A stretch of DNA of 64,000 bases from Candidatus Eiseniibacteriota bacterium. GTDB taxonomy: Bacteria; Eisenbacteria; RBG-16-71-46. Below, piece by piece: positions 1 through 64,000 of the stretch. Under the pieces are notes generated by a model. The model was not told the DNA's origin and made no database searches. It was given only the letters and a program-made list of their open reading frames with translations. Position 1 is the first letter of the stretch, and every line of letters begins with the position of its first letter. The position numbers were made by a program, and so were the translations under genes. The DNA is taken from contig JABFRW010000055.1 of the NCBI GenBank assembly GCA_013140805.1, positions 4,102-68,101 on the forward strand, written 5' to 3'.

Positions 1-650
1 GGAATCGCGTCGCGAAACAGCGTGATCAAGATGCCGATCAGTCCCGACCAGCCGAGCGCTTTCGCCTGACGGGCGGCCTCGCCGCTGGTGTCGTGCAGGC
101 TCCGCAGCGTGGTCGCCGCAGCGAGCCCGGTCGGGAACGGCAGCTTCTCGATGTTGATCAGCTGACGCTTGGCCGGCACCGCGAGGAACACGCCGAGCAG
201 GGCGATGCACGCGAGCCATGGGATCAGCCACAGGCACCGGGTCTGAAAGTCGACCGGGAGTGAAGCCGGGTTGAGCATGATGAGCGCCGGAATCGCGTTC
301 GAAATGCCACCGCTGGGCATCGAGCCCGCCGCGGACGCGGCGGACTGCATCGCGTTGTTCTCGAGAATGCTGAAGCTCGGAAACCATCGCGGGAACACTT
401 TGCGCAGGGTGGCGAAGATCGCGTACGCGAGGATGCAGCACGTGATCGAGACGCCGAGCGTCCAACCAGTCTTGAGCGACACATAGACGTTCGAACACGC
501 CATGAGCATGCCGAGCAGCATTCCCATGACGACCGCGCGCACCGTGAGCTGCGGCATTCGATCGCCGGCGTAGACGTTTTCGAACCAGTGGCGCTCGATT
601 TCCTCGGGAGTGAGACCTGATTCGTCGATCGGCTGAGGAGCGATGGCCAC
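1..650 (-). CDS. OPT-family oligopeptide transporter, partial (N-terminal part; gene continues past the window start)
   Basis: Reverse-strand translation reads V/M-AIAPQPIDESGLTPEEIERHWFENVYAGDRMPQLTVRAVVMGMLLGMLMACSNVYVSLKTGWTLGVSITCCILAYAIF..., a typical OPT/YSL N-terminus with multiple transmembrane segments. It is absent from the ORF track because it runs off the window edge. GTG start near 650 inferred; the exact start is uncertain. Confidence 0.7.
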   Translation of the reverse strand, partial: MAIAPQPIDESGLTPEEIERHWFENVYAGDRMPQLTVRAVVMGMLLGMLMACSNVYVSLKTGWTLGVSITCCILAYAIFATLRKVFPRWFPSFSILENNAMQSAASAAGSMPSGGISNAIPALIMLNPASLPVDFQTRCLWLIPWLACIALLGVFLAVPAKRQLINIEKLPFPTGLAAATTLRSLHDTSGEAARQAKALGWSGLIGILITLFRDAI

Positions 651-1202
651 GGCGGCTCTCCATGAGTGCGCTGCGAGTGAGGGCGCGATGTTGCGCCCGA
701 GTCGACCCGGCTCAGGAAACAGCGGGCGCAAGGTTCGCCGATCACCTGCCCACCGCACAAGCTGTTTCGCGATAGGCACTTGGCAGCCGGGTTCGGTGCA
801 CGGGCGGGCCAATCACCGACGCTGCAGCATCGAACCCTCTCCGGATTCGAGCTGGACTCGTGCAGGTGTCGGAGTCGGCGACGGTTTCGAGCTGCGCGAG
901 CTGTTTGGATCGCTGCGTAGTTCCTACTCGGCTCGCTTAGTGACGCGCTGCCTTCGCACTGCACGCGCAGCGGGCCGTTCGCCGTGCGTGGCTCGATGCT
1001 TGCCGTAGTGCGGGTGCTCATCGACGTTCCGCTGCGTCCCATGGAAGAGGAAGGCCCGATCATGCTCCCCCGCATGAGCCGCCGAAGCGCAGACTCGCGA
1101 ACTCGAATCGTCGTGAACCCGCAGCCCGCCGCTCACGCGAGCGCCCGATCCTCGCGCCTGCTCGAGCGCGTGGGGCTGTGGCGGTTCGTAGTGCGGACGT
1201 TC

Positions 1203-4082
1203 ATGGCGAGCCATCGCGCCCGATCCGCATCCGCGCGACCGCGAGCGGGACGCGGGCGAATCGCATCCTTCGTGCTTGCGCTCGCGATTGCATCGTCGTC
1301 GGCCGAGGCTCGAGCAGAGACCGACTGGAGCGATCTGTTCGCCCGCGGCTCGGTCTACGAACTGGGACACGATGGACCGATCGAGTTTGCCGACTTGAAC
1401 GGAGACGGGCTCAGCGAATTGATCGGACCATGTTCGGAACACGGACTGTCGATTCGAGATGGACTTCGGGGCGCCCGCTTCGGCGAAGCACACCACAGCG
1501 CCACCCCGCACCCTTTCGGGCCCTTCGTGCTCGTCGACACGAATGACGACGACGCGCTGGATCTGGTCGGCTGCGGTACGAACGGTTCGGGGCTCGTGAT
1601 CGGGCTGGGCAATGGTCGTGGTGGCTTCACCCGATGGCATGTCGAGCTACCCGATATCGAAGCCGACTTGATCTCGGTCGGCGATCTCAACGAGGACGGG
1701 CGTCCGGAGTTTGCCATCGCGTCGCGTCAGGACTCGACAGTTCACATCGTTCGCTTGGCGAATGGCGGCGCGCTGTCGATCGTTCAGTCGATTGACTTGG
1801 GAGGCTCGATCACCTGCCTGAGGATCGAATCAAGCCGCGTTCCCGAGGGAATCTGCCTGTTCGTGGGGCTCGCTCTGGAGTCCGTAGGTGCGCGTGGATC
1901 GATTCTGCAGTACCGCCGGAACTCGTCGGGTGACCTCTTTCTCAGCGCTCGAGCATCGATGGAATGGGCTCCAACCATGCTCAGGTTCGTAGACTTGCTC
2001 GGCAACAGCCAGCTCCAGGTCGCGGTCGATGACGGCGAATACTCACGGCTGTTCGAGATTGAGACTTCCGGGGCGATCGGCGCGCAGATCTTGCGGCGCG
2101 ATGTCGAACTGTGGCCAGGCATCCAGAATCTCGACTCGTTCGAAGGCTGCGAACTTCTCAGCACTTCCGGCAACCGCTGGTACCGACACTATCTCGCTGT
2201 CTCGGAGCCGACATCGAGCCTCGAGGCACTGCCGCGCTTCCACATCCAGCTCCCCGATCCTCTCCAGACAGTCCTCGCGGCAAGCGCCATCGATCTGGAC
2301 CGCGATGGTCAGAAGGATCTCATCGTGCGAACGTCGGATTGGCGTGGGCATTTCGTACAGGTCATTCGATCGCTGGGACCCCGCAACTACGAGACGACGA
2401 TCGTCCAGCCCGGGCCAGACAACGTTGGCGCAAACTTTCGGGCACGCCTGGATCACGACCGACGAGACGAGCTGGTGTTCTGGACGACTTCCCATCTTGC
2501 TGTTGCAACCCTCAGCAGTGACGGCTCGCTTGGTCCCGCGCGCTATCTGGCGCCTTCGTTGCCATCGACTCGCGCCGGAGAGGCTCCGCCTACCTTCTTC
2601 CGCGACCTTGATGGCGACGGCACTGATGACCTGATCTCAGGAAATGCTCACGTGCTCGAGCTCGCTCGCTGCGATGGAAATGGCCGGCTCGAGTCGCCTT
2701 GCTACCTCGAGTGGCCCGACCTGATCAGTGTCGGTGACTTCGATGGAGTCAACGGCTGCGACCTGCTGTTCGTGACAGCGCACGCGGCGCTCGCCGTCGC
2801 TCGCAATGTTGGCGATGGCAATTTCATGAACCCAGTCGTGGTAACGGACCCGATGCCGAACGCGCTGCGTGAGCAGCCCTTCGTGCTTCGATGCGCCGAT
2901 CTCGATAACGACGGCCGGGAGGAGGTCGTGATCTTGAGTGGCCAGACCCCCTGCAGCGAAGGGACGGCAGCAACCGACTCGCTGCGCGTGCTGACCTGGG
3001 CAGATGGCCGACTGGTGACCCGCTCCCACTCGAGGGTCTTTGACTGCTCGAGTCCGTCAATGAGTTCGGGAGTGCGGAAGGCAACCGATCTTCACATCCT
3101 CGATCTCGACCATCGAGGAGATCTCGACCTTGTGTTTCTCACCCGCGCCGAGTACTCCCCGCTCGTCTACAGCCTGATCGCCAATGAGAGTGGCGGCTAC
3201 TCGCTTGGAGGGGAATCGGGGGGGTCCGGCGAGTACTGCCAGCAACTCGTCTCGGGGGATTTCGACCGCGACGGCAACGCGGACCTGATCGTGCCGGCTC
3301 ATTTGGAGGGAAGCTCGCCGTACAACACCGTGCTCACCGCCGATGCAAATGGCGCATTTCACCGCGTCTGGCATTGGGAACTCGGCGAAGTCGGCAACAC
3401 GAACATGGTCGCCGGTGACTTCAACGGAGATGGAGGAACCGACATCGTGACGATGCACTACCACCCATGGTGGCACGCCTGGACGAATCAGACTTCGAGC
3501 GTCGGCGTGATGTGGGGCCGCGCTCCGGATCTCACCACCCCCACCCTCGCCTCGCTCGTCACCAGCGAGACACGTCCCGATGCGGTCGTGCTGAAGTGGT
3601 ACGTCGCCGATGCGAACTCGGCTCAGATGTCGGTTCTGCGTCGCGACGCTGATGGCTCGACACACTCGCTCGGCTCGCCGAGTGCCGAGGGCGGCGGGCT
3701 CTACGGGTCCGAGGACCACAGCGTTCAGCCCGGGGGCCGCTACTCCTATCGGCTGCGCGTGGGAGAGCTGCTCGCCGCGTACGAATCAGCCGAGATCGAG
3801 ATCACGGTCCCGCGGCCTGAGCTAAGGCTCGCGCGCGCCTTCCCGAATCCCGCCACCGGCTCGGTCAACCTACGCTTCTCGCCCGGCAGGCCCGGCCCGA
3901 TCGCGCTCGACCTGCTCGATCTCGCGGGTCGCCGTGTGGCCTCGCAAAGCCTGGTCGCGGATGACTACTCGGAGCAGAGGGTGCGATTCGAACTCGAGAC
4001 TTCGCTTCCCGCGGGGCTCTATTGGTTGCGACTCTCGCAGGGGGTCGCGACCGCCACCATGAAATTGGCGATCGTGAAGTAA
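1203..4082 (+). CDS. Secreted FG-GAP/VCBS-repeat beta-propeller protein with T9SS C-terminal sorting domain
   Basis: Repeated Ca-binding DxDxDG loops (DLNGDGLSELI, GDLNEDGRPEFAIA, DLDGDGTDDLISG, GDFDRDGNADLIVP, GDFNGDGGTDIV). C-terminus AFPNPATGSVNLRFSP...LDLLDLAGRRVA...GLYWLRL...KLAIVK matches the Por/T9SS CTD pattern. In-frame ATG at 1203 gives signal peptide MASHRARSASARPRAGRGRIASFVLALAIASSSAEA; the ORF-track start at 984 is probably upstream read-through. Confidence 0.8.
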   Translation: MASHRARSASARPRAGRGRIASFVLALAIASSSAEARAETDWSDLFARGSVYELGHDGPIEFADLNGDGLSELIGPCSEHGLSIRDGLRGARFGEAHHSATPHPFGPFVLVDTNDDDALDLVGCGTNGSGLVIGLGNGRGGFTRWHVELPDIEADLISVGDLNEDGRPEFAIASRQDSTVHIVRLANGGALSIVQSIDLGGSITCLRIESSRVPEGICLFVGLALESVGARGSILQYRRNSSGDLFLSARASMEWAPTMLRFVDLLGNSQLQVAVDDGEYSRLFEIETSGAIGAQILRRDVELWPGIQNLDSFEGCELLSTSGNRWYRHYLAVSEPTSSLEALPRFHIQLPDPLQTVLAASAIDLDRDGQKDLIVRTSDWRGHFVQVIRSLGPRNYETTIVQPGPDNVGANFRARLDHDRRDELVFWTTSHLAVATLSSDGSLGPARYLAPSLPSTRAGEAPPTFFRDLDGDGTDDLISGNAHVLELARCDGNGRLESPCYLEWPDLISVGDFDGVNGCDLLFVTAHAALAVARNVGDGNFMNPVVVTDPMPNALREQPFVLRCADLDNDGREEVVILSGQTPCSEGTAATDSLRVLTWADGRLVTRSHSRVFDCSSPSMSSGVRKATDLHILDLDHRGDLDLVFLTRAEYSPLVYSLIANESGGYSLGGESGGSGEYCQQLVSGDFDRDGNADLIVPAHLEGSSPYNTVLTADANGAFHRVWHWELGEVGNTNMVAGDFNGDGGTDIVTMHYHPWWHAWTNQTSSVGVMWGRAPDLTTPTLASLVTSETRPDAVVLKWYVADANSAQMSVLRRDADGSTHSLGSPSAEGGGLYGSEDHSVQPGGRYSYRLRVGELLAAYESAEIEITVPRPELRLARAFPNPATGSVNLRFSPGRPGPIALDLLDLAGRRVASQSLVADDYSEQRVRFELETSLPAGLYWLRLSQGVATATMKLAIVK

Positions 4083-4285
4083 CCCCCACCCGGGGGCCGC
4101 AGCGCGTGCGCGTGGCCGGGAGTCATCCGGTCACGCGCGGCGCGCGTAACCAGCACACCTGACGAATCCGGGGCGGTCGTCCCCCAGAACGTTCGGCTCG
4201 AGCGATCTCGACACCTGTGCTCCCGCGTCGTTGGAGATCGCGCCGCCGTCGCTCTGCTGGCCGCCCTCGGTTCGTCGACCACCGC

Positions 4286-5731
4286 TCAACGCGGAAGTTG
4301 CTCGAGCATGGCGCGTGCGCTCGCGGCCGCGGAACTCGAGTGATCGCGCGCCAGGTAGGACTCGAGCGCCGTTCGCGCGAGCCTCGCGCGAATGCGGGTC
4401 GGCGCGAGCCTCCACGCCTGAAAGCGAGCCTCGGCACTCTGCAGTCGCGCAGGATTCGAGCTGGCTCCCACCGTCGGCAGGGCCGCGACGACTTCGCTCC
4501 ACGCCGCCGCCGTCGAGTCGTAGCTCGCCGCGTCGCGCGACCGGGCAGCCCGGGCGGCGAGCGACTGCGCCGCAGCCGTCAACTGCGCCACGCGGTCGGA
4601 ATCGCGCAGGGTCACGGCCTCGTCCGCCGAGCGGAATCCCATGCTCGGAGCGACGGCGCCGGCTGCTCCTTCGCGTCCAAGCGCGGTGCGGGACTGGCCA
4701 AGCACATCGACACTCTTGAGCGATACGGCCAGCGCTTCGCCGTTCTCGTCCGCACGAATGCGCGCGGCCTGATAGCCGATCGCCATCACCGAGAGCTCGC
4801 CGGATCCGGACGGCAGGCAAAAACCACCGTCCGCCGCAGTCGTCGTCGAAGCTCCACTCGAGACACGCGTGACGACCGCGCCGCGCAGCGGACGTCCGTC
4901 GGAATCCTCGACGTGTCCGCACACTTGTGCCGAGGTGGTCAACGCGGACTTCTGCCTGGCACTCTTCGCCACCGATTCGCGGGCGACTTCTGCCAGCGAC
5001 TCGCTGCGCTGCTCGAGCGTGGCGTCGGCAGACGGCGCTACGACCGAGACCGGCGGGGGCGTCGCGAAGGGCGCCGGTGACGAGTTCGCTGGTGGCTCCT
5101 CGGCAGGCTTGGCACCCATCAAGACGCTTGGCTGCGTCTCGGCTCGCTCCTTCTCGGCCCTCTCGGACTTCGAGGCCACGGTTCGTCGGTCTTGATCCAG
5201 GCGCACCGAGGACGGCGGAACCGCGACCTCATTGCCGGACGGGGCATCGCCTCCGACCGGAGCGCTCGCCGAGACGTCGTCCTTGGACTCGGATCGCGCG
5301 GATTGCGGCGCGATCTGCGCGGAACGCTCCCGCAGCACGGCATTGTCGAGCGACGACATGCGATCTTCGCGCGACGTGATCAGCACCAGGGCCGCCCCGA
5401 CCACCACCACGGCCGCGCCACTCACCCACGCAACGCGGCGCGGCGATCGCAGCCAGTCCAGCCATCGTCCCTCTTCGTGATGCGACTGCGCTCCGCGCAG
5501 CCCGGCCGCGCGGAGCCGATCCTCGACGCGAGCCGGAAAGCTCTCGAAGTAGGCGTCGCCCGGCTCGTGCGTGAGCACCTCCCGCAGCATGGCGTCGGAG
5601 GCCGCGAGCTCGGCCATCGCCGAGCGGCATGCCTCACACGACTCCAGATGGCGGTCCGCGGCGTCGCGCGTACGCGCATCGAGCCGATCGTCGTAGCGCG
5701 CCTGCAACTGATCAGGGGTCAGATGGTTCAA
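4286..5731 (-). CDS. Anti-sigma factor (zf-HC2) with transmembrane segment and periplasmic CarboxypepD_reg-like plus TPR-like region
   Basis: N-terminus LTPDQLQARYDD...HLESCEACRS is the zinc-finger anti-sigma motif. One TM helix (WVSGAAVVVVGAALVLI). GHVEDSDGRPLRGAVVTRVSSGASTTTAADGGFCLP resembles a carboxypeptidase-regulatory fold. Start overlaps the sigma-factor stop; the start codon is TTG at 5731 per the frame. Confidence 0.75.
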   Translation of the reverse strand: MNHLTPDQLQARYDDRLDARTRDAADRHLESCEACRSAMAELAASDAMLREVLTHEPGDAYFESFPARVEDRLRAAGLRGAQSHHEEGRWLDWLRSPRRVAWVSGAAVVVVGAALVLITSREDRMSSLDNAVLRERSAQIAPQSARSESKDDVSASAPVGGDAPSGNEVAVPPSSVRLDQDRRTVASKSERAEKERAETQPSVLMGAKPAEEPPANSSPAPFATPPPVSVVAPSADATLEQRSESLAEVARESVAKSARQKSALTTSAQVCGHVEDSDGRPLRGAVVTRVSSGASTTTAADGGFCLPSGSGELSVMAIGYQAARIRADENGEALAVSLKSVDVLGQSRTALGREGAAGAVAPSMGFRSADEAVTLRDSDRVAQLTAAAQSLAARAARSRDAASYDSTAAAWSEVVAALPTVGASSNPARLQSAEARFQAWRLAPTRIRARLARTALESYLARDHSSSAAASARAMLEQLPR

Positions 5732-6321
5732 GTACTACCGGTCCTTTCGACGAGTCGGCTCTTCAACTCGGCTCGTGCGCGCGACAGCCGCGACATCACG
5801 GTTCCGACCGGGATGTTGAGCGACTGAGCGATTTCCTCATACGACAGGTCCTGCACCACCCGCAGCGTCAACACGGCCTGATGCTCGGGCTTCAGAGTTT
5901 CGAACGCGGCGTTCACGCGCTGCTTCTGTTCGGCGTGCGCCAGATGTTCCGCGGGATCGTCTTCGACCCCCCATTGCATTCCAGCTTCGATCAGCGGTTC
6001 GATCGGCGTCTCGGGTCGCCGCTTGCGCGATCGAAATAACGAGAACGCCAGATTGGTGGCGATTCGCAGCAGCCACGGCTGCATCGGCTCCCCGACGCGA
6101 AAGCGATCGAGCGCGCGGTAAGCCCTCACGAAAGTCTCCTGAGACAGGTCGTCCGCATCGGCGGTGCTCCGCGTGAGGGCGTACGCGCACCGGTACACGG
6201 TGCGCTGGTAACGCCGAACGAGTTCCGCGAAGGCGGCCTGGTCCCCGCGCTGGGCGGAGCGGATCAGGTCGGCCTCGTGGCCTGCCTCACCGCTCGAACT
6301 ACGCTCCGGGGTGGCGTTCAT
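5728..6321 (-). CDS. RNA polymerase sigma-70 ECF-family sigma factor
   Basis: MNATPERS...DLIRSAQRGDQAAFAELVRRYQRTVYRCAYALTRS...LSQETFVRAYRALDRF... (region 2) and ...LSYEEIAQSLNIPVGTVMSRLSRARAELK (region 4 HTH). ATG at 6321; the ORF-track N-terminal extension looks non-coding. 4-bp overlap with the downstream anti-sigma gene. Confidence 0.9.
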   Translation of the reverse strand: MNATPERSSSGEAGHEADLIRSAQRGDQAAFAELVRRYQRTVYRCAYALTRSTADADDLSQETFVRAYRALDRFRVGEPMQPWLLRIATNLAFSLFRSRKRRPETPIEPLIEAGMQWGVEDDPAEHLAHAEQKQRVNAAFETLKPEHQAVLTLRVVQDLSYEEIAQSLNIPVGTVMSRLSRARAELKSRLVERTGST

Positions 6322-6383
6322 TCCCGGCAAAGTGCCCGAGCCGGCGATGCGGCGCAAGGCGTTGCGCCCCTTGGGGCCGCCGG

Positions 6384-7139
6384 CTAGCCCAGATCCAGCG
6401 CGAGCGCGAAGGTCGCCTCGTAGCCGGCCCGTGACCGGGTCGGGGCGATGAGGAGCTGCGACCCGCCCTGCCGAAACAGCCCGTCGCGCGAGTTCCGCAA
6501 CTCGCGTACACCGCGCGCGGCGTAGGGCGCGAGCTTGTGGACGCGGTCGGTCACTGCGTCGTCGAAGTAGACCTGACTCGTGAACTCGTGTCCGCGCGCT
6601 GCGTCGGGTTCGGTGCGCACCTTGAAATGGATGTGCACCGCGCGCCCGCGGTACCAGCCAGGATAGATGGTCGTGAAGCGCGCACGACCCTCGGCATTCG
6701 TGAGTTGATGACCACGGAGGAACTTCTGCCCCGCAGTGTCGAACTCGGAGTCCGCCACGTCCGAGTATGCGCCGCGTGCGTCGCAGTGCCACACGTCGAC
6801 CCGCGCGCCCGGCACCGCCCGGCACGTCGCGCCGGACAGCCGCGTGACGTCGAACGCGAGATCGAGTCGCGCTCCAGCGCTCAACGCCCCGGTCGAAGGA
6901 TCGGTGCGGATGTCCGAGCGCGAGAGGCGTTCGTCGATGAAGAAGGGGCCCTCGGTCTGTTCGGGGCGAACGATGCAGCGCGGCAGCCCCTCGGCTTGCG
7001 AGCGAGCGAGCGGATCGAACGGCATCCCGGCGGCCAGCGAGCCCGCGGTCACTCCGAGCAGCGTGAGCACTTCGCGGCGGGTGAACAGCCTTCCTACCGG
7101 AACATCGTCATCGTGCATGGCTCCCCCCCAGGCGTTCAT
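6384..7139 (-). CDS. Intradiol ring-cleavage dioxygenase family protein with Tat signal
   Basis: Twin-arginine signal TRREVLTLLGVTAGSLAAG. Core GPFFIDERL...GARVDVWHCDARGAYS...FLRGHQLTNAEGRARFTTIYPGWYRGRAVHIHFKV matches the protocatechuate/catechol dioxygenase family. Sits immediately upstream of the ECF sigma gene on the same strand. Confidence 0.8.
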   Translation of the reverse strand: MNAWGGAMHDDDVPVGRLFTRREVLTLLGVTAGSLAAGMPFDPLARSQAEGLPRCIVRPEQTEGPFFIDERLSRSDIRTDPSTGALSAGARLDLAFDVTRLSGATCRAVPGARVDVWHCDARGAYSDVADSEFDTAGQKFLRGHQLTNAEGRARFTTIYPGWYRGRAVHIHFKVRTEPDAARGHEFTSQVYFDDAVTDRVHKLAPYAARGVRELRNSRDGLFRQGGSQLLIAPTRSRAGYEATFALALDLG

Positions 7140-7445
7140 CGTCCAGGCTTCGAAGCGTCGCGTGTTTCATGCGGTCCCAACTCTACTCCTCTGACCACCT
7201 GCACCTCTCGTCTGTTACGACCCTGTCGGCGATCCTTACAAGTCCATGGAGATTCCTGCTCATGCATTCGAACGCTCGCTCGGTGGCGGGTACGTAGCCG
7301 CCTCGTGTTGCGCGGGTTTGGTGTTACGAGGCGGGCGGGCACACCAGTTGCTCAACCAGGTGGGATTCGTTTGCTCGCAGGGCCGACCAATCAGGGGGAG
7401 ATCGTGCTTTCGACCGGGAGGACGCCGGAGCAGCCGTCGTTCGAA

Positions 7446-10355
7446 ATGGACTTCAAGGTTGTTACATGGCGCTGGCGGGTTCCGGGATCGTGGGTCGTGA
7501 TCGCCTCGCTCGGGCTCGCGCTGGCCTCGCCGGCGATCACCCGCGCGGCCTCGTTCGAGCCCACCGTCATCTACCCGATTCTCGGCGATGTCGCTACTGG
7601 CTCGCCCGTGGTCGGCGACCTCGACGAGGACGGCCGCCTCGACGTCGTCGGACAGGATCGCACGCTGCCCGGCGTCGCGCTGTGGATGAGCTCCGCAGCT
7701 GGACCGCTCGTCGAGGGTCCGCACCTCGCGATCTCGGGATGCGTGAGCTTCAAGCTCGCGCGCGTCGACAGCGATGCACACTTGGACCTCGTGGTCATGC
7801 GATCGGCTCCCTCGCCGAGAGTCGAAGTGTTTCGCGGGCTCGGTAACGGCAACTTCATGCCGGGAGTCGAATCGCTGCTCACCACCCTCCCGGCGGGATG
7901 GTGTGTCGGCGAGGTCACCGGCGACGCGAGCCTCGACCTGGTCGCAGTCGGCACGGCCTCGTTCGATATTTTGAGCGGCAACGGAAGCGGAGGCTTCACA
8001 CCCCTGAGCACCACGCAGATTCCCGCCGGCTACGGCCCGTCGGTCGTCGCGGATCTGAATGGCGACGCGCAGTCGGAGATCGTACTGAGCCGCGCCCGCT
8101 ATGACGACGGGGCTGCGACCGTGTTGGTCGTTCGCGACGACGTGATCTCGGGATGGGTCGTCGATCAGTCGCTGCCGGGGCCCGCCTGTCTCTCGATCTC
8201 GTTCACGGTGCGCGACCTCGACATGGACAACCGCCCCGACATTCTCGTCGCCAGCGAATGCGGCGGCGCGGAGCTCTACTGGAATCAGGGCGACGGAACA
8301 TTTGGCGCGACAACGCTGGCGCTCGAGGCGAACCCCGACTCGCTGCTGGCGGCGAAGGCAGCGCAAGCCGCGGGCGCTCCGCTGTTCTGGAACGGTTCCG
8401 AGGCGGCAGGAGACGCGGAGCTGCTGCTGAATGCCGCGGACGAGCCGTGGGTTCCCGCGGATCTCGATGGAGATGGCCGCCCCGAGCTGGTACGTACCGC
8501 GCGCAGCGTGGGCGGTCGCCTGGGCACGGCGCGCATCCGCGCGGATCGATCCGTGGCCGAGTTCTTCGACGGAGCACTGGGCGGCAACGTGGAGAACCGA
8601 TACGGCGCCGTGCGACTCGCAGCCGGCGATGCAGACGGAGACGGTCGCGAGGAGGTCTTCGCGCTCCTGCCGGAGCCGCCCGGCGGCGGCATCTTCAAGG
8701 GACTCGCGGTCGTGACTCGCAGGCGCGGGGCTCACGTCAGCCTGCCCGAGCTCTACGCGATTCCCGCGACCGACTCGCTGATCGGAATCGGCGACGTGAG
8801 CCCGACGCCGGGGCCGGAACTAGTGTTCCGTGGCCCGGGAGGCGTGCGCGTCACGCGCGAACGTCCGGACGGCGATCTGGATCCGTTCGAAATCCTTCGC
8901 CCCGATGTTCGCGGTGCGTTGCCGCCGTTTTCGGGCGGGGGTCACCGGCTGATTGCGCTGAGCAACGGAACGATCACGACACTTGAGAAACTGATTGGCA
9001 GTGGCATGACGACGATGCTCGGATCGATCGCCGCTCCGGCCGTGATCGCCTCAGGAGATCTGAATGGCGATGGACTCACCGATGTGATCGCGCACACGCT
9101 GAGCGGCGGTGTCACTCCGTTCCTCGGCCAGTCGGGCGGTGGCTTCACGACGGCCGCCACGCTCGAGGTGCCTGGAGACGGTTGGGGAACCGCGTTTTCG
9201 CTCGGCGACCTCGATCGCGACGGACACGACGAGCTGATCGTGGGTGTCGATGGCCCCGGTGTGGATGGGATCGATTCTCTCGTGGTCTACGGTCTCGCCG
9301 GAAGCTCGGTGTTCCAGCGCAACCGTGCGATCACCTTTGGACCGTTCTCCGACAATCACGGTCCACTCCACCCTTCCTTCGTCGCAGTCGCGGAGTTCAG
9401 CGGCGACTCACGCCCCGACTTGTTGCTGAATCTCGGCGGTCCCGGTCACAGCAATCTTCGACTGCTGGTGCAGCTCGCCGACGGCTCATTCGACTTCCGC
9501 GCCTCGCCCGGACGGATCGACTCGGAAGGCTATCCCACGCCAGCCTATGGCGATCTCGATGGAGATGGCGACCTGGACGTCGCGTCGACCGGGCTGTTCG
9601 ATGGCTACAGCTCGGCGCTGCGCATTGGTTTCAACGACGGCTCGGGCGGCGAGGCCGGCAACTTCTTCACGTTTCTGCCGACCTACTACACGCGTGAGGC
9701 CTACGTCGGAGATCTCGACTCCGACGGCGCCGGCGACGTCGCGGCGTGGGTCGCACTGACCGCCAGCAGCAGCCCCAGTGTCGTCATCGCTCACGGCAAG
9801 CCACAGAACTTCCCGACCGCCGTCCGGTTCCACTGGCTCGAAGCGACTGCAGGCTCGCGCGGCGTTCATCTGCGCTGGGGCTACCAGGCGGACCCGGGAA
9901 CCCTCATGACGCTCGAGCGCTGGTCGGATTCGAGCTGGAACATTGCCGATACGCAGGTGGCCTCGGGCTCAGGAAGTGCCGAGTTCACGGATTCCCATGC
10001 TGCTTCGGGAGCAAGCCATCGATATCGCGTGCTGTACGTGGTGAATGGCAAGTCGCTCACGAGCCCCGAAGTCGTCGTGACGCTCAGGCGGCAGGCGATC
10101 ACGCTGCGCGTCCTCGATAGCGCCCGGTCGAGCAGTTCGCTTCGACTCGCGCTCGACTCTCTGCAGCCTGGTCCTGCGCGACTCGATTTGTTCGATGTCG
10201 GCGGTCGGCGGATCGCCGAGCTTCGAATGCACGCCACAGCTCCGAGCCAGACCGTCGATTGGTCGCTCCCGGGATCGATGGCGTCAGGGCTCTACTGGAT
10301 CTCGCTCGATCAGTCGGGCGAACGTGTCAGCACCAGGGTCGCAATCGCGAAGTAA
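7446..10355 (+). CDS. Secreted FG-GAP repeat beta-propeller protein with T9SS C-terminal domain (paralog of 1203..4082)
   Basis: In-frame ATG at 7446 gives signal peptide MDFKVVTWRWRVPGSWVVIASLGLALASPAITRAA. Many DxDxDG loops (GDLDEDGRLDVVG, ADLNGDAQSEIV, DLDMDNRPDILV, DLDGDGRPELV, GDLNGDGLTDVIA, GDLDRDGHDELIV, GDLDGDGDLDVAS). C-terminus ...VDWSLPGSMASGLYWISLDQSGERVSTRVAIAK is T9SS-CTD-like. The ORF-track 5' extension (6537..7445) overlaps the dioxygenase gene on the other strand and is rejected. Confidence 0.8.
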   Translation: MDFKVVTWRWRVPGSWVVIASLGLALASPAITRAASFEPTVIYPILGDVATGSPVVGDLDEDGRLDVVGQDRTLPGVALWMSSAAGPLVEGPHLAISGCVSFKLARVDSDAHLDLVVMRSAPSPRVEVFRGLGNGNFMPGVESLLTTLPAGWCVGEVTGDASLDLVAVGTASFDILSGNGSGGFTPLSTTQIPAGYGPSVVADLNGDAQSEIVLSRARYDDGAATVLVVRDDVISGWVVDQSLPGPACLSISFTVRDLDMDNRPDILVASECGGAELYWNQGDGTFGATTLALEANPDSLLAAKAAQAAGAPLFWNGSEAAGDAELLLNAADEPWVPADLDGDGRPELVRTARSVGGRLGTARIRADRSVAEFFDGALGGNVENRYGAVRLAAGDADGDGREEVFALLPEPPGGGIFKGLAVVTRRRGAHVSLPELYAIPATDSLIGIGDVSPTPGPELVFRGPGGVRVTRERPDGDLDPFEILRPDVRGALPPFSGGGHRLIALSNGTITTLEKLIGSGMTTMLGSIAAPAVIASGDLNGDGLTDVIAHTLSGGVTPFLGQSGGGFTTAATLEVPGDGWGTAFSLGDLDRDGHDELIVGVDGPGVDGIDSLVVYGLAGSSVFQRNRAITFGPFSDNHGPLHPSFVAVAEFSGDSRPDLLLNLGGPGHSNLRLLVQLADGSFDFRASPGRIDSEGYPTPAYGDLDGDGDLDVASTGLFDGYSSALRIGFNDGSGGEAGNFFTFLPTYYTREAYVGDLDSDGAGDVAAWVALTASSSPSVVIAHGKPQNFPTAVRFHWLEATAGSRGVHLRWGYQADPGTLMTLERWSDSSWNIADTQVASGSGSAEFTDSHAASGASHRYRVLYVVNGKSLTSPEVVVTLRRQAITLRVLDSARSSSSLRLALDSLQPGPARLDLFDVGGRRIAELRMHATAPSQTVDWSLPGSMASGLYWISLDQSGERVSTRVAIAK

Positions 10356-10366
10356 ACCTCGCGCGG

Positions 10367-10398
10367 CACCCGGAGCGAAGTGACGATCGCTTCGGGTG
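10367..10398. terminator. Hairpin between convergent genes (11-bp stem with one G-U pair, 10-nt loop); possible bidirectional terminator
   Basis: cacccggagcg-aagtgacgat-cgcttcgggtg lies between the FG-GAP gene stop (10355) and the pyrF stop (10414). No strong U-tract follows on either strand. Confidence 0.3.
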
Positions 10399-10413
10399 TG
10401 CGCCGCGGGGCGA

Positions 10414-11127
10414 TCAGCCCGCCAGACTCCCGACCGCCGCATCGCGCTCGGCGCGTGCGGCCTCGAGTGCGGCGCGTGGATCTGCGGCGCCGGTCACGGC
10501 GCGGCCCAGCACCAGCAAGCTCGAGCCGAGCCGCACCGCTTCGGTGATGGTGGCGACGCGCGCCTGATCCTGAGCAGCACCGCCGGCCGGGCGAATGCCG
10601 GGGGTCACGGCGAAGAACGGCTCTCGATAGCACGCGCGCACCGCTTCCAGATCGGGTGCCGCGCATACGATGCCGTGGGCACCTGCGGTCAGCGACAGGC
10701 GCAGCAACCGCTCGATCACCAGGTCCTTGAAGAACGGCTTCTCGAAGCCGGGCGGCAGGCTGTCGGTGTCGAGACTGGTGAGCAGCGTTACGGCCACGAC
10801 CTTGGTGCTCCCTCCCGCGGACTCGATTCCCTCGACCGCCGCCGACACCATCGCCGCGCCGCCGGGAGCATGCACCGTCAGCAGATCGGCGCCGTGGCGT
10901 GCGGCCGAAGCGGCGGCGCCGCGCACGGTGTTCGGAATGTCGTGCAGCTTGAGGTCGAGAAACACGCGTCGTCCGCGTTCTTTGATGGCGCGGATTGCAG
11001 CAGGTCCCTCGGCCACGAACAGCTCGAGACCCACTTTCGCGTATTCGGGGCCGGGCCCCAGCCGCTCATCGAGCGCGAGTGCGGCCGCTATCGACGGTAC
11101 GTCGAACGCGATGGCGATCTCGGTCAT
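10414..11127 (-). CDS. pyrF: Orotidine 5'-phosphate decarboxylase
   Basis: MTEIAIAFDVPS...VFLDLKLHDIPNTV...DLLTVHA...VVAVTLLTS...LGSSLLVLGRAV matches OMP decarboxylase motifs. ATG at 11127 overlaps the pyrD stop by 4 bp. Confidence 0.9.
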   Translation of the reverse strand: MTEIAIAFDVPSIAAALALDERLGPGPEYAKVGLELFVAEGPAAIRAIKERGRRVFLDLKLHDIPNTVRGAAASAARHGADLLTVHAPGGAAMVSAAVEGIESAGGSTKVVAVTLLTSLDTDSLPPGFEKPFFKDLVIERLLRLSLTAGAHGIVCAAPDLEAVRACYREPFFAVTPGIRPAGGAAQDQARVATITEAVRLGSSLLVLGRAVTGAADPRAALEAARAERDAAVGSLAG

Positions 11128-12101
11128 CGGGCAACTTCCGCGCGTGCAGGCCGACCGTTTGCGCTCGGACGCAGAGCGTCCATCAAGCAGCCCCGCCACT
11201 CATCGATCGACTTGATCCCACGCAGCGTGAGCTGACTCCGCAGGTCTTCGAGCACTTCCTGCGCGGCGCGGGGTCGCACGAAGCTCGCCGTACCCACCTG
11301 AACGGCAGTGGCGCCGACCGCGATGAACTCGAGCGCGTCTCGCGCATTCATGATGCCGCCCGAGCCGATCACCGGAATGCGCACCGCTCGTGCGGCCTCA
11401 TGACAGCGCGCCAGTGCGAGTGGCTTGATCGCGGGCCCCGACACTCCGCCGGTCGCGCGATTGAGCTTCGATCGCCGCTGGTCGAGATCGACCGCCATGC
11501 CGACGAAGGTGTTTACCGCGGTGACCGCGTCGGCACCGCCTTGCTCGCACGCGATCGCGAGGTCTCCCACCGATGTGACGTCCGGGGACAGCTTCGCAAT
11601 CAGCACATGACGCGTCAGTCCGCGCAGCCGCTTCATGGTGCGCTCGAGTCGTCGCGGTACCGCCCAGTACCGCGCGCCACCGCGCGATACGTTTGGACAC
11701 GAGAAGTTGATCTCGAAACCGGCCAGATCGCGTTCGTCACCCAGCGCCTCCAACAGGCGCACCAGTTCGTTCGTGGTCTCGCCGCCAACCGACACGATCA
11801 CGTGAGCGCCGAGCTTCCGCAGCTTGGGGAGCTTCTCGGCGCGGTAGCGCGCGAGTCCGACGTTCTCGAGTCCGATCGAGTTCAGCATTCCCGCCGGCGT
11901 CTCGGCGATGCGCGTGGGCGCGTTGCCGGCCCGCGGTTCGACGGTCACGGTCTTGGTGATCACCGCACCGAGTGCGCTCAGTTCCACCACGTGCGCGTAC
12001 TCGTCGCCGTAGCCGAAGGTGCCCGACGCGGTCAGGATCGGATTGCTCAGCACCAGCGAGCCAATGCGTGTGGTCAACCGCGGAGTCCGGGTGGCGCTCA
12101 T
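11124..12101 (-). CDS. pyrD: Dihydroorotate dehydrogenase, class 1B catalytic subunit
   Basis: MSATRTPRLTTRIGSLVLSNPILTASGTFGYGDEY...GAVITKTVT...NSIGLEN...INFSCPN...GGADAVTAVNT...GVSGPAIKPLAL...IPVIGSGGI. In-frame ATG at 12101 overlaps the pyrK stop by 4 bp. Confidence 0.9.
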   Translation of the reverse strand: MSATRTPRLTTRIGSLVLSNPILTASGTFGYGDEYAHVVELSALGAVITKTVTVEPRAGNAPTRIAETPAGMLNSIGLENVGLARYRAEKLPKLRKLGAHVIVSVGGETTNELVRLLEALGDERDLAGFEINFSCPNVSRGGARYWAVPRRLERTMKRLRGLTRHVLIAKLSPDVTSVGDLAIACEQGGADAVTAVNTFVGMAVDLDQRRSKLNRATGGVSGPAIKPLALARCHEAARAVRIPVIGSGGIMNARDALEFIAVGATAVQVGTASFVRPRAAQEVLEDLRSQLTLRGIKSIDEWRGCLMDALRPSANGRPARAEVAR

Positions 12102-13033
12102 TCCACGCGATCCCAATCGAGGTCCGCAGCCGCAAACACCGGCCCTTCGGTGCAGCACATCGCGTACTCCTGGTTGCCGTACAGCGAGGGACTGGTGCCA
12201 CGCTCGCGATCGAATCGCCGCCGCGACTCCTCGCTGCGCGGCATCGGACAGCCGCGACACACTCCGGTGCCGCACGCCATCACGGACTCCATCGCGAGGT
12301 GCGCGCGGCGGCCGTGCGTCAGCGCCCATCGCGCCACGGCTTCGAGCATGCGGTGCGGCCCGCACGAGTGAATGACGAGCGGGCCCGGGTGCGTTCGCCG
12401 AAGCCTCTCGAGCAGCAGCAGCACGTTGCCCCGCGTTCCCCTGCTGCCGTCGTCGGTGGCGAGGTGCAGCTCGCTCCCACTCTTCGAGAGTCTCCGCTTC
12501 GCATCGTCGAGCCCGACCAGCAACTCACGCGTTCGTGCCCCGAACAGAAATACGCACGGGCGACTCTGCGCGGCCAGTGCATCGGCTGCGAACAGCAGAG
12601 GCGCCACGCCACGGCCGCCTGCGATCAACACCGGCGTTCCGGACTCCTCGAGCGGATAACCGCGCCCCAGCGGTCCGAGCAATTCGATCGCATCGCCGGG
12701 ACCGAGTGCCGCGAGCGACTGCGTGCCGGTGCCGACCGGCGCGTAGAGAAAACTCAGCGTGAGGCGCCCACGCGTCAGTTTCGCATCCGCGATGCTCATG
12801 GGTCGCGGCAGCAACACCGGCGACGGCGCCACCAGCAGCAGCTGAACGAACTGCCCCGCAACGGGCACGGTCATGCCGCTCGAGACTTCGAGGTCGAGCC
12901 ACCGATGGCCGGCGCCGTAGTCCTCGTGACGAGTGACCCGCGCGATCGCCTGACTCCAGGTCGGACGGTACTCGGCGAGGCTCGCGCGAGTTTGAAGGGC
13001 CGACGGGCGCGGTGCGGTCACGGCGCGGGTCAT
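12098..13033 (-). CDS. pyrK: Dihydroorotate dehydrogenase electron-transfer subunit (FAD / 2Fe-2S)
   Basis: FAD/NAD-binding region followed by a C-terminal Cys cluster (MACGTGVCRGC...CC). Adjacent to pyrD, as in class 1B DHODH operons. Confidence 0.85.
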   Translation of the reverse strand: MTRAVTAPRPSALQTRASLAEYRPTWSQAIARVTRHEDYGAGHRWLDLEVSSGMTVPVAGQFVQLLLVAPSPVLLPRPMSIADAKLTRGRLTLSFLYAPVGTGTQSLAALGPGDAIELLGPLGRGYPLEESGTPVLIAGGRGVAPLLFAADALAAQSRPCVFLFGARTRELLVGLDDAKRRLSKSGSELHLATDDGSRGTRGNVLLLLERLRRTHPGPLVIHSCGPHRMLEAVARWALTHGRRAHLAMESVMACGTGVCRGCPMPRSEESRRRFDRERGTSPSLYGNQEYAMCCTEGPVFAAADLDWDRVE

Positions 13034-14889
13034 GGTTTGTTCGCGGGAGCCGGTGGACCCGTGAGGCTCGAGTCGGGGGCGCTCGGTGCAACGGGTACGG
13101 GCGGCGAACTGACGGCGAGCGAATCACGCGACGAGCGATCCAGAGAGTCTGGACGGAATCGCGCCGGCAGCCCGCGTGAAGGATCGAGCATCAGCATGCC
13201 CGGCGGCACGAGCCGCCCGAGCGAATCGAATCGCGCCGCGGGCGTGTCCGGGCTTCCGTACAGCGAGCGGCCGTAGCCCGAACGCAGCAGCGAGTCCGCC
13301 ATCATCTGGCGGCGGTCCATTGCGGTCGGCGTGGGCGCCGGGGGCGGGAGCAGGTCCTTGACCGTGTCGGCGTGCGAAGGCACCGGAGGCAGTTTGATCA
13401 GCGAATCGGGCACCTGGATCCCGGACTCCTCGAGATAGTCACGCGCAGCGAGTTGCGCTTCGGTTTCGGGGTGATGGCGCACCACCTCCCACCACAGAGA
13501 GTCGGCGCGTTTGGGTTGATCGAGCTTGTTGCGAAGCACCCACGCTTCGGCCGTCATCGCCTTCGCTTCCCACGGCGTTCCCTTGAGGTCGGAAGCGAGC
13601 TTGGAGTATTCCTCGAGTGCTCGATCCGGCTTGTCGAGCTGGAACAAGTAGAGCTCGGCGCGCATCAGCGCCGCCTCTGCGATACGAACCGACGAGTCGC
13701 TGCCGGTCGAGTTCCGGTACTGCGCGAGTCTCGCCAGCTGAGCGTCGCGCTGGGACGCCTGGCCGACGAACGACGACGACGGCGACTGCAGGCGCACCTT
13801 TCCATACTCTTCGCGAGCGCGTTCGAAGTCGTCCGCGACCGTCTCGAACACGTAGCCCACGCGAAACTGCGCCTCGGCCGCGAGCGGCTGGCGCCAGTAG
13901 CGCGCGATCACGTCGTTGAAAGACTCGAGGGCTCCGTCGCGATTGCCGCTCTGGGCCAACACCGTGCCGATTCGCAGTTTGAGGCGACCCCATCGCTCCG
14001 CCTGCCGATTGCTGGTACCGCCGAAGCCGGCCGTCGCCGCGGCGGTGTCGACCAGCGCCGGCTCGCGCTCGTAGCCGATCGCGCCGCGCAGCAGTCCGAG
14101 TGCTCCATTCCAGTCGCGCGCCGCTTCGTAGCAGTCGACTTCGCGCAACAGGAAGGTGAAGCGATCGTCGTCGTTGTCCGCCCGGCGGCCCAGCTCGGCA
14201 AAGTCCGCGCGTGCCTTGTCGGTCTGCCGGCCGGTCAGCAAACCCTCAGCGCGTGCCTGCAATGCCCGCTCGCGAAGCAGGTGCTTGGGCCAGCCTTCGA
14301 CGACACGACTCGCGGCCTCGGCCGCGTCGAGCGGGCGATCGAGCGACAGCAGCACACGCGACCGCTCGAGATGCGCGTAAGGCGTCAGGTCGTGCTTGGG
14401 TGCCGAGGCGAGGAAGTCGTCAAAGGCGCCGAGCGAGGTTGCGTACTTGCGCGAGTGACGCAGTGCGAGGGCGCGATAGAACGCCGCTTCGCGTCTCAGC
14501 GAGCTCTCGGGGTAGCGCAACGGAAACTCCTCGAGCAGCTCGATCGCCTGACCCGGGTCGTCCTTGCCGATCAGCGACTTCGCCCACATCAGATAGGCAT
14601 CGTCGACCCACTTGGACTTGGCGTAGACGCCCATCACCTTCTTCGAGTAGTCGATCGCCTTGTTGTACTGCGGCACGACATTCGCGGTGGTGCCGCTCTG
14701 CGTGAGCGCGCTCGAGCCACCCTTGTCGACCGCGTACGGCAGCCCGTTCGTGGCGTTGTTGTAGTTGCGGCGCGCCAGGAAGAAGGTGTTGTAGTAGGCA
14801 CACGAAGACAGGATCACGAGCGCGAGCGCTGCCGCCGCAAGTGCCGTCGCATTCGATGCGGTGAGTCTCGAGTCGCGGGTCGGCCGCAC
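13030..14889 (-). CDS. Tetratricopeptide-repeat lipoprotein embedded in the pyr operon
   Basis: Signal plus lipobox (ALAAAALALVILSSC) and multiple TPR-like helical repeats. Start overlaps the carB stop (TGATG) and its stop overlaps the pyrK start (ATGA). Confidence 0.7.
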   Translation of the reverse strand: MRPTRDSRLTASNATALAAAALALVILSSCAYYNTFFLARRNYNNATNGLPYAVDKGGSSALTQSGTTANVVPQYNKAIDYSKKVMGVYAKSKWVDDAYLMWAKSLIGKDDPGQAIELLEEFPLRYPESSLRREAAFYRALALRHSRKYATSLGAFDDFLASAPKHDLTPYAHLERSRVLLSLDRPLDAAEAASRVVEGWPKHLLRERALQARAEGLLTGRQTDKARADFAELGRRADNDDDRFTFLLREVDCYEAARDWNGALGLLRGAIGYEREPALVDTAAATAGFGGTSNRQAERWGRLKLRIGTVLAQSGNRDGALESFNDVIARYWRQPLAAEAQFRVGYVFETVADDFERAREEYGKVRLQSPSSSFVGQASQRDAQLARLAQYRNSTGSDSSVRIAEAALMRAELYLFQLDKPDRALEEYSKLASDLKGTPWEAKAMTAEAWVLRNKLDQPKRADSLWWEVVRHHPETEAQLAARDYLEESGIQVPDSLIKLPPVPSHADTVKDLLPPPAPTPTAMDRRQMMADSLLRSGYGRSLYGSPDTPAARFDSLGRLVPPGMLMLDPSRGLPARFRPDSLDRSSRDSLAVSSPPVPVAPSAPDSSLTGPPAPANKP

Positions 14890-17800
14890 TAGATTCGCTC
14901 CTGCAGTGCGGTCACTTCGAGCGGTCCGCGCCGCATCGCTTCGATGCCGGAGGTCGCGGCAAGGGCGCCCGCGACCGTCGTGATCACCGGCACTCCGTAC
15001 GCGATCGCACTGGCGCGAATCGCCTTCTCGTCGTACTCGGACGTACGTCCGAGCGGGGTGTTGATCACGAGCTGGATCTCTGCGGATTCGATCATGTCCA
15101 CCACGTTGGGCCGCCCCTCGTGCACCTTGAAAACCTGGCGGCAGGGTACTCCGTTGCGTGCCAGGAAGCGCGCGGTGCCCCGCGTCGCCACCAGGTCATA
15201 CCCCAGTTCGACCAGTTTCTTCGCCATGAACGTGATGGCACGCTTGTCGTCGTCCCGCAGGCTCAGGAACACGGTTCCACTGTCGGGAAGCGGATCCCCC
15301 GAGCCCAGGTGAGCCTTGGCGAGTGCGCGGCCGAAGTCCATGTCGCGCCCCATCACCTCGCCGGTCGACTTCATCTCGGGGCCCAGCAGCGAGTCCTCGC
15401 CCGGGAAGCGGGCGAACGGAAGCACCGGTTTCTTGACGCTCACCATGGTGGCTTCGGGCGCTTCGGCGGGTGCGATGTCCGCCAGTCGCTCGCCCGCCAT
15501 GACACGCGCCGCGATTCGCGCAAGCGGAAGGCCGATCGCTTTGCTCACGAACGGTACGGTGCGCGAGGCGCGCGGATTGGCCTCGAGCACGAACACCTCG
15601 TCGTTGCGCACCGCGAACTGCACGTTCAGAAGCCCCTTGACGCCGAGCGCGTGAGCGAGCTTGGCCGTCACGCGGCGCACCTCGGCGACCGTTTCTTCGC
15701 CGAGCGTGAATGGCGGGATCACGCACGTGGAGTCACCGGAATGGATCCCGGCTTCCTCGATGTGCTCCATCACCGCACCGATCAGCACCGTTTCGCCATC
15801 CGCAACCGCGTCCACGTCGACTTCGAGGGCGCCGCCCAGGAACTGATCCACCAGCACCGGCTCCGCGGCCGACACGAGCGCTTCGTGCTCGAGCCAGTCG
15901 CGCAGCTCTTCCTCGCGATACACCACGCGCATGCCGCGCCCACCGAGTACGTACGAAGGCCGCACCAGCACCGGATAACCGAGCGTACGCGCCGCGTGCA
16001 GCGCCTCGGCCGGCGATGCGGCGGTGAGACTCGGTGGCTGCAGCAGGCCCAGCTCCTGAATGAGCAATCGGAATCGCTCACGATTCTCGGCCAGGTCGAG
16101 CCCGTCGAACGGCGTGCCCCACAACGGCACGCCCGCCTCGTGGAGCGATCGCGCCAGCTTGAGCGGCGTCTGCCCGCCGAGCTGAACGATTACGCCGATC
16201 GGCTTCTCAGCCTCGACCACGTTCAGCACGTCTTCCGTAGTGAGCGGCTCGAAGTAGAGACGACTCGAGATGTCGTAGTCGGTGCTCACCGTCTCGGGAT
16301 TCGAGTTGACGATCAGCACATCGTAGCCGCGCTCCTTCAGCTCGAGCGCCGCCTGCACGCAGCAGTAGTCGAACTCGAGCCCCTGTCCGATTCGATTGGG
16401 CCCGCTGCCCAAAATGATCACGCGCGGCCGCGTGCTCGTGGGCGTCTCGGTCTCATCTTCGTAGGTCGAGTAGAAGTAGGGCGTCTCGGCTGCGAATTCG
16501 GCGCCGCAGGTGTCGACGGCCTTCATCACCGGCAGGATCCCTTCCTCGTGACGGCGTCTCCGTACTTCGACCTCGGTGGTATCGAGTCGGTCCGCGAGCG
16601 TCAAATCCGAGATGCCGAGCCGCTTGGCTTCGTAGACGAGCCCCTCGCTCCATGCCGCTTCGGAGTCGCGGGTCGCGACCGTCGTCAGCTCGTGATCGAG
16701 ATCGGTGATGCGCTTCATCTGATGCAGGAACCACGGGTCCACGCCGGTCGCCGCCGCCACCGACTCCGGGCTCTCACCGCTTGCGAGCACGCGGAACAGG
16801 TCACGCAGTCGATCGGCGTACGGCTCGCGGATCGCCTCGATCAGTCCCGGCAGCTCGATCGCGGCCGCCGGCCCCGGCAGGAGGCCGCTCCCGCTCTCGA
16901 GTCCACGCCAGCCCTTGAGCAGCGCCTCGGGGAAGTTGCGTCCGATCGCCATCACCTCGCCCACCGACTTCATGCGCGTGCCGAGGCGCGGATCGGCGCC
17001 GCGGAACTTTTCGAACGCCCAGCGCGGGATCTTGACCACGCAGTAATCGAGCGTCGGCTCGAAACACGCCGGCGTCTTCCGGGTGATGTCGTTCGGGATC
17101 TCGTCGAGCGTGAGCCCGGCCGCGAGCAGCGCCGCGATCTTTGCGATCGGGAACCCGGTGGCCTTGCTCGCGAGCGCCGAGGAGCGGGAGACGCGCGGAT
17201 TCATTTCGATGATGCGCATCTCGCCCGTATCCGGGTGCACGGCGAACTGGATGTTCGATCCGCCCGCTTCGACCTTGATCGCCCGCATCACGCGAAGTGC
17301 TGCGTCGCGCATCTCCTGATAGCAGACATCCGAGAGCGTCTGCGCGGGCGCCACCGTGATGCTGTCACCGGTATGAACGCCGAGCGGATCGAAGTTCTCA
17401 ATCGAGCACACGATCACCACGTTGTCCGCCCGATCGCGCATCACTTCCAGCTCGAATTCCTTCCAGCCGACCAGACACTCTTCGATCAGAATCGAGCCGG
17501 AGCCGCTCTGCGCGATTGCCAGTCGCGCCACTTCGCGCAGCTGCCGGCGATCGTGTACGAGCCCCGAACCCTGCCCGCCGAGCGTGAACGAAGCGCGAAT
17601 CACGAGCGGATACCCGAGCTGCTCGGCCAGCTCCACGGCACCGTGCACGGTGTCCACGTAGCCGGACTTGGGAAGCTGGAGCCCCTCGGCTTCCATGGCG
17701 TGCTTGAAGCGATTGCGATCTTCCGCCGTCTCGATCGCATCGAGCGACGCGCCGATCAACTGCACGTTGTGCTTGGCGAGCACGCCTGAATGCGCGAGCG

Positions 17801-18101
17801 CGATCGCCAGGTTGAGTGCCGTCTGGCCGCCGAGAGTCGGCAGCAGCGCGTCCGGCCTTTCGCGCTCGATGATGCGCTCGGCGATCTCGGGGCGCAGCGG
17901 CTCGATGTAGGTGCGATCGGCGAACTCGGGGTCGGTCATGATCGTGGCCGGGTTCGAGTTGAGCAGCACCACTTCGATGCCGAGTGAGCGCAGCGCGCGA
18001 CAACCCTGGGTCCCCGAGTAGTCGAACTCGCACGCCTGCCCGATCACGATCGGACCAGCGCCGAGGATCAGAACCTTCTTGAGACCGGGGCGGACGGGCA
18101 T
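14889..18101 (-). CDS. carB: Carbamoyl-phosphate synthase large subunit
   Basis: [32 protein letters not shown]... with two ATP-grasp halves and an MGS-like C-terminus; about 1070 aa. ATG at 18101 overlaps the carA stop (TGATG). Confidence 0.95.
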
Positions 18102-19276
18102 CAGCGGGCCTTTCCGGTCGCAAGCTCGGCCGGTTTCATCGTCGACTTCTCGCCCCGCCGCTTCGCGACCGCGTCTGCGAACGCTTTGAACCACGGGCGC
18201 GAGTCATGCGGGCCGGGGGCGGACTCAGGGTGGTACTGACACGCGAACACCGGGAGCTTGCGATGCACCATGCCCTCGAGTGAGCGGTCGTTGCCGCTCA
18301 CGTGCGTGATCTCGAACTCGCCCTCCGGCATCGAGTCGACGTCCACATAGAAGCCGTGGTTCTGCGAGGTCACCTCGACGGCATGGGTGCGCAGGTCGAT
18401 CACCGGGTGATTGATGCCTCGATGTCCGAACTTGAGCTTGCCGCTTTTTCCCCCGAACGCGAGGCCGATCAACTGGTGGCCCAGGCAGATGCCGAGCGTG
18501 GGCACCGCCTTCGCCACTTCGCGCGTGGCGTCGATCGCGAAGTCGAGCGGCTCCGGGTCGCCCGGGCCATTCGACAGCACGACGCCATCGGGCTTCATCG
18601 CGAGCACCTCGCGCGCGGGCGTGCGCGCCGGCACCACACGCACGCGGAAGCCCTCGATGCGCAGCCGCCGCAGAATGTTGTACTTGACGCCAAAGTCGTA
18701 GACCAGGGCGAGAGGCTTCGCGGCATCGGCCGCGTCGTCGGTCTCGGCAGGCCCGAAAGCGCCCCACCAGTAGGGCTCGCTGGTCGTGACGAGATCGGCG
18801 AGTGCCAGGCCCATCATGCTCGGGCTCCTGCGCGCCTTCTCGACCAGCACGTCGGCGTCGGACTCGGTCGCCGAGAGACAGCCACGCATGACGCCGGCGG
18901 AGCGCAGGTGACGCGTGAGTGCTCGGGTATCGATGCCGCAGATCCCGGGCACGTTGCGCTGCTCGAGCAAGTCTTGAAGCCGCCCAGTCGAGCGCCAGTT
19001 GCTTGGCACCTCGCATACCTCGCGACAGATCATGCCCTGCGCGCGGAGGCGATCGCTCTCGAAGTCCTCGGAGTTGACGCCGTAATTGCCCATGAGCGGA
19101 TAAGTGAAGGTGACGATCTGGCCGCAGTAGGAAGGATCGCTCAACACTTCCTGGTAGCCGCTCATTGCGGTGTTGAACACCACTTCGCCGGTCGTCTCGG
19201 TGGGCGCACCGAACGACTCGCCGCGGAATACGCGGCCATCTTCCAGCGCGAGGATCGCCGGCGGGCGACGCTTCAC
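18101..19276 (-). CDS. carA: Carbamoyl-phosphate synthase small subunit (glutamine amidotransferase)
   Basis: [50 protein letters not shown]...GICLGHQLI (class I GATase). GTG at 19276 overlaps the pyrC stop (GTGA). Confidence 0.9.
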
Positions 19277-20601
19277 ATCGCCCCCACGGCCGCGCCCGTT
19301 TCGGCGCCGCGACGAATCACGACTGCGGGAAGCGCGTGCGTGATCCGACCGCCGCACATCGTGAGTGCTGCGCGACCGCGAACCTGCATCCCACCAAACG
19401 GCGTGTTGCGGCCCTTCGAGTAGAAGGCTGCAGGCTCGACCGTCCAGCGCTCCTCCGGCTCGAGCAGCACCAGGTCGGCGGGCGAGCCCACTTCGAGCGA
19501 AACCTGCGGAAGCCCGAACACGCGCCGCGGCGCATCGGTCCACAGCTCGATCGCGCGAGCGAGCGACAGGTGACCGGGCTCGACGAGCCCGGTCACGGTG
19601 AGCGCGATCGCGGTCTCGAGCCCCACGATCCCGAAGGGTGCCGCATCAAAGGTCTGGCGCTTCTCTTCGAAGGTGTGGGGGGCGTGATCGGTGGTGAGGC
19701 AATCGATCGTTCCATCCACGATCGCTTCGATGGTCGCAAGGCGGTCGTGCTCGGCGCGCAGTGGCGGATTCATCTTGGCGTGTGTGTCGTAATCGCCGAC
19801 GGCTTCCTCGGTGAGCATCCAGTAGTGCGGGCAGGTTTCGCCGGTCACGTTCAGGCCGCGCCGCCTCGCATGGCGCAAGGCTTCGAACGAGCTCGCGCAC
19901 GAGAGGTGTGCCAGGTGCACGCGACCGCGCGTAAGCGCCGCGAGATCGACGTCGCGCCACGCCATCACGCTCTCGGCCTGGCTCGGAATGCCGCGGATCC
20001 CGAGCCGCGTTGCGACCGCGCCTTCGTTCATGTGGCCATCGCCCTTGAGCGTGAGGTCTTCCTCGTGACACACGATCGGCAGCCCGAGCGGACGCGAGTA
20101 TTCGAGTGCCCGGCGCATGATCGCCGCACTCATTACCGGGCGCCCGTCGTCCGAGAACGCGACCGCACCCGCGGCGGCCAGTGCATGCATCTCGGCGAGC
20201 TGCTCGCCCTTCTGGCCGAGTGTCACCACGGCGATCGGATGCACGCGGCAGTGGCCAGACTCGGCCGCGCGCTCGAGTACCCAGCGCACCCACGCTACGT
20301 TGTCGACCACCGGGTTCGTGTTGGGCATGCACGCGACCGCGGTGAATCCGCCCGCCGCAGCCGCGCGCGTGCCGGTCGCGATCGACTCCTTTGAGGTCTG
20401 TCCGGGCTCTCGCAGGTGTACGTGCAGATCGACGAGCCCCGGGGCGAGTACCCGGCCCGCGGCCTCGATCAGCGTGTCGGACTTGATCTCGGCGGATTGC
20501 GACGGGCGCACCTCGACGATCGCGCCGTCTCGCATCGCGACATCGATCGTCGCGCCGCTCTTCCAATGGCGTGCGCCCTGCAGGATCGTCACGCCGCTCA
20601 C
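19273..20601 (-). CDS. pyrC: Dihydroorotase (multifunctional-complex type)
   Basis: VTILQGARHWKSGATIDVAMRDGAIVEV...GLVDLHVHLREPGQTSKESIATGTRAAAAGGFT...DHAPH. GTG at 20601 overlaps the pyrB stop (GTGA); an alternative in-frame ATG lies at 20634. Confidence 0.85.
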   Translation of the reverse strand: MSGVTILQGARHWKSGATIDVAMRDGAIVEVRPSQSAEIKSDTLIEAAGRVLAPGLVDLHVHLREPGQTSKESIATGTRAAAAGGFTAVACMPNTNPVVDNVAWVRWVLERAAESGHCRVHPIAVVTLGQKGEQLAEMHALAAAGAVAFSDDGRPVMSAAIMRRALEYSRPLGLPIVCHEEDLTLKGDGHMNEGAVATRLGIRGIPSQAESVMAWRDVDLAALTRGRVHLAHLSCASSFEALRHARRRGLNVTGETCPHYWMLTEEAVGDYDTHAKMNPPLRAEHDRLATIEAIVDGTIDCLTTDHAPHTFEEKRQTFDAAPFGIVGLETAIALTVTGLVEPGHLSLARAIELWTDAPRRVFGLPQVSLEVGSPADLVLLEPEERWTVEPAAFYSKGRNTPFGGMQVRGRAALTMCGGRITHALPAVVIRRGAETGAAVGAM

Positions 20602-21587
20602 GCGGCCGCCTTCGCGAGCGAGCCCGCGCACCATTCGAGCACCGCGCAGCGCACCGCCACACCGTTCTCGACCTGGTCGAAGATCACCGAGCGTTCGCCG
20701 TCGGCCACATCGGGCGCAATCTCGACGCCGCGATTCATGGGCCCCGGGTGCATGACGACTGCGTGCGGCTTCATGCGCGAGACGCGCTCGGCGTTGAGCC
20801 CCCACTCGCGCGCGTACTCGCCCATGCTCGGCAGCAGCCCGCACTCCATGCGCTCGCGCTGGATGCGCAGCGCCATCGCGGCGTCTGCGCCCTCGAGCGC
20901 CTCGTCGGCCGAATGCGCGACACGCACGCCGAGCGATTCGACTTCGGCCGGCAGCAGCGTCGCCGGGCCCGCGACCGTGATCGTCGCACCCAGCTTGCGC
21001 AGTCCGTGGATTGCGGAGCGCGCGACGCGTGAGTGCGCGATGTCACCGACGATCGCCATGCGGCGACCCTCGAATCGACCGTCCCAAGCGTCGCGCAGCG
21101 TCAGCAGGTCGAGCAGGCCCTGCGTCGGGTGCTCGTGCGTGCCGTCGCCGCCATTCACCACGATCGCGTCCAAGTGCCTCGCCAGGTGCGCGGCCGAACC
21201 CGATGACGGATGCCGCACCACCAGCACGTCCACGTTCATCGCGGCGATCACGCGCGCGGTATCGAGCAATGTCTCGCCCTTGGATACCGAAGAGCCGCTC
21301 GCGGAGAACGAAACGCGCGTAGCCCCGACCCGCTGCTCCGCCAGCTCGAACGAAATGCGCGTGCGCGTCGAGTCCTCGAAGAACGCGTTGCACACGGTCA
21401 CGCCTCGAGGCCTCTCGCACGGCAGTTCACGCGTGCGGGCCCGCTCGCGCCATTTGGCCGCATCCTCGAGGAGTGCGAGCAGCGTCTCGCGCTGCAGGTG
21501 TTCGAGGCCGAGCAGATGGCGCGGATGAGACGAAGCCCCTGCGCCGCTGGGCGCCGGGGCGTGTGGGTGCAATCGGGCATGGTTCAT
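20598..21587 (-). CDS. pyrB: Aspartate carbamoyltransferase catalytic subunit
   Basis: MNHARLHP...HLLGLEHL...FFEDSTRTRISFELA...HPTQGLLDLLT...PGPMNRGVEI. ATG at 21587 is preceded by AAAGGGAGAG; an alternative GTG lies at 21605. Confidence 0.9.
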   Translation of the reverse strand: MNHARLHPHAPAPSGAGASSHPRHLLGLEHLQRETLLALLEDAAKWRERARTRELPCERPRGVTVCNAFFEDSTRTRISFELAEQRVGATRVSFSASGSSVSKGETLLDTARVIAAMNVDVLVVRHPSSGSAAHLARHLDAIVVNGGDGTHEHPTQGLLDLLTLRDAWDGRFEGRRMAIVGDIAHSRVARSAIHGLRKLGATITVAGPATLLPAEVESLGVRVAHSADEALEGADAAMALRIQRERMECGLLPSMGEYAREWGLNAERVSRMKPHAVVMHPGPMNRGVEIAPDVADGERSVIFDQVENGVAVRCAVLEWCAGSLAKAAA

Positions 21588-21625
21588 CGGCTCTCCCTTT
21601 GCCACCTCTCGGGGCGGCCTTAAAG
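21588..21625 (-). promoter_or_regulatory. Putative PyrR-binding RNA motif over the pyrB ribosome-binding site
   Basis: Minus-strand leader GGCCGCCCCGAGAGGUGGCAAAGGGAGAGCCG-AUG matches the PyrR binding-loop consensus (UCCAGAGAGGCUGGCAAGG) with one or two changes. It directly abuts the RBS, which would favour translational repression. Confidence 0.55.
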
Positions 21626-21674
21626 GATGTGCGTGATCGGGAACTGGGGCGCGACTTTAGGTCACGCGTCTCCC

Positions 21675-22637
21675 CTACGCAACCCGATTTCCGGCACGAT
21701 CGAGATCGTGCTCGACCGGCTTCGGAGCGACACTCCGTGCCTTCGCCGGAGCCAGCGTGATCAGCGCGACTGCCCCCACGATCAGCGCACCCGACAGGAT
21801 CACGCGTGCCGTGATGGCCTCACCTCCGAACGCCCAGCCGAGCAGCACGGCGACGATCGGGTTCACGAACGCGTAGGTCGAAACCCGCGCAGGCGTCGTC
21901 GCGCTCAGCAGCCACGCATAGGCGGTGAATCCCACGATCGATCCGAACACGATCAGGTAGAGCATCGCGCTCACGGCGCGCGGAGTGATCGTCGCCGCGG
22001 CGAGCCGCGGCAGCTCCCCGGTCGCGACGATCGGCACCGTGAAGAGCGCGCCGGCGCACAGCATCTGCATCGCGGCACCCATCAGTTTGGAGGCCGGCAT
22101 CTCGAGCTTCGGCGCCTGCAACGAGCCATACGCCCACGCCAGCGAGCCGATGGTGAGCACGATGGCCGGAACGACCGGCATTGCGCCGCTCGCGCGCGTT
22201 GCCGCCGGGCCGACCAGCATCACGATGCCTGCAAATCCGACTGCGAGCCCCGCGATCACGGCGGGTGCGGGCGTCTTGTGCTCGAGCACGAACGGCAGGA
22301 TCGCCATCCACAGCGGCACCGTGCAGACGATCAGCGAGACGAGCCCCGAGGGCGCGTGCTGAGAGGACCAGGTCACGCCTGCGTTTCCCATGAACAGCAT
22401 GAGTCCGCCGAGGATCAGAGAGGAGCGCCACTGAGCGGCGGTCGGCAGTGCTGCGCCGCGCCACCTCAGGATCGCGAACAGCGCGCCACCCGCGATCAGG
22501 AATCGAATCCCGCCGAGCGAAAAGGGCGGGAACGATTCGAGCGCCCAGTGGATGCCGAGGTAGGTCGAGCCCCAGATCACGTACACACAGGCAAACGCGA
22601 TCAGGATGCGGGCACGGAGACTGCGCGGCATGTTCAT
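21675..22637 (-). CDS. EamA/DMT-superfamily transporter
   Basis: MNMPRSLRARILIAFACVYVIWGSTYLGIHWALE... with ten predicted TM helices and two EamA repeats. ATG at 22637 overlaps the lrp stop by 4 bp. Confidence 0.85.
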   Translation of the reverse strand: MNMPRSLRARILIAFACVYVIWGSTYLGIHWALESFPPFSLGGIRFLIAGGALFAILRWRGAALPTAAQWRSSLILGGLMLFMGNAGVTWSSQHAPSGLVSLIVCTVPLWMAILPFVLEHKTPAPAVIAGLAVGFAGIVMLVGPAATRASGAMPVVPAIVLTIGSLAWAYGSLQAPKLEMPASKLMGAAMQMLCAGALFTVPIVATGELPRLAAATITPRAVSAMLYLIVFGSIVGFTAYAWLLSATTPARVSTYAFVNPIVAVLLGWAFGGEAITARVILSGALIVGAVALITLAPAKARSVAPKPVEHDLDRAGNRVA

Positions 22638-23131
22638 CGCCGCGCTCCGGACTTCTTGCCGTTGGTCGTCACTGCCTCGCCCGCGGCAAGCGGCAGCGTC
22701 ATCGATTCCTTGAACGTGCCCAGCACGATCGTGGACTGCGTCGAACGCACGGTCGCGATCGAGCCAACGCGATCGCGCAACAGCCGGCCGAACTCCTCGG
22801 TGTTCTCGCACCGCACCTTGAGCAGGTAGCAGTCCTGCCCCGCCACATGGTGCACCTCGAGCACGTCGGGAATCTCGACCAGCGACTTGGCGGTGTCGTG
22901 CTCGCCGGTGCGCTCGTCGGTTCGCACCAGCACGAACGCGAGCAGCGAACGCCCGACTTGGACCGGCGCAACCTGCGCGTGGTAGCCGGTGATCACGCCA
23001 CGTTCTTCGAGCCGGCGGATGCGTTCGAGCACTGCCGAGGGCGCCATTCCGACCTGCCTCGCGATCTCGGCGTTCGCGATGCGGCCATCCTTCTGAAGCG
23101 CGGAAATGATCTTGAGATCGATCTCGTCCAT
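22634..23131 (-). CDS. Lrp/AsnC-family transcriptional regulator
   Basis: MDEIDLKIISALQKDGRIANAEIARQVGMAPSAVLERIRRLEERGVI (HTH) followed by a RAM domain. Co-oriented and overlapping with the EamA exporter. Confidence 0.85.
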   Translation of the reverse strand: MDEIDLKIISALQKDGRIANAEIARQVGMAPSAVLERIRRLEERGVITGYHAQVAPVQVGRSLLAFVLVRTDERTGEHDTAKSLVEIPDVLEVHHVAGQDCYLLKVRCENTEEFGRLLRDRVGSIATVRSTQSTIVLGTFKESMTLPLAAGEAVTTNGKKSGARR

Positions 23132-23314
23132 CGCCTTGTCCTCCCGTGAGGCGCAACGTGACACATTCTGCAGATGCGCTACAACGGAGAACGATCGTTT
23201 GTGAAATGAAGAACTATCTGAACAATCGTCTGTCGGTGCCCTCATTACAGGACGGATCCCCGTGCGACACGGTGGGTTTCGCGTTCGGCGGGGTGCGCGA
23301 GCCCGCGCGGCGGA

Positions 23315-23746
23315 TCAGCGCAGGCGGAAGTCGCGCACCACGTGGTCGACGCCGGCGCGATCGCGCGTGACCGGGCGGACGGTTGCAAACGTGGATTCGC
23401 CGCCTCGTCGCTCGGAGAACTGCAGCTCTTCGGCGCGGCCCGCGACAACGAAGTGGATGTGCGCCGGGATTCCGCCGGTCGGATACGCCCCAGGCCGGAT
23501 CGTTCGCACCTCGTAGCGTCCCAGCGAGTCGGTTCGCACCCACCCGTGCAGTCGCGCGATCGGCGCCGCCTGCGAGGTCTCGCCGTAGTAGCCACGAACA
23601 TCCGTGTGGTAGACGCTCATCACGAGGCGCCCTTCCTGCACGGGTACCAGCACCGGCCGCTGCACTGCGGCCGAGACCCACGACGCTGCCAACACCATCA
23701 GCAGCAACGCAGCCCCGCTCGACGTGAATACCTTCGCGAAACGCAT
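23315..23746 (-). CDS. Small secreted intradiol-dioxygenase-like protein
   Basis: In-frame signal peptide MRFAKVFTSSGAALLLMVLAASWVSAA. C-terminal GRYEVRTIRPGAYPTGGIPAHIHFVV resembles the intradiol dioxygenase Fe-ligand motif. Only about 143 aa. Confidence 0.5.
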   Translation of the reverse strand: MRFAKVFTSSGAALLLMVLAASWVSAAVQRPVLVPVQEGRLVMSVYHTDVRGYYGETSQAAPIARLHGWVRTDSLGRYEVRTIRPGAYPTGGIPAHIHFVVAGRAEELQFSERRGGESTFATVRPVTRDRAGVDHVVRDFRLR

Positions 23747-23772
23747 CGCCCTTCGACTCCTTCGCTTCGGCG

Positions 23773-25107
23773 TTACAGCAGCGTGCCCCGCAGCAGCAGG
23801 CTCGCGATCGAGAAGTAGATCACGATGCCGGTCACGTCGACGAGCGTCGCCACGAACGGGGCCGAGGCGCTCGCGGGATCGAGCCCGGCGCGGCGCAACA
23901 GCAGCGGCAGCATGGAGCCCATCAGGGTTCCGAACATCACCACGCCGATCACACTCGAACCAATCGTCAGCGCGATCAGGTGCGTGTGCGGGCCGTAGCT
24001 GTGGAACAGCGACTCCCAGATGTGGACGCGCACGAAGCCGATGAGGCCCAGGAACACGCCCATCACGAGCCCCTGCATGAGTTCGCGACGAACCACGTGC
24101 CACCAGTCGCCGAGCTTCACTTCGCCGAGCGCCATGGCGCGAATGACCAGCGTGGAGGCCTGCGAACCGGCGTTGCCGCCGCTCGAGATGATGAGCGGGA
24201 TGAACACCGACAACACCACTGCTTTCGCAATCTCGTGCTCGAAGCGGCCCATCGCGCTGGCGGTGAACATCTCGCCAACGAACAGCACCGCGAGCCACCC
24301 CACGCGCTTCTTGATCATGTCGGCGAACGGGGTGTCGAGGTACGGCGCATCGAGGGCCGCGGTACCACCGATCTTCTGGATGTCCTCGGTGGCCTCTTCC
24401 CGGATGACGTCGACGATGTCGTCGACCGTCACGATGCCCTTCATGCGGCCATCGGCATCCACGACCGGGATCGCCTGGAGGTCATGCTCCGCGAACAATC
24501 GCGACAGCTCTTCCTGGTCCATGTCCTCGCGCGCGGTGACGAGATCGGTGCTCATGATGTCGCGCACCGTCCTGGTGCTCGGTGCCGAGAACAGATCGCG
24601 GAACGACACCGCACCCGCCAGCTTGAGCTCCGCGTCGATCACGTAGACGTAGTAGACGTTCTCGAGCACCTCGCGCGCCTGCTTGCGCAGGTAGCTGAGC
24701 GCCTCGTCGACGGTGACGTCGGCGCGCACTCGAGCGTAGCGCGGATTCATGAGCCCGCCGGCGTCGTCCTCGGCGTAGGCCAGCAGTGCCGCCACTTCGT
24801 GCCGCGTCGGCCCATCGAGCAGCGACAGCAGCGTCTCTCGATGGCTGTCGTCCACCTCCTGTATGACGTCGGCGGCGTCGTCCGGCGGCAGCAGGCGCAT
24901 CCAGGAACGTCGCTGCGTCGACGCCATCGCCAGCAGCAGATCCGCCTGCTCGCGAGCGGGCAGCTCGAAGAACAGCTCCTCGGCGTCTTCGCGCTGCAGT
25001 TCCATGAACGCTTCGAAGCGCTCGTCGGGCGTCAGCAGGCGCCACGACTCGCGCAGGTCGGAACCGGCGAGATCGGCGGCGTGCTCGGTTTCGCTGCGCA
25101 GGGTCAT
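23773..25107 (-). CDS. mgtE: Magnesium transporter MgtE
   Basis: MgtE N-domain, tandem CBS domains and the C-terminal TM domain (...IISSGGNAGSQASTLVIRAMALGEV...). ATG at 25107. Confidence 0.9.
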   Translation of the reverse strand: MTLRSETEHAADLAGSDLRESWRLLTPDERFEAFMELQREDAEELFFELPAREQADLLLAMASTQRRSWMRLLPPDDAADVIQEVDDSHRETLLSLLDGPTRHEVAALLAYAEDDAGGLMNPRYARVRADVTVDEALSYLRKQAREVLENVYYVYVIDAELKLAGAVSFRDLFSAPSTRTVRDIMSTDLVTAREDMDQEELSRLFAEHDLQAIPVVDADGRMKGIVTVDDIVDVIREEATEDIQKIGGTAALDAPYLDTPFADMIKKRVGWLAVLFVGEMFTASAMGRFEHEIAKAVVLSVFIPLIISSGGNAGSQASTLVIRAMALGEVKLGDWWHVVRRELMQGLVMGVFLGLIGFVRVHIWESLFHSYGPHTHLIALTIGSSVIGVVMFGTLMGSMLPLLLRRAGLDPASASAPFVATLVDVTGIVIYFSIASLLLRGTLL

Positions 25108-25222
25108 GCGGGGCTCCGACTTGAGAACGCGCTCGGACTCGCGAACGCGGGCGCAGGCATTCGGCGCGCCCAACTTAGCCGCTACGCGGAGCGGACGTCC
25201 AGCGTTTCGGACTCGGCGCTGC

Positions 25223-27058
25223 TCAGGCGGCTTCCGACATCTCCACCGGGCGCTTGAGCGGCACGTCGATCACGAACAGGCTGCCGCCTTCGGCCCCCTT
25301 CTGAGCTCGAATCGTTCCGCCATGGGCCTGCACGATCGCGCTCGCGATCGGCAGTCCGAGGCCGAGGCCGCGCGCATTGAACTCGAGCCCTCGCGCCGAG
25401 TGATAGGTCAGCGAATCGGCGGCGCTGAATCCGTTCGCGAGCGCCGAGCCGATTCCCTCGACGTCGATGCCGATGCCGCTATCGCGCACCTCCACGTGCA
25501 GTCGTTCGCCGTGGCGGGTCACTCGCACGTCGACGCGCCCTCCGTCGGGAGTGAAGCGGATTCCATTGGCAACCAGCTGAAAGATCGCGTGCGCGAGGCT
25601 CTGCGAGTCGGCTTCGATGGTCAGATCGCCGGCTTCGCACACGAACTCGACCCGAACCGAACGGCCCGATCCGGCCGCGCGTCCGGCGTTGACGGCCTCT
25701 CTCACCAGCGACTGGACGTCCTGCGGCTGGAAGTCCAACTCGAGGCGTTCACCCGTCACACGCGCGAAGCGTGCCGAGTCCTCCGCCAGTCGCGTGAGCC
25801 GATCCAGATGCGAACGCATCTTCTGAAGCGCGCCCGCCTGGGCTGGATTGATCGCACCCAGTTCGCCATTGGCTAGCACGTCGTGATAGCCGATCAGCAC
25901 GCTGATCGGAGTGCGCAGCTCGTGCGACGCCACGGCGAGGAAGCGGCTCTTGAGCCGCTCGGCCTGCTCGAGTCCGCCAAAGTACGCGCGCGCCTGACGT
26001 CGCATGTCGGCGAAGCGATTCGCCAGATATCCGAGCTCGTCGTTGTTCTTCACCTTGAGCGGATAATCGTAGTTCCCCTTCTCCATTTCGCGCGCGCCCT
26101 GCACCAGGCTCTGGATCGGGCGCAGGATCTGCTCGCTGAACAGCAACCCGGTAATGCCTGCCGCCAGCAACGCGATCGCGGCCAGCACCAGCAGGTGCCG
26201 TCGCATGCGGCCCGCAAATTCGGTTTCGGGATCGAAGCTCCGCTGCATGGCGTACCACTGCGCAGCGCCCGGATCGGAGCCCGGCAGGCGACGCACCAGC
26301 GTCAGGAACTCCTGCCCGCCCGCCTTCACGCGCTCGACCGGGCGAAGATTCGGGTCGACCGCCGGGTCCGCCGAGAGTCTCGCCAGTTCCGCCAGCAGTG
26401 CGGCGCGCTCCTTAGGTCCTTCGAGCGTTGTCCCGGTGATCTCGGCGCCCGAAACGAACGTGACCTCGGACTTCATCATGGTGCGCAACTCGTGCGCGAG
26501 CGCCGGGCCGATCTCGCGACCCATGAGCAAAGCACCCACGATGCGACCGTCGGCGAAGACCGGCGTAAGCGCGACCTGAAAGTGGAGCTTTCGCTCGACC
26601 AGGATGCCCTCGACCGGCTGACCCTTGAGCACGGCGCGCACGAACCCCGCCCGCGCATCGCGCGACGAACTCGCAGCGCCCACCGAGGCCAGTACGCGAC
26701 CGCGGCGGTCGAGCACCTCGAAGACGTCGGTCTGGGCGATCTGATTGAAGTCCTTCGCCATGCCCCGCATGGTGGCGACGAAGCGGCTGTCCGACTGCGA
26801 GGGTCCGAGCATCAGCAGTGAGAAGAAGCGCGGATCGCGCGCGATCACACGCGCGCCGCCCGCCAGTTCCCGCGAGCGCGTCTGCAACACACTCTCGAAC
26901 ACCGAGACCGCGTGCTCGAGACTCTCGTGAATGCTCGACGAATCGACGTGCGCGGAGACGTTGCGATTGACGGTGAGCAGCGTCGCCGCGGCCAGCACCG
27001 CGGGCGTCAGCAGCACCAGCACGAGGATCTTCCAGCGCAGGCTGATGTGGGGGATCAC
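25223..27058 (-). CDS. Sensor histidine kinase (periplasmic sensor, HAMP, HisKA, HATPase)
   Basis: TM1, then a periplasmic domain of about 250 aa, then TM2 and HAMP. H-box ASHELRTPISVL. N/G boxes near the C-terminus (RDSGIGID...GLGLGLPIASAIV). No response regulator lies nearby. Confidence 0.85.
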   Translation of the reverse strand: MIPHISLRWKILVLVLLTPAVLAAATLLTVNRNVSAHVDSSSIHESLEHAVSVFESVLQTRSRELAGGARVIARDPRFFSLLMLGPSQSDSRFVATMRGMAKDFNQIAQTDVFEVLDRRGRVLASVGAASSSRDARAGFVRAVLKGQPVEGILVERKLHFQVALTPVFADGRIVGALLMGREIGPALAHELRTMMKSEVTFVSGAEITGTTLEGPKERAALLAELARLSADPAVDPNLRPVERVKAGGQEFLTLVRRLPGSDPGAAQWYAMQRSFDPETEFAGRMRRHLLVLAAIALLAAGITGLLFSEQILRPIQSLVQGAREMEKGNYDYPLKVKNNDELGYLANRFADMRRQARAYFGGLEQAERLKSRFLAVASHELRTPISVLIGYHDVLANGELGAINPAQAGALQKMRSHLDRLTRLAEDSARFARVTGERLELDFQPQDVQSLVREAVNAGRAAGSGRSVRVEFVCEAGDLTIEADSQSLAHAIFQLVANGIRFTPDGGRVDVRVTRHGERLHVEVRDSGIGIDVEGIGSALANGFSAADSLTYHSARGLEFNARGLGLGLPIASAIVQAHGGTIRAQKGAEGGSLFVIDVPLKRPVEMSEAA

Positions 27059-27729
27059 GGCTTCAGTTCCACGCTCAGGTCGCCGCGCGCCGGCATCTCG
27101 ACCGTGCGGCTGAACTCGCCGACTCGCGGGTGAAAGACGCGCAGCGTGTACTTGCCGGGCGGCAACACGGGAAGTCGCCAGGTCCCGAGCGACTCCGGCC
27201 GCGTGTAGGCGTGATTCGGCGTCACCACCAGATAACCTTGCTCCTCGGGATGGATGTCGCAGTGCAGATTGACGACACCCGCGCGCTCGAACGCGACGGT
27301 GTCACGCGCTCCGGGTGCGTTCTTGCCGAGGTCGAACCGGCGTGAGGAGGAGACGCTGAATACGTTGTGATAGATCTTGTCGAGGTTGTAGAAGGCGACG
27401 CTGCTACCGGCCGCGATCGACGCGACGCGGGGGCTGAATCGAGTCCGTTGCACCACGTTCAGCACCTCGACCGGGCGGCGGCTGCGAAAAAACAGGAAGC
27501 GGCGGCGACCGATGAGCTTGCGTTCGACTTCGGGCGGGATCTTCTCGACATAGATGACCGCGTCGGTCAGATCCCGCGGGAGCTTCGAGGCGCCGCCCGT
27601 CAGCCGCCCGGACACCGCCTTGAGCTGAAGCGTGCCCATCAGCACTCCGGCGCTCGCCGACGGCACGGGCCCGGCGAACTGAAGCAGCGATGCGATCAGT
27701 GCGACGACCAGCGTCCACATTCGACGCAT
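27055..27729 (-). CDS. Periplasmic cupredoxin-like (plastocyanin/azurin family) protein
   Basis: Signal peptide MRRMWTLVVALIASLLQFAGPVPSASA. Cupredoxin-like motifs AGSSVAFYNLDKIYHNVFSV (N-terminal His) and NLHCDIHPEEQGYLVV (Cys-x2-His, with Gln where the axial Met would be). 4-bp overlap with the histidine kinase start. Confidence 0.5.
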   Translation of the reverse strand: MRRMWTLVVALIASLLQFAGPVPSASAGVLMGTLQLKAVSGRLTGGASKLPRDLTDAVIYVEKIPPEVERKLIGRRRFLFFRSRRPVEVLNVVQRTRFSPRVASIAAGSSVAFYNLDKIYHNVFSVSSSRRFDLGKNAPGARDTVAFERAGVVNLHCDIHPEEQGYLVVTPNHAYTRPESLGTWRLPVLPPGKYTLRVFHPRVGEFSRTVEMPARGDLSVELKP

Positions 27730-27867
27730 CGACCCACCCTCCCTGGAGGACGCGAGACCGTCGGAGCTGGCAGAACAGACCCTGCGTCTCGACGGCGGAG
27801 TTCCTGGGGGATTATCGGCCGGTGGCGGGCCGAGGTTCACCGGGGCGTGGCGCCCCGCAACGACACG

Positions 27868-29585
<1,718 letters not shown>

Positions 29586-29700
29586 GGCGGTCCTCCGAAT
29601 TGACTGGGGCCCGAATCCGGCCCTCGGGGTGGATTTGCAGGCTTGGACTGTCGAACCCGGGAAAGGGTTGCTTTGGGCCGCGCAGATTCCGGCCGGCTGG

Positions 29701-32700
29701 CTAGTGCTCCCCGGCACCCGCCCGAAGCTCTGCCGCCTCTCGCGTCACTCCGCAGGCGTCGAACAGGGCCATCGCCCGCTCCCGCTCGGCCGCCGCCTCG
29801 GCGCTTCGGCCGGCGGCCTCGAGTGCTCTCGACCGTGCCCCCCGCACCCGCGCCGCCTCGATCCGGATCCCATGCGGCTCAAACGCCGCCAGCGCCTGGT
29901 CGTACGCCGAGATCGCCTGGTCGAACTGCGCGCGAGTGGCCGCAAGCAGGCCGAACGCCAGGTGCGAGAGCCCGAGCCCAAAGATCAGCCCGAGACGGTT
30001 GCTCAGTTCGAGGGCGACGTTCGCGTGCTGTTCGGCCATGTCGAACCGGCCGCACAGGGTCGCCGCCATCGAGGCGGTCGCCTGGCATTGATCCATCGAG
30101 ACCAGATTCTCGGTCCCTCTGCGGACCTCGATCGACTCGATCGCCGCCGCATACGCGGCCTCCCCGTTGCCCTTGCGCAGCTCGAGCTGCGCGCGCGCCA
30201 GCGCGACGACCGCCAGCGTCAGGCCGTGACCGAGCTGCCGAGCACGCTCCGCGCCATCGCGCAGCAAGGCCTCGGCCTCGGGCTCACGATTGCGTTCCCA
30301 CAGCATCCAGGCGTGGTTGAGCGACAGGATGCAGGTCAACCGGGACTCACCGATCTCCGCCGCCAGCTGGTAGGCGCGCTCCCCGTATCCGATCGCCTCC
30401 ACGAGGTCGCCGAGCTGCGACAAGGACCACATCACGCACCAGCCACCCCACGCCTCGCGGTCGAGCGAGCCGGTGCGCTCGCCAATCCGCAGGTCCGCGT
30501 GCGCGTGCTCGAGCCCTTCGCGAAAGCGCCCGATGCTGTTGAGGTCCTCCGCCATGAACTCGTGGCCCGAGGCTTCGAATCCGGGCAGCCTGGCCTCGCG
30601 TCCTGCGTCGACGCACAGCTGCGCCCAGCGCATGCTCTCTTCGAACTCGCACAGGTGCTGATGTGAGCCCGCGAGAAACGGCACGATCGCGAACTTGACC
30701 CACGGCGCATTCTCGATCCCGGGCGTCGCGAGCGCTTCGTGCAGCAGCGCGATCGCGCGCCGATGCTCCATGCGGTAGTGGTGAATGCGCGCGATGTTGC
30801 CCTTGACGATCGCCAGCTCGAACGGCTGAGTCGCGGGGTCCAGTTCGCGGTTCGCGGCGGCCAGATAGGCTTCGCCCTCCGCGCGCCCCACGCGCACGCA
30901 TGCTTCGCCCGCGATCGCGTTGATCCGGCCGCGCTCGGTCGCCGTGGTGCAGAGCTTGAGCGCCTCCTCGCAGGTGCGCAGCGTGGTCGGCGTATCGCCG
31001 CGCAGCGAATGCGCCATCGCGAGTGCGCGCAGCGCAACCAGGAGGCGCGCCGGATCGTTCAACGCTTCCGCGCACTCGCGCGCGCGCTCTCCGTACTGGG
31101 CCGCCTCGTCGAGTGCGAACACGTGCTGGGCGCGCTCGGCCGCCGCCGTCGTCCACTGGTAGGCGCGCTCGAGGTCGCCGCTATGCATGAAGTGAAATGC
31201 CAGATCTTCGACGCGCGACGGCTCGCGCGCCTCGATCGCCTCGCCGATGCGCTGGTGCGATCGCCGACGCCGTACCGGATTCTGCTCTTCGTAGAGCACT
31301 TCGCGAATCTTGTCGTGCGTGAACGCGAAGGTCTCGTTCTCGCGCGCCACCATGAGCTGCGCGGTGGCCGCTTCGTCGAGGGCGTCGAGCAGCGCGTCCT
31401 CGGAGCGCTCCGACGAGGCGGCCAGATCCGCGAACGCGAAGGTCTTGCCGAGCACCGCCGCGACGTGGAGCGTTTCGATGCATTCGCGACTCAACTTGTC
31501 GAGGCGCCGGCCAATCGCCGCCTTCACACTCTGCGGGATCGCCAGCTCGTGGACCGCGCGGCGCTGCCACTCACCGCCCTCGCGGTAGATCTCGCCCTGA
31601 TCGATCAGCGACTTGACCACTTCCTCGATGAAGAACGGATTGCCCTCGGTCTCGCGATGGATGACCTCGCCGAAGTCGGCCGTCACCGACTCCTGCCCCA
31701 TCAACGTCGCGAGCAGCGCGTCGGTGTCGGCGCGCCCCAGCCGGCCGAGCGCGATGCGCGTCGCGATGCGCTCGCGATTCCACTCGACCAGCGCAGCCGC
31801 GAGCGGATGCGCGCGATCCAGCTCGACCTCGCGATAGGCCGCAAGCATCAGCACGCGCGAATCGCCGAGCTGACGCAGCAGGTAGCGCAGCAGTCCGAGC
31901 GTGCCGGTATCCGCCCACTGCACGTCGTCGAGCATCACCACCAATCCGCGCGCGGCCGCGAGCGCGCGCAGGAAGCGCGCGAACGCGTCGAACAGGCGCA
32001 GTCGCTCCTCGTGCGGAGCCAGCGACGAAATCGGTGGGTAGGGCCCGAGGCGCGCGTTGATCTCGGGCACCAGGCGCGCCAGTTCCTCGGCCGCATCGCC
32101 GAGTCCGCTCCGCATCGATTCGGCGCTGCGTCCACGCGCCCACGCCGACAGCGCCTCGACGAACGGCAGATAGGGCGTGGTGGCTTCGAACTCGTAGCAG
32201 CCGCCCATCAGCACCGCGGCCCCGTCGACGCGCGCGGCCACGATCAGCTCGCGCGCGAAGCGCGTCTTGCCGACCCCCGGCTCGCCCGACACCAGCGCAA
32301 GCTGCGCGCGCCCCGCGAGTGCCGAACGCCACACCTCGCGCAGGCGCTCGAACTCGCTGGCGCGCCCCACCATGCGGCCCCGCACCAGCTGGTCGAGCAG
32401 CGTGGTCGCGGGCTCCGCGTTCGCTTCGACCGCGGGCAGCGTGCAGATGCGCTCCAGCTCTTTCGCGGCTTCGGCCGCCGTGGCGAAGCGTTGCTCCGGC
32501 GCCTTGGCGAGCAGCCGCAACACGAAGCGTTCGAGCGCCGGCGATAGATCGGGCCGAAACGCGCGCGGCGGCGACGGCGGCGAATGCAGATGCTGCGAGA
32601 TCACGGCGAGCGCATCGGAGCCGGTGAACGGCAGGCGACCTGCGATCAGCTCGTAGAGCAGCACCCCGAGCGCGTAGAGGTCGGCGCGGCCGTCGATCTC

Positions 32701-33294
32701 GCCGCCGAGCGCCTGCTCGGGTGACAGGTAGTTCGCGGTGCCGAGGATGGTGCCCTGCGCGGTCTCGGAGCCGCTCGCGCTCGCGCGCGCGACACCGAGA
32801 TCCGAGAGCTTGATGCGCGGTGTTTCGACAGGCCCGGTCGCCAGCAGGTTCTCGGGCTTCAAGTCGCGATGCACCACGCCGTGGGCGTGCGCGTGGGCGA
32901 GTGCGTCGAGCACCTGCTTCGCGACCACCACCGCGCCTTCGGTGGTGCGCGGCGGACGCTCGCGCAGGTTCTCTCCCAGCACCAGCTCCATGACGAGATA
33001 CGGCTGGACGCCGTCCTCGCCGGCATCGTGTACCGCCACGATGTGCGGATGATTGAGCGACGCCGCGATGCGCGCTTCGCGCAGCAGCCGGGCGCGACCC
33101 GCGGTGTCGAACGCGGCCGGCGAGACGACCTTCACCGCGACGTCGCGCGCGAGCTGCGGGTCGTGCGCACGCCACACCTCGCCCATGCCGCCGCGCCCCA
33201 GCCACGCGGTCAGGCGATAGCGCCCCGCGATGATGTCTCCGGCCTGCCGCGACGGCAGCGCGTTGATGGGAGTGGTCGGGTCGAACTCGCTCAT
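29701..33294 (-). CDS. Ser/Thr protein kinase fused to an AAA+/STAND ATPase and TPR repeats (PknK/AfsR-like regulator)
   Basis: MSEFDPTT...YRLTAWLGRGGMGEVWRA...VAVKVV...HRDLKPENLL...DLGVA (Hanks kinase). Then LALVSGEPGVGKTRFAREL (Walker A) and a long TPR/MalT-like C-terminus. ATG at 33294. Confidence 0.85.
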   Translation of the reverse strand: MSEFDPTTPINALPSRQAGDIIAGRYRLTAWLGRGGMGEVWRAHDPQLARDVAVKVVSPAAFDTAGRARLLREARIAASLNHPHIVAVHDAGEDGVQPYLVMELVLGENLRERPPRTTEGAVVVAKQVLDALAHAHAHGVVHRDLKPENLLATGPVETPRIKLSDLGVARASASGSETAQGTILGTANYLSPEQALGGEIDGRADLYALGVLLYELIAGRLPFTGSDALAVISQHLHSPPSPPRAFRPDLSPALERFVLRLLAKAPEQRFATAAEAAKELERICTLPAVEANAEPATTLLDQLVRGRMVGRASEFERLREVWRSALAGRAQLALVSGEPGVGKTRFARELIVAARVDGAAVLMGGCYEFEATTPYLPFVEALSAWARGRSAESMRSGLGDAAEELARLVPEINARLGPYPPISSLAPHEERLRLFDAFARFLRALAAARGLVVMLDDVQWADTGTLGLLRYLLRQLGDSRVLMLAAYREVELDRAHPLAAALVEWNRERIATRIALGRLGRADTDALLATLMGQESVTADFGEVIHRETEGNPFFIEEVVKSLIDQGEIYREGGEWQRRAVHELAIPQSVKAAIGRRLDKLSRECIETLHVAAVLGKTFAFADLAASSERSEDALLDALDEAATAQLMVARENETFAFTHDKIREVLYEEQNPVRRRRSHQRIGEAIEAREPSRVEDLAFHFMHSGDLERAYQWTTAAAERAQHVFALDEAAQYGERARECAEALNDPARLLVALRALAMAHSLRGDTPTTLRTCEEALKLCTTATERGRINAIAGEACVRVGRAEGEAYLAAANRELDPATQPFELAIVKGNIARIHHYRMEHRRAIALLHEALATPGIENAPWVKFAIVPFLAGSHQHLCEFEESMRWAQLCVDAGREARLPGFEASGHEFMAEDLNSIGRFREGLEHAHADLRIGERTGSLDREAWGGWCVMWSLSQLGDLVEAIGYGERAYQLAAEIGESRLTCILSLNHAWMLWERNREPEAEALLRDGAERARQLGHGLTLAVVALARAQLELRKGNGEAAYAAAIESIEVRRGTENLVSMDQCQATASMAATLCGRFDMAEQHANVALELSNRLGLIFGLGLSHLAFGLLAATRAQFDQAISAYDQALAAFEPHGIRIEAARVRGARSRALEAAGRSAEAAAERERAMALFDACGVTREAAELRAGAGEH

Positions 33295-33320
33295 GGCAAG
33301 ACACTGTAACCCGACCGGGG

Positions 33321-34625
33321 CTACACCACGCCCTCGAGCAATGAAGCGAGTCGCTTCATCCCTGCTTCGATCGCCTCGACCGAGACCGCACCCACCGACA
33401 GTCGCATCCACCCGTTCTCGCGCCGGAGCGCAAACGCCTGGAACGGGACGACGGCGAGCCCCGCTTCCTCGAGCAGCAGCCTTCGCAGGTCCTCGTTGGT
33501 GCGGATCTCGCGGCCCGCGACCGTACGACCGAACAGATCGAGGCGCATCGACAGGTAGAGCGTCCCCTCCGGTTCGACCGATTCGATCGGGAATCCGCGC
33601 TTCTGCAGCTGGGATAGCCCGCGGTGAAGTGCGCTGAGCCGCGCGCGAAGCCGCTCGTGCATCTCGGCGCGGAAGGCGGCGCAGGCGGGTGCGTCGTCGA
33701 GGAACTGCGCGATCGCGATCTGCTCCGCCTTGGGCGCCCACGCGCCGATGTGACCCAGCAGGTCCGAGAGCCGCGCGGCGACCGCGGGTGCGGCGAGCGC
33801 CCAGCCCACGCGCAGTCCGGTCGCGGCGAACGACTTCGAGGCGGCGTCGATCAGCACCGTGTAAGGCATCACCTCAGGCAGCAGCACCGGCGGTGCCGTC
33901 GCGCGGCCGTTCTCGAATGCGAGCAACCAGTACACCTGGTCGAACAACAGGAACACCAGCCGTTCGCCACGCGCCGAACGCCGCGCATTCTCGTCCACTA
34001 CGATTTTCGAGATCGCTCGCAGCACTTCGGGGTCCATCGTGGTGCCGGTCGGATTGAGCGGAGTCGAGAGCGAGATCAGCTGCACGTCGCCGATCACAGA
34101 CGCGACCTGCTCGGGCGTGGGGTGGAACGCATGCTCGCGCGTGACTTCCAGCGGCAGCGGCCTGGCGCCGGCCAGATACGCATAGTGGTTGTTGTTCCAC
34201 GACGGCACCGGGAACGCCACTGCGTCACCCCGATCGAGCAGCGCCAGGTAGCTGGCATAGATGAGCGGTCGCGCACCGCCCGCGATCACGACCGATTCGA
34301 TCGGGTAGTCGAGCCCGAGCTCGCGCTTGAAGAACCGCGCGACCGACTGACGCAGCTCGAGCACTCCGTTGGACGGCGGGTAGTTCGAGTGTCCGGCGGC
34401 CAGTGCTCTCGGGATTCCTTCGAGCAGCGCCTTCGGCAGAGGAAACTCGCGCGGATCGAAGTCGCCGACCGTGAGATTGCAGACCGGAGTGCCCGATGCG
34501 ACCAGCGCGCGCACCTCGGCGGCGATGCGCAACACCTCGGAGCCGATCAGCCCACGCGCGAGCTTCGAGAGCGAAGCGTCGGTGACGTCGCCGGCGGCAG
34601 ACGCGGTGCGGGCGTCCGGGCTCAC
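33321..34625 (-). CDS. PLP-dependent aminotransferase, class I/II
   Basis: ...NLTVGDFDPREFPLP...AGHSNYPPSNGVLELRQSVARFF...VLIDAASKSFAATGLRVGW (Lys in SKSF). GTG at 34625 overlaps the glyS stop (GTGA). Confidence 0.8.
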   Translation of the reverse strand: MSPDARTASAAGDVTDASLSKLARGLIGSEVLRIAAEVRALVASGTPVCNLTVGDFDPREFPLPKALLEGIPRALAAGHSNYPPSNGVLELRQSVARFFKRELGLDYPIESVVIAGGARPLIYASYLALLDRGDAVAFPVPSWNNNHYAYLAGARPLPLEVTREHAFHPTPEQVASVIGDVQLISLSTPLNPTGTTMDPEVLRAISKIVVDENARRSARGERLVFLLFDQVYWLLAFENGRATAPPVLLPEVMPYTVLIDAASKSFAATGLRVGWALAAPAVAARLSDLLGHIGAWAPKAEQIAIAQFLDDAPACAAFRAEMHERLRARLSALHRGLSQLQKRGFPIESVEPEGTLYLSMRLDLFGRTVAGREIRTNEDLRRLLLEEAGLAVVPFQAFALRRENGWMRLSVGAVSVEAIEAGMKRLASLLEGVV

Positions 34626-36763
34626 GCGCTTCGCTCGCCCTCGACCACGATGCGCGACAGATCCCAGCCGCGCAGGAACAGATCGCGTACCTCGGACAGC
34701 AGGCGCAGGCGATTGAGCCGCAGCCCGGCGTCTTCGGCGTTGACCATCACGGCGTCGAAGAAGCCGTGGATCGCGGTCTCGAGGCCGAGCAGCTCCGGCA
34801 GGATGAGATCGTACCCGCGCTTTTCCCAGAGTGGAGCGGTCACCTTGCGCGCCCGCTCGAGTGCCGCCAGCAGCTCGCGTTCGGCCGGTTCGGTGAGCCG
34901 CGCGGCATCGAGTGACGGCGGCAGCGTCTCGGTCGACTTGGTGAGAATGTTCGCGACCCGCTTGAACAGCACCACGAGCGGCTCGAAGCGCGGATCGGAG
35001 CGAAACGCGGCCAGGGTTCGCGCGCGCGTCAGGCAATCGCTCGGATCTACCCAGCCCGGGCGCGGCCGTGGCGCGCCCTCCATGACGATCTGGGCTTCGA
35101 GCGCGGCTTCGCGCGTGTCGTAGGCGATACCGCGCTCCTCGAGTGCGGCATCCACGCGACCGCGCCAGAACTCGCCCAGCTTCTTCACGATCTCGGCCTG
35201 CGCGAGCTCCGGATCGGCGGCGAACAGCACGCGCGTCATCTCCATGGTGGCGGCGCGCAGGTCGAGGTTCCAGCCGCGCTCGATCAGCAGTCGCAGCGCA
35301 CCGTTCGCTGCGCGACGCACGCCATACGGGTCTTCGCTCCCGCTTGGAATCTTGCCGGCCACGAAGGCACCCGCGATGTGGTCGAGCTTGTCCGCGAGCG
35401 ACAGCACCGCGCCGGCTTCGCTGGACGGCAACGCATCACTCGCCCCACGCGGCCGATAGTGCTCCGCAATCGCGACCGCGACCGCTTCGGGTTCGCCCGC
35501 CCGGCGCGCGTAGTGCCCGCCCATCACGCCCTCGAGGCTTGCGTACTCCTTGCCGCTGCCGATCATCTCGCCCAGCAGGTCGGTCTTGCACAGCAGTGCC
35601 GCGCGCTGAACGGTGGCGGTGGTCGCGGGCGCCAGGCGTGCCGCGAGCCACGTGGCGAGTTCGTCGAGGCGCGCGGCCTTCTCGCGCAACGTGCCGAGGC
35701 CTTCCATCCACACCACCGAGTCGAGCGCCGAGACGCGCTCGGCGGGCGCGTGCTTCAAGTCGGTGTCCCAGTAGAAACGCGCGTCCTCGAGCCGCGCGAC
35801 GAGCACGTCCTGATTGCCCTTGCGCACGAACTCGAGCCCGCGCTCGTCACCGTTTCGCACCGCCAGGAACAGTGGCATCAGCGCACCGTTCGCGTCTTCG
35901 ACCGAGAAGAAGCGCTGGTGCTCGCGCAGTGCGGTGATGATCACCTCGCGCGGCAGATCGAGATAGCGTGCGTCGAAGTGGCCGGCGAATACGGTCGCGC
36001 GCTCGACCTGGAAGTTGTTGATCTCGATCAGCTCGGGATCGACGACCACACGGCCGCGTTCGGCGCTCGCCACCGAATCGATCGCGGCGCCGAGACGAGC
36101 GGATCGCGCCGCGTGATCGACGATCACGTGCACGGATTCCAGCGACTTCGAATACGCATTCGCATCGATCACCTCGAGTGCCGCGGGCGCCAGAAATCGA
36201 TGCCCGTAGGTGATGCGACCGGCGACGAGTTGGAACGCCTGCACCGGCACAACGTCCGCGCCGAGCAGGCACAACAGCCAGCGCACCGGACGCGCGAAAC
36301 GTGTGTCGTCGTCGAGCCACCGCATGCTCTTCGGGAACTGGATGCGGGTGGCAAGCGTCGCGAGTGCCGCCGGCAGGACTTCGATCGCGTGCTGACCGAT
36401 GCGATGCACGGTCACTGCGACGTATTCGCCCTTCGGAGTCTCCACGCGACGCACCTGCGACACGTCGACGCCGCGACCGGTGCAGAATCCGAGCAGCGCC
36501 TTGGTCGGCTTGCCCTCGGCATCGAAAGCGGCTTTGACCGCGGGGCCCATCAGCTCTTCGTCGAGGTCCGGCTGGCGATCCGCGATCGCTCGCACCGAGA
36601 GCACCAGTCGGCGGGGCGTGCCCCAGGTCTCGATCGCGCCGTGCGTGAGTCGCAGTTCGCGAAGCATGGCGTGCGCCGCGACCTCGATCTGCTCGAGAGC
36701 CGGCGGCACGTAGCCGGCCGGGATTTCCTCGACGCCGATCTCGAACAACAGGTCGCGAATCAC
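34622..36763 (-). CDS. glyS: Glycine--tRNA ligase beta subunit
   Basis: [25 protein letters not shown]... is a typical GlyS N-terminus; about 713 aa. GTG at 36763 overlaps the glyQ stop (GTGA). Confidence 0.9.
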
Positions 36764-37815
36764 GCGCCACCCCCCGTCGAGTCGGCCGCGGCGCCGCTCT
36801 TCGGCGCATCCGCCTTCGCGCCCTTCCTGCCGCCCTTCGCGCGCTCCTGCTGCTCGCGATAGACCGTCAGCCAGCGCTCGCGCTCGGACGCGTCGACAAT
36901 CAGCGGATAGCCGAGCTCGGCACGCAGATGGTGGTACGCGAGGGCCGCGAGGCGCGCGATCTTCCGCACGCGCCCGATGTAGCCGACGCGTTCGCTCACC
37001 GAGATCGCGCCGCGCGCATCGAGCAGATTGAAGAGATGCGAGCACTTGATCACCGCGTCGTAGCCGGGCGCCACCAGCTTGAGGTCCAGCAGTCGCGTGG
37101 CTTCGCGCTCCCAGATCTTGAACATCGCGAACAGGTCATCGACCGGCGCCTGATCGAAGTTGTAGTGCGACCACTCCCATTCGTTGCGCACCCACAGGTC
37201 GCCCCACGTCACCGCCGGAGCGATCACCGCTCCGCCGGCATCGCGGCGCTCCGGCGCCCACGCCAGATCCTGAACGCGGTCCTTCTGCTGCAGCATCATG
37301 CCGATGCGATCGAGTCCGTAGGTCAGCTCAGCCGAGATGAGCGGCAACTCGAGTCCACCGCACTGCTGGAAGTAGGTGAACTGAGAGATCTCGGTGCCGT
37401 CCATCAGCACCTGCCAGCCCAGCCCCGCAGCACCCAGCGTCGGCGACTCCCAGTCGTCCTCGACCAGTCGCAGGTCGTGCTCGCGCGGCTCGAAGCCGAT
37501 CGCTCGCAGCGACTCGAAATAGAGCTCGACCACGTCGCCGGGCGAGGGCTTGAGCAGCACCTGGTACTGGAAGAACTGCTGGAAACGGTTGGGGTTCTCA
37601 CCGTAGCGGCCGTCTTTGGGGCGTCGCGAGGGCTCGACGAATGCCACCCGCCACGGCTCGGGCCCGAGCGAGCGAAGGAACGTGGCCGGGTTGAACGTGC
37701 CGGCGCCGACCTCGGACGGATACGGATGCTGGATCACGCAGCCGCGCTCGGCCCAGAACGTCTCGAGCGCGAGCATCATGGCCTGCAGGCTTCGTTTGGG
37801 GTCGAGCAAGGACAT
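36760..37815 (-). CDS. glyQ: Glycine--tRNA ligase alpha subunit
   Basis: ...[69 protein letters not shown]..., nearly identical in pattern to E. coli GlyQ. Start at 37815 (MSLLD...) or 37869. Confidence 0.9.
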
Positions 37816-37919
37816 CGGGAGCGGCTCTCGGGGTCGATCGGACGGTTCCGGGTTCTCGAAGCCGCGCATGCTATCATGGACGAAAAAGCTCTTGCCTTCC
37901 GCCGCGCGCCGCGTTTTAC

Positions 37920-37935
37920 TTAACCACATGGTTAA
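37920..37935. promoter_or_regulatory. Perfect 7-2-7 inverted repeat TTAACCA-CA-TGGTTAA spanning the ArsR start codon (candidate autoregulatory operator)
   Basis: ttaaccacATGgttaa. The ATG of the ArsR-family gene lies inside the palindrome, in an otherwise GC-rich context. Confidence 0.5.
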
Positions 37936-38413
37936 CTATCAGCCGGCTTCACTCGACGCCGCGTTCGCCGCCCTCGCCGACCCCACCCGTCGCGCGATCC
38001 TCGAACGTCTGGCCCGTTCCGCCGCGACCGTGAGCGAACTCGCGGATCCGTTCGACATGTCGCTCCCCGCGGTCTCCAAGCACCTGCGGGTGCTTGAGAA
38101 CGCGGGTCTGCTCGCCCGCCGCATCGAGGGGCGCACGCATCGCATCGTGCTCTCGACGGCGCCACTCGATGAAGTCACGCGATGGCTCGAGCAGCATCGC
38201 CGCTTCTGGGAATCCCGCCTCGACGCTCTCGAGAAGTTCCTCGCGGAGACGCGTCCGAAACAGGAGAAATCATGGCCACTCAACCCACCACCATCACCCT
38301 CCGAATCGAGCGCACGCTCGCGGCGGCACCCGAGCGGGTCTTCGACGCGTGGACGCAAACCGAAGCGCTCGCGCGCTGGTTCGCGCCGGCGAAAGAATTC
38401 ACCACCGTCGTGA
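37928..38413 (+). CDS. ArsR/SmtB-family transcriptional regulator
   Basis: [75 protein letters not shown] (winged HTH). The ORF runs on as a low-complexity Arg/Ser-rich tail to 38413 and overlaps the next gene by about 140 bp, so the real C-terminus is uncertain. Confidence 0.75.
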
Positions 38414-38721
38414 CACAGCTGGATGCGCGGCCGGGGGGGCACTTTCGCTGGGAGATGCACTCGCCGGACGGCAAGGTCTTCGCTCCGACCGGCGTGTTCC
38501 AGGAAGTCACCCGCCCCACCAGGCTCGTGATGACCTGGCACTGGGAGCATCAGCCCGCCGATCTCGTGACGCTGCTCACGATCGAGCTGTTCCCGGATCG
38601 TGCGGGCACCCGGCTGGTGCTGACGCACGAGCGCTTCAACACCGAGGCGGAGCGCGAGGAGCACAACAAGGGCTGGACCGGATGCCTCGCCCAGCTCGAA
38701 GCCGCGATGGCGATTCGCTAG
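38272..38721 (+). CDS. SRPBCC-superfamily / AHSA1 (activator of Hsp90 ATPase homolog) domain protein
   Basis: [39 protein letters not shown]...GGHFRWEM...VMTWHW... is the AHSA1/START-like pattern that often follows ArsR regulators. Confidence 0.75.
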   Translation: MATQPTTITLRIERTLAAAPERVFDAWTQTEALARWFAPAKEFTTVVTQLDARPGGHFRWEMHSPDGKVFAPTGVFQEVTRPTRLVMTWHWEHQPADLVTLLTIELFPDRAGTRLVLTHERFNTEAEREEHNKGWTGCLAQLEAAMAIR

Positions 38722-38775
38722 TTCACACCACACACCGGCGCTTCCCGCGCCTGACTCACTCGAAGGGAGCACGAC

Positions 38776-39300
38776 ATGTCGATGTCCGATGCGCTGTATT
38801 CGGAACTTGAACAGGAAGCCGCGACCACCCGCCGCATGCTCGAACGCGTGCCGGGCGACCAGCTCGGCTGGCGGCCGCATCCCCGGTCACGCACGCTGGG
38901 CCAGCTCGCAATGCATGTCGCGGGCGTTCCCGGAGCGCTCGCCGAGCTTTCGCATCTCGACACCTTTCAGTTCGAAAACGGTCCGCCCGAGGTGGATCCC
39001 GGAAACGTGAAGGAGATCCTCGATGCCTTCGACACCAGCATGGCGCGCGCGAAGGAACACCTGGGCCGCATGGACGATCGCAAGATCATGGAAACCTGGA
39101 CGGGTACGCTGGGCGGCAAGCCCGTCTTCGCGGTGCCGCGCATCGGACTGTTGCGCGCGATCATGCTGAATCACACCTACCACCATCGCGGACAGCTGTC
39201 CGTCTATCTGCGCGAACTGAACGTGCCGGTGCCGTCGATCTATGGTCCGTCGGCCGACGAGAATCCGTTCGCCATGGCCACCGAGGCGATGAGGGCCTGA
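38776..39300 (+). CDS. DinB/YfiT-like (DinB_2) metal-dependent hydrolase superfamily protein
   Basis: ...LGQLAMHVAGVPGALAEL...HTYHHRGQLSVYLREL, with the His triad pattern typical of the DinB_2 fold. Confidence 0.7.
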   Translation: MSMSDALYSELEQEAATTRRMLERVPGDQLGWRPHPRSRTLGQLAMHVAGVPGALAELSHLDTFQFENGPPEVDPGNVKEILDAFDTSMARAKEHLGRMDDRKIMETWTGTLGGKPVFAVPRIGLLRAIMLNHTYHHRGQLSVYLRELNVPVPSIYGPSADENPFAMATEAMRA

Positions 39301-39318
39301 CCGTCGCTCGCCCCGCAT

Positions 39319-39344
39319 GCGGCTCGGCCGATCGGTCGAGCCGC
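39319..39344. terminator. Strong palindromic hairpin between convergent DinB-like and recO genes
   Basis: GCGGCTCG-gccgatcggt-CGAGCCGC: 8-bp GC stem, and the loop is itself palindromic. Followed by TT on the plus strand. Confidence 0.4.
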
Positions 39345-39348
39345 TTCG

Positions 39349-40119
39349 CTACTGCTCTTCCCCGCTTCGCAGCGACTTCAGCATTTCCAGCGAACGCAGT
39401 CCCTGAAAGCGCTGGAAGTGATGACGGTAGAACGCCTCGACTGCCTTCAGAAGTTCGCCCGCTCGCTGTACCTCGGCGAACTGGCCGGCCTCCTCGACGG
39501 GCCGCGTGAGCAGCAGCGACAGCCCGGCCAGTGCATCGGCCGACAGCAGGATCGAGCCGGCCTCGAGTGCCGCGCAGCGGTCGCACAACATGCCTCCTCG
39601 CACCGGCGAGAACACGCGGCGCGGCGAGATCGGCTGGCCGCACGAGGCGCAGCGGTCCAACCGCGGGCGATAGCCGAGCAGGCTCGCGACCTGGAGCTGA
39701 TAGGCGAGCGTCACCGCCGCCAGCGCGCCGATCGGTGCACGCTCGAGCTGGCCGAGTGTCGCGCGCAGCAGGTCGTAGAGTTCGGCGTGCGGCTCCTCTC
39801 CCCACACCAGCCGATCGATCAGTTCGAGCGCGGCTTCGGCATGCGCGAGCCGTTCGAGACTTCCGATCGAACTTCCCATCGCTTCGATGGTTTCGGCCTG
39901 CGAGACGAGCTGCAGGTCGCGATCCGGCTTGTAATAGAGGACGAAGCGCGAGAACGACAGAGGCTCAAGCGCGAATCCGAACCGACTCGGCGCCTTGCGA
40001 GCACCCTTGGCGACCAGCTTGATGAGGCCCAGGTCGCGGGTGTAGACGACCACGATGCGGCTCGTGTCGCCGAGCGCGAAGGCGCGAATCACAACGCCCT
40101 CGGTCCGCGTGAGCGCCAT
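39349..40119 (-). CDS. recO: DNA repair protein RecO
   Basis: MALTRTEGVVIRAFALGDTSRIVVVYTRDLGLIKLVAKGARK... (OB fold) plus the C-terminal Zn-binding CASCG...CDRC. Confidence 0.9.
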   Translation of the reverse strand: MALTRTEGVVIRAFALGDTSRIVVVYTRDLGLIKLVAKGARKAPSRFGFALEPLSFSRFVLYYKPDRDLQLVSQAETIEAMGSSIGSLERLAHAEAALELIDRLVWGEEPHAELYDLLRATLGQLERAPIGALAAVTLAYQLQVASLLGYRPRLDRCASCGQPISPRRVFSPVRGGMLCDRCAALEAGSILLSADALAGLSLLLTRPVEEAGQFAEVQRAGELLKAVEAFYRHHFQRFQGLRSLEMLKSLRSGEEQ

Positions 40120-40123
40120 GCCT

Positions 40124-40780
40124 CTACTCGAGTCGGTCGGAGTGGGCCGCCGGCGGCTGAACGATGCCGCCCGAGACGATCACCTTGAGTCCGTCCTCGA
40201 TCGTCCAGTTCACATAGACGAGCGACGGCCGCGGCACGTAGTGGACGAACCCCGAGGCCGGATTCGGCGTGTGCGGAACGAACACCACTTCGATGTCCTC
40301 GCCGAGCTTCTCGCGCACATCGCTGGCGGCGCGGCCGGTCACGAAGCCGACACGCCACATGCCGTCATGAGGCCACGGGATCAGCACGACCTGCTTGAAC
40401 GCCTGCCCTTCGCGCTTGGTGAGAAACGCCTCGCCGAGCGACTTGGTCGAGCCATAGACGATGCCGACGCCGGGAATGCGCAGCAGCAGCCGATCCCACA
40501 CCCGGCCGAGCGAGGCGCTGCCGAGTCGTGAGGTGACCCAGCCGACCAGCACCAGCAGCACCAGCGTGGCCAGCAGCCCGATACCTGGAATGCGCTGGTA
40601 GTCCATCGCTGCGAAGCGCAGGTAGCGCCCGAGCAGGTTGTCCACCCAGTTGACGAGGCGGAACAAGATCCACAGCGTGATCACGGTCGGCGCCAGCACC
40701 AGCAGCCCGGTCAGCAGCTGGTTGCGAATGCGCGCGATCAGGCTCGGCTTGCCATTCGAGTGGTCGACGGAGTCAGGCAT
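40124..40780 (-). CDS. DUF502-family membrane protein
   Basis: ...LLTGLLVLAPTVITLWILFRLVNWVDNLL...PGIGLLATLVLLVLVGW..., two TM helices and a conserved C-terminal region typical of DUF502. Confidence 0.7.
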   Translation of the reverse strand: MPDSVDHSNGKPSLIARIRNQLLTGLLVLAPTVITLWILFRLVNWVDNLLGRYLRFAAMDYQRIPGIGLLATLVLLVLVGWVTSRLGSASLGRVWDRLLLRIPGVGIVYGSTKSLGEAFLTKREGQAFKQVVLIPWPHDGMWRVGFVTGRAASDVREKLGEDIEVVFVPHTPNPASGFVHYVPRPSLVYVNWTIEDGLKVIVSGGIVQPPAAHSDRLE

Positions 40781-40829
40781 CGGGCCGCGGAATGTAACGC
40801 GGACTCGGGGCACACGTCACGCGGCAGGA

Positions 40830-42110
40830 TCACTCGATGCGGGCGATCTTCCGGACCACGGACTCGCGCTCGCCTCGAATCGTCGCGAAGTAGAGCCCGG
40901 CCGGGACTCGGCGCCCCTCGGCGTCGCGTCCGTCCCAGACCATCCGGCCCGGACCGGCCTCGACCCGCCGATCCGCGAGCGCGACGCGGGTGAGATCCCG
41001 CCCGCGCGGATCCACGCCGACCGCCGCCTCTCCGCCCGCGAACGAGAGCCGGTACTCGCCGGTACCGATGCCGCTCCCGTCCTCGACGAGCAGCGTGTAC
41101 GTCCCCTCGAGCGGCGCGTTGAAGTTCACATGATCGGCCGTCGAACTCTGCATCGCGGGTCCGCCCGTGGGTGGATAGATGCTCATGCGAGTGTCGAGCG
41201 AGCCTGACTGAGTCACCGCGTCGATCGTGAACGCCTGGTCGGGGCTCGCGTGGAAGAAGCAAGCGTCCGTTTCGGTCGCGGACACGATCGAGCCCGCGTA
41301 GATCGTTCCGTCGCCGATCGGACCACCGGTATCACCGGGCCCCATGACCGGACCCGCGGTGAGATTCGTGCACGAGATCGCGAAGGTCGGGTCGCCCGAC
41401 ACTCGGCCATGCTCGAGCACCAGCAGGTACTGACCCGACTGCAGGAGTCGCGCTTCCAGTCGCTGGCCCACCGCGGAGGGACCGTCGGTCGGGCCGTAGA
41501 GCGTCATGAACCCGAACGTCAGCGAGTTCGAGAACGGCACTTGATTGAACAGCAGACGCTGTCCGGCCTGGCCGGTGAACGAGTACACGTACTCGATTCC
41601 GTAGTCACCGCCACTCGAGAAGTTGTACTCGCTCAGCAGGAGCTGATACGTCCCGCTGGCGGGCAGCGTGAAGTCCTTGTGCGCGATCGTGCCGAGGTTC
41701 GTGCCGCCCCCACCCTGCTGGACCGGGAATCCGGCCGGATTCCCGGTGCCTCCGGACACGATCACTCGCAGCGTGAAGCTCCCGGTTGCGCCGAGTGTGA
41801 AGTCGAGCTGATCCCCGACCGCGGTCGTCGTTTCGGGACCGAACGCCGAGAGCACGGGCTGAACGTGTCCCCCGCCCCGCTTGATCGCGGCTCGGAAGCG
41901 GTCGCCTGCGATCCCGCTGAATTGATAGTCGTCGAAGTCGTCGAAGGTCTGGAACGCGCCAGCCACCGACGTGCCCGAGACGATCAGACCGCCATCAGGA
42001 CCATCGAGCACCGTCGAGGCAGGGGAGGCAGCCCGAGCAGTCGCAGCCGCAATGAAGCTGCCAAGGATTGCCAGCGCAAACAGGAAGGAGCGTCGCCGGG
42101 CGCGAGTCAT
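40830..42110 (-). CDS. Secreted protein with repeated PPC-like beta-sandwich modules and T9SS C-terminal domain
   Basis: In-frame ATG at 42110 gives signal peptide MTRARRRSFLFALAILGSFIAAATARAA. Four GxY(T/Q)LLV...G.Y repeats. C-terminus ...MVWDGRDAEGRRVPAGLYFATIRGERESVVRKIARIE is a T9SS CTD. Confidence 0.7.
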   Translation of the reverse strand: MTRARRRSFLFALAILGSFIAAATARAASPASTVLDGPDGGLIVSGTSVAGAFQTFDDFDDYQFSGIAGDRFRAAIKRGGGHVQPVLSAFGPETTTAVGDQLDFTLGATGSFTLRVIVSGGTGNPAGFPVQQGGGGTNLGTIAHKDFTLPASGTYQLLLSEYNFSSGGDYGIEYVYSFTGQAGQRLLFNQVPFSNSLTFGFMTLYGPTDGPSAVGQRLEARLLQSGQYLLVLEHGRVSGDPTFAISCTNLTAGPVMGPGDTGGPIGDGTIYAGSIVSATETDACFFHASPDQAFTIDAVTQSGSLDTRMSIYPPTGGPAMQSSTADHVNFNAPLEGTYTLLVEDGSGIGTGEYRLSFAGGEAAVGVDPRGRDLTRVALADRRVEAGPGRMVWDGRDAEGRRVPAGLYFATIRGERESVVRKIARIE

Positions 42111-42204
42111 GGAGGTCTCTCCCGAACGGAGGTTACGCAGTCGGCCAGCCGAGCCGAGGTCGGGGGGGAAGACCCGTGGAGGCTGGCACCAATCCGGGTC
42201 TGCG

Positions 42205-42645
42205 CTAACGCTTTTCGGAGCGGGCCTTCGAGAGCAAGACGTCCAAACGCTTGGCGGCGCCGCGATTGGCCCGCAGCGCCCGGGCTTCGACGGCGCGCAT
42301 GACCCGGCGCTCCGCGAGCCGGTGGTGATCGTGTCCGGCCAGGTGCAGCGCGCCATGGACGACCAGGCGCGTCAGCTCTTCACCGGGCGACACTCGATAG
42401 CGCTTCGCCTGCTCGGCCATGCGATCCATCGAGATCACGAGATCGCCCTGCACGCGGCGACCTCGTTCGGGCGGCTGCTCGTCGTAGCCGAAGCTCAACA
42501 CGTCGGTCGCCCGGTCGATCCCGCGCCAGCGGCGATTGAGCACCCGAAGTTCCTCGTCGTCGCTCAAGACGATCGCGATCTCGCCGGGTTTCAATCCTTC
42601 GATCGCGAGTGATGCACGCACGATCGTGCGCAGAGGCGTGAGCAT
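42205..42645 (-). CDS. ybeY: Endoribonuclease YbeY (rRNA maturation factor)
   Basis: ...DVLSFGYDE...LVVHGALHLAGHDHHRL, the HxxxHxxGxDH zinc motif. ATG at 42645. Confidence 0.9.
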   Translation of the reverse strand: MLTPLRTIVRASLAIEGLKPGEIAIVLSDDEELRVLNRRWRGIDRATDVLSFGYDEQPPERGRRVQGDLVISMDRMAEQAKRYRVSPGEELTRLVVHGALHLAGHDHHRLAERRVMRAVEARALRANRGAAKRLDVLLSKARSEKR

Positions 42646-42677
42646 GCGGGCCGACGAACGCGAACCGGTCAGCGAAA

Positions 42678-43139
42678 TCAAGGCGACCGGCTGGCGAGAC
42701 CGAAGCCGCGTGCCATCGCCGAGGCGGCAAGCACCATCAGCACCGAGAGCCACATCTGGATGTGGCTGATGCGCGCCAGCAGCGGTGCGGCCTTCACGTC
42801 GATCGCTTCCTTGCGGGCGCGCTGACGGCGCCACCGCGCGAGCGTCATCATGGGGACGATCTCGAGCGCGACGATCAACACGAACAGAGCGATCTTGGTC
42901 CAGAACAGGTGATTGCCCCAGTAGTAGTCGGTCGGCTTCTCGGTCCCCATGAAGAGGCGCGCGAGGCCGGTGACGATCCACAACACCGCGGCGATCCCCC
43001 ACCCCGCGTCGGCCGCGAACACGTGCTTCAATCCCGCGTCGTCGAGCGGCCCCTTGAGTGCGCGCTGCCGCCCGATGATCGCCCCGAATCCGATGCCGAA
43101 TGCGAGCAGGTGCAGAGCGGCGAACGCCCACTGAAGCAT
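42678..43139 (-). CDS. Small integral membrane protein (DUF2214-like)
   Basis: Four predicted TM helices (MLQWAFAALHLLAFGIGFGAIIG...). Lies between the 7TM-HD gene and ybeY. Confidence 0.55.
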   Translation of the reverse strand: MLQWAFAALHLLAFGIGFGAIIGRQRALKGPLDDAGLKHVFAADAGWGIAAVLWIVTGLARLFMGTEKPTDYYWGNHLFWTKIALFVLIVALEIVPMMTLARWRRQRARKEAIDVKAAPLLARISHIQMWLSVLMVLAASAMARGFGLASRSP

Positions 43140-43148
43140 GAACTCTCC

Positions 43149-45371
43149 TTAGGTCGCGTCGCGTCGCAGTTCGGCGTCTTGCCGGGCGCGCTTGCGTGGA
43201 TCTTCGGGGTAGGGTGCCCGCACGTGGAAGATCGCGGTCAGCACCGGGATGAACGCCTCACGAATCCTGGCCAGCTCGGTGAGCGTCAGACCGCTGTTCT
43301 CGAGCTGACCCTCCTGAACGCGCTCGTCGATGATGCGGCTCACGAGTCCGCGAATGCGGCTGGGGCTCGGCTCGGCGAGCGCCCGAGAAGCACCCTCGAC
43401 GCCGTCGGCGAGCATCAGGATCGCGGTCTCGCGCGAGCGCGGCTTGGGACCCGGGTAGCAGAAGTCCTCGCGCCGCGCACCCGGATCCTGCTCGAGTGCC
43501 TTGTGGTAGAAGAACGCCATCACCATGGTGCCATGGTGCTCCGGTATCGCGGTCGCGACCGCCTTGGGCAGCCGCTCTTTGCGCGCCAGTTCGAGTCCCT
43601 CGGTGATGTGCGACTTGACCACCAGCGTGCTCATGCTGGGCGTCAGCCGATCGTGCCGGCTGCGCACCGATGCGGGCTCGTTCTCGGCGTAGTACTCGGG
43701 CTTCGCGAGCTTTCCGATGTCGTGGTAGTAGGCCATCACGCGCGCCAGCAGCGAATTCGCACTGGTCGCCTCGGCGGCCGACTCGGCGAGGCTGCCGACC
43801 ACCATGCTGTGGTGGTACGTGCCGGGTGCCTCGAGCTGCAGGCGCTTGAGCATCGGCCGATTGAGGTCCGACAGCTCGAGCAGCGTGATGTCCGAGGTCA
43901 GCCCCAGCAGGTGCTCCATGACCGGAAGCAGCACGAATGCGATCGAGATCGCGAGGAAGCTGTTGAGCGCTCCCCACATTGCGTCTTTCGCCAGCGCTTC
44001 GAGAGGCGTGGCGCGCGCCAGATCCCACGCCAGGATCGCTGCCAGATTCGCGAGCCCGATCGTGAGGCTCGCGCGCAGGAAGTGCCAGCGATGGCGAAGC
44101 CGCGACACCGAGTAGACCGCGGTGATGCCGCCCATCACGGCGACCGGCACGAACGGCGGCGTCAGCTCGACGATCACGGTGACCGCGACCGCCAGCAGCA
44201 GCGTGAACACCAGCGCCGGGCGCTTCTCCATGAGCGAGGCGACGACCAGCGGCGCGATCGCCAGCGGGACTGTGAACTCGGGCAGCTCGAGCATGCCGGT
44301 CATCGCCTGGGCGACCAGCATCACCACCGCGGTGAGTGCGGCGAACATGGTGAGCATCGCGTTGTCGCGCGCGACCGCGGGCAGCTCGACTCGCAGATAA
44401 ACCATGAATGCCGCGATGAACAACAGCATCAGCAGCATGCGTGCGACCGGCGGGTACAGGAACTCGGTGCGATCGAGCCGAGCGCGTTCGAGGTCGCCGA
44501 GCGTGCGAAGTTTCTGGAGCGCCGGCCCGTCGATCCGCTGATTGGCGTCGACGATCAGCTCGTCCTTCTGAACGAAGCCGATCGCGGTCGGAACCGCACC
44601 CTGGGCCTGCACGCGCCGGTATTCGGTCTCGGCGCGGTCATAGATCACGTTGGCCTGAACGAACGGCCCCGACAGCTCGATCGCGAGCCGCGCACCGGCC
44701 GGATCCTCACGCAACGCGGACTGGGCACGACGCTCCACGAATCGCAGCGCTTCGTCGCGCGAGTAGAGCAGGCTCGCGGCTCGCGGCGCTTCGGTTTCGC
44801 CCTCTCGGACGTTCGCTGCGCGGTAGCCCAGCAGCAGGTCGTTGCGCTTCTCGGCAACCACTCCGGCGGCGTACAACTCGTTGAGCGAAGCGCCGAGCTC
44901 GCGCAACACGCGCCGTGCGCGGCCGGCGGCACTCAGCGCCTGAGCCGCCTCCGCCGACATCGGCACTCCGAGCGAGCGCAGGCGTTGAGCGCGATCCGCG
45001 GACCCCAACGCCGGATCGAGCGCCAGCCCCAGCGCGCGCTCCTGAAACGCCGCGAAGCGCTGCAGCGTTTCGCTCGAGATGCGCGGATCCACCACGTAGA
45101 CCGGCGCGATCGCGGCGGCGGCTTGCTGCTGTTCGCGCCGCAGGCCGGTCTCGTCTTTCTGGATCCGAAACGCCATCGGCGCCACGACCCGTTCGCGCGC
45201 GATGTCGCCGAGGCGATAACTGCGTCGCGACTCACCGCCGCGTCCCGGAAGCCACGCGGCCAGGGTCAGCAGCACCGCGACCAGCGCGACCCGCACCGCC
45301 CAGTAGGCGATCGGGAGCGAACGCTGACGATCGGGCAGCGCCGGTAACGTCGAGTTGTCGAGAACCGTCAT
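43149..45371 (-). CDS. 7TM-receptor-coupled HD/HDIG phosphohydrolase (YqfF/PgpH-like)
   Basis: N-terminal TM helix, an extracellular domain of about 300 aa, a 7-TM block, then HD motif ...HHSMVVGSLAESAA...MAYYHDIGKLAKPEYYAENEP. Follows phoH, as in the Bacillus yqfEFG cluster. Confidence 0.85.
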   Translation of the reverse strand: MTVLDNSTLPALPDRQRSLPIAYWAVRVALVAVLLTLAAWLPGRGGESRRSYRLGDIARERVVAPMAFRIQKDETGLRREQQQAAAAIAPVYVVDPRISSETLQRFAAFQERALGLALDPALGSADRAQRLRSLGVPMSAEAAQALSAAGRARRVLRELGASLNELYAAGVVAEKRNDLLLGYRAANVREGETEAPRAASLLYSRDEALRFVERRAQSALREDPAGARLAIELSGPFVQANVIYDRAETEYRRVQAQGAVPTAIGFVQKDELIVDANQRIDGPALQKLRTLGDLERARLDRTEFLYPPVARMLLMLLFIAAFMVYLRVELPAVARDNAMLTMFAALTAVVMLVAQAMTGMLELPEFTVPLAIAPLVVASLMEKRPALVFTLLLAVAVTVIVELTPPFVPVAVMGGITAVYSVSRLRHRWHFLRASLTIGLANLAAILAWDLARATPLEALAKDAMWGALNSFLAISIAFVLLPVMEHLLGLTSDITLLELSDLNRPMLKRLQLEAPGTYHHSMVVGSLAESAAEATSANSLLARVMAYYHDIGKLAKPEYYAENEPASVRSRHDRLTPSMSTLVVKSHITEGLELARKERLPKAVATAIPEHHGTMVMAFFYHKALEQDPGARREDFCYPGPKPRSRETAILMLADGVEGASRALAEPSPSRIRGLVSRIIDERVQEGQLENSGLTLTELARIREAFIPVLTAIFHVRAPYPEDPRKRARQDAELRRDAT

Positions 45372-45429
45372 GGTCGCCTCGAAGAGCGAAGTCCGACGCG
45401 AGCCCTACGGGCAGCTCACGCGCACGACG

Positions 45430-46596
45430 CTACAGCAGCGGGCCGCGCCGGGGCGAACCGCCGCCCGTCGAGGGCTCGTCGCCCCGTGAATCCGCGCCCG
45501 TGACCGCACCTGGCGCAACGCCTCCCGGGGGCGCGACGGCACCTTCGGGACCGGCACCCGGCAGTTCGGCATGGGGCGTCACGGGCTCGTAGCTGGAGCC
45601 CACCCCGTCGTCGGCCTTGCCATTCTGCCGCGCGTGGAATTCGTCGAAGGCGATGATGATGTGGCGCACGAGGCGATGGCGCACGACGTCTTCGGGATGG
45701 AAGTACACGAAGTGAATCCCCGGAATCGAGCCGAGGATGTGCTGGATGCGCACCAGCCCCGAAGTCTCGGGATCCTTGAGATCGATCTGCGTGACGTCGC
45801 CGGTGATGACCGCGCGCGACTCCACGCCCAGGCGGGTCAGGAACATCTTCATCTGACGCACGGTGGTGTTCTGTGCTTCGTCGAGGATCACGAACGCGCG
45901 ATGCAACGTGCGGCCGCGCATGAACGCGAGCGGCGCGATCTCGATCACGCCGAGCTCGATGTAGCGGCGCATCTTGTCGTAGGTCATGAGATCCGACAGC
46001 GCGTCGTACATCGGGCGCAGGTACGGATCCACCTTCTCCTGCATGTCGCCCGGCAGGAAGCCGAGGTTTTCGCCGGCCTCGACGGCAGGGCGCACCAGGA
46101 TGATCTTGTCGATCTTCTTCTGACGCAGCGCCTGCACGGCGGCCGCAACCGCGAGGTAGGTCTTGCCGGTGCCGGCCGGCCCGATCGCGAACACGACTTC
46201 GTGTTCCTCGAGCGCCTTGAGATAGCTGGCCTGCATCGGCGTGCGCGCACGCACCGCCTTGCGATCGAACGCATAGCCGGGCGCGCCGTCGTAAGCCTCG
46301 GCGAGTCGCAGTCCGTTGCCGTTCGCGCCGCCGTTGCCGTTGCGATCCCCGGCGCCGAGCACCGTGATCACATCCGCCTCTTCGACGTGCTTGCCGCGCT
46401 CGGCCAGTTCCACCATCTGCTTGAAGGCGTCGGCGGCGGTCGAAACGGCGTCGGCTTCGCCGGCCACGGTGATGGTGCCGTCGCGCAGCGTGATGCGGAC
46501 CGGAAGCTCGCGTTCGATCAGACGCAGGTTTGCGTCGTTCTGACCGAGCACGGCAATCGGATCGAGATGTTCGATGGGAAATTTCCGAACCGTCAC
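45430..46596 (-). CDS. phoH: PhoH-family ATPase with disordered C-terminal tail
   Basis: VVFAIGPAGTGKTYLAVAAAV (Walker A)...ILVRPAVEAGENLGFLPGD...FVILDEAQNTT (Walker B). Only one in-frame GTG, at 46596, has an RBS (GGGAG). The roughly 60-aa Pro/Gly/Ala-rich tail is unusual. Confidence 0.8.
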   Translation of the reverse strand: MTVRKFPIEHLDPIAVLGQNDANLRLIERELPVRITLRDGTITVAGEADAVSTAADAFKQMVELAERGKHVEEADVITVLGAGDRNGNGGANGNGLRLAEAYDGAPGYAFDRKAVRARTPMQASYLKALEEHEVVFAIGPAGTGKTYLAVAAAVQALRQKKIDKIILVRPAVEAGENLGFLPGDMQEKVDPYLRPMYDALSDLMTYDKMRRYIELGVIEIAPLAFMRGRTLHRAFVILDEAQNTTVRQMKMFLTRLGVESRAVITGDVTQIDLKDPETSGLVRIQHILGSIPGIHFVYFHPEDVVRHRLVRHIIIAFDEFHARQNGKADDGVGSSYEPVTPHAELPGAGPEGAVAPPGGVAPGAVTGADSRGDEPSTGGGSPRRGPLL

Positions 46597-46941
46597 TTCG
46601 ACTCCCTCGCGACCTGAGAAAACACGAAACTCCCGACCGTGGGGACCTCGAGGAGGGCCCGATCGGGAGCTGGATGGAGACGCAGAGTCTGGGCGTGTCG
46701 TACGACCAACCCGAAAGTTTCCAGGGTAGTCCTTCTGCGGACGCTTGCGTGGTTGCAGAGCGTTAGTCCTCCGGTCCACAGCGCTGCGAACGTTAGCATC
46801 CGTCCGTTGGAGCGTCAACGCCGAGCGCCTGGTTCGATGTTCTTATCGGCGATCGAGTCCGAGAGTTTATGGATTCCTGACCGCAGGGTTCGGACCCGCG
46901 TCCTTCGAGGGCGCGCTCGCATTCGCCGAGCGACGAGGCGC

Positions 46942-47997
46942 TCAGCGCCTGGCGCCGCCTCGGTGCGCGGCCAGGTTCGAAACGATCGACTGCACCGCGG
47001 CCGCAAGCGGCAGCGCGAGCACCGCGCCGCCGGCGCCGAGCATCGCCCCGCCGGCCAGGATGCTGACCAGAATCACGAACGGGTGCATCTTCATGTGACG
47101 TCCCATCACCTGCGGGGTCACGAACTGCCCGGCGAGCTGGTTGATCCCGACGTAGGCGATCACGCCCCACAACGCATGTGACGGATCCACGCTGAACCCG
47201 GCGATCACGATCACCACCGCGGCGGACCAGAAGCCGAGGATCGGAACGATCTCGGCGACGCCCGCGAGGGCTCCCAGCAGCAACGGAACCGGCAGCCCGA
47301 TCAACCACGCGGCGATCGCGACCGCACCGCCCACGATCGCGCACACCACCGCCTGACCGCGCACGTAGCTGCGCAGCGCCCGGTCGACTTCCGACAGGAT
47401 CTCGCCGACGCGTGACTGGGCCGCCGCCGGCACGAATCCCATCGCACTGGTGTGCACGTCATCGGCTTCGGCGAGCAGGTAGTAGGCGAGCATCGGCGTG
47501 AGTGCCAGGCCCAGCACGCCGCCCAGATTGCCGACCAGGCCACGCAGCGTCGCAACCGCCAGGGTCCCGGCCTCGGACAGCAACGTCTCGAGATCGATCA
47601 GCGGACGATTGTCCGGCTTGAGCGCATCGATGGTGGGATTGTGTGCCGCCATGTAGTTGATGGTCGCAACCAGTCGCTGCAGTGCGGTCGGGAGCCGTTG
47701 GAGCAGGTCGCTCACTTCCGAAATCAGTCGTGGAATCGCGAACGCGAGCGTGAGTCCGCCGCCCACCACCAGCAGCAGCATCACCGCGGCGGCCGCGAAG
47801 CGCCGCGAGGGCCCTGTGCCTCGCATGCGGATCCGCTCGATCGCAATCACGACCGGGTCCAGCACGTAGGCGATGAGCGCCGCGAAACCGACCAGCATCA
47901 GCACGTCGCGGAGCGTCCAGAGTGTGATCGCGACCGCCAGCAGCCCGACGGTGAGCAGGGCGGTGCGAGTCGCGGACGGCGTCGTGGTCGCTGGCAT
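46942..47997 (-). CDS. AI-2E family transporter (PerM/YhhT-like)
   Basis: Eight TM helices and characteristic ...AYYLLAEADDV...LRSYVRGQAVVCAIVG...PQVMGRHMKMHPFVILVSILAGG. Confidence 0.85.
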   Translation of the reverse strand: MPATTTPSATRTALLTVGLLAVAITLWTLRDVLMLVGFAALIAYVLDPVVIAIERIRMRGTGPSRRFAAAAVMLLLVVGGGLTLAFAIPRLISEVSDLLQRLPTALQRLVATINYMAAHNPTIDALKPDNRPLIDLETLLSEAGTLAVATLRGLVGNLGGVLGLALTPMLAYYLLAEADDVHTSAMGFVPAAAQSRVGEILSEVDRALRSYVRGQAVVCAIVGGAVAIAAWLIGLPVPLLLGALAGVAEIVPILGFWSAAVVIVIAGFSVDPSHALWGVIAYVGINQLAGQFVTPQVMGRHMKMHPFVILVSILAGGAMLGAGGAVLALPLAAAVQSIVSNLAAHRGGARR

Positions 47998-47999
47998 GC

Positions 48000-50026
48000 T
48001 CAGGCCGAACCGTCGAGTTCGACCAGCGCTCGGCCGCTCTGAACCATTTCGCCGACCCGAGCCGCAATCGTCTTCACGACGCCGGCGTGCGGCGCACGGA
48101 TCACGTGCTCCATCTTCATGGCCTCGATCGCCAGCAGCGGCTGAGCCTTGCTGACCGTTTCGCCGACCTTCACGAGCACGCGCGTGACGACACCAGGCAT
48201 CGGCGCTTCGAGGCTGCCCGACGCGGTTCCGCCGCTGCGCTTGCGGCCGGCCACCTCGCGCTCGAGCACGAAGTCGAGTTCGGCGAGCCGTACGAAGCGC
48301 CGCGCACCCACACGGGTGACCTCGACGGCGATCGAGCCGGCCTCCGAAATCAGCTTCCAGCGATCGTCACCGAGCGGCTCGACCGTCACTTCGATCGGCG
48401 CGCCATCGACGGTGGCACGCCACCGCCCCGGTCCGAGTGCTGCGAGCTCGACCGCGCGCGAGCGTTCGCCATCCCGCCAGTTCGAGCGCATCAGCCTAGC
48501 CCCGGATGACGCCAGGCGCCGAGTGCCGCGTAGGGTGAAGCCGTCGCGGGCTCGTCGGCATTCGAAGCGCCGCCATTCGTCGCGGCCGCTACAGTCACTC
48601 CACCGAGCGCGCCGGCATCCGAGAGCGCCGCCGCGATCAGCGCGAGTTCCGGCGCCGGAGCCGCGGCAAGCGCGGCGAAGCCGGCCAGGAACTCGCGCTC
48701 GATCCACTCGGTGTCGAACGCAGCCCGCCGCACCTGGTCCGCCCGCGTGAGCGCACGCAGGAACGGCAGGTTGGTGATCACTCCATGCGCCAGGCTCTCG
48801 TCGAGCGCGTGGGTCAATCGGTCGAGCGCGCGTTCGCGAGTCGGCCCCCACGCGATCACCTTGGCGAGAATCGGGTCGTAGTGGACCGGCACCCTGTCGC
48901 CACTCTCGACCCCGGTGTCCACGCGCACGAACGGTGCGCGCGGCCAGCGCACACGCGCCAGTTCCCCCGCCTGCGGCAGAAATCCGCGCGCCGCATCTTC
49001 GGCGTACACGCGCGCCTCGATCGCATGGCCGTTGCGCGGCACGTCATTCTGAGAGATCGGGAGCTTGCCGGTGGCCGCGACTTCGAGTTGCAGCCGCACC
49101 AGGTCGAGACCCGTCACGAGTTCGGTGACTGGGTGTTCGACCTGCAGGCGCGTGTTCATCTCGAGAAAGTAGAACGCGCCGTCGGGCGCCAGCAGGAACT
49201 CGAGCGTACCGGCGCCCCGATAGTCGACTTCCCTGGCGAGCGCCACCGCCGCGTGGGTCATGCGTTCGCGCAGTGCGTCGCCCACCGCAGTCGACGGACA
49301 CTCTTCGATCACCTTCTGGTGGCGGCGTTGCAGTGAACACTCACGCTCCCACAGGTGGATCGCGCGCCCATTGCCGTCACCGAGCACCTGCACTTCGATG
49401 TGGCGAGCGCGTTCGAGCCGCTTTTCCAGATAGATCGCTGAGTCTCCGAAGGCCGCGGCCGCGAGCCGCTGCGCGCTCTCGATCGCCTCGCGCAGGCCGT
49501 CCGCGTCGCTCACCGCACGCATGCCCTTGCCGCCGCCGCCGAGCGCGGCTTTGACCATCACCGGCCAACCGATCTTGAGGGCGGCCGCCACCAGCGCGTC
49601 CGCATCGGCCCCTTCGGCGCCCGGCACCACCGGCACCCCGGCGCGGATCGCGAGTGCTCGCGCCGCTCGCTTGTCGCCCATCGCGCGAATCTGTGCCGCG
49701 GTCGGACCGATGAAGACGAGCCCGGCTGCCTCCACCGCCTCGGCAAATGCCGCGTTCTCAGCCAGGAAGCCGTAGCCCGGATGGATCGCGTCGGCGCCCG
49801 AATCGCGCGCGGCGGCGATCAGCGCCTCGATGTTCAAGTACGAAGCTCGCGGTTCGGCCGGGCCGATGACTCGCACCTCATTCGCGACCCGGGTGTGGCG
49901 CGCACCGCGGTCCGCCTCGGAACACACCGCGATCGAGCGGATTCCCATCTCGCGCAGCGTCGAGGCGATGCGGCACGCAATCTCGCCGCGGTTGGCGATC
50001 AGCACCGAGCGAATCGGCGCGCTCAC
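48000..50026 (-). pseudogene. Biotin-dependent acyl-CoA carboxylase alpha subunit (biotin carboxylase + BCCP), apparent frameshift near 48490-48560
   Basis: ORF 48491..50161 is the biotin carboxylase domain (SVLIANRGEIACRI...ATP-grasp...). ORF 48000..48851, in another frame, carries the linker plus biotinyl domain (...LLAIEAMKMEHVIRAPHAGVV...). Together they make about 680 aa, as in MccA/PccA. This could be a sequencing error or a genuine disruption. Confidence 0.6.
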
Positions 50027-50832
50027 TCCTGCCCCATCCAGCGGGGCTTGCGCTTCTCGAAGAACGCGGCGAGGCCGTCTTTCGCTTCGGCACCCGAGCG
50101 CACTTCGGCGAGCGTGCGAGGCAGTGCCGCGCGGTATTCCTCCCACGACGAGTCCGCCCACAGCTCGAGCAGCATCTTGATTCGCTTCTGCGCGCCGGGG
50201 CCGCCTTTCAGCAGCTCGCCGACCCGTTCGTCGACACGAGCGTCGAGTTCGGCCAACGGGACCAAGTAGTTGACGAGTCCCAGGCGCAGCGCGGTCGCGG
50301 CATCGAAGCGTTCACCGGTCAGCATCAGCTCGCGCGCGATGCGATCGCCCAGGCGTCGAATGACGTAGGGGCTGATGATCCCGGGCAGGATACCGAGCCG
50401 CACTTCGGTGAGTCCGAACTTCGCATCGTCACTCGCCACCACGATGTCGCATGCGCACACGAAGCCGACGCCGCCGCCATACACGCCACCATGGACGCGC
50501 CCCACTACCGGCTTGGGGAAGTCTGCGAGTGCTGCAAAGGTGCCGGCGAGCTTCTCGGCCTCGGCGAGATTCTGGTCGAAGCTCGCGTCGGCCGACGCCT
50601 TCATCGCGCCGATGTCGGCGCCGGCGCAGAACGACGGCCCGCGGCCGCCGAGCACCACGACGCGGACCTCGTCATCGTGCTCCAGGTCGTGCACGAGCTT
50701 CGCCAGCTCGGCGCCCACTTCGGGCGACAGGGCGTTGTGGAGTTCGGGCCGGTTGAACCACACCCGGGCGACCGGGCCCTTGCGTTCGACTTCCACCAGT
50801 GACATCGGGGCTCCTCGCGGACGACGCAGCAT
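50023..50832 (-). CDS. Enoyl-CoA hydratase/isomerase (crotonase) family, methylglutaconyl-CoA-hydratase-like
   Basis: ...VWFNRPELHNALS...VVVLGGRGPSFCAGADI...GRVHGGVYGGGVGFVCACDIVVASDDAKFGLTEVRLGILPG. Stop overlaps the GTG start of the carboxylase gene. Confidence 0.85.
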   Translation of the reverse strand: MLRRPRGAPMSLVEVERKGPVARVWFNRPELHNALSPEVGAELAKLVHDLEHDDEVRVVVLGGRGPSFCAGADIGAMKASADASFDQNLAEAEKLAGTFAALADFPKPVVGRVHGGVYGGGVGFVCACDIVVASDDAKFGLTEVRLGILPGIISPYVIRRLGDRIARELMLTGERFDAATALRLGLVNYLVPLAELDARVDERVGELLKGGPGAQKRIKMLLELWADSSWEEYRAALPRTLAEVRSGAEAKDGLAAFFEKRKPRWMGQE

Positions 50833-50835
50833 AGA

Positions 50836-51714
50836 TCAGCGCCCGCCGTTCTCCACGCGCACGCACTGCTCGAGCACGTTTCCGGCGACTTCCATACGGT
50901 AGTCGCTCTCGGAACGGATGTCGTCGATCGGTGTGAGGTCGCGCGCCAGCGCCGTGCGAGCGGCCGCGATGTCGGCGGCGCGACCGCGAGTCCCGAGCAG
51001 CGCCTGCTCGGCGGCACGCGCACGCTTCGGAACCGGCGCCATGCTGCCGTAGGCGATCCGCACGTGGTCGAACGCACCATTGCGACCGCGCCGCAGCAAC
51101 GTTGCGACCACGACCTTGGAGATACTCTGGGCGCGCCGCGTGCCGACCTTGCGAAAGAACGCACGCGCGCGTGGTGGCGACCATGGAATGATGACCGCGA
51201 CGATCAACTCGTCCGCCGCCAGCGCGAGCCGGCGATAGCCGAGGTAGAAGTCGTCGAGCGCCAGCGTACGGTCGCCACGAACCGAGCGCACCTGCACCAG
51301 CGCGTCGTGCGCGAGCAGCACCGGGAGCGAGTCGCCGGCCGGTGAGGCGTTCGCGATGTTGCCGGCGATCGTCGCGCGTTCCTGAATCTGCCACGCTCCG
51401 ACTTCACGCGCTGCGGCTGCCAGCGATGGCAATCGGCGCCGGATCTCGCGATGCTCGCGGAGCTGTCGGAAGGTCGCGAGCGCGCCGATCGTGACCGCCG
51501 CGCGTCCCACCCGCACACCACGCAGCCCGCGCAGCGACGACAGGTCGAGGTAGCGCCGCGCTTCGAGCGTGCCGGCGTTCAGATAGACGAACAGGTCGGT
51601 GCCGCCCGCGAGCGGCAGCGGTCGCAGCTCGGGGTCGTCGACAGCGAGCGACTGCAGGGCGTGATCGAGATCGCGCGGGCGAACGACTTCGAGCTGCGAG
51701 AGCGGCGCTTTCAC
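50836..51714 (-). CDS. Xanthine dehydrogenase family FAD-binding (medium) subunit
   Basis: ...LAGGTDLFVYLNAGTLEARRYLDLSSL...ATIAGNIANASPAGDSLPVLLAHDALV... (FAD_binding_5 plus CO-dehydrogenase flavoprotein C-domain). GTG at 51714 overlaps the 2Fe-2S subunit stop (GTGA). Confidence 0.8.
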   Translation of the reverse strand: MKAPLSQLEVVRPRDLDHALQSLAVDDPELRPLPLAGGTDLFVYLNAGTLEARRYLDLSSLRGLRGVRVGRAAVTIGALATFRQLREHREIRRRLPSLAAAAREVGAWQIQERATIAGNIANASPAGDSLPVLLAHDALVQVRSVRGDRTLALDDFYLGYRRLALAADELIVAVIIPWSPPRARAFFRKVGTRRAQSISKVVVATLLRRGRNGAFDHVRIAYGSMAPVPKRARAAEQALLGTRGRAADIAAARTALARDLTPIDDIRSESDYRMEVAGNVLEQCVRVENGGR

Positions 51715-52304
51715 CGCACACGGCTCTTGCGACGAGCGGGCGATACCTTGCGCGCAGGCTTCGCGCTTGCGGGCGTCGCGCGTGCGGGCTTCGCCGTCTT
51801 GAGCGTGGCGGCGGCACGCACCGCGTCGATGATCTTTTCGTAGCCGGTGCAGCGGCACAGATTGCCGGCCAGTGCTTCGCGCACCTGATCGGCGCTCGGC
51901 ACGCGTCCCTTCGATTGGGCGAGCAGTGCGGAGGCGCTCACCAGCATGCCGGGCGTGCAGATGCCGCACTGAGCGCCACCCATGGTGACGAACGCCTGCT
52001 GGAGTGCCGTGAGCCTGGGCCCCTTCGCGAGGCCTTCGACCGTGACGATCCTGGCCCCCTGGCACTGGACCGCCGGCACCAGACACGAGTTCACCGGCGC
52101 GCCGTTGAGCAGCACGCTGCACGCACCGCACTCGCCTTCGCCGCAACCTTCCTTGCTGCCAGTAAGCGCCAGGTCTTCGCGCAGCACGTCGAGCAGGCGC
52201 TTCATGGGTGGCACGTTCACTCGGCGCGAGCGCCCGTTGACGGTGAAGGTGAGGGTCGTGCGCGGCGCGCCGGCCACGGGCCTGGTGCCGCGAGGCGGAG
52301 TCAC
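51711..52304 (-). CDS. (2Fe-2S)-binding small subunit of the xanthine dehydrogenase family
   Basis: LTFTVNGRSRRVNVPPMKRLLDVLREDLALTGSKEGCGEGECGACSV...QCGICTPGM...NLCRCTGY, both [2Fe-2S] cysteine clusters. Confidence 0.9.
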   Translation of the reverse strand: MTPPRGTRPVAGAPRTTLTFTVNGRSRRVNVPPMKRLLDVLREDLALTGSKEGCGEGECGACSVLLNGAPVNSCLVPAVQCQGARIVTVEGLAKGPRLTALQQAFVTMGGAQCGICTPGMLVSASALLAQSKGRVPSADQVREALAGNLCRCTGYEKIIDAVRAAATLKTAKPARATPASAKPARKVSPARRKSRVR

Positions 52305-54616
52305 TTCACGCGCTCCGTGGCTCGCAGCGCGCGCAGCACCCGCTCGGGGGTCGCCGGAATCTCATCGAGCCACACGCCGGTCGCGTGCGCGATCGCAGCC
52401 AGCACTGCCGGCGCCGGCCCGTCCATCGGCATCTCGCCGACGCCCTTGGCGCCTTGCGGTCCGTGCGAGTACGGATTCTCGACCAGCAGCGTGTGGATGG
52501 GCGGCGCGTCCATCGAAGTCGGAATGATGTAGTTCGTGAGCTGGTGATTCCACACCCGGCCGTCGCGCCACCGCACTTCCTCGGTCAATGCCCAGCCGAG
52601 TGCTTGCAGTGTTCCGCCCTCGATCTGCCCTTCGCAGAGCACCGGATGGATCGCCTTTCCGATGTCCTGGGCGGTGACCACGTTCAGCACCTGGACCTCT
52701 CCGGTGTCGAGATCGACCTCGACCTCGACACTGCACGCTGCGTAGCCGAACACGCCATACGCGTCGCCGGTGTAGTTCTCGTCGCTCCAGCGGATCTTGG
52801 GGGGCTTCAAGTACTCCTCTTCGACGCGCAGCGCGCCGTGCGCGGTGAGGTGTCGTTTCGCCGCGCGGCGAAAGCCCTCGTCGCCGGCGTAGTCGCCGAG
52901 CTTCGAGCGCATCCCGCGTGCGCAACGCTCCACCAACCCACCCACCACCATGAGCGTGCGCGAGGCGACCGTCGGTCCACTGTCGGGCACCCTCGCAGTG
53001 TCGGGGTTCTCGATCACCACCAGTTGCGGACTCACGCCGAGCGCGTCGGCCGCGAACTGCGCGAAGATCGTATTGGTGCCCTGACCGATCTCGGTGCTTC
53101 CCGCCAGCACGCGCGGTCGTCCGTCCGCCGTCAGATCCATCGCGGCGCGCGAGGCGAGCCTCACCTCGCCGCTGCCGGTGAAGCCGGCGCCGTGATAGAC
53201 GAGCGACATCCCGATGCCGCGACGCAAGCGACGACTCTTTGCCCCGCGACGCTCCGCTCGCGCCGCCGCGGCGTTGGCACGCGGGAAGTCGCGACGCTTG
53301 GCCTTCCAGCCGGCGTGTGCCGCAGTCTGCTCGAGCACCTCGTGAGCACTCACGCTCTCTTCGAGCACCTGGCCGGTCGGTGTGACGTCTCCGATCACCA
53401 CCGCGTTTCGGCGACGCAGCTCGACCGGATCGAGCGAGAGTCGCTCGGCGATCGCATCCAGGTGTCGCTCCATCGCGAACTCGGTCTGCGGCGCGCCGAA
53501 GCCACGGAACGCACCGTTCGGGGGCGTGTTGGTTGCAACCGCGCGCGCGCGGATCCGGATCGCCGGGTGACGGTAAGGACCGCCAGCGTGAATGGCACCA
53601 CGCGACAACACCACCGGCGAGAGCGTCACGTAGGCACCGCCATCCATCACCACGTCCATGTCGGTACCGAGCAACCGGCCGTCGCTCGCGACCGCGGTGC
53701 GACAGCGGATCACGGCCGGGTGCCGCTTGGTGGTCGCCGCGATGTCTTCGAGGCGGTCGTAGACGATCTTGACCGGACGCCCGCTCTTCCACGCCAGCAA
53801 CGAGGCGTGCGCCGCGATGATGCTCGGGTACTCCTCCTTGCCGCCGAATCCGCCGCCCGTGACGGTCTGCGCGACGCGCACCTGATCACCGGCGAGTGCG
53901 AACGCGCGGCACAGCGCCTTGTGCACGTAGTAGGGGCACTGAAGCGAGCCGCGCACGTAGAGCCCGCCATCCGGCAGGCGCTCGGCGAGCATCGCGTTGT
54001 TCTCGATGTAGAGCTGCTCCTGATGACCGCAGCGGTACGTGCCTTCGACCACGATCGCGCCGGGTGTGCGGAACGCAGCATCGAGATCACCGCGCGCGAT
54101 CACGATCTCCTTGAATACGTTGTCGTCGCCAAAGATCACGTGCTTGCGCGCGAGCGAGTCCTCCACCGTGAGCACCGGCTCCAGCGGTTCGTATTCGATC
54201 GACACCGCGCGCAACGCTGCCTCCACGCGCTCGGCACTCTCGTGCGCGAGCAGCAGTATCGGCTCCTCGGCGTGCCTCACCTCGTCCACGACCAGCAGCG
54301 GCTGATCGTCCACGATCAGCGCGACCAGGTTCTCACCCGGAATGTCGCGCCAGTCGGCGACCGTGACACCGCTCCAGTCGAACGCGGGATCGAGCGTGAT
54401 CTTCTTGGTTCGTCCGCGAGCGATCGTGGAGCGCACGGTGCGCCCGTGCAGCGCTCCCGGCGCGGCAACGTCGTCCAGGTAGAGCGCCCGGCCGGTGACC
54501 TTCTCGTAGGCTTCGAGCTTGGGGATCGAGGTGCCGATGGAGCGCGTCGCACCGGACTCAGACGAGCGACGGGGCAATGGGCGAGAGCGAGAAGCGGCCG
54601 GAGCGGTGCGGGGCAT
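52301..54616 (-). CDS. Molybdopterin-binding large subunit of the xanthine dehydrogenase / aldehyde oxidase family
   Basis: 771 aa; N-terminal a/b-hammerhead (KLEAYEKVTGRALYLDDV) and molybdopterin-binding domains (...GGGFGGKEEY...). The three subunits are translationally coupled in L-S-M order. Confidence 0.85.
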   Translation of the reverse strand: MPRTAPAASRSRPLPRRSSESGATRSIGTSIPKLEAYEKVTGRALYLDDVAAPGALHGRTVRSTIARGRTKKITLDPAFDWSGVTVADWRDIPGENLVALIVDDQPLLVVDEVRHAEEPILLLAHESAERVEAALRAVSIEYEPLEPVLTVEDSLARKHVIFGDDNVFKEIVIARGDLDAAFRTPGAIVVEGTYRCGHQEQLYIENNAMLAERLPDGGLYVRGSLQCPYYVHKALCRAFALAGDQVRVAQTVTGGGFGGKEEYPSIIAAHASLLAWKSGRPVKIVYDRLEDIAATTKRHPAVIRCRTAVASDGRLLGTDMDVVMDGGAYVTLSPVVLSRGAIHAGGPYRHPAIRIRARAVATNTPPNGAFRGFGAPQTEFAMERHLDAIAERLSLDPVELRRRNAVVIGDVTPTGQVLEESVSAHEVLEQTAAHAGWKAKRRDFPRANAAAARAERRGAKSRRLRRGIGMSLVYHGAGFTGSGEVRLASRAAMDLTADGRPRVLAGSTEIGQGTNTIFAQFAADALGVSPQLVVIENPDTARVPDSGPTVASRTLMVVGGLVERCARGMRSKLGDYAGDEGFRRAAKRHLTAHGALRVEEEYLKPPKIRWSDENYTGDAYGVFGYAACSVEVEVDLDTGEVQVLNVVTAQDIGKAIHPVLCEGQIEGGTLQALGWALTEEVRWRDGRVWNHQLTNYIIPTSMDAPPIHTLLVENPYSHGPQGAKGVGEMPMDGPAPAVLAAIAHATGVWLDEIPATPERVLRALRATERVK

Positions 54617-54643
54617 TGACGGAATGTAGCTGCTCCAACCCTT

Positions 54644-55191
54644 CTAAGGCGACCTCCAGAACCCGATCGAGCCCGCGGGCACGCCCGACCCTGCGTTCGC
54701 CTGACCGCAAGCCGCCATCACGAGCGATCCGTCCGGAAGCTCGATCGCGTCGGGCGAAAGCACGCGCAGGCTGTTCCAACTTCCGAGCACCGGGCTGAGC
54801 ACCGGACCGTTTCCCATGCGTGTCCACGCGACGCCGTCGTCGGGCGATAGATCGGTGCGCCGGAGCGAGACTACGAACGGCCCTCGGCATCGAACGCCGT
54901 CATCATGCCGATCGCCGGCTCGACGAAGCCTGTGTCGCGATAGCTCAGGTAGAAGAGTCGCAGCGCGCCGCTCGCTCAGTCGCGGACCAGGCACGGATCG
55001 CCCATGCCGAAGCAATCGGCAGCCGGGCAGGGCGAGGTCGCCATCGCCGACTGCGGACCGATCTCACTCCACACGACTCCAATCGGATCGGTCGGCGATG
55101 GGCGAATGGGATCGTCGGAACCACCGCCGGCGAGCGCGAGTAGCAGGAACGTGAGCCACGCGCGATGAGGGTTTGAGACTCGCACCGCCAC
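54644..55191 (-). pseudogene. Degraded fragment of a secreted beta-propeller glycoside-hydrolase/BNR-like gene (two overlapping frames)
   Basis: ORF 54976..55191 carries a signal peptide (MAVRVSNPHRAWLTFLLLALAGGGS). ORF 54644..55015, in another frame, carries ...DGVAWTRMGNGPVLSPVLGSWNSLRVLSPDAIELPDGSLVMAACGQ. Far too short for an intact enzyme. Confidence 0.35.
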
Positions 55192-55346
55192 AGACGAGGG
55201 GAGGTGATCCAGGTCAGCCAGACCGCCTGTTCCGGTCGAAATTCTTTCGGCCTGTGCTGTTTTCGCTGGCCGCGCCCCGATTTCGGTGCTGAACTCTCGG
55301 CCTCACCGAGGCAAAGATCGACGGTGCCGGTTCCGATAACCCGCGC

Positions 55347-57230
55347 ATGCGATGCCTCCTGTGTTTCACCGTCGTTTCCATGCCGCTGCTCCTGTCGATG
55401 CCCGCAAGCGCGAAGCGTGCTCCCCGGATCGAATCGCCATTCTGGGCGAACGCGCATCCACTCGGAGTCCCTGGCGCAGGTCCGATCGAGTTCCATGAAC
55501 AGACCGAAGGCTTGGGCTTCGTGCGGCTGCATGTCGATATCGACTCTGCTCGGGCGGCGAGGCTGAACGCCGCTGGGCCCTGGGAATACTGCTTTCAGTA
55601 CTGGTTCCGGTCCGAGTGCGCGACTCCGAACTCGGACCCCCGCCCCGCGGCGTCACGCTTCCGAATTCCGTACCACGGAGACAACGAGCCCATCTGGGAG
55701 CAGTTGTTCGACTCGCGGTCGCCCGAAGAGATGATCGTGAGCGAGGGCTACGACCTCGTCGCCGGCACGGTGCTCGAGTCCGACTCGATCGGGGTGAATC
55801 GCCACCCGCCGGGTTGCCGAGTTCGGGTAGACGAAGTCTTCAACGGAGAAGTTCGCCCGGGCCGGGAACTGCGAGTGCGCTGGCGCCCGACGCCACTCTT
55901 CCTGCTGTGTGGCACCGGAGAGGATGCCCACGTCGCGCAGTGGGGACGCACCGCGCTCCCCGGCCCGGTTGTCGGCGCGCGATGGATCTCTGCGGGCGTG
56001 CGGTCGGCGAATGGTCAGGAGTGGATCAGCTTTGAACGCCTCCGCTGGATGCACGCGGACTCGCTACGTGACTACTTCCGGCAGGAGTCGAGTTCCTGGA
56101 CACGCGCGCTTCGAAGAATGCGCAGGGAGTTCGATGACTTGCTCGGCCCCGGAATCCGACAGCTACGACGGGACCACGCCGAGCGGGCCGCGCAGGCGGT
56201 CGAAGAGGAACGGAGGTGGCTCGACACGGCCGAACATCTCGCGGCAGATGCGGATCTGCGGAGGTTGTCGCTCGCTGCGGACCAAATTGCGATCGGAGAG
56301 TTGACCCTGCCGGACTTTCCGACTCGACGGGACGCGGTTCTGCGCGTGACCGAGCATCTCGCAGGCTTTCGGGCGGTCGAAGCGGAGTCGACGCTGCAGC
56401 TGTTCGCCGCGCAACGCGAGGACTCGGTGGTCTCCTTCTGGAGTCGCCGACCCCCGGACTTGCGCCCCGGGCCCGATTCGGGCCGACCCGTCCGTTGCAT
56501 CGCGTTTCTGTGCCGATCGCTGATGCCGGTGTGGGCCGGCGAGCCGCGGCCTGCCTACCGATTGGTCGACGGCAGGAGTGGATTGCTGTTGGCCGACGCG
56601 GAAACGGTTCAGCGACTTCGACGGATCCTGAAGTCGGCGCGAACGGCTTCGGGAGTACGCCGCGAAGTCCGGCCGCAAGTCCTTGGCACGGGTTCGACGA
56701 TCGCCGACTCGGAGCTCGGAAGCGTCGCGATCAAGTTCACGCCGCTGAACGATCCGTCGAGCCCCACACGACGCGCCCGAACGCTGATCGTGACGTCGCT
56801 TCTCAAGGCGGTCGAAGGGGGAACAGGCTGGTTTCTCTCGCGGGCAGCGCCGTTCGTCAGCTATCGCAGCGACTTCTCGGTCCCCAACCGGACGTTCGGG
56901 ATCACTCATTCGGAGGTCCGCAGCCTGCTTGATTCGCTTGCAACACTGCAGGGAGTGGGTGCTCGCGGCATCGCGCCGAACTGGAATCTCAGTATCTCGG
57001 TTCGAACGGTGGCGAGCGGAAACGAAGCGGAATTCGAACTCACGCTCGACGAGGATCAGATCCCTCAGCTCGGAAGGATCTTTGCGAGAGTGCTCAGGGC
57101 GGGCCCACTTCCGCCAAGTTCTGAAGGTGCGGTGTTCACGAAAGACGTTCGGACGATCAACATCGAGGCGTGGTTGGAGTCGATCGGACACGGCGCGCTC
57201 GAAGCCTTCGCCGTGGCTCGAGCTCAATAG
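55347..57230 (+). CDS. Orphan secreted protein, 627 aa, no recognisable domain; lower-GC, atypical codon usage
   Basis: Signal peptide MRCLLCFTVVSMPLLLSMPASA. Coding periodicity is clear, but third-codon-position GC is well below that of neighbouring genes (local GC about 57-60%). The overlapping minus-strand ORF 56163..57254 looks spurious. Confidence 0.6.
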   Translation: MRCLLCFTVVSMPLLLSMPASAKRAPRIESPFWANAHPLGVPGAGPIEFHEQTEGLGFVRLHVDIDSARAARLNAAGPWEYCFQYWFRSECATPNSDPRPAASRFRIPYHGDNEPIWEQLFDSRSPEEMIVSEGYDLVAGTVLESDSIGVNRHPPGCRVRVDEVFNGEVRPGRELRVRWRPTPLFLLCGTGEDAHVAQWGRTALPGPVVGARWISAGVRSANGQEWISFERLRWMHADSLRDYFRQESSSWTRALRRMRREFDDLLGPGIRQLRRDHAERAAQAVEEERRWLDTAEHLAADADLRRLSLAADQIAIGELTLPDFPTRRDAVLRVTEHLAGFRAVEAESTLQLFAAQREDSVVSFWSRRPPDLRPGPDSGRPVRCIAFLCRSLMPVWAGEPRPAYRLVDGRSGLLLADAETVQRLRRILKSARTASGVRREVRPQVLGTGSTIADSELGSVAIKFTPLNDPSSPTRRARTLIVTSLLKAVEGGTGWFLSRAAPFVSYRSDFSVPNRTFGITHSEVRSLLDSLATLQGVGARGIAPNWNLSISVRTVASGNEAEFELTLDEDQIPQLGRIFARVLRAGPLPPSSEGAVFTKDVRTINIEAWLESIGHGALEAFAVARAQ

Positions 57231-57240
57231 TCCTTCTCCC

Positions 57241-57987
57241 CTACAACGCGACATCCCGGTTCACATCCTTGTAGTAGAGGTATCTCGACGGGGCACTCCC
57301 GGTGGCATAGAACGACTGCGGGCAGTAGGGCCCCATCCAGATGAAGTCACCCGCCTTCACCTCGCGCCATGTGTCGCCCAGGTAGTAGAGCCCCTGCCCT
57401 TCGAGCATCACGAGGCCGTGCTCCATGACGTGAGTCTCCGTCACGCCGAGTGAGAACCCGGGAGGAAACGTGAAGATGTTCATCTCCATGTCGAACGACG
57501 GTTCCACTGGCAGCAGCTTCTTCAGCAGCAGTTCGGTGAACCCGTTGAAGACCTCACCCTTCATGTCGTGCTCATTGCCGACTACTTCATGTGCCGCGAG
57601 CCCTGCGTGCGGCTGATAGCGCTTCTTGATCCACGTCACAGCCGCCGCGTCGCGCGCGCGCAGCTCGAATGAGGAGCCGGGCGCGAGGAATGCGAAGCCG
57701 CCGGGTGCGAGCGAGTGCTGGCGGCCGCCCACCGTCAGCTCGACGTTTCCCGAGATCACATAGAAGAACGCCTCGATACCGGCATCCAGAATGTGATGAC
57801 CGCCGCCCTTCGGCTGCAGATCGAGCCGGTACTGAGCGAAGCGCGCACCCATCGCGGGCGCGGTCAGGATTCGGACCGCGGTCTGCTCCCAGCCGGGCAG
57901 CGTGCTCTCGGGAATTCCGTCGGGCGGAAGGATCGCGAAGTTGCGAGCGACGACGGCGCGGCTCGTGACGAGGCCCGACTGCGGCAT
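57241..57987 (-). CDS. (S)-ureidoglycine aminohydrolase (bicupin)
   Basis: ...FAILPPDG...YVISGNVELTVGG...DMEMNIFTFPPGFSLGVTETHVMEHGLVMLEGQGLYYLGDTWREVKAGDFIWMGPYCPQSFYATG matches the UGlyAH/AllE bicupin family. ATG at 57987. Confidence 0.8.
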   Translation of the reverse strand: MPQSGLVTSRAVVARNFAILPPDGIPESTLPGWEQTAVRILTAPAMGARFAQYRLDLQPKGGGHHILDAGIEAFFYVISGNVELTVGGRQHSLAPGGFAFLAPGSSFELRARDAAAVTWIKKRYQPHAGLAAHEVVGNEHDMKGEVFNGFTELLLKKLLPVEPSFDMEMNIFTFPPGFSLGVTETHVMEHGLVMLEGQGLYYLGDTWREVKAGDFIWMGPYCPQSFYATGSAPSRYLYYKDVNRDVAL

Positions 57988-58037
57988 GACGGCTCCCCTG
58001 TTGTAGTGTGCGCGGCTCAACCGTTTGAGGAGATGCC

Positions 58038-59387
58038 ATGCGCACCGTGATTCGACCCGAGCACTCGCGCGACCTGCTCGCGCGGCTCGCCGAGGCCAAT
58101 CAGAAGTTCGCGGCAATGTATCCCGGCGACCGGCTCGACCGCCAGCCCGTGCACACCGTCTACGGCGGCGCGCAACTGTTCACCGCCGACACCACACGCA
58201 AGCTCGGAGCGGTCGCGGTTCGCACGCTCGAGGAGTACGCGCCCGACGCGGCGACGCTCGCGAGAGCGGTCGGCCTCGAAGGCGACTCGGCCTTTCAACG
58301 CACGGTCTACGAGCGCGTAAGAGCCAAGCTCGAGCACGATCCGATCGAGGACTTCCGCATCGACTTCGAGGACGGCTACGGCTTCCGTCCCGACGCCGAG
58401 GAGGACCACGACGCAGTCCGCAACGGCGAAGAAGTCGCGCGCGGCATGCAGGAGCAACTGCTGCCCGGCGCGATCGGCATTCGGATCAAGCCGTACACCG
58501 AGGAGCTGCACCTGCGATCGATTCGCACCCTCGACCTCTTCCTGAGCACCCTGCTGGCGCAAAGCGGCGGCAAGCTGCCGTCGAACTTCTGCGTGACGCT
58601 GCCGAAGATCACCTCGCCCGCTCAGGTCGAGGCGTTTGTCGGCATGCTCGCGATCATCGAACGCGAACACGGGCTCGTCGCGGGATCGATCCCGATCGAG
58701 CTGATGGTCGAGACCACGCTCAGCATCTTCGACGCCGAGCGGCGCGTGGCACTGCCGGCGCTGATCGCCGCGGCCGGCGGTCGCGTGCGCGGCGCTCACT
58801 TCGGCACCTACGACTACACCGCGAACTGCAACATCACCGCGCGCCATCAGCAGCCGCAGCATCCGGCCTGCGACTTTGCGCGCCACGTCATGCAGGTGAG
58901 TCTCGCCGGGACCGGCGTGACGCTGTCCGACGGCGCGACCACGGTGATGCCGGTCGGTCCGCACCGCGCCGCCGCCGGCCAGTCGCTGACCTCGAAGCAG
59001 CTCGACGAGAACCGCCGCGCCGTCCATCACGGCTGGCGCGTGCACTTCGACGACGTCCGCAGTTCCCTGCGCCACGCCTACTACCAGGGCTGGGATCTGA
59101 ACCCCGCGCAGCTGCCTTCGCGCTACGCCGCGGTGTTCTCGTTCTTCCTCGAGTCACGCGCCGAGGCCGCGGCACGACTGCGAGCCTTCGTCGACAAGGC
59201 GGCGCAGGCCACCCTGCTCGGGCAGGTGTTCGACGACGCAGCGACCGGCCAGGGCCTGCTCAACTTCTTCCTGCGCGGGCTGTCGTGCGGCGCGATCACC
59301 GAAGACGAAGCACTCGCGACCGGCGTGACACTCGAAGAGTTTCATGGCCGCAGCTTCGTCAAGATGCTGAAGGGCCGGGACGCCTGA
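58038..59387 (+). CDS. Unassigned 449-aa protein with DxED motif, possibly a CitE/HpcH/malate-synthase-like TIM-barrel lyase
   Basis: RIDFEDGYGF... resembles the D-x-E-D metal/substrate motif of the citrate lyase beta / malyl-CoA lyase / malate synthase superfamily. Divergent from the ureidoglycine aminohydrolase gene and preceded by a GAGGAG RBS. Family assignment is tentative. Confidence 0.45.
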   Translation: MRTVIRPEHSRDLLARLAEANQKFAAMYPGDRLDRQPVHTVYGGAQLFTADTTRKLGAVAVRTLEEYAPDAATLARAVGLEGDSAFQRTVYERVRAKLEHDPIEDFRIDFEDGYGFRPDAEEDHDAVRNGEEVARGMQEQLLPGAIGIRIKPYTEELHLRSIRTLDLFLSTLLAQSGGKLPSNFCVTLPKITSPAQVEAFVGMLAIIEREHGLVAGSIPIELMVETTLSIFDAERRVALPALIAAAGGRVRGAHFGTYDYTANCNITARHQQPQHPACDFARHVMQVSLAGTGVTLSDGATTVMPVGPHRAAAGQSLTSKQLDENRRAVHHGWRVHFDDVRSSLRHAYYQGWDLNPAQLPSRYAAVFSFFLESRAEAAARLRAFVDKAAQATLLGQVFDDAATGQGLLNFFLRGLSCGAITEDEALATGVTLEEFHGRSFVKMLKGRDA

Positions 59388-59962
59388 TGCACAAGGGCCG
59401 CCTCGAAGCGTTCAGCGACGGAGTGATCGCGATCATCATCACGATCATGGTGCTCGAGCTCAAGGTCCCGCACGTCCCGCACTTTCGCGCGATCGGCGAG
59501 TTGTGGCCGGTGCTGTTGAGCTATGTGCTGAGCTTCGTGAACGTCGGCATCTACTGGAACAACCATCACCACCTCATGCAGGCGGTGAAGCACGTCGACG
59601 GCCGCATCCTGTGGGCGAACATGCACCTGCTGTTCTGGCTCTCGCTGATGCCGTTCACCACCGCGTGGATGGGCGAGAACCACTTCGCGCTCGATCCGGT
59701 GGCGCTCTATGGCGTGGTGCTCGCGATGTCGGGGGTCGCCTACTACCTCCTGGTGCGCGCGCTGCTCACCCGTCACGGCGGCGACTCGCACCTGGCGCGG
59801 GCGATCGGCCGCGACTTCAAGGGCAAGATCTCGGTGGCCATCTATCTGGTCGCGATCCCGGCGGCATGGATCAAGCCGTGGATCGCGCTGTCGCTCTACG
59901 CGCTGGTGGCGGTCATGTGGCTGGTGCCCGACAAGCGGATCGAGCGCCTGCAGATCGACTGA
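59387..59962 (+). CDS. TMEM175/DUF1211-family membrane protein (putative K+ channel)
   Basis: MHKGRLEAFSDGVIAIIITIMVLEL... (the FSDGV signature of TMEM175) with six TM helices. Start overlaps the upstream stop (TGATG). Confidence 0.75.
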   Translation: MHKGRLEAFSDGVIAIIITIMVLELKVPHVPHFRAIGELWPVLLSYVLSFVNVGIYWNNHHHLMQAVKHVDGRILWANMHLLFWLSLMPFTTAWMGENHFALDPVALYGVVLAMSGVAYYLLVRALLTRHGGDSHLARAIGRDFKGKISVAIYLVAIPAAWIKPWIALSLYALVAVMWLVPDKRIERLQID

Positions 59963-59972
59963 GGGCGCCGGC

Positions 59973-61022
59973 TCAGCGCAGCAGTGCAGCCGCTGCATCC
60001 TCCGCTGCGTACTCGGCGCGCAGCGCGTCATCGGCTCGAAGCGGATTCGCGAGTTCCCATTCGGCCGTTCGACGTATGCCGTCTTCCCACCCGACCGGCT
60101 CGACGTATCCCAGTTCGCGGCGAATCCGCGAGCCGTCGACCGAGATGTCATGGCTGGCGTCGCCATCGAATCGAAGGTGCTCGGGAAGTGCTGCGGCCTC
60201 CGCCTCGACCACTCGCCCCGACCACCCGAGCACGCGTCCGATGCTCGTCACCCACGTCGCTTCGCTCGTGGTCTCGGCTTCCGCCACGTTGTAGGTGCGA
60301 CCCGCCGCTCGCTCGTGCGTCGCCGCGAGCGCGATCGCGTGCGCGACGTTCTCCACATAAGCGCGAGTCCATCGCCACCTCGCGAGTGCGCGATCCATGA
60401 GCAGCAGCGGGCGCCGATCGGCCATCGGCCGCACGTAGCTGAACAGCCGGCGTTGCGCATCCCCCGGACCATAGACGCGAGGCAGCCGCACCACGGCCGC
60501 TTCGAGCTCGGGCCGCGAGAACGCGACTCGCTCGACCGGTATCTTGTCGTAGTCGTCACGCCAGTGCTGTGGGTCATCCGCCGCGCGCGGCGATTCGCCA
60601 CGATACGGATAGAGCCGCTCACGCAGGGGCGAGTCCTCGGTGATCGGCAGTGATCCAGGCGGCCCGCTCTCGACGCCGAGGACCTGACCGAACGCGCGGT
60701 AGACGTCCATGCTGCTGACCAGCACCAGGCGCCGCGCGTGCCCTGCGAACGCGTCGATGACGATTTCGGCGTCGCGCTCGAGCATCAGGATCATGTCGAC
60801 CACGACATCGGGCGCGAACGCGCGGATCTGCGGCAATGCCGCGAGCAGTCCCGCCCGACCGGCGCGGCTCGTATCCGCGCACTCGATGCCGTGCACGCCC
60901 GCGGGCAGCACGTCGGGATGATTGCCGCGATGCAGCACCGCGACTTCGTGGCCGCCGCCGACCAGTGCCTTGACCACGTGCGGCCCGATGAAGCCGGTCC
61001 CGCCGACGACCAGCACTCGCAC
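59973..61022 (-). CDS. NAD-dependent epimerase/dehydratase (extended SDR) family protein
   Basis: VRVLVVGGTGFIGPHVVKAL (Rossmann GxxGxxG). GTG at 61022, 4 nt past the PuuD stop. Confidence 0.8.
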   Translation of the reverse strand: MRVLVVGGTGFIGPHVVKALVGGGHEVAVLHRGNHPDVLPAGVHGIECADTSRAGRAGLLAALPQIRAFAPDVVVDMILMLERDAEIVIDAFAGHARRLVLVSSMDVYRAFGQVLGVESGPPGSLPITEDSPLRERLYPYRGESPRAADDPQHWRDDYDKIPVERVAFSRPELEAAVVRLPRVYGPGDAQRRLFSYVRPMADRRPLLLMDRALARWRWTRAYVENVAHAIALAATHERAAGRTYNVAEAETTSEATWVTSIGRVLGWSGRVVEAEAAALPEHLRFDGDASHDISVDGSRIRRELGYVEPVGWEDGIRRTAEWELANPLRADDALRAEYAAEDAAAALLR

Positions 61023-61026
61023 GCGA

Positions 61027-62208
61027 CTACTCCCCGTGCGCGCCGTGGGCGATCCAGCGCGCGAGCAGGTCACGCTCTTGCGGCGTCATGCCGGTCTGGT
61101 TCGCGAGCGGCATGGTCTGCGTCTCGACGGCGCGCACGCGAATACGTTCCGCGAACTTCACGATGCTCGCGGGGTCGTCGAAGCTCACGCCGCCGGGCGC
61201 GGGCCCGAACGTAGGCTCGACCGGATTCGACGAGTGGCAATAGACGCAGCGCGAATGCACCACGTTCTTCACCTCGGAGAAGCTCGGCGGGGCACCACTC
61301 GCCCGGGCACCGCGTGCGCGCGCCGGTGGCGCCGTCATCACCAGCACGATGCCGAGCGAGACCGCGGTCGACGCCATCGCCCATGCGCGAGTGGCACGGC
61401 TGCCGATCATCAGATGCCGCACCGACGCCCCGAACACGATCAGAAGGCACAGCACCACCCAGTTGAGCGCGTGGCCGTAGGTGCCGGCAAAGTGATTGCT
61501 CAACATGATGAACAGCACCGGAAACGTCATGTAGCTGTTGTGGACGGAACGGCGTTTGGCGGCCCTCGAGTGTTCCTGATCGGCGGGCCGTCCGGCCCGG
61601 GTGGCCTCGAGCATCGCGGTCTGCGAAGGCAGGATCACGCCCCACACGTTCGCCACCATGATCGAGCCCATCAGCGCACCGACGTGCAGGAACGCCGCGC
61701 GACCGCTCAGCAGATGGCACATCGCGTAGGTCACGCCGCCGAGCAGCGCGAACGAGATCGCCGTTGCCGGCCAGCCGATGCGCCCGAGCGGCGAGCGCCA
61801 CAGCAGGTCGTAGACGAACCAGCCGCCGATCAGCGTCGCGACACCGATGATCACACCGGTGCGCGCGTCAATCCCCGAGACGCGAGGATCGAGCAGATAC
61901 ACACCGCCGGTCAGGTAGTAGACGACAATCAGCAGCGCCACACCCGTCATCCAGGTGATCGCGGCTTCCCACTTGAACCAGTGCAGCACCGGCGGAATCT
62001 CATTCGGGCCGAGACGCCGTCGCTCCACGTGATAGAAGCCGCCGCTGTGCACCATCCAGATTTCGCCCTCGACGCCCTCGCGAGGTTCGGCGGGTTTCTC
62101 GAGCGAGCCGTCGAGCCAGATGAAGTAGAACGAGCTGCCGATCCATGCGATTCCGGCGATCAGATGGGACCAGCGCAGCAGCAGATTGAGCCAGTCGTAC
62201 GGAGTCAC
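61027..62208 (-). CDS. puuD: Urate hydroxylase PuuD (membrane DUF989 domain + cytochrome c)
   Basis: MTPYDWLNLLLRWSHLIAGIAWIGSSFYFIWLD... with multiple TM helices and a C-terminal heme site CVYCH. Confidence 0.8.
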   Translation of the reverse strand: MTPYDWLNLLLRWSHLIAGIAWIGSSFYFIWLDGSLEKPAEPREGVEGEIWMVHSGGFYHVERRRLGPNEIPPVLHWFKWEAAITWMTGVALLIVVYYLTGGVYLLDPRVSGIDARTGVIIGVATLIGGWFVYDLLWRSPLGRIGWPATAISFALLGGVTYAMCHLLSGRAAFLHVGALMGSIMVANVWGVILPSQTAMLEATRAGRPADQEHSRAAKRRSVHNSYMTFPVLFIMLSNHFAGTYGHALNWVVLCLLIVFGASVRHLMIGSRATRAWAMASTAVSLGIVLVMTAPPARARGARASGAPPSFSEVKNVVHSRCVYCHSSNPVEPTFGPAPGGVSFDDPASIVKFAERIRVRAVETQTMPLANQTGMTPQERDLLARWIAHGAHGE

Positions 62209-62209
62209 T

Positions 62210-62551
62210 TCAGCTGCCCCGATACGTCGAATAGCCGAACGGGCTCACCAGCAGCGGCACGTGATAGTGCTGATCGGCGTCGCGCACTTCGAACACGATC
62301 GGGATCTCGCTGTAGAACGACATCATGCCGAAGCTCCGAAAGTAGTCTCCGATCACGAACGTGATGCGCCAGCTGCCGGTCGCGGGGCGCTCGCCCTCGG
62401 TCAGCAGGTCCTTGAGTCGGCCGTCGGCATCGGTGGCGCCGCGAGCCGCTTCGATCCAGTCCCCGTCGCGGTACTTGTCGAGTCGTACCTGCAGGCCGGC
62501 CGCGGGGCGACCGAGCGCCAGGTCGAGCACATGGGTCGTGATCGCGCTCAT
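62210..62551 (-). CDS. 5-hydroxyisourate hydrolase (transthyretin-like)
   Basis: MSAITTHVLDLALGRPAAGLQVRL...YHVPLLVSPFGYSTYRGS, including the C-terminal YRGS signature that distinguishes HIUase from transthyretin. Confidence 0.9.
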   Translation of the reverse strand: MSAITTHVLDLALGRPAAGLQVRLDKYRDGDWIEAARGATDADGRLKDLLTEGERPATGSWRITFVIGDYFRSFGMMSFYSEIPIVFEVRDADQHYHVPLLVSPFGYSTYRGS

Positions 62552-63063
62552 GAGGTCCCCTTTTCGATCATTTTGTCGAGCCGCAGCCGCATGATCTTGC
62601 GCTGCTCTTCGATCGCGATCGTGAATTCTTCGCTCGCCGCGTTGCCGAGCCGCATGCTCAGCATCGAGAGCATCTCGTCGGCGCTGCGCCCGGTCGCGCA
62701 CACGATGAAAAGGTAGCCGAAGCGCTGTTCGTATTCACGGTTGCCCTGTGCAAGGGCGTGCAGCGTGGCTTCGCTGGCGGCCGCGGCTCCCGCCTGCTCG
62801 GCGCCCGCCCACACGGAGGTGGTTGCGAACTTCTCGCGCAGTGCCGCGACGTCTCCGATTCGCGGGTGGTGCGTGAACGCCTCACGCCAGTCGGTCGGCG
62901 TGAGCGAGTCGGAGGCTCGATCCGACGCTTCGTGGAGCGCCTCGAGGCTTCGAAACGGGCGACCCATGCACATCATGCGCACCCAGCGCCGCGCTCCGCA
63001 GCAGCGCTCGAACTGCGCCGCCAGCTCGGCCGGCGGCAGGGCACTCAACTGTTCGAGCGTCAT
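62548..63063 (-). CDS. 2-oxo-4-hydroxy-4-carboxy-5-ureidoimidazoline (OHCU) decarboxylase
   Basis: MTLEQLSALPPAELAAQFERCCGARRWV...FTHHPRIGD...RFGYLFIVCATGRSADEML matches the UraD/PucL family. 4-bp overlap with the HIUase start. Confidence 0.85.
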   Translation of the reverse strand: MTLEQLSALPPAELAAQFERCCGARRWVRMMCMGRPFRSLEALHEASDRASDSLTPTDWREAFTHHPRIGDVAALREKFATTSVWAGAEQAGAAAASEATLHALAQGNREYEQRFGYLFIVCATGRSADEMLSMLSMRLGNAASEEFTIAIEEQRKIMRLRLDKMIEKGTS

Positions 63064-64000
63064 GCCACCTCCTTGCGCCACCGGGTCAGCAGCTCGCTCG
63101 CGAACTCGAGCCCGGCCCACAGCTCATCCGGTTCGCTGAACTCGTCCGGCGAGTGGCTGATGCCACCGTGGCTCGGCACGAACAGCAGCAGCGCCGGAAT
63201 GCCGGCACGCGCGAACTCCATGGTGTCGTGCGCCGCGCCGCTCACCATGACGCGATGGCTCACCGCGCGCTCGGTCGCAAGCTGCCGAGCGGATGCGGCC
63301 AGCGAAAGCGACAACTCGGTCGGCGCCTGTTGAGTGAGGGTCTCGAGCGTCAGCGAGAGTCCGCGCCGCGCCGCGATCGCGCGCGCGCGACGCTCGAGTT
63401 CCGCCTGCAGGGCGTCGAGGCGGGACAGCTCGGAATGGCGCACCTCGAGCCACAGTTCGCACGCACCCGGCACCACGTTGTAGAGACCGGGCGAGACCCG
63501 CGCGTTGCCGGCAGTCGCGACTGCCGGCGCACCGGCGTCTCTGGCGAGCGACTCGGTCTCGAGCACCAGTTCGGCGGCGGCCGCGAGGGCGTCGCGCCTC
63601 AGAGACATCGGAGTGGTCCCAGAGTGGCGAGCGTCACCCTCGAATCGTGCGCGTACGCGTCGGTAGCCGGCGATCCGCTCGACGACGCCGAGCAGCTCCC
63701 CGCTGGTCTCGAGAACCGGGCCCTGCTCGATATGAAGCTCGAGCTGTGCGGCTGGCCTCACCAACGGCGGAAACGGGCGCGCCCCTTCGGCCAGTGCGAC
63801 CGCGCAGCCGACCTTGCGGGCGGCTTCGAGCGCCTGGCGCCAGCTCACTCCGTCGGCGTCTTTCACCACATCGAGGACCGAGTTCTCGATCTCGCCGAGC
63901 AGCGAGCGACCGCCGAGCATGTGTCCGTCGAGCCGGCTCTGCTCTTCTTCGCAGGTCACGAAGCCGATCACCGGAAGCCCCGCGCCGCCGCGATGTTCGG
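63060..64000 (-). CDS. Allantoate amidohydrolase (M20 family), partial; N-terminus beyond the window
   Basis: C-terminal region ...HIEQGPVLE...ARFEGDARHSGTTPM...GAAHDTMEFARAGIPALLLFVPSHGGISHSPDEFS matches AllC/M20 hydrolases. 4-bp overlap with the OHCU decarboxylase start. Confidence 0.8.
   Translation of the reverse strand, partial: EHRGGAGLPVIGFVTCEEEQSRLDGHMLGGRSLLGEIENSVLDVVKDADGVSWRQALEAARKVGCAVALAEGARPFPPLVRPAAQLELHIEQGPVLETSGELLGVVERIAGYRRVRARFEGDARHSGTTPMSLRRDALAAAAELVLETESLARDAGAPAVATAGNARVSPGLYNVVPGACELWLEVRHSELSRLDALQAELERRARAIAARRGLSLTLETLTQQAPTELSLSLAASARQLATERAVSHRVMVSGAAHDTMEFARAGIPALLLFVPSHGGISHSPDEFSEPDELWAGLEFASELLTRWRKEVA

Follow-up and report, generated by a model that had tools for sequence, protein, structure and literature searches.

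Gene content and layout of the operon

We identified eight genes in series on the minus strand of the window (the whole stretch of 64 kb that was analysed): pyrB, pyrC, carA, carB, a gene for a 619-aa TPR lipoprotein (hereafter X), pyrK, pyrD and pyrF (Table 1). The Pfam and NCBIfam profiles agree with the identities and the shared direction given by the first-pass annotation. For pyrK, the Fe-S and NAD-binding domains are present, and the score with NF000799 (112 bits) is under the cutoff of that model. We chose the gene starts that agree with the beginnings of the family profiles, rather than those of the longest open reading frames.

Table 1. Features of the pyr/car locus and its surroundings, in the direction of transcription of the operon
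Feature	Position	Strand	Evidence or remark
pyrR	27871..28416	-	Pfam Pribosyltran and UPRTase; 6 kb upstream of the pyr genes, beyond the reported interval
EamA-family transporter gene	21675..22625	-	Pfam EamA; immediately upstream of the leader hairpin
Leader RNA hairpin, putative PyrR-binding type	21591..21630	-	Shine-Dalgarno of pyrB within its 3' arm
pyrB, aspartate carbamoyltransferase catalytic subunit	20598..21587	-	NF002032, 373.8 bits (cutoff 263); most likely start
pyrC, dihydroorotase	19273..20601	-	TIGR00857, 404 bits (cutoff 279); GTG start
carA, carbamoyl-phosphate synthase small subunit	18101..19276	-	TIGR01368, 462.9 bits; GTG start
carB, carbamoyl-phosphate synthase large subunit	14889..18101	-	NF003671, 1549 bits; ATG start
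X, 619-aa TPR lipoprotein, short PorW/SprE homologue	13030..14889	-	GTG start
X, codon of Cys30 (signal peptide and lipobox, aa 1-30)	14802..14800	-	
X, TPR solenoid (aa 72-488)	14676..13426	-	
X, disordered tail (aa ~500-619)	13392..13033	-	Repeated D-S/T-L/V motifs
pyrK, electron-transfer subunit of class 1B dihydroorotate dehydrogenase	12098..13033	-	PF10418 Fe-S domain and NAD-binding domain; ATG start
pyrD, catalytic subunit of class 1B dihydroorotate dehydrogenase	11124..12101	-	NF005574, 336.5 bits (cutoff 269)
pyrF, orotidine-5'-phosphate decarboxylase	10414..11127	-	NF001273, 215.8 bits (cutoff 193); final gene of the unit
GC-rich hairpin, weak candidate terminator without U-tract	10367..10399	-	15 nt past the pyrF stop, between convergent genes
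Gene following pyrF, convergent to the unit	6537..10355	+	

All seven junctions overlap by 1 or 4 nt, as had been claimed (five by 4 nt, two by 1 nt). Read from the sequence, they are GTGA at pyrB/pyrC and pyrC/carA, ATGA at X/pyrK, pyrK/pyrD and pyrD/pyrF, TGATG at carA/carB, and TAGTG at carB/X, the last of which had gone unlisted. Most of the Eisenbacteria species loci offer a start codon at the same -4/-1 position for pyrB>pyrC (47/53), pyrC>carA (38/41), carA>carB (29/41), carB>X (31/57), X>pyrK (49/58), pyrK>pyrD (55/57) and pyrD>pyrF (43/53), which indicates that the overlaps exceed chance expectation. In lineages lacking carAB, the gap from pyrC to X is mostly of 25-300 nt. Inspection of the sequence before the ATG of pyrK revealed no clear Shine-Dalgarno, and X has an AGGAG 8 nt ahead of its GTG. 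The gene anatomy and the one leader element suggest that the unit is expressed as a single transcript; X, with its own good AGGAG, may also have an internal promoter.

The hairpin downstream of pyrF lies in a stably folded region (10335-10425, -44.1 kcal/mol, z = -2.5) and was missed by the consensus terminator scan; we regard it as a weak candidate terminator. At the other end of the unit, the EamA gene matches EamA genes in three related loci (L001, L018 and L025, tblastn), and some relatives also have one between pyrR and the pyr genes. The pyrR gene is 84% identical to the pyrR-like gene of one of these loci (L001, tblastn). It adjoins pyrB in a distant clade of Eisenbacteria, but not in this genome.

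Leader hairpin and predicted PyrR control

The leader hairpin has the sequence CCUUUAA-GGCCGC-CCCGAGAGG-UGGC-AAAGGGAG. It follows a conserved pattern located right before pyrB and made of CCUUUAA, stem, CCGAGAGG, stem, AAAGGGAG, 5-7 nt and AUG. The element aligns in 18 loci, with compensatory changes in six of the ten base pairs. Our covariance model of it (R1) gave 53 full-length matches, one per locus, which were placed before pyrB or pyrR wherever checked and never before the TPR gene. In 53 loci the element retains its loop motif (CCNGAGAGG), its covarying stem and its position. The Rfam model of the PyrR element (RF00515) scored 30.3 bits on the leader, under its gathering score (54), and at the gathering score it had no match in eight related loci.

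The minimum free energy fold pairs CCUUUA with AAAGGG and places the Shine-Dalgarno in the stem. A terminator scan revealed no terminator-like site in the leader, and the terminator/antiterminator hairpins of attenuation were not found there. Since the hairpin includes the Shine-Dalgarno, it points to translational control, the mode of action of mycobacterial and Thermus PyrR. The product of pyrR is presumably the trans-acting regulator of the hairpin.

These data also bear on the 5' end of the unit, which had been set at 21605. The open reading frame of pyrB does extend up to a GTG at this position, but the gene most likely starts at the ATG at 21587, because a conserved AAGGGAG precedes this ATG by 5-7 nt in the 18 aligned loci. 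The end of the operon is thus better placed at the leader hairpin.

A lipoprotein related to PorW/SprE

The N-terminus of X has a positively charged N-region, a hydrophobic stretch and a lipobox (LSSC), after which comes the motif CAYYNTFFLARR. Cys30 is invariant across 119 homologues of X. The assignment of X as a lipoprotein, already made in the first-pass annotation, appears sound, and a protein with such a signal peptide should be outside the cytoplasm.

Profile comparisons indicate that X is a short, "fingerless" homologue of PorW/SprE, a lipoprotein of the type IX secretion system (T9SS). The alignment of X with PorW/SprE in hhalign (99.5%, E-value 3.7e-22) is collinear from the lipobox onward over 449 columns (Q8-482 versus T10-638), whereas that with a control TPR family is weaker (E-value 1.4e-12) and not collinear. 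X and PorW/SprE share the lipobox and the motifs AYYNT(F/Y)(F/Y)xA and SKWVDDA, and among natural structures it is SprE that matches X best. With the PorW/SprE model (NF052312), X scores only 28.9 bits, far under the equivalog cutoff (250), and should therefore be taken as a homologue, not an equivalog. The scores of this model climb through collinear intermediates, from the best Eisenbacteria relative, in a distant clade (95 bits), to Marinimicrobia (144 bits) and KSB1 (162 bits), and they exceed the cutoff in two proteins of Balneolaceae, P0190 (328 bits) and P0211 (286 bits).

X lacks the long C-terminal region of PorW/SprE and has no counterpart of the profile past position ~640. In the hhalign alignment, an insertion of ~150 residues in the profile stands opposite a short loop of X (aa ~390-397), and probably corresponds to SprE's Finger Region, an insertion absent from X. 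In SprE, it sits in the ninth repeat and binds PorD, and its disordered part is dispensable for secretion (PMC10994853). A gene close to the operon (921-4082) encodes a T9SS type A sorting domain (TIGR04183, 26.8 bits for a cutoff of 23), the mark of a cargo protein of this system; no genes of the T9SS machinery (SprA/Sov, PorV, GldKLMN) were found in the 64-kb window.

X might instead be an envelope TPR factor of the kind of CpoB/YbgF (Tol-Pal) or BamD (outer-membrane protein assembly), its likeness to PorW/SprE being that of any TPR protein. We find this unlikely. The top NCBIfam score of X is with the CpoB/YbgF profile (TIGR02795), but it is under the cutoff (85.3 for 90.1), as is the score with BamD (TIGR03302, cutoff 81.4), and the CpoB/YbgF match is split into several partial stretches (two at E 0.001, four at E 0.01) of a TPR model of 119 positions. 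This match is not discriminating, because bona fide proteins passing the PorW cutoff also match the YbgF model and unrelated long TPR proteins surpass its cutoff. CpoB is soluble, has ~260 aa with a coiled coil at its N-terminus, and its gene closes the tol-pal locus, whereas X is a lipoprotein of 619 aa whose gene lies in a pyr operon. BamD, a lipoprotein of ~250 aa with five TPRs, has an alignment of just ~150 residues. The collinear match to PorW/SprE includes the non-TPR N-terminal motif. It is PorW/SprE, and not the LptD-, BamD- or YfgM-like proteins suggested earlier, that best matches X.

Conservation and meaning of the linkage

X precedes pyrK directly in 54 of the 57 informative Eisenbacteria species loci, or 55 by synteny, as one of the exceptions (L076) is a scoring miss whose pyrK directly follows X. 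Across 80 species-representative loci, X was found with carB or pyrC on one side and pyrK on the other, including loci where identity is down to 27-34%. Outside Eisenbacteria, pyrK directly follows X in 39 of 56 informative loci, including KSB1 and Marinimicrobia. The metagenomic loci, which bear no taxonomic labels, are the 80 best among at least 574 hits of a KSB1-led query, and the count is a raw one rather than a frequency corrected for phylogeny. Outside Eisenbacteria, the gap between the two genes is often of +1 to +60 nt, instead of an overlap. The order SIR2-X-pyrK-pyrD-rlpA-cdsA was seen in Marinimicrobia, in KSB1 and in another genome assembly. In some lineages X is apart from the pyr genes, in SIR2-X-rlpA-cdsA loci, and two loci (L025 and L037) encode X with neither pyr enzyme genes within 10 kb nor a leader hairpin. 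Some lineages can therefore dispense with the tie of X to pyr control. In Balneolales (L086/L087, L169 and L170) the order is PK, PorW and a convergent class 2 pyrD, i.e., a bona fide PorW/SprE gene is tail-to-tail with a quinone-type pyrD on the opposite strand.

The comparative synteny suggested in the first-pass annotation thus places X within the pyr operon of Eisenbacteria in nearly every case, and in linkage with pyrK-pyrD in other phyla. It indicates that X is a genuine non-pyrimidine member of the unit and an ancient resident of it, not the lineage-specific insertion that the first-pass annotation had named as refuting its reading. The position before pyrK-pyrD is an old linkage, shared across Eisenbacteria and with KSB1, Marinimicrobia and numerous further lineages known from metagenomes. 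We found no published description of this arrangement.

The linkage could lack physiological meaning. X might have been placed before pyrK by chance in an ancestral FCB bacterium, and then frozen by the dependence of pyrK on upstream translation, since a separation of the two genes would silence pyrK-pyrD. This is a possibility to be taken seriously, even if we do not favour it: no Shine-Dalgarno is evident for pyrK, whose ATG overlaps the X stop codon, the corresponding -4/-1 overlap is available across most Eisenbacteria, as given above, and the loci where X is apart from the pyr genes show that it does not need them. Yet the two genes stay adjacent outside Eisenbacteria when a gap replaces the overlap, and coupling is impossible in Balneolales, where PorW/SprE abuts the quinone-type pyrD on the opposite strand. 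Lock-in alone hardly explains an adjacency that outlasts a change of enzyme class and orientation.

Far less credible is that X is a selfish or lineage-specific insertion, or that it tethers the pyrimidine enzymes to the envelope or assembles them there. The first-pass annotation had raised a selfish insertion fixed by the coupling, as well as envelope-localised assembly or moonlighting, and what argues for them is the odd position of X and the overlaps at both its ends. An insertion is refuted by the conserved synteny, which holds down to 27% identity and extends to other phyla, and the strong purifying conservation of X (39 invariant columns in 119 sequences) also speaks against it. Inspection, as distinct from a dedicated repeat search, revealed neither mobile-element genes nor flanking repeats. 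Envelope-localised assembly or moonlighting found no support: the signal peptide should place X outside the cytoplasm, whereas the class 1B PyrK/PyrD pair belongs to a type that is cytoplasmic and NAD-linked; X also persists without adjacent pyr enzyme genes (L025 and L037).

We therefore favour, with a probability of about 0.7 for the explanation as a whole, a single Bacillus-type pyrimidine biosynthesis operon of an uncultured Candidatus Eisenbacteria bacterium, pyrB-pyrC-carA-carB-X-pyrK-pyrD-pyrF, which includes the PorW/SprE-like lipoprotein. PyrR bound to UMP or UTP would stabilise the leader hairpin and block the translation of pyrB, and the serial overlaps would relay this control down the operon through coupled translation. 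Ribosomes that complete X would begin the translation of pyrK, which has no visible Shine-Dalgarno. X itself would be exported, lipidated at Cys30, and act as a periplasmic scaffold, most likely for a T9SS, and would not catalyse any step of pyrimidine synthesis. Its location within the unit would co-regulate X with pyrimidine supply, so that the amount made would follow the demand for pyrimidines and hence growth.

Comparison with known systems

The pyr operon of Bacillus subtilis is regulated by PyrR and has the order pyrR-pyrP-pyrB-pyrC-pyrAA-pyrAB-pyrK-pyrD-pyrF-pyrE. The seven enzyme genes described here are in the identical order, and both systems have a class 1B dihydroorotate dehydrogenase with PyrK and a pyrR gene, and the leader hairpin found here carries a probable PyrR loop motif. 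They differ by the extra lipoprotein gene between carB and pyrK, the location of pyrR 6 kb upstream, and the absence of pyrP and pyrE from the unit. The Bacillus operon has three attenuators, whereas here a single leader element covers the ribosome-binding site, with no terminator/antiterminator pair. In this respect, the locus resembles the translational repression by PyrR in Mycobacterium and Thermus, where a PyrR-type hairpin overlaps the Shine-Dalgarno of the first cistron, as the leader hairpin does here; such repression would be the predicted mechanism. The pyr clusters of these bacteria also have functionally unrelated ORFs lying among the pyr genes, but the embedded gene described here belongs to a different family, and we know of no description of a conserved cross-phylum linkage for theirs.

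Among envelope proteins, X shares periplasmic TPR_6-type repeats with CpoB/YbgF and BamD, the latter likewise a lipoprotein, but it differs from them in size, architecture and gene context, in addition to the sub-cutoff scores and the partial coverage of X. It is closer to SprE and PorW, with which it has in common the lipoprotein nature, the long TPR scaffold and the disordered C-terminal tail, although it is shorter (619 aa, versus 870 aa for SprE; PorW has ~1,160 aa). SprE of Flavobacterium johnsoniae and PorW of Porphyromonas gingivalis are TPR lipoproteins of the extended translocon of the T9SS (PMC10994853; PDB 8gl8 chain I). SprE is O-glycosylated, and the sequon for O-glycosylation in Bacteroidota (PMC8729774) occurs densely in the tail of X. 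The T9SS has been attributed to the phylum Bacteroidota (PMC10994853); X comes from a different phylum, and its role in secretion is a predicted one.

Operon anatomy and leader hairpin

We assigned the eight minus-strand open reading frames of the operon with Pfam and NCBIfam profiles (see table), choosing the start codons that fit the beginnings of the family profiles. The G+C content of the region is about 67%. Read from pyrB to pyrF, TPR gene included, the junctions are GTGA, GTGA, TGATG, TAGTG, ATGA, ATGA and ATGA. The serial overlaps that the first-pass annotation claimed for all junctions were thus borne out by the sequence, including those at both ends of the TPR gene (14889 and 13030-13033). 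A start codon, the availability of which does not prove its use as a start, was present at -4 or -1 of the TPR stop codon in 49 of 58 Eisenbacteria loci, and the remaining junctions were conserved to a similar degree. We scanned positions 9800-24500 for transcription signals: the sigma-70-like promoter scan, which is uninformative for this phylum, returned no promoter-like site, and the equally uninformative intrinsic-terminator scan returned four terminator-like sites, which is not above shuffles. A GC-rich hairpin lies 3' of pyrF, facing the convergent gene.

In roughly one in five Eisenbacteria loci the operon is without carA-carB and runs pyrB-pyrC-TPR-pyrK-pyrD-pyrF. In our numbering of the compared loci (L001-L082 are mostly Eisenbacteria, L083 upward come from other lineages), these are L001, L009, L018, L021, L031, L039, L046, L048, L052, L054, L060, L073, L076-L079 and L081. 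There, pyrC and the TPR gene do not overlap and are mostly separated by 25-300 nt, which leaves space for an internal promoter.

Features of the window and of the compared loci, with coordinates and profile matches where available
Feature	Locus	Coordinates	Strand	Match or remark
FG-GAP protein	window	921-4082	plus	T9SS type A sorting domain TIGR04183, 26.8 bits vs cutoff 23
Anti-sigma zinc-finger and CarboxypepD_reg protein	window	4286-5734	minus	between the two FG-GAP genes
Second FG-GAP repeat protein, very large	window	6537-10355	plus	convergent with pyrF
pyrF	window		minus	NF001273, 216 bits
pyrD	window		minus	NF005574, 336 bits; class 1B
pyrK	window		minus	PF10418 and NAD-binding domain; equivalog scores below cutoff
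TPR lipoprotein	window	14889-13030	minus	619 aa
Tail of TPR lipoprotein	window	13033-13392	minus	aa ~500-619
carB	window		minus	NF003671, 1549 bits
carA	window		minus	TIGR01368, 463 bits
pyrC	window		minus	TIGR00857, 404 bits
pyrB	window		minus	NF002032, 374 bits
Leader hairpin	window	21630-21591	minus	MFE fold pairs CCUUUA with AAAGGG
EamA gene	window	21675-22625	minus
EamA gene	L001	4331-5242
EamA gene	L018
EamA gene	L025	8967-9851
pyrR	window	27871-28416	minus	same strand as the pyr genes
Kinase-AAA_16-TPR protein	window	29701-33873	minus	between glyS and pyrR
Xanthine-dehydrogenase-type molybdopterin subunit	window	52301-54643	minus
DUF6986 protein with HpcH/HpaI-like part	window	58029-59387	plus
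Protein with urate oxidase N-terminal domain	window	61027-62244	minus
Exceptional TPR locus	L025	8340-12600
Exceptional TPR locus	L037	293-2783
PorW and pyrD 3' ends	L086/L087	10811-10817	convergent
PorW and pyrD 3' ends	L169	7734-7745	convergent
PorW and pyrD 3' ends	L170	6678-6681	convergent

The window and 25 related loci have CCNGAGAGG directly 5' of pyrB, as an exact-motif search showed; in L075 it precedes pyrR. The alignment of 18 of these sequences gave a conserved pattern of CCUUUAA, stem, CCGAGAGG, return stem, AAAGGGAG, 5-7 nt and AUG, with a consensus fold of 10 base pairs, six of which show compensatory changes. The covariance model built from this hairpin (R1) had 53 full-length matches, one in each of 53 different loci. 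Wherever coordinates were compared, the matches precede the first cistron, i.e., pyrB, or pyrR in the distant clade (Eisenbacteria whose TPR protein is 27-34% identical to that of the window), and none of the 53 precedes the TPR gene. In the MFE fold the pyrB Shine-Dalgarno sequence lies inside the leader stem, which places the start of pyrB at the ATG at 21587 and not at the GTG at 21605. The Rfam PyrR model (RF00515) scored 30 bits at the leader vs a gathering score of 54, and Rfam at gathering threshold gave no match in eight related loci. A PyrR site is suggested by the motif, by where it lies and by the occurrence of pyrR, not by the curated Rfam model. RF00515 seems to miss such sites in Eisenbacteria despite their strong conservation and compensatory changes.

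Several Eisenbacteria encode an EamA-family transporter between pyrR and the pyr genes. The uracil permease gene pyrP occupies this slot in Bacillus. The EamA transporter could be pyrimidine-related. On the other side of pyrR, the window encodes a protein that measures about 1,390 aa in stop-to-stop translation and has a Ser/Thr kinase domain, an AAA_16 ATPase domain and TPR repeats; in L001, glyS directly adjoins pyrR. Further away, positions 50000-62300 are likely a purine-catabolism neighbourhood, which also includes an epimerase gene.

Conservation of the embedded TPR gene

The TPR protein of the window shows 100% identity to one encoded on a 96-kb contig of a Candidatus Eisenbacteria metagenome assembly. 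A scan at one genome per species retrieved 80 loci, nearly all labelled Eisenbacteria; in the few labelled otherwise the operon was identical in kind. With the window proteins as tblastn queries, essentially all loci that had sufficient flank showed carB on one side of the TPR gene and pyrK-pyrD-pyrF on the other; where carAB is not in the operon, the gene is flanked by pyrC and pyrK. This position is kept even in the distant clade. Among the 57 informative loci (TPR stop codon present and at least 1.2 kb downstream), pyrK was scored directly after the TPR gene in 54, or in 55 when counting L076, where tblastn shows pyrK. The two real exceptions are L025 (OY970178.1, a complete chromosome) and L037. 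In neither does a pyr enzyme gene occur within 10 kb; the TPR gene comes after pyrR, separated from it by EamA in L025. The open reading frames next after the TPR gene of L025 resemble those found 3' of pyrF in L001. Both loci are close relatives, and pyrBC and pyrKDF are absent from their neighbourhoods. We dropped the idea that their TPR genes are still controlled by PyrR through adjacency to pyrR, because R1 finds no leader hairpin in either.

The first-pass annotation regarded the TPR gene as an unusual passenger, perhaps to be explained by envelope-localised assembly, by moonlighting or by a selfish insertion fixed through coupling. The gene is indeed an unusual operon member, but the reason differs from the one first proposed. 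Its retention beside pyrK across Eisenbacteria, distant clade included, excludes a lineage-specific or selfish insertion.

An Eisenbacteria-type operon also occurs in several metagenome-assembled genomes (MAGs) that were deposited under the names Saccharimonadaceae, Limnocylindria, Methylomirabilota, Verrucomicrobiia, Bacteroidota or Acidiferrales (L004, L006, L022, L036, L078 and L082). Their TPR proteins are 48-53% identical (28% in L078), and mis-binning or mislabelling of the contigs is probable.

Identity of the TPR lipoprotein

The TPR product starts with MRPTRDSRLTASNATALAAAALALVILSSC, a signal peptide of the lipoprotein type whose lipobox reads LSSC, and Cys30 is invariant across 119 homologues. 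Sequence libraries gave sub-threshold matches only, i.e., YbgF/CpoB (85 bits), BamD (40) and PorW/SprE (29), the last being the TPR lipoprotein scaffold of the T9SS, or type 9 secretion system (NCBIfam NF052312, cutoff 250 bits). All 28 homologues scanned behaved in the same way, and a PDB profile search returned weak matches to CpoB, YbgF and BamD. A second protein search, seeded from the distant clade, reached other phyla. The PorW/SprE scores climb stepwise from 29 bits in the window to 95 in the distant clade, 144 in Marinimicrobia, where this model is the top match, and 162 in KSB1; two retrieved proteins, P0190 (Balneolaceae, 328 bits) and P0211 (286 bits), exceed the cutoff. All of these share a lipobox followed by AYYNT(F/Y)(F/Y)xA. 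In proteins with this N-terminal motif the matches to the PorW/SprE model are collinear, those of the intermediates beginning around profile position 25.

We aligned with hhalign the 119 Eisenbacteria sequences and 20 of PorW/SprE type, namely P0190, P0211 and further P0190 relatives, among them three that UniRef names PorW/SprE. The two sets matched with a probability of 99.5% (E 3.7e-22) over 449 collinear columns, which begin at the signal peptide, run through the solenoid to its end and include a shared SKWVDDA motif. An unrelated TPR family of Bacteroidota, used as a control, gave an E of 1.4e-12 over 326 internal columns, without the N-terminal motif. The BamD and CpoB identities were rejected on score, coverage, architecture and context. 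From these comparisons, the TPR protein reads as a short PorW/SprE homologue outside the NCBI equivalog family, and we place the embedded gene in the PorW/SprE lineage. A short loop of the Eisenbacteria protein aligns with an insertion of about 150 residues in the PorW profile; judging by position, the insertion probably corresponds to the SprE Finger Region, a PorD-binding element with a dispensable disordered core (PMC10994853). Long TPR proteins of Bacteroidota, Ignavibacteria and Stahlbacteria retrieved by the search (P0168, P0173, P0185, P0189, P0192 and P0201) matched only internally, without the N-terminal motif, and were not counted as family.

We saw no T9SS machinery gene within the 64-kb window, which does encode a very large FG-GAP repeat protein marked as T9SS cargo by its sorting domain (see table). 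The C-terminal segment of the second FG-GAP protein looks similar to this domain by eye, with no family match.

The disordered tail of the TPR lipoprotein consists of x-D-(S/T)-(L/T/A/V) motifs in succession, and such tails also occur in the homologues of A2, L073 and L078. The general O-glycosylation sequon of Bacteroidota is D(S/T)(A/I/L/V/M/T) (PMC8729774). We counted 713 sequons in the 119 tails vs 65.9 +/- 8.5 after shuffling. Asp is followed by Ser or Thr 822 times in these tails, far above any other residue, and hardly any conserved column of the tail falls outside the Asp positions. This pattern hints at a tail that is heavily O-glycosylated or bears a repeated binding motif. A tail so dense in sequons would imply that Eisenbacteria have a general O-glycosylation system of the Bacteroidota type; to our knowledge none has been described in this phylum.

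Linkage to dihydroorotate dehydrogenase and comparison with known systems

The TPR gene is also linked to the genes of dihydroorotate dehydrogenase (DHODH) beyond Eisenbacteria. One Marinimicrobia MAG, one KSB1 MAG and one further genome assembly show the order SIR2-TPR-pyrK-pyrD-(rlpA)-cdsA, with no other pyr genes nearby. With the N-terminal motif as seed, a metagenome scan gave at least 574 matches, of which the best 80 were kept and counted together with six individually fetched loci. In 39 of the 56 non-Eisenbacteria loci with enough downstream sequence, pyrK-pyrD came directly after the TPR gene, an uncorrected frequency in a taxonomically unresolved sample; in several of the remaining loci rlpA and/or cdsA come after SIR2-TPR. 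The conserved cluster of L083, L084, L085 and many of L089-L168 encodes a SIR2-type deacylase (CobB), the PorW-like TPR lipoprotein, PyrK, PyrD, an RlpA-like DPBB protein and CdsA, a CTP-dependent phosphatidate cytidylyltransferase. Genes for pyrimidine synthesis stand side by side here with genes for envelope and lipids. In four Balneolales loci, which differ in their further neighbours, pyruvate kinase is always directly upstream of a bona fide PorW/SprE gene, and a convergent pyrD of the quinone-dependent class 2 meets its 3' end with a few-base overlap or within 6 nt. No pyrD was found in L088, another locus whose PorW passes the model cutoff.

Simple lock-in by translational coupling does not explain this adjacency, because it outlasts a change in both enzyme class and orientation. 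We tentatively propose, with a probability of about 0.3, that the genes of the PorW/SprE family and of DHODH belong together in a functional module of ancient origin, found across the Fibrobacterota-Chlorobiota-Bacteroidota superphylum. Such a module would have been kept through the switch from NAD-linked PyrK/PyrD to quinone-linked PyrD and through the change in gene orientation. It would physiologically link type 9 secretion, or the production of an outer-membrane scaffold, with either the supply of pyrimidines (for envelope UDP-sugars and CDP-lipids) or the redox activity of DHODH, and the Eisenbacteria operon would be its most integrated form, with a secretion-system component under PyrR control. 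Why PorW is linked to DHODH is a testable question. If homology means shared function, the PorW/SprE counterpart of Eisenbacteria, KSB1 and Marinimicrobia is identified, and a compact 'minimal' PorW (no finger, short tail) becomes available for structural and evolutionary work on T9SS outside Bacteroidota.

We envisage that PyrR with UMP/UTP would stabilise the leader hairpin and repress the translation of pyrB, and that the stop/start overlaps would carry this control down the operon. pyrK, upstream of which no Shine-Dalgarno sequence is visible, would be started by ribosomes terminating on the lipoprotein gene. The lipoprotein would be exported, lipidated and serve as a periplasmic scaffold, probably of T9SS, so that its synthesis would track pyrimidine demand. 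The operon offers a clean natural case for studying how first-cistron translational repression would spread through serial overlaps, here past a gene with an exported product.

We found no paper on the embedded TPR gene or on the PorW-DHODH linkage in the searchable literature. The pyr operons and their control by PyrR are textbook material, ordinary alone, and a translational mode of this control is known from mycobacteria and Thermus. We regard the operon studied here as a Bacillus-type pyr operon variant, probably controlled by PyrR at translation, and what is unusual in it is a secretion-system-type envelope scaffold gene, kept inside the operon phylum-wide and found beside DHODH genes in several other phyla.

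What the first reader, a model, noticed from the sequence alone, without database searches (positions are those of the whole stretch)
21588..21625. PyrR-binding RNA motif over the pyrB RBS, with pyrR encoded 6 kb away
The pyrB leader reads CCCCGAGAGGUGGCAAAGGGAGAGCCG-AUG. This closely matches the PyrR binding-loop consensus (UCCAGAGAGGCUGGCAAGG), and it ends on the Shine-Dalgarno. No terminator hairpin sits between the motif and the start codon, so regulation would be by translational occlusion, as described for mycobacteria, rather than Bacillus-type attenuation. Here pyrR (27868..28416) is unlinked from the operon: six unrelated genes separate them.
Basis: partly seen in the sequence, partly recalled or inferred. 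Interest (0 to 1): 0.55.

Follow-up and report, generated by a model that had tools for sequence, protein, structure and literature searches.

The report
PyrR switch on pyrB ribosome site
A real binding hairpin for the pyrimidine-sensing protein PyrR covers the ribosome-binding site of the pyrB operon in an uncultured Eisenbacteria-like bacterium; it is a known kind of switch, but relatives also carry a transcription terminator inside the first codons of the enzyme gene, and this genome has lost that terminator's U-run.

Summary
At 21626..21591 (minus strand) there is a hairpin: CCUUU / AAG bulge / 6-bp stem / CCGAGA loop / AAAGG. Its 3' arm runs into the pyrB Shine-Dalgarno, and the ATG follows 8 nt later. 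A covariance model built without the window, which included Thermus and Meiothermus sites, scores it 51 bits (E 2e-10). It is the only site in the 64 kb. The stems covary across 16 sequences. PyrR is genuine (27868..28416), and six unrelated genes separate it from pyrB.

The interpretation of translational occlusion is supported but incomplete. In about 40 Eisenbacteria-type relatives the same hairpin, SD and ATG are followed by a GC hairpin and a T5-8 run. This terminator starts 47-58 nt into the pyrB ORF, inside a variable in-frame N-terminal extension. The layout matches the one I verified in Thermus, where a translating ribosome is thought to prevent termination. The difference is that here the leader peptide is fused to PyrB and pyrR lies elsewhere.

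In this window the ORF hairpin survives (21560..21535), but its U-tract has decayed to UUCGUCUC. Translational repression is therefore probably the main step, passed on through overlapping stop/start codons of pyrB-pyrC-carA-carB. This is a new variant of a known kind, of moderate interest.

The parts
21677..21682 (-). -35-like hexamer TTGCGT of the pyrB promoter. It overlaps the EamA stop codon TAG at 21677..21675.
   Evidence: A TTGnnn-N16-18-TAnnnT pattern lies 21-36 nt upstream of the hairpin in 29 of 30 loci examined. The generic consensus scan does not call it, so support comes only from its conserved position.
21654..21659 (-). -10-like hexamer TAAAGT, 17 nt after the -35 and 27 nt before the hairpin.
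   Evidence: sequence.
21596..21626 (-). PyrR-binding hairpin. Lower stem CCUUU (21626-21622) pairs with AAAGG (21600-21596). The 5' bulge is AAG (21621-21619). Upper stem GCCGCC (21618-21613) pairs with GGUGGC (21606-21601). The loop is CCGAGA (21612-21607).
   Evidence: RF00515 alignment; MFE fold; model R1 at 55.1 bits; leave-window-out model R2 at 51.1 bits, E 2.4e-10; covariation.
21591..21600 (-). Shine-Dalgarno region AAAGGGAGAG, with core GGGAG at 21597-21593. Its 5' half forms the 3' arm of the lower stem.
   Evidence: Sequence. The same overlap of AAGG with a purine-rich SD occurs in all relatives.
21585..21587 (-). pyrB start codon ATG, 8 nt after the last paired base of the hairpin.
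   Evidence: It is in frame with the ATCase core. An equivalent ATG is in frame in all 17 genome loci and in the 23 metagenome loci where a start could be assigned.
21522..21587 (-). 22-codon N-terminal extension of PyrB (MNHARLHPHAPAPSGAGASSHP) that precedes the conserved RHLLGLE core. It corresponds to the leader peptide, fused in frame.
   Evidence: The Pfam and NCBIfam ATCase models start at residue 23. The extension is 20-60 aa and variable in relatives.
21535..21560 (-). GC hairpin inside the pyrB ORF: GCCCC-G-GCGCC CAGC GGCGC-A-GGGGC, about -21 kcal/mol. It is homologous to the terminator stem of relatives.
   Evidence: RF00515 aligns it to the terminator stem. It is nearly identical to the L017 stem, which carries TTTTTT.
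21525..21534 (-). Decayed U-tract UUCGUCUCAU, where relatives have U5-8.
   Evidence: The terminator scan finds nothing here, but with the same criteria it calls the L017 site.
20598..21587 (-). pyrB (aspartate carbamoyltransferase, 329 aa).
   Evidence: Pfam OTCace_N and OTCace; NCBIfam NF002032 at 373.9 bits.
19273..20601 (-). pyrC (dihydroorotase). Its GTG start overlaps the pyrB stop (GTGA, 20601-20598).
18101..19276 (-). carA. Its GTG start overlaps the pyrC stop (GTGA, 19276-19273).
14889..18101 (-). carB. Its ATG overlaps the carA stop (TGATG, 18103-18099).
27868..28416 (-). pyrR (182 aa), the trans-acting regulator. It lies 6.3 kb upstream on the same strand and has no PyrR site of its own.
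   Evidence: NCBIfam PyrR equivalogs at 248, 237 and 219 bits, all above their cutoffs. PDB matches to Thermus 1UFR (228 bits) and B. subtilis 1A3C (214 bits). Models R1 and R2 find no second site.

Best explanation
The element is the PyrR operator of the pyrB-pyrC-carA-carB operon. The proposed mechanism has four steps.

1. The operon is transcribed from its own promoter about 20 nt upstream of the hairpin.

2. When pyrimidine nucleotides are plentiful, PyrR binds the hairpin at 21626..21596. The dependence on UMP/UTP is inferred from the family. PyrR itself is made from a separate gene at 27868..28416.

3. The 3' arm of the hairpin is the 5' half of the pyrB SD, and the ATG lies 8 nt further on. 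A bound, stabilised hairpin should therefore keep the 30S subunit off the mRNA. This step is inferred from geometry.

4. In the clade's standard design the block on initiation is converted into transcription attenuation. An intrinsic terminator sits 47-58 nt into the pyrB ORF. It forms unless a ribosome that started at the pyrB ATG is translating through its 5' arm. No antiterminator RNA is needed, and the leader peptide is simply the N-terminal tail of PyrB.

In this particular genome the terminator stem is intact, but the U-run has decayed to UUCGUCUC. Termination is probably weak or lost. Repression is then mainly translational and is passed to pyrC, carA and carB through their overlapping stop/start codons.

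What is shown: the motif, its conservation and covariation, its overlap with the SD, the in-ORF terminator in relatives, and the Thermus parallel. What is inferred: PyrR binding, the nucleotide dependence, ribosome-mediated antitermination, and the functional state of the window's hairpin.
For: Motif and structure: (51.1 bits, E 2.4e-10 with a model that excludes the window; it is the only site in 64 kb).

Covariation: 95.5% of cells are paired, 5 pairs change on both sides, 19 compensatory cells, and 0 of 500 shuffles reach the observed score. Slid registers give 42-61% pairing.

Regulator: PyrR is genuine.

Conservation: there is exactly one strong site per locus, directly upstream of pyrB, in 17 genome and 28 metagenome relatives. 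A promoter-like element sits at a conserved position upstream.

In-ORF terminator: the ATG is in frame with PyrB in every locus where a start could be assigned. A GC hairpin plus T5-8 run starts 47-58 nt after the ATG in 16 of 18 genome-set leaders and about 26 of 28 metagenome loci. The T-run falls in all three codon phases. TTT:TTC is 41:3 in the first 25 codons against 10:208 in the rest of 30 pyrB ORFs, and the remaining 28.5 kb (72% GC) holds no T5+ run. The generic scan calls the L017 site a terminator, and RF00515 aligns it to its terminator stem at 41.9 bits.

No antiterminator: the MFE of the naked leader contains the PyrR hairpin and the terminator together. Structures without the terminator are 8-22 kcal/mol (mostly 14-21) less stable.

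Thermus and Meiothermus loci, fetched and read: a PyrR hairpin over the SD, then an ATG, then a short leader ORF that contains the terminator and overlaps the pyrR start. Model R1 scores them 44.4 and 37.3 bits.

Coupling: stop/start overlaps GTGA, GTGA and TGATG.
Against: Nothing here is experimental. PyrR binding, effector dependence and termination have not been tested for any Eisenbacteria sequence.

RF00515 does not reach its gathering score: 30.3 bits in the window and 41.9 bits in L017, against 54.

The window lacks the U-run, so the attenuation half of the model may not apply to this genome. L008 and L044 lack it as well, and L047 has only U4.

Covariation in the terminator stem is modest (77.5% paired) and is confounded by register shifts and by the conserved peptide APAPxGAG.

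In some loci, such as L001, the G-rich SD can pair with the C-rich 5' arm of the terminator. A weak RNA-only antiterminator is therefore not fully excluded.

The promoter is supported only by conserved position. The consensus scan does not call it.
Confidence: 0.75

Rival explanations
1. The window's leader is still a working Thermus-type attenuator. The hairpin at 21560..21535 followed by UUCGUCU still terminates transcription when PyrR blocks translation of pyrB, so control is mainly transcriptional.
For: The stem is fully preserved at -21 kcal/mol and matches the L017 stem arm for arm. Two U residues directly follow the stem. Consensus terminator-like sites in a 20-kb stretch of this window are no more frequent than in shuffled sequence (6 found against 8.6 expected), so this organism may not depend on long U-runs.
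Against: About 40 relatives keep U5-8 under clear nucleotide-level selection, which implies the U-run matters. The window has 4 U in 8 nt and fails the same scan that calls L017.
Confidence: 0.25
2. This is a Bacillus-type RNA switch. PyrR stabilises the hairpin as an anti-antiterminator, and without PyrR the SD region pairs with the 5' arm of the downstream hairpin to form an antiterminator. Ribosomes play no part.
For: The G-rich SD (GGGGG) is complementary to the CCCC in the 5' arm of the terminator. In L001 the constrained fold uses this pairing. RF00515 aligns over the whole region.
Against: The alternative structures are 8-22 kcal/mol (mostly 14-21) weaker than the hairpin plus terminator, and they are not consistent between loci. 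RF00515's antiterminator segment is the unaligned, low-probability part of the match. The start codon is always in frame and at a fixed distance (47-58 nt) from the T-run. An RNA-only switch would not require that.
Confidence: 0.07
3. The match is a chance resemblance or a non-functional relic, and pyrB is not regulated by PyrR here.
For: The Rfam score is below the gathering threshold. pyrR is not adjacent to pyrB.
Against: A model that excludes the window gives E 2.4e-10. The position is conserved in front of pyrB in about 45 loci, with compensatory changes. An intact PyrR gene lies in the same window.
Confidence: 0.03
4. The ORF hairpin and T-run of relatives reflect selection on the PyrB N-terminal peptide (APAPxGAGxFF), not on the RNA.
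For: The peptide motif is fairly well conserved, and the reading frame relative to the stem is mostly constant.
Against: The T-run occupies all three codon phases. Phe codons there are TTT 41:3, against 10:208 in the rest of the ORF, in genes with 72% GC. Stem sequences differ but remain complementary, for example L003, L011 and L012. The rest of the extension varies in length and sequence. The same hairpin and U-run lies in a separate, non-homologous leader ORF in Thermus and Meiothermus.
Confidence: 0.05

Closest known systems
Thermus pyr operon attenuation (Thermus strain ZO5; Van de Casteele et al. 1997, J Bacteriol 179:3470). The paper is cited from memory because it is not in the held library. 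The architecture was verified here on a Thermus genome locus (L054) and a Meiothermus locus (L055).
   Same: A PyrR hairpin of the same sequence type (CCUUUAA-stem-CNGNGA-stem-AAAGG) has its 3' arm in the SD. The ATG follows a few nt later. An intrinsic terminator lies inside the translated region about 50-60 nt after the ATG. There is no antiterminator, and the translating ribosome is the proposed antiterminator.
   Different: In Thermus and Meiothermus the leader is a separate 28-35-codon ORF that overlaps the start of pyrR, which is the first operon gene. Here the leader codons are fused in frame to PyrB, pyrB is the first gene, and pyrR lies 6.3 kb away without a site of its own. The window itself has lost the U-run.
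Mycobacterium smegmatis pyr operon: PyrR-dependent translational repression (Fields & Switzer 2007, J Bacteriol 189:6236). The title is confirmed through reference lists; the details are from my own knowledge.
   Same: The PyrR-binding hairpin sequesters the ribosome-binding site of the first gene, and no canonical terminator is present. This is the state the window appears to be in.
   Different: In mycobacteria the first, autoregulated gene is pyrR. Here it is pyrB, and pyrR is outside the regulated unit. The window retains a terminator-derived hairpin in the ORF, and its relatives have full terminators.
Bacillus subtilis pyr attenuators / Rfam RF00515 (PyrR binding site).
   Same: The binding hairpin shares the same consensus, and the PyrR protein is homologous (214 bits to 1A3C). 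Among relatives, the terminator stem tested in L017 aligns to RF00515's terminator.
   Different: There is no antiterminator or anti-antiterminator alternation. The hairpin overlaps an SD. The scores (30-42 bits) are below the gathering score of 54. There is a single site rather than three.
E. coli pyrBI leader-peptide attenuation (from my own knowledge; Turnbough & Switzer 2008 review, not held).
   Same: A terminator inside a translated leader upstream of, or at, pyrB is suppressed by a closely following ribosome.
   Different: In E. coli the sensor is UTP-dependent RNA polymerase pausing, not a protein that blocks initiation. The leader peptide is a separate ORF, and there is no PyrR.

Membership tests
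Rfam RF00515 (PyrR binding site) | Covariance-model score at or above the curated gathering score (54 bits) | tested here: not met
   The window scores 30.3 bits and gives no gathering hit. Relatives do not reach it either (L017 scores 41.9 bits). Thermus and Meiothermus also fall short at 35.5 and 40 bits.
Rfam RF00515 (PyrR binding site) | Binding hairpin: lower stem CCUUU/AAAGG, 5' A-rich bulge, 6-bp upper stem, hexaloop CNGNGA followed by GG | tested here: met
   It is aligned at high posterior probability and folds as the MFE. The stems covary across 16 sequences.
Rfam RF00515 (PyrR binding site) | Antiterminator that alternates with the binding hairpin and the terminator (Firmicute expression platform) | tested here: not met
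   No stable or conserved alternative pairing was found. The middle of the model is unaligned.
PyrR regulon element (any platform) | Located in the 5' leader of a pyrimidine biosynthesis or salvage operon | tested here: met
   It lies directly upstream of pyrB-pyrC-carA-carB and downstream of a promoter-like element at a conserved position.
PyrR regulon element (any platform) | A PyrR protein is encoded by the genome | tested here: met
   27868..28416. NCBIfam PyrR equivalogs score above their cutoffs. It scores 228 bits to Thermus PyrR 1UFR.
PyrR regulon element (any platform) | Specific, UMP/UTP-stimulated binding of PyrR to the RNA | not testable with these tools
   This needs EMSA or filter binding with recombinant protein.
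Thermus-type ribosome-dependent PyrR attenuator | PyrR hairpin overlaps the SD of the first translated ORF | tested here: met
   The same arrangement is seen in L054 and L055.
Thermus-type ribosome-dependent PyrR attenuator | Intrinsic terminator (GC hairpin plus U-run) inside that ORF, about 50-60 nt after its start | tested here: not met
   The window has the hairpin at 21560..21535, but its tail is UUCGUCUC and the scan makes no terminator call. About 42 of 46 relatives do meet this feature.
Thermus-type ribosome-dependent PyrR attenuator | Separate short leader ORF that overlaps the start of the first structural gene (pyrR) | tested here: not met
   The leader codons are in frame with PyrB and no stop codon intervenes. 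The first gene is pyrB, not pyrR.
Mycobacterial-type PyrR translational repression | Hairpin sequesters the RBS and there is no intrinsic terminator in the leader | tested here: met
   The caveat is that a terminator-derived stem without a U-run is still present in the ORF.
Mycobacterial-type PyrR translational repression | The regulated first gene is pyrR (autoregulation) | tested here: not met
   pyrR is 6.3 kb upstream and no site precedes it.

The most novel reading that the evidence does not exclude
Across the uncultured phylum Eisenbacteria, the pyr operon may be controlled by a 'self-translated attenuator'. In this design an intrinsic terminator is written into the first ~18 codons of the enzyme gene itself, with the leader peptide fused to PyrB. 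A trans-encoded PyrR then switches transcription of the whole operon by deciding whether the first ribosome loads. Several lineages, including this window, L008 and L044, would have independently lost the U-run. They would be caught in transition from Thermus-type attenuation to mycobacterial-type pure translational repression.
Probability: 0.5. Interest if true: 0.55.

Novelty: new variant of a known kind. Interest (0 to 1): 0.42.

Why it matters
First, it extends PyrR RNA regulation to a candidate phylum that has no cultured members. Standard annotation misses the site, because RF00515 at its gathering score finds nothing in the window, in ten relatives, or even in Thermus.

Second, it offers a natural series of expression platforms built on one binding hairpin:
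- a separate leader ORF with a terminator (Thermus, Meiothermus, L056)
- a leader fused to the enzyme, with a terminator (most Eisenbacteria)
- a fused leader whose U-run has decayed (this window, L008, L044)

This series could be used to test how ribosome-dependent attenuation turns into pure translational repression.

Third, it shows that intrinsic terminators can sit inside annotated coding sequence. Terminator predictors and gene callers usually assume they do not.

The practical impact is modest, because the regulator, its ligand logic and both mechanisms are already known in principle.

Tried and rejected
- **Rfam at gathering thresholds.** It gave no hits on the window or on ten loci. 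This says little, because the Thermus-type leaders also fall below threshold.
- **MAFFT alignments of whole leaders (A1, A2).** Terminal gaps were placed instead of gaps in the variable internal loop, so lower-stem columns were out of register. I used equal-length 36-nt segments (A4, A6) and a manual parse instead.
- **Terminator alignment A3.** It has register shifts and gives only weak covariation statistics. I relied instead on per-sequence folds, the codon phase of the T-run and Phe codon usage.
- **Second PyrR site.** I looked upstream of pyrR and elsewhere in the window. Only noise-level hits appeared: 7.7-11 bits at positions inside ORFs, and a 12-bit hit upstream of pyrR in L004 that I did not pursue.
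- **Bacillus-type antiterminator.** It is not supported by constrained folding.
- **N-extended PyrR proteins from gene callers as possible leader-PyrR fusions.** In L056 the SD-proximal ATG opens a separate leader ORF whose TGA overlaps the pyrR GTG, so the 202-aa call is probably an artefact. L057 is ambiguous. L018 (Acidimicrobiia) does look like a true in-frame leader-PyrR fusion.
- **Literature.** Van de Casteele 1997, Fields & Switzer 2007 and Turnbough & Switzer 2008 are not held. Statements about them come from memory, apart from the Fields & Switzer title, which I saw in reference lists.
- **Closer relatives of the window.** The metagenome scan found none above about 74% PyrB identity, so the time of U-run loss cannot be dated.

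Full report
**1. What is at the coordinates**

The minus strand between 21632 and 21585 reads CACAUCCUUUAAGGCCGCCCCGAGAGGUGGCAAAGGGAGAGCCGAUG. RNAfold places it in one hairpin: UCCUUU / AAG / GCCGCC / CCGAGA / GGUGGC / A / AAGGGA.

The ORF that follows is pyrB, confirmed by Pfam OTCace_N and OTCace and by an NCBIfam ATCase equivalog at 374 bits. After it come pyrC, carA and carB. Their starts overlap the preceding stops: GTGA at 20601-20598, GTGA at 19276-19273 and TGATG at 18103-18099.

The only plausible pyrB start is the ATG at 21587. It is in frame and lies 5 nt after the GGGAG core at 21597-21593. The ATCase profiles begin at residue 23, so PyrB carries a 22-residue N-terminal extension.

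**2. Is it a PyrR site, and is it more than chance?**

Rfam at gathering thresholds reports nothing in the window. A sensitive scan of 21400-21800 finds RF00515 (PyrR) at 30.3 bits against a gathering score of 54, with E 0.022. The binding hairpin is aligned almost perfectly. The rest of the model is aligned poorly, except that its terminator stem falls on a GC hairpin inside the pyrB ORF.

RF00515 describes the Firmicute anti-antiterminator/terminator layout, so I built hairpin-only models. PyrB relatives at 60-71% identity came from Candidatus Eisenbacteria MAGs (L001-L020) and from metagenomes (L021-L053). Model R1 finds exactly one strong site per locus, always just upstream of pyrB. In two outgroup loci (L016, L018) pyrR abuts pyrB, and there the site lies upstream of pyrR.

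Model R2 was built from 16 sites that exclude the window and include Thermus and Meiothermus. It scores the window site 51.1 bits, E 2.4e-10. The search used filters off on both strands of all 64 kb, and the next hit was 11 bits.

On that 16-sequence alignment:
- 95.5% of cells form standard pairs, against 83% in shuffles and 42-61% in slid registers
- five of eleven pairs show changes on both sides, giving 19 compensatory cells
- none of 500 shuffles reaches the observed value

**3. The regulator**

ORF 27868..28416 matches three NCBIfam PyrR equivalog models above their cutoffs (248, 237 and 219 bits). It also scores 228 bits to Thermus PyrR (1UFR) and 214 bits to B. subtilis PyrR (1A3C).

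Six ORFs on the same strand lie between pyrR and pyrB: orf261, a HAMP histidine kinase, MgtE, orf155, an AsnC/Lrp regulator and an EamA transporter.

In eight relatives pyrR also lies upstream of pyrB on the same strand, at 1.4-6.3 kb. In L001 and L010 it is absent from the 10 kb upstream. The pair is thus loosely syntenic, with variable insertions.

No PyrR site precedes pyrR in the window. A promoter-like TTGCGT-N17-TAAAGT (21682-21654) lies 27 nt upstream of the hairpin. An equivalent element sits at the same distance in 29 of 30 loci. The generic consensus scan does not call it.

**4.

In the relatives the leader does not stop at the ATG. In every Eisenbacteria-type locus where a start could be assigned, the ATG after the SD is in frame with the ATCase core and no stop codon intervenes. 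The extension between them is 20-60 residues long and variable.

A GC-rich hairpin (-11 to -23 kcal/mol) directly followed by a T5-8 run begins 47-58 nt after that ATG. This holds in 16 of 18 leaders of the genome set, which includes the window, and in about 26 of 28 metagenome loci. The sets are not de-replicated.

Three results show that this is selection on the RNA:
- The T-run falls in all three codon phases.
- In 30 pyrB ORFs with mean GC of 72%, Phe codons in the first 25 codons are TTT:TTC = 41:3, against 10:208 in the rest. The remaining 28.5 kb holds no T5+ run.
- Stem sequences differ between lineages but stay complementary.

The generic scan calls the L017 example a terminator. RF00515 aligns it to its terminator stem at 41.9 bits.

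Folding the naked leaders gives the PyrR hairpin and the terminator together as the MFE. Structures without the terminator are 8-22 kcal/mol (mostly 14-21) less stable, and no consistent antiterminator appears.

**5. Comparison with Thermus, tested rather than recalled**

I recalled that the Thermus ZO5 pyr operon was proposed to use a translating ribosome instead of an antiterminator (Van de Casteele et al. 1997). That paper is not held. I therefore fetched a Thermus and a Meiothermus pyrR locus through their PyrR proteins and read the leaders.

Both have the same hairpin, for example CCUUUAAACCGGUCCCGCGAGGCCGGAAAGGGGGAG. Model R1 scores them 44.4 and 37.3 bits. The hairpin overlaps an SD, and an ATG follows a few nt later. 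A 28-35-codon leader ORF contains a GC hairpin plus U5-7 about 50-60 nt after the ATG. The ORF's end overlaps the pyrR start.

The Eisenbacteria design has the same logic, with three differences:
- the leader codons are fused in frame to the first enzyme
- that enzyme is PyrB, not PyrR
- pyrR sits elsewhere and is not preceded by a site

L016/L042 and L056 have separate leader ORFs coupled to pyrR. L018 (Acidimicrobiia) appears to have a leader fused to PyrR. Several layouts therefore coexist in nature.

**6. The state of this window**

The ORF hairpin is intact: 21560..21535, GCCCC-G-GCGCC CAGC GGCGC-A-GGGGC, -21 kcal/mol. It matches the L017 stem arm for arm. The tail, however, is UUCGUCUCAU instead of UUUUUUG, and the scan that calls L017 does not call it.

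L008 and L044 also lack a U-run. L047, whose N-terminal peptide is closest to the window's, has only U4.

The most likely reading is that this genome has lost most or all of the termination step and relies on the block to translation initiation. The overlapping stop/start codons would carry that block to pyrC, carA and carB. Residual termination cannot be excluded. I give it about 0.25.

**7. Mechanism and confidence**

- PyrR-binding site: about 0.9.
- Action through occlusion of the pyrB SD and start codon: about 0.8. This is inferred from geometry and from the Thermus and mycobacterial precedents.
- Ribosome-dependent attenuation in the relatives: about 0.7. This is inferred from architecture, nucleotide-level selection and folding.
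- Mainly translational control in this window: about 0.6.

Effector dependence on UMP/UTP and PRPP is assumed from the family and was not tested.

**8. Novelty and score**

The regulator, the hairpin and both modes of action are known. Four things are new:
- the phylum
- the failure of standard Rfam annotation to detect the site
- pyrB as the target, with pyrR outside the regulated unit
- a terminator embedded in the enzyme's own N-terminal codons, with apparent repeated decay of its U-run

I could not find this fused layout described. My literature access was limited, so the claim is weak.

I rate the finding a new variant of a known kind, with interest 0.42.

Noticed in passing
window 21535..21560 (minus), tail 21525..21534: A GC hairpin (-21 kcal/mol) lies inside pyrB codons 10-18. 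It is homologous to the in-ORF intrinsic terminator of relatives, but its U-run has decayed to UUCGUCUC.
   Followed up: yes
L008:9944-10020; L044:460-540; L047:2265-2345: Three other lineages also lack or have shortened the in-ORF U-run. L008 has the tail GAGUCACC and encodes PPPP in the stem region. L044 has CUGUUGC. L047 has CCUUUUCAUC. This suggests repeated loss of the termination step.
   Followed up: partly
L016:189-382 (same as L042): In this outgroup locus pyrR abuts pyrB. The PyrR hairpin over an AAGGAG SD is followed by a leader ORF of about 50 codons (TTG at 233). Its TGA overlaps the pyrR ATG (ATGA). No obvious U-run terminator was seen in the leader.
   Followed up: partly
L018:2040-2150 (Acidimicrobiia MAG): A PyrR hairpin with a compensated lower stem (CCGUG/ACGG instead of CCUUU/AAAGG, in the A6 register) sits over the SD. 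The ATG at 2074 is in frame with pyrR. The hairpin GGCCGCCCC-GGG-GGGCGGCC followed by GUUUCGCGUU lies inside the N-terminal extension, so this looks like a leader-PyrR fusion with a weak U-tract.
   Followed up: partly
window 28537..28564 (minus): A canonical-looking terminator, CGCCGCUCGC-CCUC-GCGAGCGGCG-UUUU, follows the stop of orf373. After it comes a TTGCCG-N18-TAAGGT promoter-like element in front of pyrR. pyrR therefore seems to have its own transcription unit, with no PyrR site.
   Followed up: no
window 29701..33741 (minus): A 1346-aa protein combines a Ser/Thr protein kinase domain, an AAA_16/STAND-type NTPase and TPR repeats. It lies two genes upstream of pyrR (orf373 lies between them).
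   Followed up: no
window 21675..23245 (minus): An AsnC/Lrp-family regulator (22634..23245) and an EamA-family transporter (21675..about 22600) lie directly upstream of the pyrB promoter. The EamA stop codon overlaps the -35 hexamer. Among the relatives, EamA at this position is shared only with L007.
   Followed up: partly
L054:2383-2492; L055:2358-2458: Rfam RF00515 scores the Thermus and Meiothermus pyr leaders only 35.5 and 40 bits, below the gathering score of 54. The curated family therefore misses ribosome-dependent PyrR leaders in general.
   Followed up: yes
L056:601-1209 (P0120); L057:601-1224 (P0085): Gene callers annotate N-extended PyrR proteins of 202-207 aa whose extra residues come from the leader and terminator region. 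In L056 the real leader is a separate ORF in another frame, so such extended PyrR calls are probably annotation artefacts caused by these leaders.
   Followed up: partly

Follow-up and report, generated by a model that had tools for sequence, protein, structure and literature searches.

The stretch of 64,000 nucleotides from Candidatus Eiseniibacteriota bacterium analyzed here (hereafter, the window) ends in an ordinary bacterial pathway of uric acid breakdown, from urate to ureidoglycolate, which includes a gene for an uncharacterized protein of the large DUF6986 family. What does this protein do, and does it belong to the pathway? The set encoded in the cluster is xanthine dehydrogenase, PuuD, 5-hydroxyisourate (HIU) hydrolase, OHCU decarboxylase (OHCUD), allantoate amidohydrolase (AAH), ureidoglycine aminohydrolase and DUF6986; the remainder of the window consists of housekeeping genes. 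The genes in question, with model scores in parentheses, are:

50836..52146, minus strand: xanthine-dehydrogenase-type FAD-binding subunit (PF00941, 138 bits; PF03450, 72 bits)
51711..52304, minus strand: xanthine-dehydrogenase-type [2Fe-2S] subunit (PF01799, 97 bits; PF00111, 33 bits)
52301..54616, minus strand: xanthine-dehydrogenase-type molybdopterin subunit (PF02738, 254 bits; PF20256, 213 bits; PF01315, 66 bits)
55347..57230, plus strand: 627-aa ORF with a hydrophobic N-terminus, without family match
57241..57987, minus strand: (S)-ureidoglycine aminohydrolase, a bicupin (TIGR03214, 307 bits, cut-off 200)
58038..59387, plus strand: DUF6986 protein, 449 aa, with an RIDFEDGYGF motif (PF22484, 588.6 bits)
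59387..59962, plus strand: TMEM175-family putative K+ channel, 191 aa (PF06736, 113.6 bits)
59973..61073, minus strand: SDR/NAD-dependent epimerase-like protein, final gene of the puuD operon (PF01370, 52.5 bits)
61027..62208, minus strand: PuuD-type membrane urate oxidase/hydroxylase (PF06181, 365.5 bits)
62210..62551, minus strand: HIU hydrolase (TIGR02962, 136.6 bits, cut-off 87.45)
62548..63120, minus strand: OHCU decarboxylase (NF010372, 176.5 bits, cut-off 124; PF09349, 148 bits)
63060..64000, minus strand, 5' part beyond the window end: allantoate-amidohydrolase-type M20 amidase, AAH (TIGR01879, 236 bits, cut-off 204)

Examination of the ORFs and their Pfam and NCBIfam matches recovered, in place, every gene named in the first-pass annotation, and the three-subunit xanthine dehydrogenase (50836-54616, minus strand) is a further member of the cluster. 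Given that the Pfam match of the FAD-binding subunit begins at residue 151, the listed ORF is overlong, with the true start probably at about 51.7 kb; homologs of this subunit adjoin the molybdopterin subunit in 26 other DUF6986 loci. The true start of OHCU decarboxylase is likely the Met at 63063, from which the gene would overlap the AAH stop codon by 4 nt, and the best named models for the partial AAH protein are those of allantoate amidohydrolase (NF006771, 243 bits). The genes for ureidoglycine aminohydrolase and DUF6986 are divergently oriented, with a 50-bp spacer and a GGAG-type ribosome-binding site ahead of both starts, and the same divergent pair is present in the Eisenbacteria loci L002, L014 and L046.

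No allantoinase is encoded in the window, in agreement with the initial observation that no AllB- or PuuE-type gene was visible there; a PuuE-like query produced no match in the window. The sole AllB-like ORF (19273-20844), which adjoins a PyrB-like gene, is the dihydroorotase PyrC (434 bits to PyrC models versus 210 bits to TIGR03178, cut-off 358). In the syntenic locus L002, the gene order on one strand is allB-AAH-OHCUD-HIUH, with allB (501.9 bits to TIGR03178) immediately upstream of AAH, the gene that is cut at base 64000 of the window. This synteny suggests that the missing allantoinase is probably an edge effect, the allB slot lying just past base 64000, in which case the cluster would not lack the enzyme as initially proposed.

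The DUF6986 stop and TMEM175 start codons overlap (TGATG, 59385-59389), so that the translational coupling suggested previously is plausible. The listed GTG start of the SDR gene overlaps puuD by 47 nt, and the true start is therefore probably some 15-18 codons downstream. The 627-aa ORF matches no Pfam or NCBIfam model, and its membership in the pathway is doubtful. No homolog of any of these three proteins adjoins DUF6986 in the 80 other loci; all three are local passengers outside any conserved system, and the inclusion of TMEM175 and SDR in the cluster by the first-pass annotation is not upheld.

The 449-aa protein belongs to DUF6986, and its relationship to better known enzymes is remote. 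The second Pfam match is weak (HpcH_HpaI, 27 bits) and the only NCBIfam match is malyl-CoA lyase (20 bits); no PDB match was found by sequence, and literature searches detected no paper on DUF6986. Comparison with E. coli malate synthase A (MSA, AceB) using hhalign yielded a probability of 92% (E 5.7e-7) and paired D109/E111/D112 of DUF6986 with D117/E119/D120, R149 with R166, E225 with E250, D259 with D278, and W352 with W365. CitE-like enzymes and malate synthases all conserve the D-x-E-D, Arg, Glu, Asp set (PMC3832036), and W365 is listed among the residues of the malate synthase glyoxylate site (PMC10120013). The AlphaFold model, of moderate quality (pLDDT 75.8), contains a TIM barrel followed by a helical C-terminal lid; malate synthase A and CitE-like lyases are the best matches to this predicted fold, and the nearest structures all are acyl-CoA/glyoxylate enzymes. 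Residue conservation singles out D109/E111/D112, R149, K190, E225, H254, D259, W352 and the D399/D400 pair of the lid, which is invariant. Thus, the family match, profile comparison, structure prediction and conserved residues all bear out the original notion of a CitE/malate-synthase-like protein, and DUF6986 is a separate branch of this superfamily.

The D-x-E-D motif, the Arg and the Mg-binding Glu/Asp can be aligned by hhalign with malate synthases A and G, the haloarchaeal malate synthase H and CitE-like malyl-CoA lyases, and the lid of DUF6986 contains a DDAAT motif similar to EDAAT, the motif that surrounds the catalytic Asp447 in E. coli MSA. However, the similarity to malate synthases is under the family thresholds; where MSA has R276, DUF6986 has a small residue (T/A/V); three histidines, His39, His254 and His275, are peculiar to DUF6986; CoA use is putative; and the genomic partners are uricolysis genes rather than isocitrate lyase or glycolate oxidase. 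Compared to CitE, DUF6986 appears to contain a three-helix insertion between RQPVHTVYGGA, which may be the first barrel strand although this stretch is modeled with low confidence, and the RIDFEDG strand.

The association of DUF6986 with the ureide pathway is genuine and extends very widely. In 47 of the 80 loci from other species, two or more uricolysis genes lie within 10 kb of DUF6986, and the order PuuD-AllB-Alc-OHCUD-HIUH-DUF6986 is recurrent. Among these 80 loci, HIU hydrolase is encoded in 48, OHCU decarboxylase in 46, allantoicase in 40, AllB in about 37-41 and PuuD in 30; uricase is found in nine DUF6986 loci, a count that takes in the window set. DUF6986 belongs to urate/allantoin operons in at least 10 phyla, with lineages including Eisenbacteria, Acidobacteriota, Proteobacteria, Bacteroidota, Verrucomicrobiota, Myxococcota, Cyanobacteria and Planctomycetes, and to 11 of 22 long allantoicase-anchored metagenome loci. 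Actinobacterial homologs (34-44% identity) reside in ureide clusters of Nocardia, Tsukamurella and Rhodococcus. Most of the clusters encode all steps from urate to ureidoglycolate, and DUF6986 is their best-conserved protein (53-67% identity across phyla).

These observations direct attention to the fate of ureidoglycolate. As the first-pass annotation stated, no ureidoglycolate lyase is visible: queries with E. coli AllA, AllD, Gcl, AceB, GlcB and AceA gave no match in the window, and neither AllA and AllD nor a canonical malate synthase or Gcl was detected in any of the 80 DUF6986 loci. However, AllA is rare in related allantoicase clusters with or without DUF6986 (1 of 80), so its absence is weak evidence; half of the long allantoicase clusters encode neither. 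DUF6986 adjoins allantoicase or ureidoglycine aminohydrolase and often closes the uricolysis operon, resembling in this respect the AllA-type lyase (PF04115), a protein of about 160 aa that is unrelated to it in fold and sequence. The ureidoglycine aminohydrolase gene (UGlyAH2) overlaps allA by 4 nt in Methylobacterium and DUF6986 by 4 nt in Tsukamurella; the order puuE-uraD-alc-allA in Pseudomonas compares with DUF6986-alc-puuE-like in Rhodococcus erythropolis. Thus, the actinobacterial homologs fill operon slots held by AllA in Proteobacteria. Likewise, metagenome locus L160 has the order ALC-OHCUD-HIUH-AllA (AllA confirmed by PF04115, 200 bits), whereas loci L008, L016, L053, L073 and L080 have ALC-OHCUD-HIUH-DUF6986.

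A precedent comes from vertebrates, in which a malate synthase homolog (MSL of Danio rerio) is an (S)-ureidoglycolate lyase, UGL (PMC10120013). UGL, like DUF6986, is a malate-synthase-fold protein tied to genes of uric acid degradation (uricase and allantoicase), it converts ureidoglycolate to glyoxylate and urea, an activity that is putative in DUF6986, and both proteins are without an equivalent of MSA R276. UGL, however, is a close MSA paralog within the malate synthase orthogroup, reported only in eukaryotes, and is metal-independent with a W365M replacement (PMC10120013), whereas the bacterial DUF6986 family stands apart, at a much greater distance. The retention of W352 and both Mg ligands in its sequences counts against a UGL-like lyase.

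That retention, with the full catalytic set and the acyl-CoA/glyoxylate nature of the closest structures, suits the main rival explanation, which we consider somewhat less likely than a ureidoglycolate lyase: that DUF6986 represents a fourth malate synthase type or a CoA-dependent lyase that forms malyl-CoA. Glyoxylate and acetyl-CoA would undergo a terminal Mg2+-dependent Claisen reaction to malate or malyl-CoA, with Arg149 stabilizing the enolate and a lid Asp as the base, so that a toxic aldehyde is removed and its carbon salvaged, ureidoglycolate being cleaved elsewhere or by allantoicase. The strong conservation of DUF6986 among the cluster proteins is in line with this scheme, as is a sub-clade nested in the family (7 loci from Accumulibacter, Ketobacter, other Gammaproteobacteria and a Caldilineales MAG) in which DUF6986 is the first gene of ethylmalonyl-CoA operons (DUF6986-mcd-mch-ecm-meaB-ccr). 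In this setting one would expect reactions of acyl-CoA with glyoxylate rather than the release of urea, and the sub-clade, at about 58% identity, has 140 invariant positions in common with the ureide-linked proteins including the whole lid motif; in malyl-CoA lyases, the main role of the lid is to bind the pantetheine arm of CoA (PMC3832036). However, the near-invariant His254 is lost and His273 gained in this clade, which may therefore have changed its function. A hotdog thioesterase gene is coupled directly upstream of DUF6986 in Gordonia and Williamsia, which hints at a CoA-thioester product; in these two genera DUF6986 itself lies immediately upstream of ureABCFGD, which fits a urea-releasing enzyme. 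Malate synthases occur inside bacterial ureide clusters, namely that of Deinococcus (MS-A, an MS-A-like gene, AAH, AllB, UGlyAH and malic enzyme) and locus L160 with GlcB, so a glyoxylate-consuming role is equally natural for DUF6986. Yeast DAL7 and Streptomyces aceB1 are further malate synthases tied to ureide clusters. Nevertheless, the usual malate synthase partners, isocitrate lyase or glycolate oxidase, are beside DUF6986 in none of the 80 loci; the slots it occupies are those of AllA, not of glyoxylate assimilation genes; the Pfam MS_TIM-barrel model reaches only 13.9 bits against a cut-off of 26.4; and the hosts already own canonical malate synthases (glcB is 9 kb from DUF6986 in Gordonia p174, and Accumulibacter transcribes aceA and aceB (PMC12604563)).

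It is improbable that DUF6986 is some other metal-dependent C-C/C-N lyase or aldolase acting on a ureide-derived 2-hydroxy or 2-oxo acid, for example at an alternative allantoate- or oxalurate-level step or in an aldol reaction of glyoxylate with pyruvate. Such a role would agree with the modules of Paenarthrobacter and R. opacus, where DUF6986 is accompanied only by a PuuE-like gene and an NCS1 transporter and no allantoicase is seen. In most clusters, however, the route from urate to ureidoglycolate is already complete, and in its active site DUF6986 bears the signature of CitE/malate synthase rather than that of HpcH/HpaI aldolases. Hardly credible is the name "phosphoenolpyruvate kinase", carried in NCBI by the identical protein and several close relatives, which would imply phosphotransfer on PEP or pyruvate and no connection to ureides. 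This name, which probably echoes a superfamily label, is backed by none of the NCBIfam or Pfam models, and literature searches found no such characterized enzyme; the Pfam and NCBIfam matches are barrel-type only, neither a nucleotide-binding nor a phospho-histidine domain is detected, and the model consists of a barrel and a helical region alone. Further members are annotated as "DUF6986 family protein", "aldolase" or "citrate lyase beta subunit", and the genomic context is uricolysis, not glycolysis.

We tentatively favor the possibility that DUF6986 is a non-AllA (S)-ureidoglycolate lyase, analogous to the malate-synthase-like UGL of vertebrates. Acting after ureidoglycine aminohydrolase or allantoicase, it would convert (S)-ureidoglycolate to glyoxylate and urea, substituting for the AllA-type lyase that is absent from such clusters. 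Mg2+ and a 2-oxo/2-hydroxy acid of the glyoxylate type would be bound by the D-x-E-D motif together with Arg149, Glu225 and Asp259; the substrate carboxylate and C2-OH would chelate the metal, a base would take the hydroxyl proton, and urea would depart with acid help from a lid Asp (D399/D400) or the family-specific His254, whose catalytic roles are putative. The evidence points in the direction of the original suggestion that the protein acts on glyoxylate or ureidoglycolate, the substrate being putative, and DUF6986 probably performs the last step around glyoxylate in uricolysis.

The purine-catabolic cluster begins at 50.8 kb and continues to the right-hand edge of the window, which has a G+C content of 67%; the left part of the window, as scanned, encodes housekeeping functions (glyQ, recO, phoH, mgtE, pyrB/pyrC and others). 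The genes considered here are the following:

50836-54616, minus strand: xanthine-dehydrogenase-type enzyme, three subunits (Pfam)
55347-57230, plus strand: 627-aa ORF, flanked by the xanthine dehydrogenase and ureidoglycine aminohydrolase genes; its N-terminus resembles a signal peptide
57241-57987, minus strand: (S)-ureidoglycine aminohydrolase (UGlyAH)
58038-59387, plus strand: DUF6986 protein, 449 aa (Pfam)
59387-59962, plus strand: TMEM175-like gene (PF06736; 113.6 bits, cut-off 25), predicted channel
59973-61073, minus strand: SDR/epimerase-like gene, last gene of the AAH-OHCUD-HIUH-PuuD operon
after the SDR/epimerase-like gene, minus strand: PuuD (urate oxidase type), HIU hydrolase (HIUH), OHCU decarboxylase (OHCUD) and an allantoate-amidohydrolase-type gene (AAH), the last cut by the window end

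ORF, Pfam and NCBIfam searches of the window bore out the gene calls of the first-pass annotation, and the DUF6986 stop codon does overlap the TMEM175 start codon (TGATG) in the junction sequence. That annotation had also counted the TMEM175 channel and the SDR gene as parts of the cluster; neither recurs beside DUF6986 in other loci, and their presence here is incidental. Together with the 627-aa ORF, they were ruled out as components of the system because they adjoin DUF6986 in none of 80 loci from other species. The SDR/epimerase-like gene, which among the loci examined occurs in this genome only, ends 10 bp from the convergent TMEM175-like gene; for the 627-aa ORF, neither Pfam nor NCBIfam returned a match, and homologues are missing from the 80 related loci. 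Genes for a biotin carboxylase and an enoyl-CoA hydratase (48491-50832, minus strand) are located immediately upstream of those for xanthine dehydrogenase; this acyl-CoA carboxylase/hydratase pair is probably unconnected with purine catabolism. Taken as a whole, the cluster is ordinary.

The cluster had been described as lacking an allantoinase, and indeed neither AllB nor PuuE was found within the 64-kb window, but the gap is probably an effect of the window edge, as judged from synteny with another Eisenbacteria locus, L002. In L002, allB, AAH, OHCUD and HIUH follow each other on one strand, and the allB product scores 501.9 bits to TIGR03178 (cut-off 358); given this order and the truncation of AAH by the window end, an allantoinase is expected just past base 64000. 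The single AllB-like ORF of the window (19273-20844), which grouped with AllB allantoinases on clustering, is the dihydroorotase PyrC according to NCBIfam. The observation that the window contains no ureidoglycolate lyase stands, in that AllA is not detectable by homology search; the same holds for AllD, Gcl, malate synthase and isocitrate lyase.

The 449-aa protein is a full-length member of the DUF6986 family (PF22484; 588.6 bits, cut-off 27), with residues 17-442 matching profile positions 1-407 of 408. The family is large: it comprises more than 8000 clusters at the 90% identity level and 917 at 50% identity (E <= 1e-30), at least 579 species representatives encode a member, and it occurs in the cultivable genera Rhodococcus, Gordonia, Nocardia and Tsukamurella. 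Literature searches returned no paper on DUF6986 and no characterization of a member, and searches of the PDB with the single sequence and with a profile revealed no relative. The NCBI name of the window protein and its close relatives is "phosphoenolpyruvate kinase" and the JGI name "citrate lyase beta subunit", whereas "aldolase" and "DUF6986 family protein" are used for members from Actinobacteria; no family model supports any of these names at a score above its threshold. The kinase name finds no support, since neither a family model for it or for pyruvate kinase nor a nucleotide-binding or phosphotransfer domain was matched; the barrels of PEP enzymes are structurally no more than remotely similar to the protein, and a characterized "phosphoenolpyruvate kinase" of this kind was not found in literature searches.

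A comparison of a diverse family profile with Escherichia coli malate synthase A (AceB, MSA) using hhalign yielded a match over 350 columns (probability 92%, E 5.7e-7) which, along with the conserved residues, supports the earlier suggestion that the protein resembles CitE and malate synthases. The predicted structure is a TIM barrel (beta8/alpha8) with a C-terminal lid, as in CitE-like and malate synthase members, and DUF6986 is a new branch within this known superfamily. By family thresholds, the protein is not a canonical malate synthase: it scores 13.9 bits with the Pfam MS_TIM-barrel model (PF01274), below the cut-off of 26.4 (a few relatives reach 25-27 bits), and matches none of the NCBIfam malate synthase models. 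There is no Pfam match to the AllA family (PF04115) either.

The hhalign alignment pairs D109-F-E111-D112 with D117-F-E119-D120 of AceB, R149 with R166 (the catalytic Arg, R338 in malate synthase G, MSG), K190 with K215 and W352 with W365; E225 and D259 are matched to the Mg2+-binding E250 and D278 of MSA by one hmmsearch and by each of two independent hhalign runs. Conservation among 130 diverse representatives is nearly complete (D109, 130; E111, 128; D112, 127; R149, 130; E225, 128; D259, 127; W352, 124). In the D-x-E-D motif, the first Asp positions the catalytic Arg, and the Glu and the second Asp hold Mg-bound waters; according to Zarzycki and Kerfeld (PMC3832036), this motif, the Arg and the Glu/Asp pair are shared by all CitE-like enzymes and malate synthases. 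The equivalent of R276 of MSA is a small residue, T257. His254 is near-invariant, being present in 127 of 137 representatives and in all 40 actinobacterial members. An invariant acidic pair, D399/D400 (position 400 is Glu in actinobacterial members), belongs to an FDDAAT motif that starts a lid helix; in known members, the C-terminal lid contributes a catalytic Asp (D631 of MSG, D447 of MSA). The alignment with AceB in this region is non-significant and allows three registers, and neither hhalign in global mode nor hhalign with a single-sequence template placed the C-terminal lid. With the same non-significant alignment, the FDDAAT motif appears to resemble EDAAT around the catalytic Asp447 of MSA.

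To examine the genomic context of the family, every ORF lying up to 10 kb from DUF6986 in the 80 loci from other species was included in a clustering. Genes that recur near DUF6986 encode HIU hydrolase (in 48 loci), OHCU decarboxylase (46), allantoicase (40), AllB (about 37-41), PuuD (30) and xanthine dehydrogenase (25-27); uricase occurs in 9 loci when the window is part of the clustered set. The co-occurrence with ureide genes anticipated for the 449-aa protein thus extends to its family, with at least two uricolysis genes nearby in 47 of the 80 loci. Co-directional operons, such as PuuD-AllB-Alc-OHCUD-HIUH-DUF6986 (Alc, allantoicase), recur with shuffled gene orders in Proteobacteria, Bacteroidota and Verrucomicrobiota; the variant with AAH and UGlyAH, as in the window, is limited to Eisenbacteria (L002, L014, L046). 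In a reciprocal view anchored on allantoicase, 11 of 22 metagenome loci of at least 12 kb contain DUF6986. The actinobacterial homologues, only 34-44% identical, again reside in ureide clusters, so the family in its entirety is linked to ureide catabolism. Examples are Nocardia farcinica (OHCUD-HIUH-uricase-XDH-DUF6986-allantoicase), Tsukamurella (xdh-guaD-DUF6986, with a 4-nt overlap between DUF6986 and a "bifunctional allantoicase/ureidoglycine aminohydrolase" gene and with allB nearby) and Rhodococcus erythropolis (a three-gene operon, DUF6986-allantoicase-PuuE-like, beside an allantoin-racemase-like gene and an NCS1 transporter). The main finding is that DUF6986, a large and uncharacterized enzyme family, is conserved in the uricolysis operons of at least 10 phyla; a prior report of this association was not found in the searchable literature.

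A different arrangement is seen in Pyrinomonadaceae/Blastocatellia, where DUF6986 is followed by a gene for a secreted 558-aa M49-like (HExxH) peptidase and uricolysis genes are missing (L015, L020, L039, L043, L050, L051, L055-L057, L061, L063, L065 and L075, all from Acidobacteriota); L040 and L064 contain both the peptidase and uricolysis genes.

Both types of clusters, with allantoicase or with AAH and UGlyAH, end at (S)-ureidoglycolate, and our preferred, if tentative, reading is that DUF6986 is an (S)-ureidoglycolate lyase, an assignment to which we attach a probability somewhat short of one half. AllA and AllD were found in none of the 80 DUF6986 loci by homology search with the E. coli proteins as queries; for AllA, the search works where the gene exists (L160; 108 bits with phmmer, 200 bits with Pfam). 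Among 80 allantoicase clusters, with or without DUF6986, a single one contains AllA, and because AllA is nearly missing from this sample, a test of mutual exclusivity between AllA and DUF6986 says nothing. DUF6986 takes the place that AllA has in classical clusters: UGlyAH2 overlaps allA in Methylobacterium and DUF6986 in Tsukamurella; puuE-uraD-alc-allA of Pseudomonas and alc-allA of Acinetobacter are mirrored by DUF6986-alc-puuE of Rhodococcus; and ALC-OHCUD-HIUH-AllA of the metagenomic locus L160 corresponds to ALC-OHCUD-HIUH-DUF6986 in several other loci. In Gordonia and Williamsia, a urease operon directly follows DUF6986. There is a precedent for such a lyase in this superfamily, the (S)-ureidoglycolate lyase (UGL) of vertebrates being a malate-synthase homologue (PMC10120013). 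The eukaryotic UGL belongs to the MSA orthogroup and carries R276I and W365M along with a degenerate acetyl-CoA site (PMC10120013); DUF6986, in contrast, is not an MSA-family sequence and retains the W365 equivalent, W352, whereas its R276 equivalent is small (T257). A Mg2+/Arg site built for glyoxylate is chemically suited to expelling urea from the hydrated adduct of glyoxylate.

What remains without explanation if DUF6986 is a lyase is a clade of seven loci (L010, L018, L025, L026, L027, L029 and L078, from Accumulibacter, Ketobacter, other Gammaproteobacteria and one Caldilineales MAG) in which DUF6986, located at about 10001-11430 in most, heads ethylmalonyl-CoA operons. These encode a methylsuccinyl-CoA-dehydrogenase-like protein, mesaconyl-CoA hydratase, an ethylmalonyl-CoA-mutase-like protein, MeaB and crotonyl-CoA carboxylase/reductase (TIGR01751, 557 bits). 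The DUF6986 proteins of this clade are about 58% identical to the ureide-linked ones and share with them 140 invariant positions, including the lid motif, and the simplest reading is that both catalyze the same chemistry, on glyoxylate and an acyl-CoA. DUF6986 could be a malate synthase or a malyl-CoA-forming enzyme, a function predicted from context that we consider the main alternative, though less probable than the lyase. It would be compatible with the hotdog thioesterase gene coupled upstream of DUF6986 in Gordonia and Williamsia, and with the presence of malate synthases in ureide clusters (a Deinococcus plasmid and GlcB in L160). However, neither isocitrate lyase nor glycolate oxidase adjoins DUF6986 in any of the 80 loci (both were sought beside it, as were Gcl and canonical malate synthase, and none was found), and the hosts already own a canonical malate synthase (in part from PMC12604563). 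Moreover, all seven members of the ethylmalonyl-CoA clade have lost His254, which is replaced by Ile or Ala, and have gained a His at position 273, where other members have Leu or Met; this apparent swap could reflect a functional shift or the relocation of a catalytic His. With a synthase, the equivalence of DUF6986 and AllA slots remains unexplained.

A third reading, which we regard as improbable, combines both activities in a bifunctional, glyoxylate-channelling enzyme. (S)-ureidoglycolate would be cut on the Mg2+ site with departure of urea, and the bound glyoxylate would then condense with acetyl-CoA to malyl-CoA or malate, such that free glyoxylate would never be released. This would cover the AllA-like operon slots, the strong conservation of a CoA-type lid, the thioesterase-DUF6986-urease order of Gordonia and Williamsia (the products being malyl-CoA and urea) and the easy recruitment of the sub-clade lacking His254 into ethylmalonyl-CoA operons, with free glyoxylate as the substrate. 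Jointly, the lyase, the malate-synthase or malyl-CoA-forming enzyme and the bifunctional enzyme encompass the function with high probability.

Several of these loci show additional arrangements. In Gordonia polyisoprenivorans p174 (L085, 8504-14856), a 4HBT/PaaI thioesterase gene overlaps DUF6986, which is followed by ureABCFGD, and malate synthase G is encoded 9 kb from DUF6986; in Williamsia muralis (L179, 7561-13869), the 4HBT/PaaI thioesterase gene lies 11 bp upstream of DUF6986, again followed by ureABCFGD. Outside these two genera, thioesterases are not found among the conserved small neighbours of DUF6986. In Accumulibacter (L029, 2273-7863; also L025), the ethylmalonyl-CoA operon is accompanied by genes for mesaconyl-CoA C1-C4 isomerase (TIGR04253, 801 bits), a second mesaconyl-CoA-hydratase-like protein, a RipC/Ccl-like CitE lyase and a 2-oxoacid:ferredoxin oxidoreductase, a set that resembles the second cycle of the 3-hydroxypropionate bi-cycle. 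The metagenomic locus L160 (Ga0065721_10050349, 2763-16252), the sole allantoicase cluster of the 80 with canonical AllA (PF04115, 200 bits), lacks DUF6986 and contains a malate synthase G gene, divergent from the xanthine dehydrogenase genes, whose product scores 892 bits against E. coli GlcB. The Deinococcus actinosclerus plasmid CP029777.1 (L176, 1570-10501) carries a ureide operon with two malate synthase A genes, in the order 520-aa malate synthase A, IclR, a divergent 461-aa paralogue overlapping AAH, and then AllB, UGlyAH and NAD-malic enzyme. The 461-aa protein retains R166, E250, R276, W277, D278, W365 and D447, with segments around the region after W365 missing, and could be a second bacterial ureidoglycolate enzyme derived from malate synthase. 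On a Pseudosulfitobacter plasmid (L175, 1-12801), xdhBC-guaD-UGlyAH2 adjoins the beta-hydroxyaspartate-cycle genes bhcRABCD, which is another way of attaching glyoxylate assimilation to ureide clusters.

Cleavage of (S)-ureidoglycolate or, failing that, disposal of glyoxylate is the last step of purine-nitrogen recycling, and to our knowledge, the gene for this step largely lacks an assignment outside Proteobacteria and fungi. Assignment of DUF6986 would fill this gap when the pathway is reconstructed for soil Acidobacteriota, Bacteroidota, Verrucomicrobiota and Actinomycetota and would correct the misleading NCBI name. Should the family prove to be a synthase, it would represent a fourth class of malate synthase; should it prove to be a lyase, the malate-synthase fold would have been recruited to ureidoglycolate cleavage twice and independently, here and, in parallel, in vertebrates.
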